From positions 744,001-808,000 of the forward strand of contig CM120646.1 in the NCBI GenBank assembly GCA_051362555.1: DNA of 64,000 nt, read 5' to 3'. This DNA is from Lingula anatina. Taxonomy: Eukaryota > Animalia > Brachiopoda. Below, piece by piece: positions 1 through 64,000 of this stretch. Below the pieces are notes generated by a model. It did not search any database and was not told where the DNA came from. It saw only the letters and a program-made list of their open reading frames with translations. The first letter of the stretch is position 1. The number at the start of each line of letters is the position of its first letter. Both the position numbers and the translations under genes were made by a program.

Positions 1-144
1 GACTTTGATTTTCAGTGCTTTAATGAGTTCTTATACTCATCTTTTTGAACTGATTTGCTTTAGAAAATCAAAATCTCACAGAATGATGTGTGGTTAAAGT
101 TGATGTGTTTGCACACAATTATTATAATTCTATTTCTGTTCCAG

Positions 145-3100
145 ACCATTAAACCTGCTCATATTTCAACTGTAAGGAAGCTGGGCAAGCCACCACACTT
201 AATTATGAGAATTATGGACTGCGTGTTGATTCTGTTCCAAAAATCTGTGGACCCTGTAACACAAGACCCTGAAAGACCTTGTGTAAAACCTTCTTGGGGA
301 GAGTCATTGAAGGTAAAGAAACATATAGTTAGTGTTTGAAATAGAATTCAGTGTATTCATGTTAATGCTTCTGTTTCTATTTTCCAGTTTTTGTCAACGA
401 AATTTATACCTTCCAATTTGTTCTTGATTATTAGCATATAAAAGGTGAAAATATTTTAAAGTGAGTAAAAAACCTGTTAGGTTTAACTGAAATGATGTAT
501 AAAATTACATTCTGTATCAGATATGTGTACATTCCTGCTGTGTAAGTAAAATCTTTGTATTATCCAGCTGATGAGTGGTGGTGGCTTCCTCCAAAGTTTA
601 CAGACCTTCCCTAAAGACAGCATCAATGCAGAGACTGTGGAACTGCTGCAACCCTACCTGGAAATGGAAGACTACAACTTTGACACAGCCAAGAAAGTCT
701 GTGGTGATGTAGCTGGACTCTGCTCCTGGACAAAAGCTATGTCTTTCTTCTATGGTATCAACAAGGAGGTGTTACCTCTAAAGGTATGGCATATTGTTCC
801 TAGGGGAGAACAGAATTCTCTTCAGTTTTGGTTGAACTTTAATGACAGTAATGTGTCAGATTGAAACTGCTGTTTTGGTTGTTTTCTCTTTTGTATTCCC
901 TGTACTTGTATTTGTGTCGCCAGTTGATTGCTTGTAAAATTCAGTTATTATTGATAAAATAATTCAGACATATAATATTTTTGTTTTGTTTTAATGTTTT
1001 AATTGATTGTTAAAATTCATAGTGATTATTTATATTGTTATTTATTTGTGCAGAATTTTGAGTTGGTTCTGTTCACTCAGAGTAGCAGAATTATAAAGTT
1101 AAACATTTTTGGTAACATTATAATTCTGTTTGTCATTCCAGGCTAACCTTGCTGTTCAAGAGGCCAAACTAACTGTAGCCACCAAGGAGTTGAACAGTGC
1201 ACAGGCACAGCTAGATGAAAAGCAGAAAGAACTGGATGCTGTACAGGCAATCTATGATGCAGCTATGAAAGAAAAGCAGGTAATTCAATTAAACTAAATT
1301 ATAATGATTTCAGTTGATCTGTTTTATGGTTAGAGGTGCAATTTCCCTTCTGCTTTATATGTCTAGTTTCTCCCCCTAAACCATTGCTTGAAATTTGATT
1401 AAATGATATTTTAATGATTCTGATATCATTGAAAGGCTGTTCAACCCTAGATAAACACAAAATTCAGTGTGATTTAAAATCCAATTTTTCTTTAAAATAA
1501 ATAAATCATTTACGTTCAGGAACTGCTGGATGATGCAGAAACTTGTCGTAGAAAGATGGATGCTGCGTCGGCTCTCATCAATGGTTTGGCAGGGGAGAAG
1601 GTCAGGTGGACGGCCCAGAGTAAGGAGTTCAAGTCTCAGATTGACAGGTAAAGGGATCATGATGTACTATTTCTTTGATTTGGATGGAAGTGAGATGTTA
1701 ACACCTTCATTTGGTTTTTCTTATCAACTTAGATAAAATTAAAAAGCAGCCTACTCTATAGTTCTATTCTATGAAGAAAATCAAATGTAGATTTACAGTT
1801 TTGTATGCTGACTTCAGTTGCTTTTTCCTTGTCATCAATCATAACAAGTTTACTTTTCTACCATATCACAAGACACTTCAATTTTAAAGGAAGCAAGAGG
1901 TTTTTAAAAAAAGTTTTTATCATTTAGCTGTTTCTCATTTTAGCTCTAATTGTACCACCAGCGTTAGCGCTGGCGGTACACATGGTTTCGGTCCCGTCCG
2001 GATCGTTCCGCCGGCTCCGCCGGACGGCTACCGTTACCGCTTCTCCTCCTAGACGGTAAGGGCCCCCGTACCCATCTCATGGATTTAGGTCACCTATAAT
2101 CTCAACTCGTTCCACGTAAAATTTGGGCTTTGTCGGTATTGGGGTCTGGGTGTGGCACTCATTGCAATGCACCCTTGTCTAAAAATGGCAAAATTAAATG
2201 CTAATTATCTACCCTACGGAAGGAGTTATGGGAAAAATTTCTATAGACGGCTTTCCAAAAGTCATATGTGTAGATTTCAAATATACCCTTGGATTTGACC
2301 TTTGACCTCTACTTCAAGGTCAAATGGGCCAAAATTTTCAAAAAAATGAAAAATTTTACGAAAAAAAATTTTTTTGCCCTGTTATTCAGACACCACACAG
2401 ACTTAACCAATAATATTATTGGAAAGTGTTACCCTTCAGGTCATCTTTCATCTCCATGAATTTGGGGTCAATCGGTGCATTTTCACGGGAGTAGCGGCCA
2501 TAAGATACCGAAACTGAAAACTGTCTCTAATTCGGGAACCGTTAATGCTAGAGACCCATTCTTTTTTGCATTTTGTAGAGCATGTAAAGCCCAACACTGG
2601 AGGTGGTCTCGGTTTTTTTGTATTCCATACGGTTTTCGAGTTACGCTGTATCAAAAAGTACATATTGGTGGTAAAAGCAAAATGTGCAGTACGGTAATGG
2701 ATAATAAATTTTGAACTCTGGAAAAATAAAACATAAGGCTTGGCAAAGCTGACAACTTGTGTTCAAAAATGACATTATTTCATCAAATTTGAACTTCTGA
2801 AACTTCAGAGCACCTCCTATTTCAAGAATTTTGACCAAAATGACATTTTCTTTATTTTAATTAATTTTTTCTGTACGAAATTTAAGGCACATTATGGTAA
2901 CTCCAAAATTATAACATCTAGTCCCTTATATCTCCAAAACTGGCAGAGATAGGTCCATACTTACTATTGAAGTTGAATAGGAAGTCATATACTGGCAATC
3001 TTACTATGACCTTGAAATTGACCTTTGACCTACTTTTCACCATGAACTGAACTTTGCAAATTTTTCTTCCCTTTTATCTCCAAAACTGGCAGAGATAGGT

Positions 3101-6100
3101 CCATAGTTACTATTGAACTTGAATAGGAAGTCATATACTGGCAATCTAAATGTGACCTTAAAATTGACCTTTGACCTACTTTACACCATGAACTGAATTT
3201 TGCAAATTTTGCTTTCCTTTTATCTCCAAAACTGGCTGAGATAGGTCCGTAGTTACTATTGAACTTGAATAGGAAGTCATATACTGGCAATCTAAATGTG
3301 ACCTTAAAATTGACCTTTGACCTACTTTTCACCATAAACTGAACTTTGCAAATTTTGCTTCCCTTTTATCTCCAAAACTGGCAGAGATAGGTCCATAGTT
3401 ACTATTGAACTTGAATAGGAAGTCATATACTGGCAATCTAAATGTGACCTTGAAATTGACCTTTGACCTACCTTTCACCATGAACTGAACTTTGCAAACT
3501 TTTCTTCCCTTTTATCTCCAAAACTGGCTGAGATAGGTCCGTAGTTACTATTGAACTTGAATAGGAAGTCATATACTGGCAATCTATATGTGACATTAAA
3601 ATTGACCTTTGACCTACTTTTCACCATGAACTGAATTTTGCAAATTTTGCTTTCCTTTTATCTCCAAAACTGGCTGAGATAGGTCCGTAGTTACTATTGA
3701 ACTTGAATAGGAAGTCATATACTGGCAATCTAAATGTGACCTTAAAATTGACCTTTGACCTACTTTTCACCATAAACTGAACTTTGCAAATTTTTCTTCC
3801 TTTTTATCTCCAAAACTGGCAGAGATAGGTCCGTAGTTACTATTGAAGTTGAATAGGAAGTCATATACTGGCAATCTAAATGTGACCTTTAAATTGACCT
3901 TTGACCTACTTTACACCATGAACTGAATTTTGCAAATTTTGCTTTCCTTTTATCTCCAAAACTGGCTGAGATAGGTCCGTAGTTACTATTGAACTTGAAT
4001 AGGAAGTCATATACTGGCAATCTAAATGTGACCTTAAAATTGACCTTTGACCTACTTTTCACCATAAACTGAACTTTGCAAATTTTGCTTCCCTTTTATC
4101 TCCAAAACTGGCAGAGATAGGTCCATAGTTACTATTGAACTTGAATAGGAAGTCATATACTGGCAATCTAAATGTGACCTTGAAATTGACCTTTGACCTA
4201 CCTTTCACCATGAACTGAACTTTGCAAACTTTTCTTCCCTTTTATCTCCAAAACTGGCTGAGATAGGTCCATAGTTACTATTGAACTTGAAAAGGAAATC
4301 ATATACTGGCAATCTAAATATGACCTTAAAATTGACCTTTGACCTACTTTACACCATGAACTGAATTTTGCAAATTTTGCTTTCCTTTTATCTCCAAAAC
4401 TGGCTGAGATAGGTCCGTTGTTACTATTGAACTTGAATAGGAAGTCATATACTGGCAATCTAAATGTGACCTTAAAATTGACCTTTGACCTACTTTTCAC
4501 CATAAACTGAACTTTGCAAATTTTGCTTCCCTTTTATCTCCAAAACTGGCAGAGATAGGTCCATAGTTACTATTGAACTTGAATAGGAAGTCATATACTG
4601 GCAATCTAAATGTGACATTAAAATTGACCTTTGTCCTACTTTTATCCATAAACTGAACTTTGCAAATTTTGCTTCCCTTTTATCTCCAAAACTGGCAGAG
4701 ATAGGTCCATAGTTACTATTGAACTTGAATAGGAAGTCATATACTGGCATTATAAATGTGACATTAAAATTGACCTTTGTCCTACTTTTATCCATAAACT
4801 GAACTTTGCAAATTTTGCTTCCCTTTTATCTCCAAAACTGGCAGAGATAGGTCCATAGATACTATTGAACTTGAATAGAAAGTCATATACTGGCAATCTA
4901 AATGTGACCTTGAAATTGACCTTTGACCTACTTTTCAACATGAACTGAATTTTGCAAATTTTGCTTCCCTTTTATCTCCAAAACTGGCTGAGATAGGTCC
5001 ATAGTTACTATTGAAGTTGAATAGGAAGTCCTATACTGGCAATCTAAGTGTGACCTTGAAATTGACCTTTGACCTACTTTTTATCATGAACTGAACTCTG
5101 CTAATTTCTTTCTCTTTTAACTTCAAACTTGACAGAGATAGGTCCATAGTTACTCTTGAGCTTGAATAGGAAGTCATATACTGGCAATTTACTGTGACCT
5201 TGAAATTGACCCTTGACCTACCTTACGAAGAACTTAAATTTGATTGTACCATATATATTTTTTGCAATAGTTTAAAAATTCTTGTTGATTGCATTTTTAC
5301 AGGTTGTCAAGCACAAAACTGGTGGCTGTGTCCCTTATTTTGTGTATGTGGGGGTCTATACAAATGCGTTTTCTCCAGCTGGTGGTACAATATTTGGAGG
5401 CAGTATCGCCTCTCTGATCCTCTAGTTTTTAATCCTAATTTAATGCACTATGTTATTAACTGTTTTATTTTCACATTTCAACCTTAAGGCTTTTTATAAG
5501 GCTTTTATTATTTCTACTAGTGTTTTGCACTGAGATCACTTTTAAAAACTCAGACAGAATTCAATTTCTGATATATATTTTACATATATATCATTATGTT
5601 AGCTGAATAAAATTTATTATCAACCGTTATTGAACATTCCAGATTGGTTGGTGATGTTCTACTGTGCACTGGGTTCCTGTCATATGCTGGTCCATTCAAC
5701 CAAGAGTTCAGAACCACACTGAGGAACAACTGGCAGTCTGAGATGATGAAACGTAGAATTCCTTTTACCACTGACCTCAACATCACAGATATGTTGGTGG
5801 ACAACGCTACAGTAAGGATGCTTGACTAGCAAAGAGAAATGATTTGATGATTGATTTACTTAGAAAAAAGATATTGTCTTGTTTTAAAATTGTAGTTTAC
5901 TTTCTTTCATTTTACAGTCATTCTTTGCTAGTGGTGCACTGCGGGGGGACCATAACAAGAATGTAATTTAAATTTAGATAGCCGACCAAATTCTCATGAC
6001 ATCGTTGTGTATGTTTCAATAACAAATCAAAGAAGCTGCATGAGCAAGGAGGATGTTGTTATAAAAGCAAAAAAAGAGAAAAAGCAGAAAATATATCGAA

Positions 6101-9100
6101 ATTACCCTCAAAATGGCGTCCTTTTTTGTGGAATTTCGACCCTACCTCTATTTAGGAACAGTTTGTTTAGGGTTTGAATGAATTATTGAAGCAGGGAATA
6201 CACCTACTGCAAGAAGATATAATAAACAGAATGTGCAAATGGTTATTTAAATAAAAATTTATTTGAAGTCACTGAAAAATGATCACAAAATTAGCTTAAC
6301 TTACGATACATGCGGTGTCCCACCCCGATGAAAATTTCATCTAATCCTATCTTTCCGTATTAAAACTGTTAAATCGTCCAAAATAGTATGTCGGTTAGTT
6401 TGTGTCACGAAATCCATGATAATATCAGTTTTCTTAAGAATTTCACATTTATTGCTCAGCAAGGTCGATTTTTCTTCACCGCGTCCCAATATAACGTTCG
6501 CAACGCTGAAACTTCAGAGATCGATTCTTATCAGACGACTTTAAAATGCCGCGTGAAAATTATACATCGATAGCGATCTTCTTCCATACTCACTAACTGA
6601 TGACGTCTTACACACGAATGGCTTCTTTTGCACACTAAAAAAACCAGCTCAAACTGGCGGGTGGCCCATTCTGATAACACGTCACGCAATGACGCTGTCG
6701 AGATAGGATACAGGGCACAGGTGTAATTCCCTCGATTTAACCGTCACAGGATTGTTTATTGGGATCTTCTTTGTATGAAGGTGAGAAATAATGAGTTTCG
6801 TTTCATTTTTCTTCAATTGTTTCAACATATTTGTGTACCGATTGATTTTTACCATTCTATAAGTAGGGTGACTTCGTCTGAACTTTCGTTTTGCGTCTGT
6901 GTCACATGGGGGACTAAAGGTCGGGGTCCGCCATATAGATAAACGTCCCAATAAAATATTCGCCCCGATAGATACGTCTCTATACATACACGTCTCAATA
7001 GATTTACGTCTCGTTAAATTTACGTTCCGATAGATCCACCAACAGATTCCTATAAACCCACGTATCTTTAGATCCAGGTACCGCTAGATCCATCTATCTG
7101 ACATCGTGATCGGCTAAAAGGCCCATATCAACTTGCGTTGTGAAATTTAGAACACATTTTTATGTTCTTTTTTGTTTTGTTTTGTTTAGAACACATTTAC
7201 ATGTAAATTCAGAACACTTTTTACGTGTTCGAATGTTGCATTTTGAGAACGCTTTAAACAGTGTTCTGACGCTAGAACAGTAATTAAGCGTTGTGAAATA
7301 TAGAACACACTTTTGTTCTTTTTATGTTCTTTCACTGAGTATTGTGTGAAAACGATCTAGTAGAATAATATATTGCTGACTGCGTACTGCCGTTTTAAAG
7401 AAGTGCATTTTATGTACTGAGTAGTATACCAACCATTTCGAGCAATAGTGTAGGCCTACCTGTAATGGATCTATCGGTATTTGGATCTAAAAATACGTGG
7501 ATCTATAGGTATGCGGATTTAAAGGACGTGGGTTTATGAGGACGTCATATCTATAGGAACGCAAATATATAGGACAGCAGAAAAAAATCGGATCTATCGG
7601 TATTTAAATCTAAAAAGACGTTTTTTCCGTTTTTCCTTTATGTATCTATCGGTAACGGGAGTATAGAGACGTGTAATATTTTGGGACTAAATTTTATCCG
7701 TACGTACCCTAAAGGTCATATTGAACATGGTGACGCGGTGATAACGTATTCATGTTCTCTTGTTCTCGAAAACTCAACCATCGAAATTGAATTACTTTTT
7801 TTTTAGTTTTGTCTTAAATTAAGCTGCTACACTGTATTCCGTGCGTTTAAAATTTAACCGTCTGTAAAAACAGCAATAATGGATTACTAGCAACACTTAC
7901 GTTACGCAATGAAGCACCGAAAATGGGTGAAGAAAATGTGTCTCAGTAATGCGTGTTTGCCACTCATAATGCACTGTACTTTGTTTGAATAAGCAATAAA
8001 CTATTTGTGATCTTAGGTTATCCATTGTTCGTTATCAGAGTTAACAGATTCTTTGTGTGATTTTTTTTCGGAATCCCAAGAGTGGATGCCTTAGTGAGCA
8101 CAGAACAGATATCACCATTGGTCTACATATGTCAGGAAGAATGTTATAATTATGAACTTTGTGTTACACTGAACTTCATTTTGTTAAATTTTGTATTTAA
8201 CTGAACTTTATTGTGTTAAAATAATAATAAAAAAATAATATTTCTGATAAAAAACTACAATCTGGAACATTCTTTAGATCAACTTTGTTCAGTGTGTGTC
8301 CCATATGACAGAGTTACAGTAAATAAAATATGTGCATTATTCCTCTGTGTTTGTCAATTCCATTTTAAAAGCATGTGAAAGTGGTGTGCCCCTCATGAAT
8401 GAAGTGTGTATGGATAATAGCAAAAATATTGTTATTATTTACATGATTATAAAAAGTTTTTGTACCCGCGTCAATAACGTTACCGTGACCCACATATTCA
8501 CCATTTTTATTAATTATGAAATGTGGATTAAATTCTTCAAAACCAGTTTTGAAGCATTGAGACAACACCCCCTTATGATTTAAACTAAAACTGAAAACAT
8601 TCCATTAGACTTTCATTAGTTTGTGCAAAATATATTACCCAGGGTAACGCGTCTTGGATTTGGTGGGTATAGCTGTTCAACTCTCCTGTGTGCCCTAAAA
8701 AGGGCAGCTGCTGTTTCCCTTTTTATGAAATGATAAACTGTGATGGTGTAGCTATCACATCGCAAAATTACAGCTTCCCAGAGAAAGTTTGAAATTTTTG
8801 GTCAAATTCAACATTTTGTAACCACTAGCAAAGAATGACACTTTATGAAACTTGGTTTATTTTAAATTGTGATGTTATTAACTGAAAGTTATTTTTATCT
8901 TTGAATTTGAACTACCTAAATTAATGTATATGCTCAATACCTGTTGATTCATTATGTAAAAATGTCTATTTTGTTAGATAGGAGAGTGGAACCTTCAAGG
9001 CCTTCCCAATGATGACCTGTCTATTCAGAATGGTATCATTGTCACCAAGGCAACAAGATATCCACTACTCATTGACCCTCAGGGACAGGGCAAGAACTGG

Positions 9101-12100
9101 ATCAAGAACAGGGAGAAAGACAGAGAACTGCAGGTTGGTCTTCCTTGTATACTGTGATTATTGTACCATCAGAGTTAGCACAGGGGGTACACGTGGTCTA
9201 GCCAAGTAGAAAATTAAAATAGTGGGTTAAAAAATTGTGTCAGTTACCTTATATGAGCTTATAGAGAAATATTTTTATTGAAGATTCTTTCCATCAGTTT
9301 TGTGCGATCATTAACTTGGTGAAAAGTAATTACAGCAAATATTTAAATTTCCATCACCTATTTATTGCTTAAGGAAAAAGCTGCTGAACTAAAAAAAACA
9401 TGTTGACAGAATATTAGTTTTTATGTGTATACGTTGACTGACTATTGAATCATCTTGAATTCCTAGTTGACATCATTGAACCACAAGTATTTCCGCACCC
9501 ACATGGAGGATGCCCTGTCTCTGGGCAGACCACTGCTGATAGAGGATGTATCTGAAGAGCTGGACCCTGCCCTGGACAATGTTCTGGAGAAGAACTTTAT
9601 TAAGTCTGGGAGAACTTATAAAGTAAAAGTGGGTGACAAGGAGGTGGATGTCATGGACGGGTTCTACCTGTATATTACCACCAAGTTACCCAACCCAGCC
9701 TATACACCAGAGGTAGGTATACTCTTTATAATCACCAAAATCAAATTAACCTGATAGATTGTTTCAAGAATCATGCACAGATTGTGCTTGTAACATACAT
9801 TTTTATATATATTTATTTTACACAAAGGGCATTATGGGAGTAACACTAACTTACCAGAACTTTTTACCTTTAGATAAGTGCCAGGACTTCCATAATTGAC
9901 TTCACTGTAACTATGAAAGGATTAGAAGACCAGTTACTTGGAAGAGTAATCCTTACTGAAAAACAGGTGAGATGTTGATATGGCAGATACAGGTACTAGA
10001 AGGTGTGGTTTGTATGAGGTAACCTGGTCTAGTAGCAATATTTTTTATGTACACTGGGAACCATTAAACTTAATTAAAGTAATAAGAAGTAATACTAGGC
10101 TATAGATACTAATGGTATACACTAAGCAGTTGATTTCATTACAGTGTTGACATATCTGACAATAAAATATTTGTCTGTAGGAACTTGAAGCAGAGCGCAC
10201 TAAACTGATGGAGGATGTCACATCCAACAAACGCAAGATGCAAGAACTGGAAGACAATCTCCTGTACAAACTCACCAGTACAAAGGTATGGACAAGATGG
10301 AGCAGTATGGAAGGCTTATTGTGAGCCATTTGTTACATAGTTTATGCCTTACATAGATCTTAATTTAGGAGTAGTTTATGATTTCATTAATTGAAAAAAA
10401 ATTTTTTTTTCTTGCTTTATGAATAGTAAATAGTTCCCTTTAAAAATAACTAATTATTATCTCTTATAGATAAGTGTCTATTCAAATGCTTTTTTGTGTG
10501 AAAGATTCATTGGCATTTTTCTTTGGAACCCAGGTTAAGATAACAATAAAATGCAATGTACGTTTTCAATTGGCAGGGCTCTCTGGTAGATGATGAATCC
10601 TTGATCTCTGTGTTGGCAGTAACCAAGCAAACTGCAGCTGAAGTGAGTGAGAAACTTGCAGTTGCTGCTGAAACTGAAATAAAAATTAATGACGCAAGAG
10701 AGGAGTTTAGACCAGGTAATTACTGTTATGTGCCTGTTAAAAGTTTCTAAAAGTCCTGAACGACAGAGACGTGTAGAATTACCATAATGCACTAGTCTAA
10801 ACAGAAAAGAATATTAAAATACCATTGTTGTTCAACAAAATATTGGATCAATATTTTTTTCTGTAACATTAATTAATATACATGTCATTGTGGGAATTGA
10901 TAGTACCATGAAAGTGTTGTTTTGTGTTCTAGTTGCCACTGAAGGCAGTATTCTGTATTTCCTGATCTGTGAAATGAGTATGGTGAACACCATGTATCAG
11001 ACTTCCCTCAAACAGTTCCTGGGCTTGTTTGACCACTCCATGGCAAGGTAAAGAATGGTTCTTTGCATTTAAATGGTGTGCTTTGCTTATTATTGGTCCT
11101 ACTTCATACCCACAATTTTTTACAAGTAACTTGTGCACATTGATGATCTAATTATTATATTGGTATCAAACAGCACATATAGATAGTGTATTAAAAATAG
11201 AATAGAAATGGGATCTGATATGGAACCATTATATACTGAGCTCAAGTATATATAGGAACTTGTCATTGATGCCAAAGTAGGAATGTTGAAAAACTGCATT
11301 TGTAAAGATATTGGGCATGTCAAACTGATCAATTTACCCGTCCACTTTCAGATCAGACAAGTCTCCTGTGACTTCCAAGCGTATCAACAACATCATCGAC
11401 TACCTGAGGTTTGAGGTGTTTGCCTACTCCTGTCGGGGGCTGTATGAGAACCACAAGTTCCTGTTCACCTTGCTGCTCTGTCTCAAGATTGACACACAGA
11501 AGGGCAATGTCTCTCACCAGGAGTTTCAGATACTCATCAAAGGTTGGTTAACTGTTGTACATAGTACAATGTGGGTGACACTGTGTCAATTAAGGCTTGT
11601 GTTAGACTGTATTTGTCCTATTGGTAAGTTAGTGTATATAACCTTCTGTTTATTTCTGCAAAAATATATATGCTTGCTTTTGTCCGTGGCCTTTTCTGTA
11701 AATGATACATAATACTATTTTAAGATAGAATAACAGCTGATTTGTTGTAACTATTGATTTTTAAAAATTGGCACATTTTATAGTTATTTGTCTAATATTC
11801 TACTAATTTTTGTTGAGATTGGTCACTTTTATACAACAATTTAATTAGTTCTTTGAAAGAGAAATATCTTAGTAGACTTAAAATTCTCCAACCTTGACTA
11901 AAGTCACTATCATCCCCAGGTGGTGCTGCCTTGGACCTGAATGCAGTTCAACCTAAACCATGCAAGTGGATTCTGGACATGACCTGGCTGAACCTGGTAG
12001 AGCTCAGCAAACTGGGCCAGTTCAGAGACATCTTACACCAGGTAAGGAGGCATTACGTGTGTCTTTATTGATACTTCTGGAGTGTTTAGTATATGTGTTA

Positions 12101-15100
12101 TCAGTAAACAACCAGAACAACTTTCATATGTTTTTTTTTTTTTTTTTTTTTTTTTGTTAAATAATAATGTTATTTACAAACCATGCCTGTATAGCCAGCT
12201 ATTTTAAAGGAGTTGTTTTTCTAAAAAAATGTAGACCCACCGAATCTAGCAGTTGATCCAAATTAGAGAATTTGTGTAAAATCAAAGCCAAATTTTGATG
12301 TAGAGTGGACCTTTTGCAGCAGAACTGGAGGTTCTTTTTACATAAATGACATCTTCTTACTAGTAATTTATGGTAAATGTGCGCATGCACACACATACAC
12401 ACACACACGCCAGATGGCTGTGCTTTTTATGTACAGACACAGATGTGTCTGTACATATAGCCATCATCTGCGTCTGTCGTCGCCGTCGCCGTCGTCGCTG
12501 TCGCCGTCGTCGCCGTCGTCGCCGTCGCCGTGCACTTTTACCGATAACACGATAAGTGGAAAACCATTTTGCCTTTTGATTTGAAACTTGCAGAACTGAT
12601 GAATATTCATAATACGCAGGTCAAGTTCGAAAATCAGCATGACCGGGTCACTCTTAGGGAATTTATGCTGTTTTTTCACTTTTTTCAACATATATGCAGC
12701 ACCGATAACACGATAAGTGGAAAACCATTGTACCTTTTGACTTGAAACTTACAGAACTGATGAATATTCATAATATGCAGGTCAAGTTCGAAAATCGGCA
12801 TGATTGGGCCATTTTTAGGGAATTTATGCTGTTTTTTCACTTTTCAATATAAATGCAACACTGATAACACAATATAAGAAAAACGGATTGGCCAATTGGC
12901 ATTATATTCACAGGAGTGGTCAATCTTACTAAAACGCAGGTTGAGTTCGAGAATCAGCATAATCGGGCCATTATTTTAGAAGTTATACTGTTTTTTCACA
13001 TTTCCTCAGATTCAATTATTAGGCATGTTAACAGTCTCATTATTGAACTTATTAGATGCGTAAAAGTGTTTGTTTGATATTTCCTGCATCTTTACAACAT
13101 TGTTAGTTGATTATGTAAAAAAACATTGTAAACTTGTTATCATGTATTGTGTAATAAAGTGTCAAAAATGGAAATAAACTCATATCATTGCAGTTTGTCA
13201 GATTCAATCATCCACTATGTTCAGAATCTCAGAATGGAGGAAATTGGACATTTAACACTGTTCTATTGATACTTTTCCCATCTCATCAATTTTCTTAGTT
13301 GGTCATATAAAAATGGCAGTAAAATGTTTATTTTGTTTTATGTTAAAAAAGTGTTAAAAATGGAAATAAACCCATTTCAGAACAGTGCTGTCTTGTTTAC
13401 ATTTTGGCATTTTTATGTACAGACACAGATGTGTCTGTACATATAGCCGTCATCTGCGTCTGTCGTCGCCGCCGTCGCCGTCGTTGCCGTCGCCGTGCAC
13501 TTTTACCGATAACACGATAAATGGAAAACTGTTTTTTCTTTTGGTATGAAACTTACAGAACTGATGAATATTCATAATACGCAGGTCAAGTTCGAAAATC
13601 AGCATGATCGGGTCACTTTCAGGGAATTTATGCTGTTTTTTCACTTTTTTCAGCATATATGCAGCACTGATAACACGATAAGTGGAAAACCATTTTACCT
13701 TTTGACTTGAAACTTACAAAACTGATGAATATTCATAATACGCAGGTCAAGTTCGAAAATCAGCATGATCGGGTCACTTTTAGGGAATTTATGCTGTTTT
13801 TTCACTTTTTTCAGCATATATGCAGCACCGATAACACGATAAGTGAAAAACCATTTTACCTTTTGGCTTGAAAGTTACAGAACTGATGAATATTCATAAT
13901 ACGCAGGTCAAGTTCGAAAATCAGCATGATCGGGTCATTTTTAGGGAATTTATGCTGTTTTTTCACTTTTTTCAGCATATATGCAACCCCGATAACACGA
14001 TAAGTGGAAAACCATTCTACCTTTTGGCTTGAAACTTACAAAACTGATTAATATTCATAATACACAGGTCAAGTTCGAAAATCAGCATGATTGGGTCATT
14101 TTTAGGGAATTTATGCTGTTTTTTCACTTTTTTTCAGCATATATGCAGCACCGATAACACCATAAGTGGAAAACCAATTTACTTTTTGGCTTGAAACTTG
14201 CAGAACTGATAAATATTCATAAAACACAAGTCAAGTTCGAAAATCAGCATGATTCGATTATTGTTAGGGAATTTATGCTGTTTTTTCACTTTTTTCAGCA
14301 TATATGCAGCACTGATAACACAATAAGTGGAAAACTGTTTTTTCATTTGGCTTGAAACTTACAGAACTAATGAATATACCTAATAAGCAGGTCAAGTTTG
14401 AAAATCAGCAAGATCGGGCAATTTTTATGGAAGTTATCCTGTTTTTGTTTTTTTTCAATTTTTTCAGCACTTTTATAACACCGATAACATGATAAGTGTA
14501 AAAATGTTTTTCCTTTCCTTGGATTGAAATTTACAGAACTGGTGAATATTTATAATACGCAGGTCAAGTTTGAAAATTGGCATGATTGGACTATTTTTAC
14601 AAAAGTAATGCTGTTTTTTTCCCTTTATTCAGCATACATGCAACACTGATAACGCATTTTAAGGAAAACCAATCAGCCTTTTGTCTTGCAACTCACAGGA
14701 GTGATCAATCTGACCAGTATACAGATCAAGTTTGAAAATAAGCTTGATCAGTTAAGTTTTGATGAAGTTATTAGCCTTTTTGTATATAAGTGGTTTTTCT
14801 TCAGATTTAATTCTTAAGCATGTTAACAGTCTCATAACGGTACTAATTGGATATGTTAAAGTGTTGTTTTAACATTTTCTGCTTCTTAACAATATTGTTA
14901 GTTGATCATATAAAAATGACGGTAAACCTATTATCCTGCATTGTGTAATAAAGTATCAAAAATGGAAAGGAACTCATCATTGCAGTTCGTCAGATGCAAT
15001 CATTCACTATGTTCAGAATCTCCAAATGGAGCTAATTGGACATTATAAATTGTTCTATTGATATTTTTCCTATGTCAACAATTTTCCTAGTTGAACATTT

Positions 15101-18100
15101 AAAAATGACAGTTAATTGATGATGGTTTTATGTAAAAAAGGTGTTGAAAATGGAAAGAAAATCATTTCAGTACAGTTATCTCTTGTTAACATTTTGGCAT
15201 TTTGAAAGTGTGACCCTAACTTCCATGTCCTTGGAGACCTTTCCATATCACATTTTCTGAATATCCATGATACTTTTATTTTTTTATAAAAAATTTGATG
15301 GTCATTATGCTGTTAAGTATTATGTTATATTGCATGAAAGTTAAAGAAAACCCTATTTTGGACACTGCTGCCAGGATAGCGATTAAGGGAAAACCATGTT
15401 ACTTATGATAATCAACCTTACTGAAAAGAGTGAAGTGCAGCTTGTGTTGGAAAACCATCGTAATTGTTTTCTGTTTTGAAAGCAATGCAGTACAGTGCTA
15501 TTTGGTGCAATAAATGTATATGGATAGTAGGCAGTTAATTCAGGGTTATAAAATAATTTGCTTAATTGATTTTCAAGTTATTTCAGGGTTATAAAATAAT
15601 TTGCTTAATTAATTTTCAAGTGGGTATTAAATGAGATTACATAAACACACATTGAGATTTCATTGTAAAGTCCCATCGGTTTAGTTTTCTTAACTGTGTC
15701 ACATAATTAGGAATCGATGATTATTATGCAGGTAAATGTTATTTAATATGGAAAATAAGTTTACAAAAAAAATTTTGTGTAACGCTTACATTAATGCTAA
15801 AGATGAATAACAGTGCCTTATTATTCTCAAACTCAATAGGGTTATTCATATCATGTTAGTAATTGTACAGCTAGATTAAAAGTTTGAATAGCAGCTTTAT
15901 TGGTATTTTTTGTTATGTTTTATTTTACATTTTCTTTTAATTTTTTTATGCTGTTTTTTCACTTTTTTCAACATATATGCAACATTAATAACACAATATA
16001 AGAAAAACAGCTTAACCAATTGTCATTATACTCACAGGAGTGGTCAATCTTACAAAAATGCAGGTTGAGTTCGAAAATCAGTGTTATCGGGCCATTATTT
16101 TAGAAGTTGTACTGTTTTTTCAAATTTCCTCAGATTCAATTCTTAGGCATGTTAACAGTCTCATTATTGAACTAATAAGATACGTAAAAGTGTGTGTTTG
16201 ATATTTCCTGCATCTTTACAACATTGTTAGTTGATTATGTAAAAATGATGGTAAACTTGTTATCATGTATTGTGTAATCAAGTGTCCAAAATGGAAATAA
16301 ACTCATATCATTGCAGTTTGTCAGATTCAATCATCCACATCTGCCATGATGACCATGATGGGAAAACCGTGTTACTTATGATTGTCAAACTTTCAAAAAA
16401 GAAACACAGGACTAAAATGCAGCCCAAGTTGGAAAAGCAGTCTAATGGGCTTCTTTTTCTGGAAGTTATACATTTTAGTGAAATATTCATTATCTTTTTG
16501 GCATATTCATTGTGGGACTCGGAGCTCCCATGGACATGAAGCCGGATGGTAATCAAATTTTCTACATGTTCATGCTATTTATAGTCAATAATCAAAAATT
16601 GGTGATAATTATTCTATAATTTATTATGTAATGTTACATCAAAATTGACAATAATCTTTTTGCACTGCTACTGCAAACATTATGAAAAGAAAACTGTGTT
16701 ATTTATTATTATATTTAACTTAAGAGTATGATTTTTAGGATTGGCATGCAGTTCAAATTAGAAAGCCAGGTCAATTGGGTTATCATTTATTATTGAATTT
16801 AATGCAATTTTGTGTGAAATTTCATTTTTCTCATTCTGGCACTTTCTAAGTATAAACTTGAACTCTGATGGGCCTGAAGCCTTATGCTTTTACTTTCATC
16901 AGTGTTACCTGTTGTGCAAAATTAAAATTTGATGTTGACTGTGCAGTTAAACATAATGTATTATTGCATCAGAAGTGGTAGTCTCCTATTTTGTGCATTA
17001 TTGTTTTGTGCTCTTCTTAAGTTGTGACTTATGGGCCTGAAAGACCTTTGAGAGGGTCAGTCTATAAATTTCCCTTGGGTATCACTTCGCTAATTTCAGT
17101 TATAAAGTAATTTGCCTAATTGATAGGCTACATAATAATAATAATAATAAGTTTATTGAGCACTAAATGATGTGAATACATTTGCAGGCTCTCTAGACTA
17201 CAATATTTACATAATATATATATGGGTATACAATTATATATGTTTACATATGTAGTATGTTAAATCATACATGTGTTAATGCAAATTATGCTATAATATT
17301 AATTAATTAAGCTATTCACAGCATTATTGACAATAAGTGGCTGTGATATACTAGATTTCAGGTGAACTATGTATTTTAACAGCAGTCTTTACAAATTCTG
17401 CTATTACTTTGAGACTTTTATGACAGGGTGGATTAAGGAGAATTGACAATATCTGATCACTGTCATCTAGACCCACTACACTGATTTTCAGTAGTTCATC
17501 ATGCATTCGTTGCCTCTCAACAGTGTATCTTGTGCATTCTGTGAGGAAATGTTTTTCATCCTCTACACAGTTGCAAGCTTTACATTTTCTCTCATCAAGT
17601 GGAGTTTTAGGGTTTGTGTATCGGCCCCTTTCTATTGCTAGGTCGTGGTCACTTAGTCTAATTTTTGCTAGTGTTTTGATATCTAAGGGTGAGACACTCA
17701 TTTTGATGTAATTTTCACATTCATAAGATTTTTTAATTGTTTTGTATGTCCTTAATTTGTTTGAGGTCGAACTATTTAATTCCTGCCAAAAGAGTTTTTC
17801 GATTTTTATGTTCAATTTTTCTACTAGGTTTTCTATTTGATGTAATTTCTTTGGTGGGTTGTTATCTTCTGAGAAACCCCAACAATTGTGAAAAGATTGG
17901 ATGGATTCTGTCCATGTGTTTCCCTTTGTGTCTTGCTCAAGATTGTACACCTGTTTTACAATTCTATTATCTGGTAGTTGTTCCAGTCTAAGACTATATC
18001 TTTGGACAAGTTTAGCTATAGTTGGAAAAATAGGGTACCTGCCGAGTTCGGCTCTAGACATGGTATTGCTAGCCTGCTTTCTTAGACCTAAAATCCATTT

Positions 18101-21100
18101 GCAAAATTTCAAGTGTACCTGTTCGAATGGCATTTTATTAATCTTTTTCAGAGACATGTTTTTCTGTTTTAGTATCTCCTGTGACCAGACCTCACTACCA
18201 TAAAGCAAAATTGGTTTGATGAGTTTGTCAAATAAGTTCATGCACAAAAGAGGTTTGGAGATGTTTTGAGAGGCAAGTGCTCCTTTAAGGGAAAACAGGG
18301 CTTTTAGGGCCTTTTTCTTTAAATTTTCAATTGCTTCCTTTAATGAGCCAGTATTGGAGAAAACTATTCCCAAATATGGGTATTGTTTTACTTCTTCTAT
18401 GGGTTCATCATTTATGTAAAATTTTGTTTGATGGTCAAGTTTGCCCTTCTTCCTAAACACCATTATTTTTGTTTTCTTTGTATTAATGTGTAACTTCCAC
18501 TTTTGACAGTACTGTTCTAATTTGTTCAGTAGATTTTGCAGTCCATCCTTTGTTCTTGACAGTAGGACCAGATCATCGGCATAGAGTATGTGATTGATGC
18601 CATCTACCTTGTCTGTGGCTTTGCATGTGTGGAAGGATTCTTTTATGTCGTCTATAAATATATTAAAGAGTGTTGGGCTTAGATTATCCCCTTGGCGGAT
18701 TCCAATCTTAGCAAAAAAAGGTTTGGTATAGCTGTTGCCTGTGGAGATTCCTAATTTAGTATTTTTGTACATATGTTTAATCAGATTGTAAAATTTTCCT
18801 CCTATTCCAAGTTTCTGTAATTTGAGTAATAGACCTTTGTGCCATACCGAATCAAATGCCTTTTTAAAATCAATAAAACATGCATAGACCTTCCTATTTT
18901 GATTTGTATATCTGTTAATAATTGATTTAAGTGTGAAAATGTGATCAGTTGTTCTGTAACTTGGTCTGAACCCACCCTGTTCTTCGCTGAGTTTGCCTTC
19001 CTTTTCAATCAAGTCAGTTAGCCTATTTGCCAGAATAGAATTAAATAACTTACCCAAACAGCTTGTAATGCAAAGACCCCTGTAATTTGAGGGATCCAGA
19101 CACTCACCAGACTTATAGAGTGGTATGACTATGCCTAAATTCCAAGCATCAGGGATCTCACCAGAGTTTAAGACCAGGTTAAAAATTTTAGTCATCGCAC
19201 CAGTTAGGTATGGTCGCCCAGTCTTAAGCATTTCATTTCGTATGCTATCTGCCCCAGGTGCTTTGCCATTTTTTAGCTTTCTGAGTGCTTTTTGGACCTC
19301 CAGAATGGTTATAGGGTCATCTAGTTTGGGATTCCCAGGGCAATCTTCATATTTTTTCAATTCATCATCAATATCATTGTCACCTGGAGGCGGGATACCA
19401 CACAGTTGTTGGAAGTAATTGTGCCATACATCAGGGGCAATAAGGTTGTTCTGATCCTCTTCTTTTTTAAGTTTTTTGATAATTTGCCAAAATTCTTTGG
19501 GGTTCTTTTCTTCAATGTTCAAAAGCTTTTCAAGGAGGTTGTCTTTATGTTCTTGTTTTTTCTTTTTCAGAAGTTGTTTGTACTTTTTGCAAGCTTGATG
19601 ATAAGTGTGAGAGATAAAGTGATTATTCGGGTTTTTGTGGAGTAGTCTCCCAAGGTGTTTAACATTCCGTTTTACTTCGATGCATTGATTGTCAAACCAG
19701 GGCTGTTTTTTATTCCCTTTTCTTGGATTACTATTTTTCTTTGACATTCTTTTTGTACGCAGTGATGCACTAGCCGCGCCATCTAGGATTTTATTAAAAG
19801 ACTGACATGCCTTATTTACTCCCTCTTTAGTAGTTGGGAAGGTGGTAGTTTGAAATTCACATATGGCTTCTATGTTTTTTTCACTTTCCAGTTCACTAAG
19901 AAATTTATCTGCAGAGTCATTGCCCCAGATGTACTGATCTTTGAATTTTTGAAGCGGAATAATTTTTGGTGACTCCTTGAAACCCTTACTTGCAATTGTG
20001 AGATCTAGAAGACAGTGATCTGAGATATAGTCAATTGGGTGAACAGTGAAATACTTTACACTATCAACTAACTTATCACTCAAAACTGCATAATCCACTG
20101 CACTACAGCCATTTTGATTGTAACATGTGTAGTACCCTAATGAATTTCCTAACACTCTTCCATTCAGTATTCTCAAATTGCTGCTAATGCATAATTCTAC
20201 AAGGGTTCTTCCCTGAGAGTTTATGATACTGTCTAAGTTGTTCCGAGCAGGAGTGAGCATATCTGTGGGGTGGCTACCAGGCACTGGGATACCGTGTGTG
20301 TTATCATTTTTGATATAATCTGGGAGTGTACCAGTTCTAGCGTTAAAATCACCCATGAGGCATATCATGCCATCTGATTGATACTGAGCTATTTCCTCTT
20401 CAAGGATGTCAAAGGTAGCTTCATCAAATCTCCCATTCTTTGGCTTAATATATACTGCACACACGAATAAGTCTTTTTGGAGACCGAAACACTGTCCTGG
20501 TAGCCTTATCCATAAGGTATTCTCACTTTTGCTAGACATTACATGAAGAGCACCACTAAATTGTTTTCTGTAATATATGACTATACCGCCGGATGGGCGT
20601 CCTTTTGTTTTCTTTTTTGTTTTTATTTTGTAGAAGTGGCCATGTGTTCCACTAGGTAGGACCATTTTTGATCTCAGGGTGCTAAAAGTTTCTACACATA
20701 TGAATATATCAAAATTTTCGACCATCTCAACAAAGTTTTCATCAGTAAGTTTCTTTGCTAATCCTCTAATATTTCTCATACCGATGCGTAACATGTTTCT
20801 CTGTAATTATTGATATCTCTTTAAAAAACATACAAAAAGACCTATCCACACTACTTCAATGAACTTACTCAGTGTTATACTAGTAATTAATCAGGGAGAA
20901 AATCTTCTTTTTCTTTTTGTTGATATTCACTTACTAGTAGTAGTTTTCAGTATTTACTTAAAGCATTTAGTTGGTCACTTAAAGCTTTCAATTTAAAAAA
21001 AAAAAAAAAAAAAAAAGTTCAGCTTCATCTTAATTAAAATCAATACATCCTCATCTGACTTATGGATTATATGTAGTGATTTTTACAGACACTTTCCTTA

Positions 21101-24100
21101 TATTATTTTCAGTAGGAAAGTAATTAGTAAACATAACCATTGTGTGTATATTTAGAATATAAGTAGTAAGCTATAGTGAGAATGTTTGCAATAACTTATA
21201 ACTCTTTCATTTTATAGGTTGTGACTATTAGTCTTTCTTTCAAAGTAATGAATACTAATAATGACTATTACTTACATATGGCATCCACTGGATATTTGTA
21301 GTTCTTTACTGTACTTGTGAGTGATCATATAACTAGCTTTGGAAAAGAATTACCTTAGCTTATGCTCTAGTTTGATTAAGCAGTCTCTCAGCATTTTAAG
21401 TTCGTTACCAATATTGCTATCCTTCTGTGGCACTGGCTGTGGCTGATGAATGTCATTGTTACGCCGATGTTGGTGTACATGATGGGCAGGAAAGGTACGG
21501 CGAGGTGTGTGTCTGGCAGCTTGTTTGATGTTGCGAGCAAGCGATATTGTCCCTTTAAAGTTCAGGTGAATTCCATCATGGCTAAATAGCCACCGCTTGT
21601 CAGTGATGTCAGTGTTCTGGATGTAGGTAACATTTTCCAATGATTGACAATATCTTTGGGTGAGAGTGTTTGTTTCCTGAGCTTTTTTGTTGAATGACCA
21701 GTTACCCCACCGAGGTAGTATGTTGCTGACTATAATTTCAGTGTCAGGATATTTCTGCTTAACACTTGTAATCAAGCTCTTCAATTCGTCACAAGTTTCA
21801 CGTGGTTGTTGTTTTTGGATGTTGTTTGATCCAATTATAAGAGAAATGGTTTTTGGACTGCCCCAGTTGCTCTCCTCGATCACTGCCTTTGCATCTGATA
21901 TTTGTCCACCACTCAAAGCAAAACAATGGCTATTGGTCCCAGGGAAAATTTTGTTAGCATTGAGTCCCTTTCCAATTGAGCTAGATACTATTGCATTATC
22001 AAGGGGTCCTGTGTTGATTTTAATATTCCATCTTGTATGTCCAGGGCCTTTTTCAGTGTTCAAAGGGTATTGGATACTAGTGCCATCACTGTTTGTGGGG
22101 GTTGTGGTGATTTGAGGTTGTACATCCAAAGTCTCAGTTACTTTACCCTTGGGTGGGAAAGATTTGTTTTGTGCAGCTCCACTAGAGGGTATGGTGTTAG
22201 TAGAGGATGGTAGGGGATCCTCTTCTCCCACCTGTATCGTGGACACAGGTGAACATGTCATGTTGCTGGTCTCTACGTGATTTAGTTTGATGCTGGTTAG
22301 CACAGGTAGAGGGGTGGGCTTCATCAATAGGTTACCTGTAGTTTCTGATATCTGTGACTCCTTGTTACCTGGTCCATTGTTTGGGAGAGGCATCTCTGCA
22401 GGTGCTTGTGGCGAGGTGCAATTATCTGTCACATCTATGATGCATTGTACTCCACAGTTTGTTGTTGGTGATTGGGGAGGAGGTATATCACACTGAGTTC
22501 CAGTATCTGATGTTGCAGTGATGGTGGGAATAAAGGCACATTGGGTCCCTTCATTCACACTTGTTGTTTGTTTTGCAGTAAGCTGGCAGCCAAGCTTCCC
22601 CACTTGATCTGATAATGTTGTTAATTGGGCTGTTAAGCGGGTCAGGGTGTCTTTCAAGTCTTTGTATTGCTCTGCATTGACTGTAGTTAGCCCAGTAAGC
22701 TGCTCCTCTATGGCTTGTAACTTTTCATTGCTATTCTTTGTATCCTGTCTCTCTTTATCTGCAGTTTTAAGCATTAATACTGAGTACTGGTTTTCAATTG
22801 TTTGAAGAGTTTCTTGTATTTTGCAAATTTCTCTCTCTGATTTCATGTTTTTGGGACTAGAATAAAGTTTGCCTGTTTTGAATCCTTTGGGAGTTGAGGA
22901 ATGGCGAGGCTTTGTTGGTTTTTTAAGCTCAGTTTGACTGTTATCTAGTATTGCTGTATCAAATTCTTCTGCTGATTTACTGGTAATTTCTGTGATTTCA
23001 GTTTGCACTACTGTCTGGCTGGCTGCCACTGCTGGCTGGATCTTTTTGGGTGTTGATATGAGCATTGCAATTTTTGGATAGTCATTTGCGAGCCAAAGCA
23101 TATAAGCTGCTCCTTGGATATGTATTTTCTTGGATTTGGCTGTACTGTAGAAAGTTAGAGAAACATGTCCTAGTTTAGATCCCATAGAGCCGATATAGGG
23201 AAATTTGAGTTGTGAGCCTGATCCTGAATTGACAACATCTTCCGTGGCTTGTTTGTGGTATGATTTGCAAGCTTCAAACCACTTTTTCACTAAGGGCACA
23301 GTACTGATTCCAACTATGGCACATTGGGCATTGTGGGTTGTGGAGACAATATTAGGACCATAGTACTCGTCTTGATAGTCATAATCTGATTCAATCCTAT
23401 TTTCCTGGTCATATACTAGTCTGGATTTTGGATTAATCAGTTTGTGGTAAGCTTCACTATATTCTTGGAGTAAGATTTGAGTATTTCCATTGAACTCATT
23501 CAGGTTACTTGCCTTTGAGGTGAATGCATCCCTTATCTCTTCAGCAGTAGCATTAGGCTTCACTCCTAGCTTAGTGTAGTGATTGTCCTCCATCTTTGTT
23601 GAGACTGTCTGTTTGCTCCTTGAAAGTCTTTTCCAGAATTTAGTCTTTTCACATAAGCTTTGCCTTAAATGTTTGATCCAGTGGTATGCCTTTGAATTTA
23701 AAAACAATCTTCACCTTGATTCAGTTGCATATTAGTAGCTGGTATAGGTATTTTGGTATAACTTTTAGAGAGCTCTTTGCATCCTCTCAGATCAGTCGGC
23801 CATCTTGAAATCTCATCATAAAGCACACTTGTGATTTGAGATTACATAAAGCACACTTGTTGATATTTCCCTGTAAACTCCCATAGGTTAAGCTCTCTGC
23901 TAGATTAATAATAAGGAAGCTGATGATTCAGTTGCATATTAGTAGCTAATAATAAGGAAGCTGATGATTCAGTTGCATATTAGTAGCTGGTATAGGTATT
24001 TTGGTATAACTTTTAGAGAGCTCTTTGCATCCTCTCAGATCAGTCGGCCATCTTGAAATCTCATCATAAAGCACACTTGTGATTTGAGATTACATAAAGC

Positions 24101-24247
24101 ACACTTGTTGATATTTCCCTGTAAACTCCCATAGGTTAAGCTCTCTGCTAGATTAATAATAAGGAAGCAGTGATAATTATGCAGGTAAGTTTTGTTTAAT
24201 ATTGCAAATAAGTTTTTAATATATATATATATAAATATATATATATA

Positions 24248-24332
<85 letters not shown>

Positions 24333-27300
24333 AACTGAAAGATTAAAAGTTTGAATAGCAGCTTCATTGGAATTATATTTATTTACCTCTGCCAAGGAGG
24401 TTATATTTTCACCCCTGTTTGTCATCAACATAACTCAAAAAGTTATGGACCGATTTTGCTGAAATTTTCAGGAACTGTCAGAAGTGGGCCAAAGAGGACA
24501 AAAATCAATAATAATCAACAATTGCTACCTTGGCAGAGGTCTGCACTCTTGGAGTGCTTTTCTAGTTTTGTTATGTTTTCCTTTATAATTTTTTCTCAAA
24601 CACTTGCATTTGTGACTTTAAACTCTCATCCGCCTGAGACTCTGACATTTCTGTTTTTCCACATAAGCAGTTGTATTGTTTTTTATGTCTTTAAACATTA
24701 TGTTACTTATGTAATATTATTTTATGCACTGTCATCATTTTTCAAATATTGAGACTTACATCATGTGAATTTGAACTCTCATGGTCCTGAAACTGTAATC
24801 TTATTGAAAGGGTAGATTGAGACCATCTTCTGGGACTTCCGGAAGACAGTCAGGTTATTAAGTTTATATTGCCTGGTATCTATTTTTTCTTCTGTTGGAA
24901 GACCATCAAAATGGAGGATGGATCAAAATAGATACTTTGGAATACTGTCAGAGAATATCTCTGGGTCCGCTCATGTTATTGACCATTTTACCTGTTGTGC
25001 ATGATTATAAAATTCAGTGTTGACTGACAGTGCTATTATAAGCATTATTTATTATTGCATCAAAATTAACAAAATGACCTTTTTTGCATCTTTATTTTCT
25101 GTTTTTTGTCTGTACATTTGACAGCTTTGCTGCCTTGTTGTTACTATAAGTTTAAAAGGCCATAAAGATGACAATTGCCTACTACTACTACTACGTTATA
25201 TATAAACACCTCAGATACCAGGCAATGAGAAGTCATGGAAGACATGGTTTGATTCTGATGCCCCAGAGGAGACAGTGATACCAGATGGCTACTCCAGCGC
25301 ACTGGACACCTTTAGGAAACTGCTGCTTATAAGGTAGCTTGGTCAGTCTTACTTTACTATACAACAAACATGTGGCATTTCTTGTATCTCAATATATTGA
25401 GAAGTATATCTGTGTCTTCTCGAAGATTTTAGCATGGGTTTAGCTTCTTCGGTCTTACTATTCCTACATTTCAATATATGCTGAAGTAGTAGTAATCTTT
25501 GCCTATTCACTTTCTTTTGTGAAGTTTTTTGTACGTAATATGGATTTAATTGTTTGTATATGGGCTGCATATGCTATAGTTAATCTTTAAGTCTAATTGG
25601 TCTGTTGTATGTTGGCAGGGATGATATTTAATTACATACAATATATAATTGTTCTAATATAATATTCACAGGTCCTGGTGTCCAGACCGCACTATGGCCC
25701 AGGCCAGGAAGTACATAGCTGACTCTATATTGTGATATATAATATTCACAGGTCCTGGTGTCCAGACCGTACTATGGCCCAGGCCAGGAAGTACATAGCT
25801 GACTCTATATTGTGATATATAATATTCACAGGTCCTGGTGTCCAGACCGTACTATGGCCCAGGCCAGGAAGTACATAGCTGACTCTATATTGTGATATAT
25901 AATATTCACAGGTCCTGGTGTCCAGACCGTACTATGGCCCAGGCCAGGAAGTACATAGCTGACTCTATATTGTGATATATAATATTCACAGGTCCTGGTG
26001 TCCAGACCGTACTATGGCCCAGGCCAGGAAGTACATAGCTGACTCTATATTGTGATATATAATATTCACAGGTCCTGGTGTCCAGACCGTACTATGGCCC
26101 AGGCCAGGAAGTACATAGCTGACTCTATGGGGAAGAGATATGCAGATCCTGTCATCCTGAACCTAGAGGCCACCTGGGGGGAAAGTGACCCCAGGACACC
26201 TCTCATCTGTCTCCTGTCCATGGGCTCTGACCCCACCAACCAGATTGAGGGGCTGGCTAAGAAACTGCATACTGGTCAGTAATTCTTAATAAGAAACCAT
26301 ATATGCTGGTCAGTAATGAAGACATTTCTCAACACAAATATTTAATAATTAACCTTCTCATATATTTTTTCTTTCAAAATTATTTTCCTTTAGCAAAATC
26401 ATCTTTCATAAAGTAAAAAATATTTTCAGTATATTAATTAATATTATGAATGTACATGTTGTTGATTGAGTATGTCATTATAACTTCAGAATGCAGAGCC
26501 ATCTCCATGGGTCAGGGTCAGGAGGTACACGCCAGGAAACTGGTGGCCTTGTTTATGCAGTCAGTAAGTAGACAGTTTTATGTTTAAGTATTTAGATTTT
26601 AAAGTTTGCCTTGGGACATGAGCAATTGCATTAGGCACTAGTTGCCAAGATATACCTTTTGCTTTGCTTCATTCCAGGGAGGCTGGGCACTGCTTCAGAA
26701 CTGTCACTTGGGTCTGGAATTTATGGATGAACTCCTGGAGACACTGACTGACACAGAGACTATCCATGAGGGCTTCAGGGTGTGGATTACTACAGAGGTC
26801 CATGACAAGTTTCCCATTAGTTTACTACAGGTGTGTTTGGCAGTGTTGTTTAAGTTTATGACAAGTTCCTCATCAACTTCAGTTATATATGTGTGTAATA
26901 TATGTTCAATCATCAAACCCATGACCTTTTTATCAAGGCTGGTCTGATGAGGACCTATGTGAGTTCTGTTTCACTTTCCAACAGTTTAATTTACATATGG
27001 TGAGAGATATTGAAGTCTTTATCCATAAAAAGGGATGTTTGGGTGTTGTACTTATGATCCCAGACCACCATACAGCAAATGTAGAGCTGCATGCTTGCTT
27101 GCCTTCTGCACCATTTTCAGGATTTATTTTTTAAGAACTACCTTAATTCATCTCTGTATATCTGCAATTTTGCAAAAACTAAAAAGAAATAAAGAAAACA
27201 AAAGTGAATGCAATGATATCACCCCTGTTTTCTGTGATTCCATGAGTTAGGCTTCCATCAAATTTACCAATGAGCCACCCCAGGGTATCAAGGCTGGTTT

Positions 27301-30300
27301 GATGAGGACCTATGTCGCTTTCTCCCAGGATTTCCTGGATATCAGCAGTATGCCTCAGTGGAAACCTATGCTGTACACTGTCTCCTTCCTACACACTGTG
27401 GTACAGGTAAGACTACATTAAGACAGGTCTGAAGACAGCAACTAGTCTTACAGTTAAATCTAATAGTCTGATACAATATTCTAGTTTGATGTATATATCC
27501 TTGAGTATATATTGAGTCCTCGTGGAATTGGATTGATACACGTACATAGTCCGATGGTGTACGTCTATAGAAATGGGTCTTAGTAACATTTTGTTTTCTT
27601 GATGATCACCAGCAGACTTGTGTCTGTATATGTAATCTCTACATTCCAGGAGCGTCGTAAGTTTGGTCCTCTTGGCTGGAACATTCCATATGAGTTCAAC
27701 TCTGCTGACTTGACTGCCAGTGTGCAGTTTATCCAGAACCATTTGGATGACATGGACGTCAAGAAGGTAAGGATTTGTAGATTATTTATTTATTTATTTA
27801 TTAAATGGTGGATGAGTAGGAGTTATGCTCTGGTTCATAAGCCCAGTTTTCTTTTTATTATTTTTATGTACAGACACAGATGAACTGATGAATATTCAAA
27901 ATAGGCAGGTCAAGTTCGAAAATCAGCATGATCGGGCCATTTTTAGGGAAGTTATGCTTTTTTTTTCACTTTTTTCAGCATATATGCAACACCGTAAACA
28001 CGATAAGTGAAAAACTGTATTACATTTTGGCTTGAAACTTACAGTACTGATGAATATTCATAATACGCCAGTTAAGTTCGAAAATCAGCATGATCGGGTC
28101 ATTTTTAGGAAAGTTATGCTTTTTTTTCACTTTTTTCAGCATATATGCAACACCGTAAACACGATAAGTGAAAAACTGTATTACATTTTGGCTTGAAACT
28201 TACAGTACTGATGAATATTCATAATACGCCGGTTAAGTTCGAAAATCAGCATGATCGGGTAATTTTTAGGGAAGTTGTGCTTTTTTTTCACTTTTTTCAG
28301 CATATATGCAACACCGTAAACACGATAAGTGAAAATCTGTATTACATTTTGGTTTGAAACTTACAGAACTGATGAATATTCATAATTCGCCGGTCAAGTT
28401 CGAAAATCAGCATGATTGGGTAATTTTTAGGGAAGTTATGCTTTTTTTTCACTTTTTTCAGCATATATGCAACACCGTAAACACAATATAAGAAAAACAG
28501 ATTGGCCAATTGTCATTGTACTCACAGGAGTGGTCAATCTTACTAAAATGCAGGTTGAGTTCAAAAATCAGTATAATCGGGCCATTATTTTAGGAGTTAT
28601 GCTGTTTTTTCACAATTCCTCAGATTCAATTCTTAGGCATGTTAACAGTCTCATAATTGAACTAATAAGAAATGTAAAAGTGTTTGTTTGATATTTCCTG
28701 CATCTTTACAACATTTTTAGCTGATTATGTAAAAATGATGGTAAACTTGTTATTGTGTATTGTGTAATAAAGTGTCAAAAATGGAAATAAACTCATATCA
28801 TTGCAGTTTGTCAGATGCATTCATCCACTATGTTCAGAATCTCAGAATGGAGGAAGTTGGACATTTAACACTGTTCTATTGATACTTTTCCCATCTCATC
28901 AATTTTCTTCATTGGTCATATAAAAATGGCAGTAAAATGTTTATTTTGTTTTATGTTAAAATAGTGTTAAAAATGGAAATAAACCCATTTCAGAACAGTG
29001 CTGTCTTGTTTACATTTTGGCATTTTTATGTACAGACACAGATGTGTCTGTACATATTGCCATCACCTGCGTCTGTCGTCGCCGTCGCCGATGCCGTCGC
29101 CGTGCACTTTCCTTGTAAACACGATAAGTGGAAGGCAGTTTTACTTTTTGGCTTTATATTTACAGAGCTGATGAATATTCATAAAATGCAGGTCAAGTTC
29201 GAAAATCAGCATGATCGGGCCATTATTGTAGAAGTTATGCTGTTTTTTCACTTTTCAGCATATATGCAACCTTGTAAACACATGTTAAGGAAAACCGTTA
29301 GGCCTGTTGTCATGACACTCACAGGAATAATCAATCTTACTAAAACGCAGGTCAAGTTCGAAAATCAGCATGATCGGGCCACTGTTTTAGTAGTTATGCG
29401 GTTTTTTCATTGTTCAGCATATATGCAACACTGTAAACACAATATAAGAAAAACAGTAAGCCCAATTGTCATTAAACTCACAGGAATGGTCAGTCTTACT
29501 AGAACGCAGGTTGAGTTTGAAAATCAGCATAATCGGGGCATTATTTTAGAAGTTATGCTGTTTTTTCACATTTCCTCAGATTTCCTCAGATTTAATTCTT
29601 AGGCATGTTAATAGCCTTATTATTTAAGTAATAAGATACGTAAAAGTGTTTGTTTGACATTTCCTGCATCTTTACAACATTGTTAGTTGATTATGTAAAA
29701 ATGATGGTAAACTTGTTATCGTGTATTGTGTAATAAAGTGTCAAAAATGGAAATAAACTCATATCATTGCAGTTTGTCGGATTCAATCATTCACTATGTT
29801 CAGAATCTCAGAATGGAAGAAATTGGACATTTAACACTGTTCTATTGATATTTTTCACATCTCATCAATTTTCTTAGTTGATCTTATAAAAATGGCAGTA
29901 ACCTATTAATTTTGTTTTATGTTAAAAAAGTGTTAAAGTAGGAAATACAGTCTGTTTGGTAATTCTTGCTGCCAGTTAAACAGTTATTTTGTGAAAATTT
30001 AATTTTTCACATATTGGCATTTTCAAGGTGTGACTTTGAAGTTCCACGGGCTTGAAGACTCATGCTAGTCACATTTTCTGAAAATCCATGATACGTATAT
30101 TTTATTATTAAAATTGAGTTATTATGCTGTAAACTATTATGTAATATTGCATCAGAATAGAAGAAAACACAATTTTGGGTGCTGCTGCCATGATGACCAT
30201 TATGGGAAAACCATGTTACTTATGATTGCCAAACTTTCAAAAAAGAAATACAGGACTAAAATGCAGTCTGAGTTGGAAAAGCAGTCTAAGGAACTTCTTT

Positions 30301-33300
30301 TTCTGGAAGTTATACATTTTCAAAGTGTAAACTTGTCACATATTTTAATTACATTGGTATTACCTGTTGAGGATAATTAAAATTTGATGTTGAATTTGCA
30401 GTTTAACATAATGTATTTTTGCATCAGAATTGACAGTAGCCTATTTTGTGCATAGTTATTTCCTGTTTTTTGTCTGTACATTTGACAGCTTTGCTGCCTT
30501 GTTTTAATAATTGCATGCATTATATCTATTATCTCTCTTAAAAATGCTTTAAAAAGGTTTAGTTTACCAGTTTGGTAATTTGTCTCGAAATTAATTTCAC
30601 ATGCTTGTCCAGAAAGTTTCATCTCATCATGCTGTTGCAATTTTTTGTGGTATGATTATAACAGGTTATATTCACCAAATGCAAGTTAAAATAATAATAA
30701 ACTTATCAGGCAGCATTTCTATAACAACAGCCCCATTTGTTTTCCATTTGTTGGTGTCATTATGATCATGTGTCTTTCCCCAGGGCCCCTCCTGGAACAC
30801 AGTCCGTTACATGCTGGGAGAAGTACAGTATGGAGGGAGGGTCACCGATGATTATGACAAGAGACTCCTCAATACATTTGCTAAGGTGATTGACCCTAGT
30901 GTTGAAAGATGAAAAATTGTGATTATTTGCAACTGTTAGTCCAATCTGCCTGAGAAGCCCTTTTATATGCCTTTTACGGACAGGCTTAAACAGCAATTAA
31001 CATAACATGCATCTTTGCTCACATGACGTCAAGTCTGAGAAGAGTTGAAATGAAATGGATTAAAGTGTAAAATCTAACCAAGTCATAGAATACTGGGGTG
31101 TGGCCTTAATTTAATATCCTTCTGCTATTTGTTTAGGTGTGGTTCTGTGATGCAATGTTCAGTGACAGCTTCCAGTTCTACATTGGCTATAAGATCCCCA
31201 AGTGTAAAACTGTGGAGCAACATTTGGCCTTCATAGAAGAACTCCCCACAGTGGACTCACCTGAAGCTTTTGGTCTGCACCCCAATGCAGATATCACGTA
31301 AGTGCTGATAAGTTTGATTAACACAAGTTTGTAATGTCTTTGGGAACTGCTTTTATTTTTAACTCTCTGTTAAAAAAAAATCAAATGAAGACGTGAGAAA
31401 AATTTTTTGCCACAAAGAATCATTAGAACAATGTTTAAAATCTTATTTATTTGCAAGCTTGATATCAGGCATTTCTCATGAGTTTCTAAGTTTTGCCACT
31501 TACTTTAAAATTCATAATTAAGAGGAATTTATGGAGAAGTTTGCACCAGTTTTCAAGCAAAAATGGGAACTTAAAATATGCCAACAATACTCCATAATCA
31601 GTGGTTTATTTCACAAGGTTATTTAAGTACTTGTGCTAATGTTTATTATTATGTTCCAGTTACCAGGGTAACACAGCCAAGGAGGTCCTAGACACCATAG
31701 TGAACATCCAGCCCAAGGAGGGTGGGGGAGGAGGTGGAGAGACCAGGGAGAGTGTGGTCTTCAAGCTGGCAGATGATATGTTATCTAAGTTACCCCAGGA
31801 CTATCTGCCTCATGAGGTATGGTAACCTTTTAAGTAAAGTTATTTTACTTCACATGCTGAATACTGCTAGTCCTTCTCTATTCTTTGTGCCTCTTATTGG
31901 AACAGCTTTGATTTTTTTTTTTCTCATTGATATTCTGATGAGAATAATATATTGTAATGAATGTTGTTCATTTGTAGGTCAGAGACAGACTGAAGAAGAT
32001 GGGTATCTTGCAGCCTCTGAATATCTTCCTGAAACAGGAGATAGACCGCATGCAGAAGGTGATCACTGTGGTACGCACCACTCTCTCAGACCTGAAACTG
32101 GCCATTGAGGGTACCATTATCATGAGTGAGGTAAAGATTACTTAACATGGTTATATTTTCCTGTCTGATAACCAAATAATCAGGACTTATTCCTAAACTT
32201 ACATCATGATTTAGAATTCTTATGGTTACAGCCCACTTGAAGCTTTTTACACATGCCATCAGACATCACATTGGGTGTGATGAAAGTTACAGGGACAATT
32301 TGTCAGCATAACCAGATTATGAATAAATATGTTCCAATATCATTGGAAAGATAAACTTTCCCTGTAAAAGAAAAATGGAAGTATTAGTGTGAGTGTTTTG
32401 TAAGGTGCATCAATGTAGCTTAATGTCCAATGTGTTAATGATATAGTGTCATAATACTTCATCATATCATCACAGTAATCTCACTTCTACCACATCTTAG
32501 AACCTGAGAGATGCCCTGGACAACATGTATGATGCCCGTGTGCCAGCCCTGTGGAGGAAGATCTCCTGGCAGTCCACCACTCTGGGCTTCTGGTTTACTG
32601 AGATGCTGGAGAGAAATGACCAGTTCTTTACATGGATCTTTGAGGGCAGACCCAAGTATTTCTGGATGACAGGGTTCTTCAATCCACAGGGTATGGGGAA
32701 TGTACAATACAGAAGAATAGTGTGGGGATGTTTTCATTTTGATTGCAAAGAATATGATTGGAAAAAAATGGAACTTGCTTTGATATCATATTGCTTTTCA
32801 TCCTATTTAAGGGAGCTTGTTTTATAGTTGTTTCATTATTGTGAACTGCCATCCATAAACAAGACAGCAGAAACATGTATTTTTGATAATCCTAAATTTA
32901 CCTCGAAATGCAGGCTACATAACCCTGTATACTTAATTATCCTGAAGTTACACGTACCTTAAAGAAATGCAGGCTAGCCCTGTTTAATTGATAAATATAA
33001 ATCCTGTATACTTGCAGGTTTCCTGACAGCCATGAGACAGGAAGTAACAAGAGCTCACAAAGGCTGGGCTCTAGACTCTGTCACACTGCACAATGACGTC
33101 ACCAAGTATCTCAAGGAAGATGTCACCTCTGCTCCTTCTGTACGTGCATTAATGAGTTATTGTTATTCAGATAAAAACATGCTGCATGATAAAAATGCAG
33201 TGGTTATATGTACTGTAACAATAGTTGCTGAAATTATCTGAATTTCGTTAGCTGTAGAAATGCTTTGATTGAGTTCGAAATTTTGTAACACTTGTCATTT

Positions 33301-33723
33301 TACAGTTTTACAGTTGACCGAATAACAAATTCAGAATGAAGAAAATTTGAATAAAATAAATACATTAATAAAGAAACCAGAAACATATTAACCAGAGTTC
33401 ACACTAACAGATGACATTGTATCTCTCATCCCCAGGAGGGTGTCTATATCTATGGCCTATACTTGGATGGTGCTGCCTGGGACAGGAAGAACTGCCGCCT
33501 GGTAGACTCCCAGCCCAAGGTCCTCTTTGTCCAGATGCCAGTAGTCCACATGTATGCCATCAACTCCACTGCCCCCAAGGACCCCAAGCTGTACCAGTGT
33601 CCTGTGTATAAGAAGCCACATCGCACAGATCTCACCTATATCACTTTTATTGTCCTGCGTACTGCCGTCAGCCCAGACCACTGGACCTTGAGAGGTGTGG
33701 CTGCTCTCTGTGATATTAAGTAA
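145..33723 (+). CDS. DNAH5: Axonemal dynein heavy chain, outer-arm DNAH5/DNAH8-like; 5'-partial (stalk/MTBD, AAA5, AAA6, C-terminal domain), 26 exons, ~1326 aa in window
   Basis: GT-AG exons with continuous phase: 145-312, 568-783, 1142-1279, 1520-1647, 5643-5811, 8978-9133, 9467-9712, 9874-9966, 10181-10285, 10577-10715, 10933-11047, 11352-11542, 11920-12041, 25215-25333, 26072-26274, 26490-26563, 26678-26830, 27251-27406, 27650-27766, 30784-30885, 31137-31297, 31660-31816, 31978-32130, 32501-32690, 33018-33139, 33436-33723 (3981 nt). Motifs [71 protein letters not shown] and terminal [17 protein letters not shown]5 vs DNAH8 orthology is not resolvable by eye. Confidence 0.95.
1949..5430 (+). 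mobile_element. Helentron-associated non-autonomous element (HINE/DINE-1-like), family 1, in dynein intron 4
   Basis: 5' subTIR attgtaccaccagc (1949-1962) with adjacent inverted copy gctggcggtaca (1969-1980), GTCC/CCG-rich tract, central 146-bp array, 3' subTIR gctggtggtacaat (5378-5391), hairpin gaggc-agtatc-gcctc (5397-5412), terminal tctagttttt. Confidence 0.85.
2925..5222. repeat. Tandem array, 146-bp unit, ~16 copies (internal to HINE family 1)
   Basis: tctccaaaactggc recurs at 2931, 3077, 3223, 3369 ... 4975 (146-bp period), with a degenerate last copy at ~5121. Confidence 0.95.
5917..8839. mobile_element. Probable non-autonomous TIR DNA transposon filling most of dynein intron 5
   Basis: 19-bp perfect inverted repeat gtcattctttgctagtggt (5917-5935) / accactagcaaagaatgac (8821-8839); no transposase ORF; TSD not clear. 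Confidence 0.55.
6923..7709. mobile_element. Foldback/MITE-like insertion with 8-9 bp target-site duplication (Mutator- or Merlin-like), nested in the 5917-8839 element
   Basis: Flanking direct repeat (c)taaaggtc at 6914-6922 and 7709-7717; termini ggggtccg...cgtaccc; long imperfect inverted arms built from atagatc/gatctat and acgtctctatac/gtatagagacgt motifs. Confidence 0.65.
13500..14780. repeat. Tandem array, ~161-bp unit, ~7-8 copies (HINE family 2 core); further copies at 12540-13000 and 27880-28620
   Basis: c(c/t)gataacacgataa recurs at ~13506, 13667, 13828, 13989, 14151, 14312; each unit contains caggtcaagttcgaaaatcagcatga. Confidence 0.9.
17351..20794 (-). CDS. LINE ORF2: apurinic endonuclease + reverse transcriptase + C-terminal Cys/His zinc-finger-like domain, 1147 aa
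   Basis: APE motifs NIRGL, ETF, GDFNAR, VDY, SDH; RT motifs [48 protein letters not shown]; C-terminal [17 protein letters not shown]; no stops or frameshifts. Confidence 0.97.
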   Translation of the reverse strand: MLRIGMRNIRGLAKKLTDENFVEMVENFDIFICVETFSTLRSKMVLPSGTHGHFYKIKTKKKTKGRPSGGIVIYYRKQFSGALHVMSSKSENTLWIRLPGQCFGLQKDLFVCAVYIKPKNGRFDEATFDILEEEIAQYQSDGMICLMGDFNARTGTLPDYIKNDNTHGIPVPGSHPTDMLTPARNNLDSIINSQGRTLVELCISSNLRILNGRVLGNSLGYYTCYNQNGCSAVDYAVLSDKLVDSVKYFTVHPIDYISDHCLLDLTIASKGFKESPKIIPLQKFKDQYIWGNDSADKFLSELESEKNIEAICEFQTTTFPTTKEGVNKACQSFNKILDGAASASLRTKRMSKKNSNPRKGNKKQPWFDNQCIEVKRNVKHLGRLLHKNPNNHFISHTYHQACKKYKQLLKKKKQEHKDNLLEKLLNIEEKNPKEFWQIIKKLKKEEDQNNLIAPDVWHNYFQQLCGIPPPGDNDIDDELKKYEDCPGNPKLDDPITILEVQKALRKLKNGKAPGADSIRNEMLKTGRPYLTGAMTKIFNLVLNSGEIPDAWNLGIVIPLYKSGECLDPSNYRGLCITSCLGKLFNSILANRLTDLIEKEGKLSEEQGGFRPSYRTTDHIFTLKSIINRYTNQNRKVYACFIDFKKAFDSVWHKGLLLKLQKLGIGGKFYNLIKHMYKNTKLGISTGNSYTKPFFAKIGIRQGDNLSPTLFNIFIDDIKESFHTCKATDKVDGINHILYADDLVLLSRTKDGLQNLLNKLEQYCQKWKLHINTKKTKIMVFRKKGKLDHQTKFYINDEPIEEVKQYPYLGIVFSNTGSLKEAIENLKKKALKALFSLKGALASQNISKPLLCMNLFDKLIKPILLYGSEVWSQEILKQKNMSLKKINKMPFEQVHLKFCKWILGLRKQASNTMSRAELGRYPIFPTIAKLVQRYSLRLEQLPDNRIVKQVYNLEQDTKGNTWTESIQSFHNCWGFSEDNNPPKKLHQIENLVEKLNIKIEKLFWQELNSSTSNKLRTYKTIKKSYECENYIKMSVSPLDIKTLAKIRLSDHDLAIERGRYTNPKTPLDERKCKACNCVEDEKHFLTECTRYTVERQRMHDELLKISVVGLDDSDQILSILLNPPCHKSLKVIAEFVKTAVKIHSSPEI
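21350..23593 (-). CDS. LINE ORF1: N-terminal J(DnaJ)-like domain, coiled coil, Pro/Thr-rich linker, C-terminal SGNH esterase (747 aa from first ATG)
   Basis: First ATG at 23591-23593 (the ORF track starts at a non-ATG codon). [20 protein letters not shown]...[19 protein letters not shown] is J-domain-like; heptad region [11 protein letters not shown]...[12 protein letters not shown]; SGNH blocks IVSSS, SGG, IGSNN, DGIHLN. Confidence 0.88.
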   Translation of the reverse strand: MEDNHYTKLGVKPNATAEEIRDAFTSKASNLNEFNGNTQILLQEYSEAYHKLINPKSRLVYDQENRIESDYDYQDEYYGPNIVSTTHNAQCAIVGISTVPLVKKWFEACKSYHKQATEDVVNSGSGSQLKFPYIGSMGSKLGHVSLTFYSTAKSKKIHIQGAAYMLWLANDYPKIAMLISTPKKIQPAVAASQTVVQTEITEITSKSAEEFDTAILDNSQTELKKPTKPRHSSTPKGFKTGKLYSSPKNMKSEREICKIQETLQTIENQYSVLMLKTADKERQDTKNSNEKLQAIEEQLTGLTTVNAEQYKDLKDTLTRLTAQLTTLSDQVGKLGCQLTAKQTTSVNEGTQCAFIPTITATSDTGTQCDIPPPQSPTTNCGVQCIIDVTDNCTSPQAPAEMPLPNNGPGNKESQISETTGNLLMKPTPLPVLTSIKLNHVETSNMTCSPVSTIQVGEEDPLPSSTNTIPSSGAAQNKSFPPKGKVTETLDVQPQITTTPTNSDGTSIQYPLNTEKGPGHTRWNIKINTGPLDNAIVSSSIGKGLNANKIFPGTNSHCFALSGGQISDAKAVIEESNWGSPKTISLIIGSNNIQKQQPRETCDELKSLITSVKQKYPDTEIIVSNILPRWGNWSFNKKAQETNTLTQRYCQSLENVTYIQNTDITDKRWLFSHDGIHLNFKGTISLARNIKQAARHTPRRTFPAHHVHQHRRNNDIHQPQPVPQKDSNIGNELKMLRDCLIKLEHKLR
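23717..24168. repeat. Tandem duplication (248-bp offset) of the LINE 5' end plus host flank, with a short spacer made of junction fragments
   Basis: 23717-23920 matches 23965-24168; 23921-23964 is a rearranged fragment (tgatgattcagttgcatattagtagct + aataataaggaagc). Confidence 0.9.
24219..24330. repeat. (TA)n microsatellite
   Basis: Near-pure TA run, ~110 bp. Confidence 0.95.
24382..24569 (+). mobile_element. Small HINE (family 3), ~190 bp, nested in the HINE-2 element
   Basis: subTIRs acctctgccaagg (24385-24397) / ccttggcagaggt (24528-24540), 3' hairpin gcactc-ttg-gagtgc (24543-24557), terminal ttctagtttt. Confidence 0.85.
25657..26128 (+). repeat. 80-bp tandem repeat x6 spanning the 3' splice site and first 57 nt of dynein exon 15
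   Basis: aatattcacag|gtcctggtgtccagaccg... starts at 25661, 25741, 25821, 25901, 25981, 26061; only the last copy continues into coding sequence. Confidence 0.97.
27861..30505 (+). mobile_element. Second composite HINE family 2 copy (5' ends at ~27861 and ~29024), dynein intron 19
   Basis: tttttatgtacagacacagatg at ~27861 and ~29024, ~160-bp units, shared internal blocks with 12424-16560, 3' end tgtctgtacatttgacagctttgctgccttgtttt at 30471-30505. Confidence 0.8.
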
Positions 33724-33928
33724 ACCTATTCCAGCTGTTTGTTTTTTGTTGATGTTTGCTCATTTTTTTTTTCCAGTTACGATGTCAGAAAAATATAGGG
33801 ACAGACTATATCCAAGAGAATTCATAGAACAATGAGAATGGAAACACCTTGAAATTTGACTTCAAAGATACCAAGTATTTCTGCACATATTGATGTTAAG
33901 AATGAATTTTACACTTGTTGCTGTTCTT

Positions 33929-34122
33929 AATAAAATATAAAATACCTTATTAAACACTAATGAATATTTTTTCATAAAGGACTGGTAAAAACACTTTTTA
34001 GATTGTATGTTTCTATATTGTATTGTATTTTAAATTGATATTCAGCAATAAATTGTTAAATATAAAAAATATAGTCTTTATTGAGTGCTATATATGCACC
34101 ACAATTTTTGAAATTCAATAAA
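33929..34122 (+). promoter_or_regulatory. Candidate polyadenylation signals of the dynein gene
   Basis: AATAAA at 33929-33934, 34047-34052 and 34117-34122, downstream of the stop at 33721-33723; which one is used is unknown. Confidence 0.5.
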
Positions 34123-35347
34123 CTTAACATTCCCTGTCAATTTAGGCAGTTGTATCTTTAGGTTTAATCTCAGATGTAGACTAATAATGCTGCCAATCTA
34201 GAATAATAATGACTGCTGAAGGTCACATCAGCATTTCGTAAGTGATGCAAAATAAAGAAAATTAAAATTTGACAGGTGGGTCACATCTAGATTTGTCTAT
34301 CTAGATCACTGTTGTGGCAATGTATCTGTCCAAATACCCATCTTTGGGTACAGTATGCACAATATATTCCATTTTCTGTTGCCTGGCATTGCTCTTAAAA
34401 CTTAAAGGTACAGAATTAACAAAGTCTAAATTCCAAAGGAAAGTAGTTCCAAACACATTTGCAGCCTCAAAAAGTCTGATATTCAGTAAGGTGGACAGGC
34501 GGAAGTTTATTTTGTTGTTTTTGGCACTGGGAACTTGTTTTCACAAATATTAGGCACAAGATGTTCTTCAGGTCCAGGAAACTGGCATCATTCCTTTGCA
34601 GCTAATGTAACTGAGATGTTCTGAAAATTATAATTATAACTTTTTTATGTTTGAACAATTAAGGTTGACCATCCTGCTTTACAAAATAAGTTGGTATATA
34701 TGGACAAAAAAGGTTTCTGAAAGTTATGCTTCCTTGATTTCACATTTTTATTACAAAAACAACTTTTGAAAAAAGAATATAATCAAATATGTAAACCATA
34801 ACTGAACAAGAACAGTAATATCCTAATAATAAACAATGGACCAGAGGTAAGTGATTTTCCTTTTTTCTAGATTTCCATTTTTAAACTTTTCTGGGATAAT
34901 TGCACAACAGCTTCAATTTTCAGGCCCCCCCCCCCCCCCTAAAAGTCACATCCCTGACACTAGTATGATATCCTTTGTATAAGATATGGTGTACAGACAG
35001 AATATGCAACATTGAGTTCTTTTAAATTTCAACTTCAAAAGGTTTTTATTTGTGACTTAGGAAAAACTGGTCTTTGCCAACTGGTATGGACTATTTTGAA
35101 CAAACTTACCACGCATATCACATGAAGAAGTTACCACTGATGTGTTTAGTTCTGCCATCTTCTAACTGATAAAAGAAATTAAAACTATTAAGTCTTTAAT
35201 GCCACAACAAGATGCTTACTTGCACCTTCTTAATAAATTAATTCGAAAAGAAGTAACAGATAATAAGTACAATACTAATACAAAAAATAATAAGGACAGC
35301 CAATGACTTGAGAATTTCAAAACTAAGACCTGCCAGGGAAAAATGAC

Positions 35348-38300
35348 TCAAAGAAATTTAACAAGGTTTCTGCAAAATGTGTTTTTTTTTCTTTTTTCAT
35401 ATTGCATATTATTCCACGTACAATTGTTTGGTTCCCTCTGCCAGGAGCCACCATTGGAGTTCCATTGTTGGGACTGAGAATGTCCATTCCACTGATTACA
35501 TCCATAACCTAAATATACACAGAAAAAACTGACATGAGATAAAGTTACGATGAAAAAGCATTCACTCTGGAACACCCACTCTTTTAGCCAGTATAATATT
35601 TTTAGTCAAAATATAATAAGAAAAAAATAATTGTTTTTAAAATCTAATAGTCAATAGCAAAAAGTCATTGGAACATTTGTTTATTATAAATATAAGAGAA
35701 ATTACCTTGATTATTTCCCCAGTTATTGTTGTTATTATTATTATTGGACCACTCCTGTGAATAAGATTCATTCTGCCATCTGTTATTCCAAGACCCTTGG
35801 TTACTGTTGCCATAGCAATCTCCCTGTCCCATTTGTGAATTATACCCATAGTCTGAAATGAACACGAAGGATGTTTGAGAAGACTCCAAAGGAAATCAAA
35901 TTATAATACGGCAGTTCATAGTTTCATTTCATGGGCATATAATATACATATATTACTACAGTAATGAATTCATACAAAACATTTTTTTTACTTACTTATT
36001 TATTCATTTTATTTATTTTATTTTACTTCTTTTTTTTTTTTTTTTTTTTTTGATTTGGTGTAAACATCACTTTTTCTGCAAAAAATAAAGAACTGAATCC
36101 AGTAGGGGTTAATTATATTTTAAAGAAGAATGTAACATGCATGCAAGACTTCATGCCCATTGATTGAAAATCAGATCATTACAGATTAATGAATAATTTC
36201 ATGGTAACCATGATATTATGATAACAGTTATTTGGAGCTACTCAGAGTTCCAAGGAAAAGTGATCATGTTAGCCCCAGCTTCATGTAAAAGAAAAAAAGG
36301 GTGTTTGTAAGAAATGTGAGTGAGAAAGAATGAGATTATTTATTAGAGAGAGAAATAGAGTGAGTGAGAGTATGAGGGTGTGTAAGAGAGAGAGAAAAGG
36401 AGAAAATGTTAGAGAATGGTGCCATCGATTTAAGTACTATGTGATCATACTTAATGTGCTCTTTTATTCCATAGATAAACGTTACACACATACCTTGAGC
36501 ATTTGTCCCATTCCTGTTGTCATATTCCCAGTTATTTCCAAAGTTATCGGAGGTAAAATCAGTCTCCTCCTGCCGTCCTTGATCCCAGTTATCTTGCTGA
36601 TAATCACCAGAATAAAATTCACCATTTCTATCTAGTAGAGTTTTCCTATAAGGCTGCCTCCCTGAGCTTGATTTATTGTAGAACTGGCCTCGACCTCTAC
36701 CTCGGCCTCTGCCTCTCCCCCTACCTCTTCCTCTCCCCTGTCCTCTGCCAAATATGTTGGATTGGTCATGCCATGTAAAATAAGAGCCCTTTGATTTGAA
36801 TCTTTGTACCTTGTCTATTGCTTTGGACTCAAGAAGATAAGGCTTTTTGTATGACTTGTGTTCTTGTTTTTCATGGTATTGCATGGAACCCTTTTCTCCT
36901 TTGTAGAATTTGTGTTCGACTTTTTTCTCGTACAGTGTCTTATTTGGTGAATCTGAAAACTTTGAGTGAGAATTGTGCTTCTGATACTTCAATCCCTCAG
37001 ATTTGAATTTTTTAGTTGATTTTGTATCATCAAATGATTTCCTCACCTCTGTTGATGAGGATCTCTCTCGTTCTTTTGAGTTGCTATCATAACATCTTCT
37101 TTTGGATTTTGGTGGATTATGAGTATCTCCCTCCTGTTCATTATTTTGATTTCTTTTTGACTGTTCGTTCTTTTCTGCTTTTGAAGGCTTTCTCTTTCTT
37201 CTGTTTTTGTGTTCATCATAAGGTGATATTCTTTCTGTCTGTATTTTTTCATGGCTTTGACTGTCCACATCTTGCATCATTTCTTGGTTTCTTACGGGTG
37301 CAACACCGGCTTTTTCACATTCATTTTTTCCTGGCAGTGCATTATCTTTCCCTCCATTCTTGGTCAGTAACAGCTTCCCTTCACTAGTGTCTGGTTTCTG
37401 TTGTTTCCTGTTACTCTGGGAATTATCTTGTGTTGCTGAGTCACTCAAACATAAAACTTGTCTGGAGATGGCAGGTGGGCTGGTTGGTCGAAATCCTTCA
37501 GTTGGTCTTTGAACTTCCAACTGTGTGGAACAATTCTGCTCACATTTCTCTAAATCTTCAGCTGGTTTCTCTTTGGGCAGTCTGCTTTTCTCTAGGTTTT
37601 CACACTGTTCTTGTTTTTCGGCACTAGCTTCACCTTTTGAAATTTCAGGTCTATTTTGCTGCTGATCATACACTGCAGAGTGATTTGATTTGCATTCACT
37701 ATTCAGGTTGGCAGAAAGATTGTCAGAAACTTCACCCATAGGAGACTTATTTTCAAGCTGTTCATTAGATTTACATATGTTTACTGGCTGTGATGAAGCC
37801 TGGTCTTGTTCCTGTTGGATGGGTTTTGTTTGATCCTTGACCAATACAGGACCACCCCTAGTCTGTGGGATTTCACTCTGATCATCAACTCCACTATCAT
37901 TGCCTGCCCCTACTGGGTTTTGTCCTTGTTCAGGTGAGCTTTGGACAATTTTCAAGTTGTGGTCCTTTTTTATTAAGGATACACCAATCTGTGCTTCACT
38001 TCGTATAAGAATGGATGAACTGGGGTCAGAGACTGGTTCCTCTGGTTGCCTTACTGAAGATTGCTGTTTCTCTGTATCACATGTCTCCTGTGTCTTAACT
38101 TGGTGTTTCAACTCTTCATCCCCTTTCTCTTCTTTCACTGTTCCTTGTACACTTTTGGACTCTGGTTCCAGCAACTTACTAGGTTGGACATGTTTTTTGT
38201 CATCACCTATTTTTCTCATATTCATTTCAACTTTTTGATCTGATAGTCTCAATGTGACTTTCTGTTGAATCTGTGCTGAGGCCATTCCTTCATACTTTCT

Positions 38301-41300
38301 TTGTGATATTTTACTCTCTTTGATCTTTCTCCTAAGTTTTTCAATTGGACATTCTGCTTTTTGCTCCTTTTTCTTTTCAGACTGAACAGACGGATTACTC
38401 CTGCTCTGTTTGTGAGTGGTGTTTTTTAAGTCATCTGTCCAAGTTCTTTTCTGTCTCGATGGTGTCATTCTGTTCATATCAAAGTCACTGCACCTCCTAG
38501 GTCTCCTCTTCCTGGGGTCTTCACCTCTATCATCGGTTACCTTGACAACATAACTTTTCATCCTTGCCTTGACCTTGGTAGGGGTGTCCGGGGAGCTCCC
38601 ACATGTACTAGCGTGCCTGTTAGCTCCGCGGTCCGTGGGTGACTTTTCAATAGATGTGTTATGCCCACTGTCTCTCCTGTGGCATTTGGTTTCTGTGACT
38701 TGTAAGTGTTCATTAGGATTGGTTGTATTTTCAGCCTTCATCGCTGCTTCAGTTTTTTCCTTTGTGTTATGTTTTGTCTCTGACTGAATCAAGTCTTTGT
38801 CAGTTCTTTCCTTATCAGTTTTTACTTTTGACTTTGATATTATGTCCTCATTGGAACCAATTTCATTATTCTGTTCTATGCAACTATGTTTCTTTTCTTG
38901 ATTCAGGGATTTTTCTTGTGCTTTATTGTCCACATTTGTACACTGTTTCTTTATACCTTGTTCTTGGTTTGCTGACAATTTTGGTTTGGCATCACTTTTC
39001 TGACTAAAATCATCAGAGTCATTATTAGTCATACCAGGTGATATCAAGAGGTTAGGAAGTTCCTTAGATATCTCCTCACCAGCATGTTCCATTGCTTCTT
39101 TTGTATCGCCAAGTGATGGTAGAATGCCATTTTCATTTTCTTCGTTATTAGACTTTGAACTGCAAGTTTTGCTCTCAACATCGTGTTCACTGTTTTCTTT
39201 GGATTCGTTTTCATTTGTTTCAGACAACGTACCTGCAGGCGAATTTACAGTTTGGGACACTTTTTGAGTAGACTGCACTTCCAAATCTTTCACTGTATCC
39301 AATGATAAGTTGTTTTCATTTTTCACGTCTGCATTTTTACCACAAAGAGCCTCAGTTTTCAGATCCTGCGGGGAAGACTTTTCTACTCCAGCCTCATGTC
39401 CTAGAGTAGATAAATCGCACCCACTTTTATTTTCATGGGGTAAGTTTGTCAAAGATGTCTCCTGTTCGGATCCTCTTGCACTACTGCCTACCCTCCCTTT
39501 GTTTTTGTTATCCAAGGGCAGTGGATTTTCATTGGCGACATCATCAACGTTAAATTCCTGGTTGTTGTTTCCCAAATTCTGCCAATCTTTTTCTTCTAAC
39601 ATATGCTCATTTTCATGATGAACCAAATTGCAATTGCAATCAGTATCGTTTCGTAATTCTATACAATGTGCATCTTCCTGGGTATATTGATGACTATCTA
39701 CCTCCATCATTTCTGTTGTGTCAAAAAATAGCGGTGTCTCTTCATGTTCCTTGTCAACTGGTTTGAAAACCTCTCTCACGTGTGTATTTGTGATTGGCAC
39801 TGATAGGTTTGGCAAACTTTCCTGCAGCAATGTACCACTGCCATCACCAGCTCTTCCTGGTGAATTCATCAGAGCTGTAACTTGACCAGTTTCCTTTTGC
39901 CTGCATTCCACCATTTCTGGCGACTCCACCGGTGGCACTTGTTTGCAGATATATTTGTCAGCGTTGTCTGTGTTATCAGGCGTCGGGTGTACACCAGTTG
40001 TGTTGTTTTGTTCACTGGCACTAGTCTCGTGTGTTCCCCTACACGTCTTCACTCTCTTCTTTGATTTAACATCTCCGTTTCCTAACTGAACAGAGTTTAT
40101 AGTGTTGTTCTTTGTTACTGTGGTTGACTTGCTATCTTTTGATTTCAATGAGAGCACTTGTTTACACTTTTTTCTTGAGGTATTCTTTAACCTTGTCTTC
40201 CTCTTGGTTTTCGGGCTATTACGTTTGGATTTTACAATAAGCAAATGCCTGTTTTTTCGCTTAATTTTCATCTTCGTTGATTTCTTAGTTCTTTCTCTTC
40301 TTGTGTTCTTCAGATCGGCATTCTTTGTGACGGAATGCAAGTCTTCACTCTCTTTTGAAGTAATATTATTGACGTCGCTTTTTAATGTTTTATCTTCTCC
40401 TTGAGTGTCACGAACGATGGAGTCCTGGGCAGGTGGTGAGCTCGGAAAACCGTCATTGCTGTTTGATGTCGGCGATAACAGACCATTGCCCGCCCTGCTC
40501 CAACCTTTTCTAAGAGAATACTTCCACGCTTGGACATCTCGGGCCCACGGACAAAAACGAAATTCACTTTCATTGTAATCTAACTTCAGTTTCTTTGGAC
40601 TGTGTGACGTACTACGTTTCCTTGATTTCACAGATACCTGTTTAAAGGTATTTCTTGTGATGGCGTCTTTTGAGGGCGTGTCCGGATAAACGTCCTTCAC
40701 TGGAGACACCTTGATGCGTGTTTCCTTGGGATCGCTGAGAGAGGGTACGGTCATGAGCGCAGTCACAGTGGGCGTGGACGGTGGGTGTGGTTTGATGGGC
40801 GTGGTGGGCGTGGCCTCAGTTGGATTATCCTCTGTAGGCGTGGTCTTGATGGGCGTGTTCTCGCTGCCCGTGTTCATTGTTTTGATAGGAGGACTCTCTG
40901 CTGAAAGACTTGCATGGATATCATTTGGTTGGCAGCCGTCTGGAAAAGTATCATTTGGAGAATGCTGCACAGGAAGAGTATCAGTTTTCGGTAAGTTAAC
41001 AGAAAGAACGCCTTTTTGGGAAGTGACACTATAATAGAAATTATCTGAAGGCTCTTGTTTAACATTCACTGGGATCTCATCCACTGTCTGTGCTTTGATG
41101 GTATCAAGAGTTTCAGACAGTCCATCACGAGTTTTATCCGACTGATCTTTAGAATTGCCCGCCTTAAAATCCGTCGCCATTTCAGAATCATTAGGCTCCT
41201 TCTTAATACTCAGTGAAGTCACAGATGCTATCTGCAAAGGTAACTCATTTTGTAATTCTGTCGTTTTGTCGGCCACCTCTGAAGATTTGTTCGCTGTGTT

Positions 41301-41991
41301 GACGTTGGCTTTGGAAACATTTCCATCCTGACTGTCTGGGGGTTCTGTCTTTATCTTAATGGTTGGCATAGCGACGCTTGGTCCGGTGGTGAGACCAGAG
41401 GCGGGTGCCGGAACTTCAACAATTCCATCTAAGTCTTCAGTGCCCAAAGTCCTGAAAGACCCGTCTTCAATGCCGTCCGACTTCAAGCCGTGCATGTTTA
41501 ACTTGTGTAGCACCATGCGTGCCCTACTAACGGCGGAATACCGGCACCCATCAACACCGCATTTCAGGATTTGGTGGCAATCTTTGAAATGTTTCAACAC
41601 GTCGCACATGTCCGTTGATGAAAACTGGCAGAGATTGCAGAAATTCTGAGTTGTTCCTAGGAGAATCACAGCGTCGGGGTGAATGGACGTTCCTGACTCC
41701 TCTTCCTTGGTTGTGCCCTCCTTTTTGACAACACTCGGTAACTCCTTTTTGATGGGGACTGGATTTGAGTGTCGAACACTGGCTAGCCGTTTTAACACGT
41801 CCGTGTTGATTCCGTTAAGGCCGTACAGTTTATTTTTCACGGACGCTTGATCCAGTAACATTTTCTCTGACTTGGCCATTTTTAAAATGGCCTCGGAGTT
41901 AATGCCGTTCTTCCCGCGCAGCCTGTGCATGTTTAGCGATGTTTCGAGGCTCAAGATGTTGGTTTCATCTACAGGATCATTTACAGGATCA
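35348..41991 (-). CDS. Uncharacterised large nuclear-type protein: two C2H2-like zinc fingers, long disordered region, RG repeats, N/Q/G/W-rich C-terminus (~1900 aa; 5' end uncertain)
   Basis: Exons 41991-36494 (5.5 kb open; acceptor tttccag, donor caag|gtatgt), 35852-35706, 35508-35348 (stop), phases compatible. Fingers CNLCQFSSTDMCDVLKHFKDCH and CGVDGCRYSAVSRARMVLHKLNMH. First in-frame ATG in the big exon at 41928-41930; upstream exons not identified. Confidence 0.8.
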
Positions 41992-44900
41992 CTGGAAATA
42001 GAGAAAATGTAATATAGTCTATTTAAACGGAGAAAAATTAAGACACTCTATGTAAAGTCTTACGCGACCTTCTACACAATAGCTCTGAAACAGATTGCAC
42101 ATAAAGGTGATTCAGTATCGATAAATAAAATAACGAATGATCATTTTAAAAACTTGAAAATCAAATTGCCAGATAATCTAACAAATTATGGTATTAAAAT
42201 CGACACAATAATCCAACCCTTAAAAGTTTCAAACCAGATATATTTATGGCAGTATTATGTATGAACTCATACTATTATTACAGCATGGTCTCTCTGCTGT
42301 AAGTTCACTAGTCTCCCCATATGTGGTGCAGACTTTTAAGTTTGCAGTTTTAAAAAAACTCTCTCTGCTTCCCTTCACACATGGAGACCCTGTGGTATGT
42401 AATGGATCCCTATGCAATGTGACCTAATAAAGTGAGTGTTCTGCCCGGTCATAAGCATACGGAATTTTTGTACTGCAAGAAAGCTGTCAGTTTATTTTGG
42501 AGTTTTTTTTTCCTCTGAAGGGGGGGGGGGTGATTATAATAACAACTATGTCAAATTAAAATTCATTTCCCAATAAAGGAAAGTCCCCGAAACGCAACAG
42601 AGACGACGTGGCATTTCATTTTGCGTTGAACTGTAGACGTGTATCAAACCTTCATCATGAATACATCTGGAATCAAGACAACCGTATGCCGTCTGTAGCT
42701 TATGAATAATACTAAAAGATAATTCTTCATATCACCATGTGAAAAATAAGTATGAATAATTTATTACAGACAATAGAGAGGTCTGGTCATAGATTGTAAT
42801 CGTCTTTGGATGGCGCGTGGAGATAAGCTGATACTAATCAGCTCCGCGTTCCTAAATTTAAACTATGCCTCTAATATGGTATCAATTAACTCGGCTATTT
42901 TTGTTGTGATTTTTTTCCGGGGTCTGTGGAAAAATAGACGTCGTGAAGAAAAATGATTTATATAAAAAAACCAAAGAGCATTTCATGGAGCGTTGCAAAT
43001 GAAAAGGTCAAATTAAAAAGATATTTACTCTGCGTCACAGCCTCCCTGCTTAACCTTACACCAATTCATAACGCCGGCGTTGTGATTGAGTCAGTATTAG
43101 ATTTCCTCTCACAGCTTTATCAGGCCATTGAATCGATCTATTGTTTAATACATACTTATCGGTAGAATATGTGTCGTAACTTTAAACGAACCTATTTCTT
43201 GGATTTACATATCTCATTGTGTGAAATCAACCATCATTATTCCAGACGATAAGCCCAGATAGAAAAAACGTCACGATATGTAATTTTGATATATTTAGCT
43301 CATTGTTTCAACCAGTTTGTCTCGTGTTAAATATAATTTAATTTTCACGTCTATCTCTCCGGGCTTACCCAACGGGGCGTCCGTACCTCCATGTCGAGTT
43401 AGAAATAATTCGCTGTGTTCCTTGGTTATTTTGCAGGTGAAATAGACAAACTTTATTAGCATATCTGTGGTTAAGAGCGGTTATTTGTCACCAAAAATCA
43501 GCAAAAGAAATTAGCTCAGAAATTTAATTTCCTTGGTTGTTTGCGTTTACGTGATTCACCTGAAGTCAAAATCTCCCTAACATTCATTTATAAAAATTTT
43601 CTTTTGACAGCGACATTTACCACCTTGGGAAACATACGTTCCAAAACGAGTGCATATTAAACTCAAGTTCAACAAAGTCCAATTCAGACACATTTGTATA
43701 AACAATATCAATCAGGCCCTTGGGTTCACTGTTCACATTGGTTCACAATCAAAAAGAAATCTGGAAAAGAGACTACGGACGAAACAGTTGAGGATTTTCT
43801 ATCCTTTCTTGTCGTGATATATGACATCTATTTAAACTGGATACAGTCCATAAAAAAGATTATGCAAAGCTCTAAGAGAGAGCGTACCTAGCTTTCTCTG
43901 GAGGACGTGATGAGACAACTGCATGCAAGGATTTCTCCCTCTACAATAGATAAATCGTCTATTTCATGCAAATATACAGTAAACGTATTCTTGAAGAAAT
44001 CCCATGAGCATAACAAGTTTGCGTGTGGACGTAAAATTTTGTGAGCAGAAAACAGAAAACAAACGGGGAAAATTATGGAAAATATAGACTGCCCCCCCCC
44101 CCCCCCCCCCCCCATCACCATGAACGGTACACACGCGAATATTCACGGAGAGAGAGAGAGAGAGAGAGATTCAAATAAGGATTTATAGAGTTTTCAGTAT
44201 TGAGGTCAGCATTCATACTTCCATTATAAAACTATCGCATACCAACCTTCTACGGTCCTTCTCCCTCAGTTAGCGTTGTTCCTCCACATTCTCTGCATAC
44301 ATACGACATTAGATCATTCCCCAATACGTACATTATTCTCGGTTCACAAACTTGATACTCATAGCGAGCGTTGGAGAGAGAGAGAGAGAGATCAGTGCAG
44401 CCGTGTATTCTCTGTAAATCCTGGCACGATCAGTTCATACATCACAGGTTGAATGCCACTTGACCCACTGCCCACCACAGGTAATTACAGCAGGAGACTT
44501 GATGAAAAGGTAGCCGCCTGTAATTACTCCGCCACATACTCGCGAGAATGTACCCCCTCACACGGGGTGCTGATCCTAGGCTGCAGTAGCCTCTGCTACA
44601 GTCTCGTAGTTAAAAACATTTCGTGCTGTTTGAGCATCCATCCCAAGCAGCAGTATTGGTCGTAATTATCATATATATATATATATTGATAATGAGAGAG
44701 AATATGAGAATATGCTACTTTACTTATCCGACTAACCTCGAAGTCTCGCTGGTTTGATTTTATATTTAGTCCACAAGACATTTGACTCTCTTGATTATTT
44801 CATTCCTTGCACTAAATTCACGTAAGACATTATCAGTTTTAGTGCAACGTTCGTGTGCGAGCTGGGAAAGAAGTTAATTAATATTGCCTTACAGCAGGAT

Positions 44901-45535
44901 TCTGGACTATTTTGTCGGCTTTGTACCGTTTGCACTGGTAATGAAATAATTGGCACGCTGTTTATTTGACGTATTGTGAAGTACTAATTCCAGCTATTAA
45001 ATCTCAGCAAGGTTAGTGTTTGTTCTAATTGTCACATTTAACGCTTTTCTTTAAACACAATAAAGACAGACCTGCTGGGTCGGGATAAACCTTTTACCTG
45101 CACCAACACGCCTGATAAATGATCTTTTCATTAACCTTTAAAGATTATATATATATATTACGTAACTCGTACATAACACGCGACTGGTGCACATTACGTG
45201 TTTTATATCCACTTAGAGGCTCCTTTAACACCCTCTGGCTTTCTCAAATCATGGAAATATATCTAAATGTGCTTCTATGTTTTGACACTCATTAAATTAA
45301 TTGAATTATATATCAAAATATAGTGATCAACAGCATCGACAACTAATTAGTTTTTTCTGGGGGAGAGGGCATTTTCAATGGATTATTGTCAAGTGCCTTT
45401 ACTGACTTTACTAACATTAAAATAAAGACAATAGAATTCAAAATTCCGTTCAAAATAAGTATTTTACACGATATGCTTTAAGGAACAATTTCATTGATAT
45501 TATTTGCACGTAATGGGATTCCTACTCTACACACA

Positions 45536-45837
45536 CTAATGTAAAATGTCGCTGTTGATCTATTTAAAGCTTAATTCCTTGTCGCATAGGTATATTACCC
45601 ACAAGTCATAAGAGTTTCAACGAGTCGTTTTACAGCTACTCACACGGCGCCTTTCCTGCTGCAATATCCCCGACCTCAGCTGATGCTAATGTAAAATGTC
45701 GCTGTTGATCTATTTAAAGCTTAATTCCTTGTCGCATAGGTATATTACCCACAAGTCATAAGAGTTTCAACGAGTCGTTTTACAGCTACTCACACGGCGC
45801 CTTTCCTGCTGCAATATTCCCGACCTCAGCTGATGCT
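45536..45837. repeat. 150-bp tandem duplication, near identical
   Basis: ctaatgtaaaatgtcgctg...tcagctgatg at 45536-45685 and 45686-45835; one visible mismatch. Confidence 0.93.
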
Positions 45838-46873
45838 GCCTTCCTATCCGCTGATATCTCTGTAGAAATTTACGTAACCTTATAGCCTAACCGAAGTTAA
45901 GTTTAAAAACATTTTCATATGGTAGATGTCAAAACAACAAGATAACTGAAGAGTTCAAAAAGCAGCGTTCAGGCTTTCTCACAGGCAGGATCAAGGTTAC
46001 GTCATCTTTTTTTTAAAGTCATTTCAGGCCCTATATTCTTTACTAACTTCTCCCCAGATTAATGATGTCTGAGAAACAGTTTTATCCAAAATGGGCCGCG
46101 TTGTAAGTTATACCATTACGAGACTTTACCAGAACAAAAATAGCTCATCATTTACTGAAAGATTAGACACAACGCGAAGGGTCTTTTTACAGAAATCAGG
46201 ACAGAGATATTTGACCTCAGGATGTAGTTGATGGCATCAGCAGCGTTTATTTTCGCGTTCGTCAAGAGTAGTGTGGGATAAAGATGTTGTCTTTTTGTCA
46301 AAACGAGAAAGAAAAAAATAATTGTGGAATCATACACAGCGCAGAGCAATATGACCTTCCTATTAATTCTACTGTAATATCTCTAGCACCGTGCTTGTTA
46401 TCAAGTGGTTACCTGGCAAATAGTAATTTCAGTTAATAAAGCAATTCGAGAACAGTGTCAATTCTATTTTATCTAGTACTGTTGTTATAGTTGATAAGAA
46501 GCAGCGGAGCAAAGATGGAAGATAGCGGGCACAAACAAAATTAGCTTTTTATCCGTTTTCATTTACTGCTTTTGTAGATTTTATGCCTTTGTGAGTCTAG
46601 AACTTGGGGAATAAGTGGAAGATTTTGCAAAAGCACAAATTAATAATCTCATTGTAAAAATACACACTTTAATTGACATAATTTGAAAAAAAGAACAAAT
46701 GTAAACGCACATGAATACGAACTCTAAATACACAAACATATGTTATAAACATATACGATCAAAATAGATTAATAATTGGACCATAATTCGGTTTTATTCT
46801 TTTCTTTCTGAAAATCCGTTTGCATTACCAAAGTCGAAATAACATCCGTTGAGATCCGTTGGTATATTCCGCC

Positions 46874-46993
46874 ATGACGCACTGACAGTGGTCAAAATGT
46901 CTGATTCATGACTGCGATTGTATTGTCATGACGCACCACCAGTGGTCTAAACGTCTGTTTCATGGTTGCGATTGTATTGTCATGACGCACCAC
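46874..46993. repeat. ~54-bp tandem repeat (~2.3 copies) just past the stop codon of secreted gene A (3' UTR)
   Basis: atgacgcac...cagtggtc...tgcgattgtattgtc repeated. Confidence 0.8.
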
Positions 46994-46996
46994 CTG

Positions 46997-49900
46997 CTAC
47001 TTCTTACCGAGGCGGTGCTTCCTCTTTGAGTGCTTAGTGTGTTTGGAGTGCTTCGTAGGTCTTGTTGGTGGCAGCGAATGCGGATGTGATGGCCAACCGG
47101 ATGCAGTGTTCTGTTCCGGTATATGTGGGCTGTGACGGTGCGGGCTATGGCGGTGTGGGCTGTGGTGGTGTGGGCTGTGGCGGTGCGGGCTGCGGGGACG
47201 TGACCGGGGGCCATGATGACTGTGGTGATGATGCGCTAAAAAAGAAAACATGGAGATGAGGGTCACATTTAGATTAGTAGGCCTACTCAATATTTATTAC
47301 TATATGTAACACCTACCTGATACAAGCATTGGTTAGTTTTTGATGAAATGGCAATTGATGGGTATTATGAGAAGAGAACAAGTTTTATTCAATGATGATC
47401 TAAGCTAGGCAAATTTACATCCCTTCAGGATGGAAGACAAGATAACGAGAGCCCCACATGTGACCGGCTACTGCGCCGAACATCAGAGCACTTTTGAAGT
47501 TGCAGTTACTTTTACTTAAGAAAAAAAGCTAACAAATTCCCGGAAATTTAAACGTTGGACCTTTTTAATAACAATTTTGACTCATCCTCGAAATGGAAAG
47601 GGAGACTGGCGGATTTTTCTCATGACAGTAAAAAAACTGACAAATAGAACTTCAGAGAAGATCAATTTCTCCATTGTTTCGCAGAGGGTATACCTTAATG
47701 ATAACGGGAACATTGCTGAAATTTACAGGAATATTCAATTTTGCTATATAAACCTCTGTCGCACTTTGTATGCTATAAGATCTACCTACCGCTCACGTAG
47801 GGATTGTAGCAACATTCAAACAACACGTGCAGCACAGGAAGTGAAGTGCTCGCGGTCCCACACGGGAAGTGAGTGGTGCACACGTCCTCTTCGTCACACC
47901 GGCTACGGAGTAAGTCTCTAGTTTCTGCGGCTGAACTGCATGTGCCGTTTGTACAGACGAGAACGTCGTGGATCTGGCAGTAATAGGAAGTGTTTTTAAG
48001 GATTATTGAACTTAGCAGAATCATATGTCAATACGGGCAATTATCAGCCAATATGTTATATGTTCTTTCTTTCGCCCTACAAAACAGTATTTGACGGATT
48101 ACGCTAATATTGACTACTACTACTACTACTAGTAATAATAATAATAATCAAATGTTTTAGTAAAAAAGAATTGAATTATAAAATTGCTCTTTCACAAAAC
48201 TAATGACAGAAGTGAAGATGCCCCCACCCTGATAATGCTGGTGTAGTGCTGCTGGTCACATGACAGGTCTAGCAGCGCCTCCCTGCGGCAGTCAAAATGG
48301 ACGTCGTGTTTTGTTGCTGAAATATGGAGAACTCGTGGGGATAGATAGTATTACAACTACATGATCGGCAACGGTTTTGATCTTGCAGTTTCTGACATAC
48401 TTGCGTACAGTAGAGACATAACTCGACAACTGCGCCAAATTTTGCTTTTTAAGATCATATTATCATATTTCCGTCTGATAGCTATTTCTTAAAATTTTTA
48501 CATCCATATTAAGATTGTTAGTTTTGTTGCTATGGTGATTTGAATTTTGGATTCAATTACTACAGAACCTTATAGGGAATATAATCGTTTTTGCATGTTT
48601 TTTCAACTTTCTTCACAGATGAACTGCGTTCAAAGCCCATGGTCATCAGTACATATGACAGATATAGACGAAAAAAAAATGTAGGTACCCCCCCCCCCCC
48701 CCACACACACACACACAGGCGTGCGCCTAATTCTTTGCAATACCCAAATGTTAACAAATGGCACAAAACTGGATGCAAATGTGAAGGAAATTGTCATTTT
48801 TCATTTTATTTTTTAAAACTGAAATCCACCATAGGATATAATACTTTAAGAAATAATAATATTTTTAGAGACTGGTTTTACTTTGAACTTACCCCAACAA
48901 CAGAACACATTACAGAGCTGTGTCTCCCGTAGATGTGTGCCGCATTTAGTCGGGTTAAGGCAGCGTCTAGTTCTGGATTGGATACCACCGTCACAACTCT
49001 CGGAGCAATTACTCCACGGCGTCCACTCCGTGTAAACGGTATCTGAAAAAAAATTAAACTTAAACTTTTTAATATGAATAAGGAGATCCCAAATCATTAC
49101 TGTCACAGAAGATATCATTTTATGATTATGTACAATGAAATATTTAATCCAACTATTTTCAAACACTTCGGATGAACATTTTTGTAATAGACTAAACGCA
49201 AAATTTACCAGGCACAATTGTTTCGTTTATCCAATGTCCTAGAGATCGATGTAAAAAATAGGTAAAAATCGAGCCAAACCTACCCTCGTCAACCCAGCCC
49301 TCAACAGTCGTGCGACAGATCATGTCTCTGAATTGGCGCGTCTTGTCCTTCAGCTCACTAAACAAGTCCACGGCCAAAACGGTCTCATTGACCGGCTCTG
49401 TCGCTATGTACTCTAACTCGGTCATATTATAATCGGCAACACCTATGGCAATAACTGTGATGTTGGCATTGTGAACCTTAATTAATAGAAAGGAGAACGG
49501 TTCGATTAATTTTCACATGAAAATGGACTCTCACACATTTTATTTGTAATTATTTTGTGTTGTACATATCAATTATACTTTTGCCTCCATCTATAAAATA
49601 GACTCTTTGCTGTAGATGTACATATTACCGGTATCTTAATATAGTTTATGGAATTATTTTTTAGTTATTCTGCAACTTATGTATTGCAGTTCTCGTTTAA
49701 TTGTCCAGTAAGGTTTGAAGGAGGACACCTACCAAGTCAGCAGCAATAGCGGTGGCCTCGGGATCTGTAGAACCACCGTCTATAACGAGCACGGCCACGT
49801 CTTGCACATCAGGTCGATCGCCGTTTTCTTCCTGGAGGATATCGTTTCTGGATAAAATGAAAGTTTACTACAACCTTATTAGCCATTTCATACGCGTGTT

Positions 49901-52900
49901 GTTCTTCCCACTCGTCCCATTTTATTACATATACTAAGATTTTTTTATTTTTGATACTTAGAAAGTATTTTGAAGTTAGAATCATGATAAAGTATGCAGA
50001 TTATTTTATTTCACATTTCATTTGTGATTTTTAAGTTTTTGGGTCATTTTTTCCTTTGAAGAGATCTGCTTCAAGAGTGAGTTAGGAGGGGGTAGGGTGA
50101 GACGTTATGTTGAAAAACCAAAGCTCACAGCAGCGAGTTCAACGCAGTATCTGAATTGGTGAGTCCTCTCTTGTAGGGAATCTTGTCTATATTTTGGATG
50201 AGCGTTTCGAAATCAAGTGTTGTGTTGAGATGGAATTCCACCTAGAAATAATTAATAATCAGTAATTAACAAATGAAAAACAAATGTCTACAAAATATTT
50301 TAAAATATCTCATTTGAGGATCAACTTTGTTGTTTTTATCCTATCAAACCGTCACGTAACTTACATTGGCGTTGGAGGAGAACTGGATCAGGCCGTATCG
50401 TATCTTGTCTTCACCAAATGGTAGCGTTTGTACGGCCAGTTTGACGAAATTATTCAGAACGTCAAAATGTTTATGTTTCAGACTCCCACTGCCGTCCAAT
50501 AGAAATACAATGTCAGCCGTTGGGTCGCACGCTGAAATAATAAACATTATAAGTAATTCACAATCTTAATTTTTTTACGGGAAGATCTTTACAGTAGAAA
50601 AGTGTGGTTTTGCGCATTTCATCGTTTCAAGACCCAATCACTTTTGAAAGGAGTTTTTGAAGGAAATTATTTTTGAAGGATATTAGTCAGGAAAGACCAG
50701 TAGGATATAAAGTTGTAAAAGCCTGTAACCACCTACCTTGACAAGGGCGTGATTGGGTTTCCATGCCATAGCTTCCGGGAACCGGTTTCGCGTACTCTCG
50801 GGTTCTCGTTGCAGTGCTGTCCTCTGGTGAGCAGTGCGACCACGTGCTCCACGGAAAGACCTCATTACTGCACGCCACAATGATGCTGAGTAAGACGTCA
50901 GTGTCGTCAGTGACGTTTCGATCTGGGGTGCAGGTAACATCTATGTTGTCAATTAATGGTCGGGGAGCGCCAAGTTTTTTGTCTCTAAAAAATGTGAAAT
51001 TTTATTAATCGGAAACATTTAATTTGCGATGCCCTGTAAAATATCTGAAAAGTAGGCCTATTTATTGTCTCTTCTTAATTACCTAAGGATTCAGATTTTA
51101 TATGAAATTATCAAGTACTTGGAAAGATGCTGTTCTAAATTACATCTTAAATTGTAATTGTCAGTCTTTTTGAATCAGTTTATGTCAGCAGTAACACTCG
51201 TGGTCGTAGCAGAAGTAATAGTTCCTACAGTTTTAATGACAGTGCGAGTTATAGCAATATGGGTATTTTTATTTAAAAATAGCACCATGGTCCATAGTTA
51301 ATCTTTAACCGAAACTTTTCTGACTGGAGCTTTAGGACTAACACGGACCGGCGTCTTCATTTTCAAATTTACCACTCGCGCCCGCTTTCCAAGATGGACA
51401 TCGGTGGAGATTTACTGAAGTGCACAGGCTCTTTATGGGAAAACCAACTGCTCTTTCCAGATAAAGTAAAACACGCCACTGTAGGAGACATCGCGATAAG
51501 TGTGCACACAATAAAATACATGGAGGGAAGATTTGAAAATGAAGATGTTGGCTTCCTTCGAACCAGAGGCTCCGGAATCTTTCGCCTTACATGTCTTCAG
51601 AATAGACCGTGCAGCCGACTATCCGAGGGGCGACGAAGTGCTCTGGGCAGCCAATAGATGGCCTCAGTGAGCTCTCTGGATCCGTTCCGTTTACTCTTTC
51701 AGTAAATTCTGTATAGCTGTATTCTGTGATAGGGCTCTGTCTGTTTACCCTGTCAGAAAACTTTGTATAGTTGTATTCTGTGACAGGGTTCCTTTCTGCA
51801 CACGTGACCACTGCCTAAACAGAGTCAAATAGTAAACGTGCTGGTGTCAATGAAAAAATAATAAAAAGTTAAAAGTCAACAAAGAGAGGAAGACATTGGC
51901 TTTGAACAAAGAAACAAACAGAAACTGGAAAGAAAGATAGATAGGCCTACAGTTGAACAAAATACAAAGGGAGAAGAAAATTGGAGAGATGATGAAAATC
52001 AAAATACTGCACCTTTATTTTTTTCTGCGACTTGGCTTTGCCGGGGGGGATTTTGCCAACTTTTTTTCCAGCGTAGTACGCATAGCAAAATGCAACCCCC
52101 GGGTGGTTGGAGCTAAAGCGTAGTCTGGGTGAACATTCGCCGCCGTCATCTTCTGTGAAACATTGACAACTTAGGGCAAAATAACCATCAGGGCACCTCA
52201 CGGTCGTCACGTTAGATAACTGGAGTTCTCCAATAACCACTGAAAGTTTCGATAGACATAAGAGTAATGCTAAGTGCACAGAACAGCGAGATATAGGCAA
52301 GTTTCTGAAAGTCCATCTTTTGCTGTACTCGTTTGAGTTCTTTGAAATATATCTTGAGGCCTGTTTACCCAAAAAAAAATTTGAAAATTAATATCGACAG
52401 TTAGGGACCATTCCCAGGCCCTATCGTACTAACTGTGGATCGATCTATCTCCAAGGGGATTCTTACTAAATTGCATTCAACTTAAGCGGTTCTGATGTCT
52501 GGAACGCCTTCTGAAGCTGTTGGGGGTAATTAACTATCGTTTAGCAACTTCAGTGGGCGTACCAGACATCTAAGCCGCTTAAGCTGATTGTTATTTAGCG
52601 AGAATCCTCTCGGAGAAGGGTCGATGCTGCTAGATCGATCTAGGTAAGGGAATGGGGTCTTAGTTCCAAATAATGTACAGCCTCTAACCTTCCATATCCA
52701 AAATACTGTACGAATGGAAATATTTCAAGTTCACGGTTTTTTTTTTCACGTGGACTGATGTCGGTTTTTAGTGAAATATAGAACGACTATGTTTTCACAT
52801 CAAGTAAAAAAGCTTTTCTAGCGCAGGTTGTAACTTTGTTTCTAAAACAGCATAAGTATAGAAAAACAGATCTTTGCAAATGAAGAGAGGAAACATTTAG

Positions 52901-54658
52901 CAAACTATATTTTTTGACTGCCACTTTAAGTTTCTTACAGAACGAGACTAAAATCACACCAAATGCAAATATGCACACTGAAGAAAATGAAAATAATAGT
53001 AACAATACTGAAATTAATAAATTAAAATTCTAAATGAATGATAAATCTTATTAGTAAGAGTGAATAAATGAATAATATTATAAAGCACCAATCAGTCGGG
53101 TTCCATGACTAATCTCTCACCATACGTCCCATCACAGTCTTCTTTCACTCCGCTTGCCAACCCTGACCCCGGGTCAGGTATTCCAGGCATCCCCGTCTCA
53201 CCCGAAAATTTGACGTCAATCATGTTGTAGTCACGTGATGACCTCCATATGCATTCATCGGTACTGCTGATGTGGGAAAATGCTTTGCAACTTGGATTCT
53301 AAAATATAAAACGCTTGACCAGTTGAAGCAGCCAAAGTTTAACAAGTGCAACAAGTGCAGTGTGTAGTCAATCCTGTTCCGTTTTATTTTTTAGCAAGGG
53401 TATGATTTTTCGTTGACGTTTATCTCAAACTGTGTGCATGACTGTGAAATGTCTGCAAAATTTGAACATTGTAACAATTTAATAGTACCCTCAACTAAAA
53501 AACGACGGTCATCTCACAATATTGAAAAAATTTAACAAATGAAGAACAAGGAAATTTAAAAAAAAAAAGCAAATTACAAAAAAGGCACGCATTTTATAAA
53601 ATAATACCTCACCCATCACCTAAGATATCTTTAAAATATGTCAGACAGTTTCCAAAACTAGACCTCCTCTCTCATTATCACCCCCCCCCCCCCCCCCCGA
53701 ACACGAATAATATTTTGAAAAGGCATGTTTCATGAAGAGACATCTCGTCACACCTGTCTTTATAAAACACCAAGTAACTTTTTTGAAACAAAAATGTTGG
53801 ACCATCGCAGCGTACGTATATAGGTACCTACTTTACTGCATTCCGCCTCGCAGTCAAAAGTCGTTTTTATGTTCGTTACTATGGTAGTGTCGTGGGTCTC
53901 GATCTCAGTAGTAGCGATCACGTGATCAGGCCAGTGGTGGTAGCTGCATTTTGGTATTAACTCAGCGTCCGTACCTGAAACTAAGGTAAACCTGACTGAA
54001 AAATTGACCCCTCCTAAAAAATGATAAAATGAAATAAAATAAAAACACTCTACACACAGTTATTGTATTCCATAAATGCATGTATTAATTTTTTGTAGGT
54101 TTTAACAGCCACTGTCCACTGATATGGAAGGCCAACTCCATGGTATTTACCCACCAAAATGAATATTCCCGGGGAAATAAGCAATTTTCTCGTACTCACA
54201 AATCATTTATCTGTCCTTTTCTATACTTGGATTCGACCTTTAATTAAATTTTTAAAGGTTAATTTAGTTTAAAATGGCTGGTCAGTCACTATAACCAGCT
54301 ACCGTTTTCCTCAGCTCCGTTGAAAATATCAACATCGGGTACGCCCCAGAAAAAAATTAAGGAGTTAAATAGTTTTAATGTGTATTAGGTAAGGTTTTAT
54401 AAGAAGCTGTGGATGTCAAAATAAGCACTTGTGGATTTCCAAACCCATGGAGTGTACCTTTAATGTGAATAATCAAACATTATTAAATTATTGCTTCAGT
54501 CCTACCCCTTTACGATAGACTAACGCACGTTGTCCCTCTTTAACATAATATCCGAAATTTGCGGCTCAAGATGGAGATTGTGAATAATTTGGTTTGTGCT
54601 CAAATATCTTACCTATTATAATAATCCCAAACAACAAGATCGGGGTGAACTTCTGCAT
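46997..54658 (-). CDS. Secreted mosaic protein A: signal peptide, PAN/apple, two Cys-rich modules, TSP1, vWA, TSP1, SUEL/Gal-lectin-like, His/Lys/Arg-rich tail (771 aa, 14 coding exons)
   Basis: Exons 54658-54613, 53974-53832, 53298-53121, 52239-52013, 51814-51591, 50984-50737, 50531-50365, 50241-50129, 49847-49733, 49476-49284, 49042-48893, 48316-48228, 47973-47790, 47235-46997; phases consistent, 2316 nt. Signal MQKFTPILLFGIIIIGTDA; CEAECSKNPSCKAF; WSTWSHC; DIVFLLDGSGS; WTPWSNCSESCDGGIQSRTRRC; LRSRCDEEDVC..PCGT..LHVLFEC. Confidence 0.85.
52401..52662. mobile_element. Palindromic MITE-like element in an intron of gene A
   Basis: Imperfect full-length inverted symmetry: agggaccattccc / gggaatggggtct termini; cttaagcgg..gatgtctggaacgcc / ggcgtaccagacatc..ccgcttaag. 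Confidence 0.7.
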
Positions 54659-54948
54659 GATCTTGATTCCTGCAAAAACGAAACCTGGATTTTTTAAACT
54701 GAAAATATTTAAAATCTGTTTTTATTGATCCAAAATTGGCAATCAGATTCTACCAACCTACAGTGCCTCTCAAAATAAACGTCATATTTAGAGGTACATT
54801 TCACTACAAGGTTACTAAACAGTTAGTTGTCCTTTTCAATAGACTTTGTGACAATCTTCTGCGATGAAATGGAGCCTTGTATCAGCTACAGTGCTGCTGA
54901 TACGGCGTAAAGCAATCACAGGGACTCTCATTAACTAACTATCGCACG

Positions 54949-54949
<1 letters not shown>

Positions 54950-54982
<33 letters not shown>
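54950..54982. repeat. (CA)n microsatellite
   Basis: Direct read. Confidence 0.9.
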
Positions 54983-54984
<2 letters not shown>

Positions 54985-56067
54985 GACACACACCAATATT
55001 TATTCAATTGATTATGGATACCAACATGACGAATGTTATACTACAATGAATCTCTAACTCAAGGACGAACTACCAGTGATGACAACTTATCACACGCCTG
55101 ATTTTACTTCTTCTGTCCCAGGCTCACTTAAATGTTATGCAATATTTCATGATGAAACCAGAAATTCTCATTTGTTTGTCTCCGACCCGCTTTCGAATAC
55201 GTTGGGATTTTAGTTTTCAAAGATGAGGACATGTTTTTGAGCGAGATAAGACACGAGTCAATACTAAGTAGCATAAATCAATCAGCAAACTTAGGAAGAT
55301 TATGAGTAAAACACCTACCCGTCTTACACCAAGGCGACCCCCCTCACTGTCATGGCGCCACTCCAAAATGTGACGGACGTGAAATGAATAAGCCACGCCC
55401 TCGTGTCAATTTGATACGCACCCCACGTGACTCAGATTCTGATGTCTGACCAATGAAATAAAAGGACCAAAGTCTGCGAGGGGGGGGGGGGGGGGGGGGG
55501 CAAACCAAGTTACTTTAGGGGTTCATTGGCGAGTGTTTGCCTTTTATTTTCTCCGATGATGTCATAACAGCCAAACCCAATATAGAGGTGCAAAAAAGGT
55601 CAAGTGCTTGGGTACGATGAAACTTTTTGACAAATTTTCTGGGGGAGATACGTTACATAGTATTTGCCATGACTAATTTACCATGACTGAATCACAACAA
55701 AATATTTCGGAACGCGATATTAAAATTGAAATTAAATGACCCGATATATACGTTACAATTTAGGCTCCTTACATAATTGTAAAGACATGGTAAAAATCAA
55801 GAATTAAAATTAAGATGGTGGTGGGTATTTTTTCTATACACATTTATGTTTTAAAAAATGAATAGAGGTTCGAATTCATTTAGCATGTGAACTGGACCTC
55901 TATATTGGGATTTGGTGGTAAGAGTCTTACTATATCGTCAGTCAGCGTCTAGATGAGTACCTCTGGAGACATTAATACCTGTTTAATGCAGTTGCTTGCC
56001 AGTAGATTGTAGGGTTTCAACAATTGCCCTCTTATGTATTTTTACGGTCTAGAATAAGGTACAAGAC

Positions 56068-56083
56068 AATAATAATAATAATG

Positions 56084-56119
<36 letters not shown>

Positions 56120-56126
56120 GATAATA
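56068..56126. repeat. (AAT)n microsatellite
   Basis: Direct read. Confidence 0.9.
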
Positions 56127-57836
56127 AAAAATAATAAAAATTTATTTTACATTCACTATTCATTGAATATTTTAATTCTTTTATTTAGCCCAAACTGCTT
56201 TTTAATTAGCTGTGACCTTTATACTTTTAGGCATAAACATTTTGATTGCGTATTTTAATATCTATTATCTTTTAAATTAATATCTTAATATTCATGCCTT
56301 TTGATATGCATTTGTCTTTGCACTATTAATGTAATGCTTATCCTTTTGTTCGGAATCTGAAATCATTGTTTCTTAATTTTAAGATCGAGTTAAAAAGCTC
56401 GTTATGAGGCATTTAACGAATAATTCAATCATATCATGAATGAGTGACCTCTCACGTGACTTTCAGTGTGATTTTTAGAGCAGAGGTCTAACAAAGTCCG
56501 TAATAAACGTTGGTGGGTCCTAATTTTGAAGTAATGTAACTTATGAATCAGCGATGAAGATGGACAAAGATGCAAGGAACATTGTATGCCAAATACTTAG
56601 TTCTACTGTCATTGGTATAATTTTAGTTTAATTTTTTTCCTTCAAAATCAACACTCTTCAAAAAATTAAATAAAAAAATTGGGGGCGGCCACGTGAGACG
56701 GCATCTTGTTTGTCTTGTTCAAAGCTTCCCGTAAGTGACGCAAATAGGCGCTCAGACTTCTAAGGGATTCCAGAATACCTGTTTGGCAAATGTGCCTTCT
56801 ACTATCACTCACGTGCGATCACTTTCAGTGAAGTAATGGACGTCTTTTTTTACTCAAAATTTCAGATTGAATCGCTCGTCTAAGATATTTCATTTTGTTC
56901 GAAATAGTCAAGCTTCAATTTTTACCATTTTGTAATTCAAGACGCAGGCTTAGCGCACCTCAAATTTTTTTTGCAGGATAAAAACAACTGCCAAGTTGAT
57001 ACTTAAATAATTCGCTATGGAAATGGACAGAAAGCTAGACTGGTCACTTGTATTCAGTATTACGCAAGAAATGCCTTTTTTTACAAAGTGAAATATTTTG
57101 CAAGATGGGGAATGCTCTCCGCCATATACTGCATAAGACTCAAGCTTCAAACGAAGGTTTCCACTAATCGCTTCACACACTATCTTTTACCCGATTTTAA
57201 TCACTTTTTTTCACTTGCTTATGGTACAGATATATTCTGCTTGTTATCTTATGGAGAATTTCAAGAGGTTCTACTCTCCGAAAGATAAAGAATGGTGAAA
57301 GAACGTGTTTAACTTAGGCTCATTTTCAGCGATTAGCTATCATCAGATTACAGATTTTAACTTTTTTCATAATTTTGAGAATTTTTTTTTTAATTTAAAG
57401 TAAAACAAAATTGGATAACCAAAACAAGGTATTCAAATATGCGAGAGGGGTTGTTCGTAAATTGAAAACAACAATACAGTTAGAAAATGGCTAAAATTTA
57501 TTATGCAATACAGGGTAAGAAAACATTTAAAACGACACTACATCAAAAAAGTCCAAAAATGGTACATCACTGAACGAATATTCCAGAACAAAATATCAAT
57601 TACCAAAGTGTGAGTGTTCATTTGCAGCTTCTCAATGGCACCTTTGATATGGAATATATTGAAAGCACTTATCACATTCAGTCGTTAGTATTTACACACA
57701 CTGCAACGTCTCCTAATCATTTTTTTCATTGTTTAAAATACTTTATAAAAAGACGCTTTGCGCCAACTGTATATATATAAAAAACGTCTAACTATATCTC
57801 AAAATTAAGGATTGTGGTCCAGTAAATGGCTAGAAA

Positions 57837-60800
57837 TCATCCTCGTTTGGGGCCCTTCCTCTTGGGTCCATGTTTTGCCGGCCCGAGATTATTAGCCCCC
57901 GGCACGTGATTGTGACCACGTGGTCCGCCACGCCCAACAGCGTTCTTGAAGGAGCGGGGCGTCAGGGGATGTGGATGAGACGGCCAACCACCGGGTGTAT
58001 TCTGCGCTGGGATCGGTCCTTTGCCTGAAATCAACAAATCGGATTGAATTAATTGTAAGGGTTATTATGATTGGTGGATTTTTCATAGTACAAGAAAATG
58101 TATTTCGATATTTTCTATCAATTTCAAATTTGCAGAAAACCTATTCGACATCAAAATGAAAAAAGGAACTGATCAAAATAACCCGAGGACCAAATGCCAA
58201 CTGGAAAGGAATCCATCAGACGAGTAACTCAAACGATGTAATAATCTCAAAATCTAAGACATCCCATGTCGATTGGGCTTGTCTATACCTAAAACACTTA
58301 ATGAAAATAAACCAGTAAGATTCATCGACGCTTTGTGGTATTATTGCCCCTTCCAATCGGAAAAACATGAAGCTGGGAGACAACTTACCGCCCGGGAAAA
58401 AGCAGCATTCAAACAACACGTGCAGAATGTCAAGCTGGGAGCCTGTTCCACAAGGGTAGATCGTCTTGCAAGAACCTTGCTCATTGCACCTGGACTCGAG
58501 CTTGGACTTTATCCCGGGGACGGCACTGCAGTTACCATCCGGACAAATAAGGACGTCTTCTACCTAAATTGAAAAGAAATCGAGCATGATGAAAAACAAT
58601 GTATGAAAACGGAAATTTGGTGTTATCTGTAAAAAAAGTAGTGGCTAAAATCAGTAGTAACGCAGAATTTTTGAAAAGCGTGTGAGTCCTGTTTTTTTTT
58701 TTTAATTAAAATTCTGCACATTACACTTCACATATAAAACGTGGCCAAAACGGCAGGTATTGAAACGTGCTGTTTAAATGCTATTATATCACAAACATAT
58801 TGTTTGTCTATGGCGAATTAAGTTCCATTTCTTTTTCTTTAAAGTCTGTACAAATCATCACGGACAAAAGAACAAGTTTTGCGAAACAAGATGGAGTCTT
58901 GGTAAATTTTTGGAAATAATATGCTCGGTGCCATATACGCACTCTGATGTATCTGGTATATTTATCTTCGGGACAGTAGAGTTGGAGAGTAGTGGTTGTT
59001 CTGCAGTCGATGTGGAAGTCGTGCTTGGAAGCTGGAAGAGCAAGGTACTAGGTAAATGACAGCGCACTGCACTTAAATGTAAATATACGTATATTTTTAT
59101 AGTAAGCTGCACGACGTTGACATTTGAAAAATTACACCAACACCAAGACCACAATAATGTTTTACTATTTAATTGAAAATAAATTTACCAAAACGAAATG
59201 ATGGAAACGTTTTAATCAATCGCCAAATCCTGGGGCACTGGCCTTTCAGCCATTTGGTGTAATGGAAGTCAGAGGTACAATAGAACTGTGAATGAAGCTA
59301 TTCAACCAGCCCTTGCTGAGGACCCTGCCAAGGACCCTTCACCTACCCCAGCAGCAAAACTGGTTACACTCCTGGGTTTCAGACTGCTCCTCCATACCGC
59401 AGACAGCAGCGTTCAGACAACGCCGAGTTCTGGACTGAGTACCGCCGCCACATGTAGCTGAACAGGTGCCCCAAGCTGTCCACTCAGTGTAGTCAGAACC
59501 TGAAATAAAAAAATATATTAGAAATATTATCAACTACGTTAAAAGTAAGCGCTGTAACTTAATTTGTAATATCTTTAATACAAAATTTGTAATATCTTTA
59601 ATACAAATAGGTTATGGTACACACGCACACAGAGAGAGAGAGAAAGAGAGAGAGAGAAGAAACTTTTTATCGGCCATCTTTTTATCCTCAAGAAGTAAAG
59701 TTAAATAAACAGATTGATAAATTAATACATTAAGGAGAGAAACATTTGCAACAGTTGTTAGTATTTGGATCTTACCCACGGTCCAATCCACGTCGCCAGT
59801 CTTACAGAGGGAAGAGCGGAAACTGGCGCTAATTTGCGCCAAGTCGTCGAAGGACTCCGCCAGGTATAGCTTCTCGTTGAGAGGCTCACTGGCGATGTAC
59901 TCCAGTTCGGCCATATTGTAGTTACCGATGCCAATCACCAAGACACTGTAGTTCGCTGCTTTCACCTGAATTTTGGGGTTTCATGAAAGTATTAGAGATT
60001 AATATTTTGTGGAAATTTTCATGCTGTAACACATTATATTAACCAGTATCACCATCCTTACGTGAGAAGAAAATGTTACCGTTATATTAAAGGGATGAAC
60101 CGTATAGATTTGTCGGAAGCAGAAGCTTATGTTATTGCAGTAATTAAAAAAAACATACCTCTCCGACAAATAGCCGCGGTATCGTCGGTTAAAATAAAAT
60201 ATTCCTACTCATCCCCCCAAAAAATTAACAATTATGTTCTTTCATATAAATCATAATAAATCTTACCGCATCTGCCGCTACTGTTGTGAGTGAACCATTG
60301 GTAGACGCGCCATCTGTCAGTAGAATAATTATATCCTGGACATCCGGGCGGTTGCCATTGGCTTCTTGCATGGTATGAGATCTGAAGACGGAGGCAGATC
60401 ATTTTTTCAAAATCTGAGATCAAGTTCTTAAACGTAAGATATGGAAAGTGCCTAGTTGCGAAATTGTCGCCCGAGATTTTTTTAACCGTTTTATTTTTCT
60501 TCGTGACAATCATACCATTAGAATGTGTTATATGAAGCACTTACGTTTCAATACCACCATATGCGAAATATGGTACCATTGTATATATTATATTGTTAAT
60601 TTATAAAGTTAGACAGACTTACACAACTAAATTCAAGGCCTTGTGTGTGTAAGTATAGCCCCTGTAGTAGTTCATGTCGTCCACCATCTTTAGTATGTTT
60701 TCCAAGTCGTAGGAGGAGTTAAGATCGAACTCTACCTGTAATTCAAAGGCTTAAACTACAAAACTGCTAACACGAAACCAGAATTAACTTTAAAGGGATA

Positions 60801-63717
60801 ATAACTTCGTTTTGGCCAAAAAATGAATTTTCCTGGAGTAAACAACAATTTTCCCATTCTTACCAATGGTTGAATCCATTTTTACATTCAAAGCTAGTCC
60901 CTGGTTTTTTTCTAAAAAGTTTGGTTTTTTTGTTAAAATCTCTTAAGAGATTATAACAGAGTACAGCCATCAATGGAGGTCACGTGGTCTGAAGACAAGC
61001 TCATATATCAGAATAATAGCTATAACTGCCGTTTTTGTGGTAAAACAATATATTATATTTCTATATTTCACAATGTTTTTATTGTGAAATATTGATATCA
61101 TATGAAGAGTTATTATCCCTTTAAGTAGCACGCTACCGTAACATCTGTAAGTCAGTAAAATAGTAACTCAAGGGACCTTTCCCATTGATACATCTGCCTA
61201 CGTAGATCGGCCCAACTCTGCGGGGACTCTCGCCAAGTGCAATCAGCTTAACAGATTAACACGTCTCCACCTGGCGTTAAGTAGAGTACAGAAAAGCTGA
61301 AGATTACACGAACACGGTGGAAAAAGAGAAGGTGTTGCATTCAGTTAAGCTGATTGCACTTAGCAGGAGATCCCGACGTAGTTGGGTCGATTCACGTAGA
61401 CCGATGAGTCTATGAGAATCGGGTCTTAATTGAACGACAGTTATGCGCGTATTATTACCACATTTTTTATTTTAAATTCACCACGTTAACGTGCATGTGA
61501 ATCAAGCTGCAAGGAGGAGTATAATTACCCTAGCTTCGTTACTGAATTGGACCAGACCAAACCGACTGCCGTCTTCTCCTATAGCCAGAGAGCTCATGGT
61601 CATTTTGACGAACGCTTTCAGCAGATCGAAATTGGCCTGTTTCACGCTTCCACTGCCGTCCAGCACGAAGACCACGTCTACTTTAGGTTGACACACTGAA
61701 AACATTCAGGTTAAATTTGTTACTCATTCAATGAATGGGGGTATTGTGTGGCAGCCCAGAGGTCAAGGTTAGAGGGTCCAGGGTTAAGGTCAGAGACGGA
61801 GAAGTTAAATATTAAAAACCAAGTCGGCACGCACTGGCCACACGGTATTTAGGACAGAAAATTATTCGTAGGCTTCACTGCTATCGCTGGTCATTGGAAC
61901 GTTACTGCTGGATCTTGAATAACATATCTTTCAAAACTAGACTTCGGATTTTCTTTTATCAGGACATAACTTATTAAAAACATTTTAGCATATAACACCC
62001 CAAAATGACACCGATAATACCGCACACGATAAAATTATTTTTATTGTACAGTTTCTTAACCGCTTACCTAAACAAGGGTAAACCTGCTCTTCGACTCCGT
62101 ATCCACCGCAGCTACTTTTCTGATAATACCGAGTTCTTGTTTTCATGTTGGTGGCGGTGCACTCCGACCATTCGCTCCAAGGGAAAACGTCATTAACGCA
62201 CGCCACCTGCATCTGAAAACCGACGTTATTTCCGGCAGTGATGTTCCTATCCGGAGTGCACGTGCCTGCAACGTTGTCGATGATAGCGACGGGCTGAACT
62301 TGTGAAGGGTCACTGAATAATGAAGAACAGTTTCTGTTGTCAATATACGTCCATTCGATCGTATCATCTAAATCTTTAAACACCGATCTTTCATATTTGT
62401 TGAGCAAGATGTCAAACCTTGCAGCAGTCGAAGCTTTACTTTGCAACTATGTCGAAACATAACATACGTGGTACTCTTTTCAAATGAAAATTAAACATTT
62501 TATTGCAAACAAACCCCTTTTCTACATTATGAACTCTAGCATTCACAAGAATTAATTTCAGGACCAGTTTTAAAATCTCTCCGCAGCGTATTTGACTGAT
62601 GTGAAGCACACCAGAAATAACGTAAATCTTGTTTCACGTACGCTTGTTTTCACAACTTACGTAGAATAGATGGAGCATCCAACAATCTTGGGAGCAATAA
62701 AGTGATCAGGACAGCCGATAGAGGGCAGCAGCTTATCCTGCGGGTCGGTGCCATTCACTCTATCGCTGTATTCTGCATAAGTGTATTCATTCGTGTCACA
62801 TCTTTCCAAACACGTGATAACAGCCTGAATGGCAATGAAGTACAATTGTAAAGGTAACGTAATGAATACTTGCAAGATCGAGCTTTTATAAGTTCATTTT
62901 TCAATATATTATTCATAATATTGAGTATAACAATCCTCTGTTTTAACTCCGTCGCGGTACCAAGGTTTAAGTGCGGATTTGTCTACAAGCGGCACAGCGA
63001 AATGCCTTCTTCAACAAGGTTCAACAGAAGATGGACTTAGGGTTTGAGTTTGAAAAAATCGCTACGAACGAGAGGCAGGAAGTGAAAGAGTTGGAGGCAA
63101 AGAAAACATACAAGTGTATAACTTACTTGGATTCGTGGAGTACCTATAGTTTGTGTGCTTGTAGCAATACAAAAGACAACGCCTGGATTGTTGGAATCGA
63201 ACTTGAGCTGCGCCTTACACTGGCCTGGAGCCATCAGATTGATACATTCGCAGCTTGATGTGAAGGTAGTCGCTGGACACGAAGTGAAACTTACGCTATT
63301 GACTGCTCCGACACTGACTAAAAATATCAACAGTTGAGACAGAAGTGAGAGGTAGCCAATGAATACGAACAGTTCTTAAGTAGATTCCTTTCTGTAATCA
63401 AGAAATGGTACCGGTAGTTACGTTGGTTTTATATATTCACTTTTAAATATTCACTTGCATAGATGCGAAAAATGATCACTTTAAATTTATTAGAGTTAGA
63501 ATAATATTAAACAGTTTAAGAAAAAAAAATTTCATCAGATAAAGCAATATCAAAGAGGGTAATGATTCAAGTTATTACCAAAACTTCCGTCACAGTTTTG
63601 CTTTATGCCGCTGATCACGACGCCCGGCATAGAGGCAGTAGATACCATTCGAATCATCCTCTCTGTGACGCCAATGCAAGTCCCGGTCCCATATGTAAAG
63701 GCAGCGCATCTTAATAT
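57837..63717 (-). CDS. Secreted mosaic protein B, tandem paralogue of A (5'-partial; 12 exons, ~642 aa in window)
   Basis: Exons 63717-63579, 63317-63127, 62824-62661, 62312-62068, 61695-61529, 60735-60623, 60381-60267, 59965-59776, 59499-59347, 59031-58943, 58563-58389, 58024-57837; same intron phases as A and identical lengths for several exons (167, 113, 115, 89). DVVFVLDGSGS, LLTDG, WTAWGTCSATCGGGTQSRTRRC, LHVLFECC. Confidence 0.87.
60794..61120. mobile_element. TTAA-target MITE (Kolobok-like termini) in an intron of gene B
   Basis: TTAA on both sides (60790-60793, 61121-61124); 13-bp TIR agggataataact / agttattatccct. Confidence 0.8.
61170..61429. mobile_element. Palindromic MITE-like element, termini related to the 52401-52662 element
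   Basis: agggacctttccca...gagaatcgggtctt termini; aagtgcaatcagcttaac / gttaagctgattgcactt inverted arms. Confidence 0.7.
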
Positions 63718-64000
63718 CTGAAAATAAAATAAAATCACATTGCTGTTCGACCACGTCTGTTCATTTGTGTGCGTGTCTGCATAGAGGGTGTTAAACAATC
63801 CCGTTACTTGTAGCACGTTGCTTCGCCTTATCTAGGCTGACATACAACGATGACTTCAGGTGCATTTTACACCCCAAAATCCCTTTCACACCAATATAGC
63901 TTAGCTTGGAAATCCAAACTAAACGCCTAAATGTTAAGTATTCGAAAAATAAAAATATTTTAACGCACAAGATTGAAATAAAGAAGAACCGGGCACGGGG

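Follow-up and report, generated by a model that had tools for sequence, protein, structure and literature searches.

The 64,000-nucleotide stretch of Lingula anatina DNA analysed here (the window) contains a complete LINE whose first open reading frame (ORF1) begins with a captured J domain and a second domain, D2, that has no name in Pfam. Our main reading, to which we give a probability of roughly 0.55, is that this intact element carries a member of an ORF1 family in which most relatives likely recruit Hsp70, and that the window lineage, which has lost the HPD motif, keeps its J domain as a structural part. What is notable, on our best reading, is a class of LINE ORF1s in which the J domain is mostly canonical and is joined to an unnamed partner domain; the window copy is an HPD-less offshoot of this class.

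A complete LINE inside a host repeat

The element is read from the minus strand, in gene-poor and AT-rich surroundings, and consists of a 5′ UTR, ORF1, ORF2 and a (TTA)n tail between copies of a 5-bp target site duplication (TSD). The 5′ UTR (23594–23816) has near its 5′ end the motif CAAGATGGCC (23798–23808), which we take, in a LINE 5′ UTR, to be a YY1-type site. ORF1 (21350–23593, 747 aa) is uninterrupted, and its first 63 residues are those on which the earlier sequence-only reading of this DNA was built. A spacer of 555 nt (20795–21349; 73% AT, with 11 ATGs and a T22 run at 21016–20995) separates it from ORF2 (17351–20794, 1147 aa), which encodes an APE endonuclease (aa 8–261), a reverse transcriptase (RT, aa 568–811) and a C-terminal Cys/His motif, and matches Pfam Exo_endo_phos and RVT_1 (E 1.5e-42). 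The 3′ UTR (17136–17350) contains AATAAA followed by the (TTA)n tail.

The TSD, CATAA, occupies 23817–23821 on the 5′ side, where contigs from DNA runs X2, X6 and X8 have a loose end at 23817, and 17131–17135 on the 3′ side, where it is partly ambiguous with the tail. The empty insertion site is visible in contigs from the same three DNA runs, and these contigs indicate that the LINE was placed inside a high-copy host repeat with duplication of CATAA. Together with the endonuclease and RT of ORF2, they bear out the claim that the element is full-length. In further copies the 5′ junction falls at 23806–23816, and run X8 by itself supplies four distinct flanks (23808–23816); because different flanks are joined there, we place the 5′ end of the element in this interval and conclude that there have been several full-length insertions. 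Contig depth, which is not copy number, is 200–450 across ORF1 and 2,600–4,700 towards the 3′ end, and this approximately tenfold rise fits the shape expected of 5′ truncation. APE and RT in ORF2, a simple-repeat tail, a TSD and dispersed 5′-truncated copies are the features of an autonomous APE-type LINE.

Several smaller observations concern the element's borders and surroundings. An exact 204-nt duplicate of the 5′ junction, comprising the element's first 100 nt and host repeat, lies at 23965–24168 with a 248-nt period. The interval 23717–24168 accordingly holds a second copy of the first 100 nt of the LINE, including CAAGATGGCC, and a 41-nt unit occurs twice in the interval between the two copies; the repeat is either a local duplication or an assembly artefact. 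The host repeat around the LINE (16900–17135 and 23817–24215) has a very high copy number and is seen in poly(A) RNA reads, and other copies of it occur within the window at 15632–15762 and 30343–30461. A search of 15500–26000 against Rfam gave no match at E 0.1. Farther away, a stop-free minus-strand frame of 1903 codons (36336–42047), low in complexity and with a weak C2H2 zinc-finger match near its start, is likely a very large host-gene exon.

The ORF1 stop codon is embedded in a splice-donor-like sequence, AAG/GTAATT (21349–21355, minus strand), and pyrimidine-rich AG sites stand immediately ahead of ORF2 (20795–20830, minus strand). We rejected a spliced ORF1–ORF2 fusion; no such joint was found in three RNA runs, in which coverage of this region was near zero. 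In the same three RNA runs, of which 6, 6 and 25% was read, no read covered 23426–23676, and depth was at most 2.3 elsewhere in ORF1.

The J fold, D2 and the remainder of ORF1

The J-like domain occupies aa 1–63 of ORF1 (23405–23593, minus strand). It retains the hydrophobic core of a J domain, has NLNE at the position of HPD, and its loop is a few residues shorter than the canonical one. The basic helix II of canonical J domains (R22, K/R26) is absent along with HPD: the window protein has R at 22, T at 26 and S at 27, and a net charge of −1 in this helix. The sequence-only reading had noted a J pattern without HPD and proposed the PF00226 profile and structure prediction as checks, and both recovered a J fold. 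Pfam DnaJ matches over its entire profile at aa 4–62 (E 1.1e-5), scoring 25.9 bits in full ORF1, against a cut-off of 27.8, and 28.4 bits, above the cut-off, when aa 1–100 are searched alone. The best sequence match in the PDB is the J domain of DNAJA1 (E 3e-6), with NLNE aligned to YHPD. AlphaFold, given aa 1–190 and a 42-row alignment, produced a model with pLDDT 90, pTM 0.83 and four helices within aa 5–64; pLDDT was 38 when the alignment was withheld.

When the model was compared with known structures (VIA), the 14 best matches were all J or J-type domains, with Z values of 7.7–9.6. Foldseek returned no PDB match at E 0.001 and one J protein among viral structures. The viral-structure fold search gave J-domain matches or weak single-domain matches only, and no solved or viral structure in the fold searches spanned both J and D2. 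A chance resemblance to J domains is ruled out by the agreement of profile, structure and HPD-bearing relatives, and the N-terminus of ORF1 is, as modelled, a real J fold.

D2 (aa 82–182; 23048–23350, minus strand) was missed by the sequence-only reading, which had ORF1 made of a J domain, a coiled coil and an esterase; the J domain and the esterase were found, the coiled coil is likely, and D2 is a fourth part. It is a predicted alpha/beta domain of KA1/TBP-like appearance that belongs to no Pfam family, is net basic (10 K/R vs 4 D/E) and has the conserved pattern G-x-[IV]S[LIV]T-x-Y...[VI]QG-x-x-Y-x-LW. Its fold matches include the KA1 domain of SAD-B (Z 7.6, 94 residues aligned, rmsd 3.1), the VCR (KA1) of METTL16 (7.4), the N-terminal domain of RNase H3 (Z 7.4, 69 aligned, rmsd 2.1) and the NRD of RnlA (6.1). 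Since these values of 6–7.6 fall short of 8, under which the tool advises caution, and since D2 was modelled only together with J, within aa 1–190, we treat the KA1/TBP-like class as a lead. In Pfam the best matches of D2 are weak ones, to RnlA_toxin (E 0.017, seen in 5 of 28 members) and DUF3378 (E 0.1). Ligands of these fold relatives are RNA, RNA:DNA hybrids or acidic lipids, and by analogy we would guess that D2 binds RNA or acidic lipid. The pTM of the model, computed over both domains, suggests that J and D2 are held in a fixed arrangement.

Beyond D2, a likely coiled coil (aa ~251–345; 22559–22843) was assigned from weak Pfam matches to coiled-coil families at aa 251–343. It is followed by a linker (aa 346–530; 22004–22558) that is 37% Pro/Ser/Thr and, judging from this composition, likely disordered. 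The SGNH esterase domain that had been recognised (aa ~531–700; 21494–22003) was found by Pfam as Lipase_GDSL_2 (aa 559–681, E 2.7e-8). Its predicted catalytic residues, S539, N590, D673 and H676, align with the catalytic positions of the family, and S539, in block I, sits in S-S-S, which replaces G-D-S. The SGNH pattern of Ser, Gly, Asn and Asp-x-x-His is that of a Type IV (esterase) ORF1, as far as sequence can tell.

The sequence-only reading proposed a captured fold at the head of an intact ORF1 and asked whether other copies carry it; the analysis supports a captured J fold as a constant component of the ORF1 of a mobile LINE. Run X6 and run X10 each have D2, J and the 5′ UTR joined on a single contig, with 1 and 29 differences from the window over ~780 nt. 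J therefore belongs to the mobile unit and is not a local accident, and the contigs of these two other runs rule out that a host DnaJ exon was joined fortuitously to the window copy only. NLNE is unchanged in the 96%-identical X10 copy, among the 28 of its 29 differences that are listed. The selection test pooled copies and runs and drew on 40 of 93 differences, those with the best support. Of its 22 listed coding differences 15 are synonymous and 7 non-synonymous (pN/pS 0.14, p 6e-6), and for J alone the 11 changes divide into 6 synonymous and 5 non-synonymous (pN/pS 0.23, p 0.016). These figures show purifying selection on the HPD-less J domain among copies of the family. Other copies are degenerate and have J frameshifted.

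A family of J–D2 proteins that has repeatedly lost HPD

Word-indexed protein searches with aa 1–185 and aa 520–700 of the window protein found no relatives. A phmmer search with aa 1–190 against 1.84 billion representatives gave 80 matches, half of which (40/80) contained D2; the relatives share 25–36% identity with the query, and Pfam recognised DnaJ in 36 of the 42 phmmer matches submitted to it. A profile built from D2 alone retrieved 91 longer proteins. Our census comprises 138 D2 proteins among 183 collected, counting the window's own and its near-copies. A J profile built from the family detected an upstream J domain in 113 of the 138, with HPD in 85 of these 113, and the remaining 25 are nearly all N-terminally short gene calls. 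An esterase, detected with a profile built from family members, is present in 65 of the 66 D2 proteins of at least 650 aa, and some ORF1s of the family carry PHD fingers, CCHC knuckles or NADAR in addition. Protein P0013 (1146 aa) combines an HPD-bearing J domain, D2, a Cys-rich finger, NADAR and the esterase, and this domain set ties the J–D2 family to NADAR-carrying LINE ORF1s. We left L003 out of the counts (34% over 50 residues, E 7e-4).

Removal of incomplete modules left 104 for clustering. Clustering at 70% identity gives 56 representatives, 37 of which retain HPD, and at 50% identity 17 of 25 do so, a majority that is partly a sampling effect, as many members may come from few genomes. 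From its presence in 37 of 56 relatives we take a canonical J domain to be the family hallmark, and loss of HPD to be secondary and repeated. In a tree of D2 only (42 rows, J columns excluded), placing the 14 HPD-less rows in one clade is rejected (p-AU 0.0005). The supported branches of this tree require a minimum of 2 changes of HPD, and bootstraps give 5–7. Some single losses may represent dead copies. Such repeated loss implies that the Hsp70 link is dispensable. The named members of the family, which make up 21 of the 91 rows of the D2-profile search, are all from Branchiostoma; all 21 lack HPD, and a long insertion lengthens their helix II–III region. The window copy sits on a long branch.

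According to PMC10349383, Hsp70 is bound and stimulated through two components, HPD and R22/K26 of helix II, and both are lost from type IV J-proteins. The family shows the same coupling. Among the 37 HPD-bearing representatives the net charge of helix II ranges from 0 to +4 and averages +2.3, against a mean of −0.5 among the 19 HPD-less ones, and K/R stands at both 22 and 26 in 29/37 vs 1/19. Joint retention or loss of HPD and the docking surface is what would be expected if engagement of Hsp70 were the selected trait.

Among the relatives, a whole LINE was seen for L001 alone (467–5680), whose J domain has HPE, not HPD. Its ORF1 contains J, D2 and the esterase with two C-terminal CCHC knuckles and is followed directly by an APE–RT frame; esterase and CCHC thus occur in one ORF1. 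The L001 ORF2 is 22% identical to that of the window. Its motifs look to us like those of the CR1/L2 group, and the motifs of the window ORF2 like those of RTEX; comparison of the two sequences makes an ORF1 swap between LINE clades likely. Members with HPD are tied to ORF2 by one fused gene call and by circumstantial signs; across the family, few members have direct LINE context, and for most it is indirect. The gene call, P0130, has an HPD-bearing J and D2 fused to an APE that is 33% identical to the window ORF2. P0152 has a short stretch of APE at its end. Near-identical clusters of 3–24 members lie on different contigs, and these clusters, like the single contigs of 6–7 kb, fit dispersed repeats. 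The HPD-bearing L002 has the motif AAGATGGC ~200 nt before ORF1, the same as in the window, and its sequence stops before any ORF2.

Possible mechanism, alternatives and known systems

In order, the family ORF1 has J, D2, a linker or PHD, a coiled coil and the SGNH esterase, and this would be explained most simply if a functional J domain was captured a single time, beside D2, within an ORF1 of the esterase type. The ORF1 protein (ORF1p) would multimerise through the coiled coil, its esterase would act at membranes, as in ZfL2-1 ORF1p, and the protein would coat RNA near membranes. D2, against which J is predicted to pack, would bind RNA or acidic lipid and so keep the particle beside J, and J would trigger local ATP hydrolysis by Hsp70, by which the ORF1p/ORF2p/RNA particle could be folded, remodelled or unpacked. 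Lineages without HPD would depend on host J-proteins. In the window lineage and in amphioxus the Hsp70-facing surface would be gone, and J probably persists as it is packed on D2. We infer the part played by Hsp70 in the family from motif conservation in the J domain. There are models for such an arrangement: class C J-proteins aim Hsp70 at one client, and polyomavirus T antigen, also a protein of a mobile element, uses an N-terminal J domain to aim Hsp70 at its own complex. T antigen differs in being a DNA virus protein with a helicase and an unrelated architecture. A broader proposal, which we hold tentatively and at less than even odds, is that this is an old animal class of LINE ORF1 with its own Hsp70 co-chaperone, J on D2, that has moved between clades and repeatedly turned Hsp70-independent. 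Movement between clades would follow from the J–D2 shared by the window element and L001, given how far their ORF2s have diverged.

The sequence-only reading had explained the loss of HPD by an Hsp70 decoy, and this is no longer the best reading of a protein whose relatives mostly keep HPD (37/56) and whose helix II is net −1. An HPD-less J domain might bind Hsp70 without stimulating it, or pair with a host J-protein, and so block or borrow the chaperone; the Pam16–Pam18 pair is a precedent. Purifying selection acts on J despite the loss of HPD, the equivalent of R22 is retained, and HPD-less lineages arose repeatedly and have been successful in amphioxus (21/91 rows), all of which would suit a decoy or J-like partner. 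A decoy, however, needs to bind, and with its negative helix II, Thr in place of K/R at 26 and a shortened loop the window J domain is likely to bind Hsp70 poorly. In amphioxus the loop is altered in the opposite way, by a long insertion, a change more in keeping with release from Hsp70 than with lineages converging on one decoy surface. We consider the decoy or partner unlikely, and evasion of chaperone-dependent silencing, which had been suggested with it, is unsupported by this analysis.

It is also rather improbable that J and D2 form a single structural unit for binding RNA, RNA:DNA hybrids or membranes that has nothing to do with Hsp70 even where HPD is present. The fixed arrangement suggested by a pTM of 0.83 across both domains would be in keeping with such a unit, as would the resemblance of D2 to the METTL16 KA1, RNase H3 N-terminal and SAD-B KA1 domains and the statement, in the part of PMC3905857 available, that esterase ORF1s have no recognised RNA-binding domain, but joint retention of HPD, the K34 equivalent and helix II charge in 37 representatives would go unexplained. 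Least probable is a passenger J domain that arrived with a captured D2 or a host J–D2 gene, has no role in retrotransposition anywhere and is decaying: repeated HPD loss, the long branch of the window copy, the modular and shuffled nature of ORF1s (PMC4120745, in part) and the dispensability of ZfL2-1 ORF1p in HeLa cells (PMC3905857, in part) would agree with it, but HPD and a basic helix II are maintained among members 25–35% identical, synonymous changes are in excess in the J domain of the window family, and D2 without an upstream J is almost confined to N-terminally short gene calls.

The main reading, of a family that mostly recruits Hsp70 and a window lineage that has ceased to, bears on how LINE particles assemble, stay soluble and shed ORF1p ahead of reverse transcription. 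With a canonical J domain encoded by an ORF1 family, a chaperone step becomes testable by one H-to-Q substitution, and the HPD-bearing and HPD-less forms that occur in nature provide ready comparison pairs. D2 might be the RNA- or membrane-binding domain so far missing from esterase ORF1s.

As to known systems, we assign the window element to RTEX provisionally, from its ORF2 motifs and from the match of its ORF1 layout to published Table S1. In the available part of that table, RTEX ORF1s (RTEX-n_BF, RTEX-1_SK, RTEX-n_NV) are listed as coiled coil plus SGNH esterase, 'Type IV' (Schneider et al. 2013, PMC3905857). Where a Branchiostoma or Saccoglossus row lists both, the coiled coil is given from aa 266–356 and the esterase from 469–550, compared with ~251 and ~531 in the window, and nothing is annotated in the 270–350 residues before the coiled coil, where J and D2 sit (PMC3905857, rows available). 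The window ORF1 has this combination of coiled coil and esterase, which is not diagnostic of RTEX since CR1/L2 and Penelope elements share it. Because the named homologues are all from Branchiostoma and have an RTEX-like layout, they are probably the tabulated RTEX elements themselves, and the carriers of the family probably include catalogued Repbase RTEX elements with unannotated N-termini. The suggestion that the architecture is undescribed therefore holds for the J–D2 head, which the part of Table S1 available does not describe, and not for the elements, which have probably been catalogued (PMC3905857).

ZfL2-1 of the CR1/L2 clade resembles the window element in having a coiled coil, dimeric in ZfL2-1, and an SGNH esterase, which in ZfL2-1 is active and binds liposomes; its ORF1p differs in being about 300 aa long, in its arginine-rich motif and in having neither J nor D2, according to the part of PMC3905857 available. 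The classification of ORF1s in the accessible text of PMC4120745 comprises RRM, CCHC, PHD, Tnp22, zf/lz and esterase types, with J not among them, and an occurrence of 'dnaj' there is a reference-list artefact. Our literature search for DnaJ or J domains linked to LINE ORF1 found no describing paper; a Repbase entry may carry a note of it. A Crassostrea Tx1 ORF1 with NADAR (PMC12477816, in part) is likewise a host-type domain captured by a LINE ORF1, of another kind and in another clade.

Class C and type IV or J-like proteins (DNAJB13, DjlB, RESA, Pam16) have J domains fused to other domains, as in the family; they are host genes, unlike a retrotransposon ORF1. To our knowledge none of them combines a KA1/TBP-like partner with an esterase. 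With type IV proteins, as described in the part of PMC10349383 available, the window J domain shares an altered HPD and a less basic helix II.

Several amphioxus database proteins annotated as 'J domain-containing', 'GPCR' or 'esterase' are likely LINE ORF1s, which would inflate counts of J-proteins. UniRef has given one amphioxus member the automatic label 'J domain-containing protein'. The Branchiostoma entries P0058, P0165, P0172, P0176 and P0181, labelled 'G-protein coupled receptor' or EFCAB8, contain the family ORF1 and are likely mis-annotated or fused gene models.
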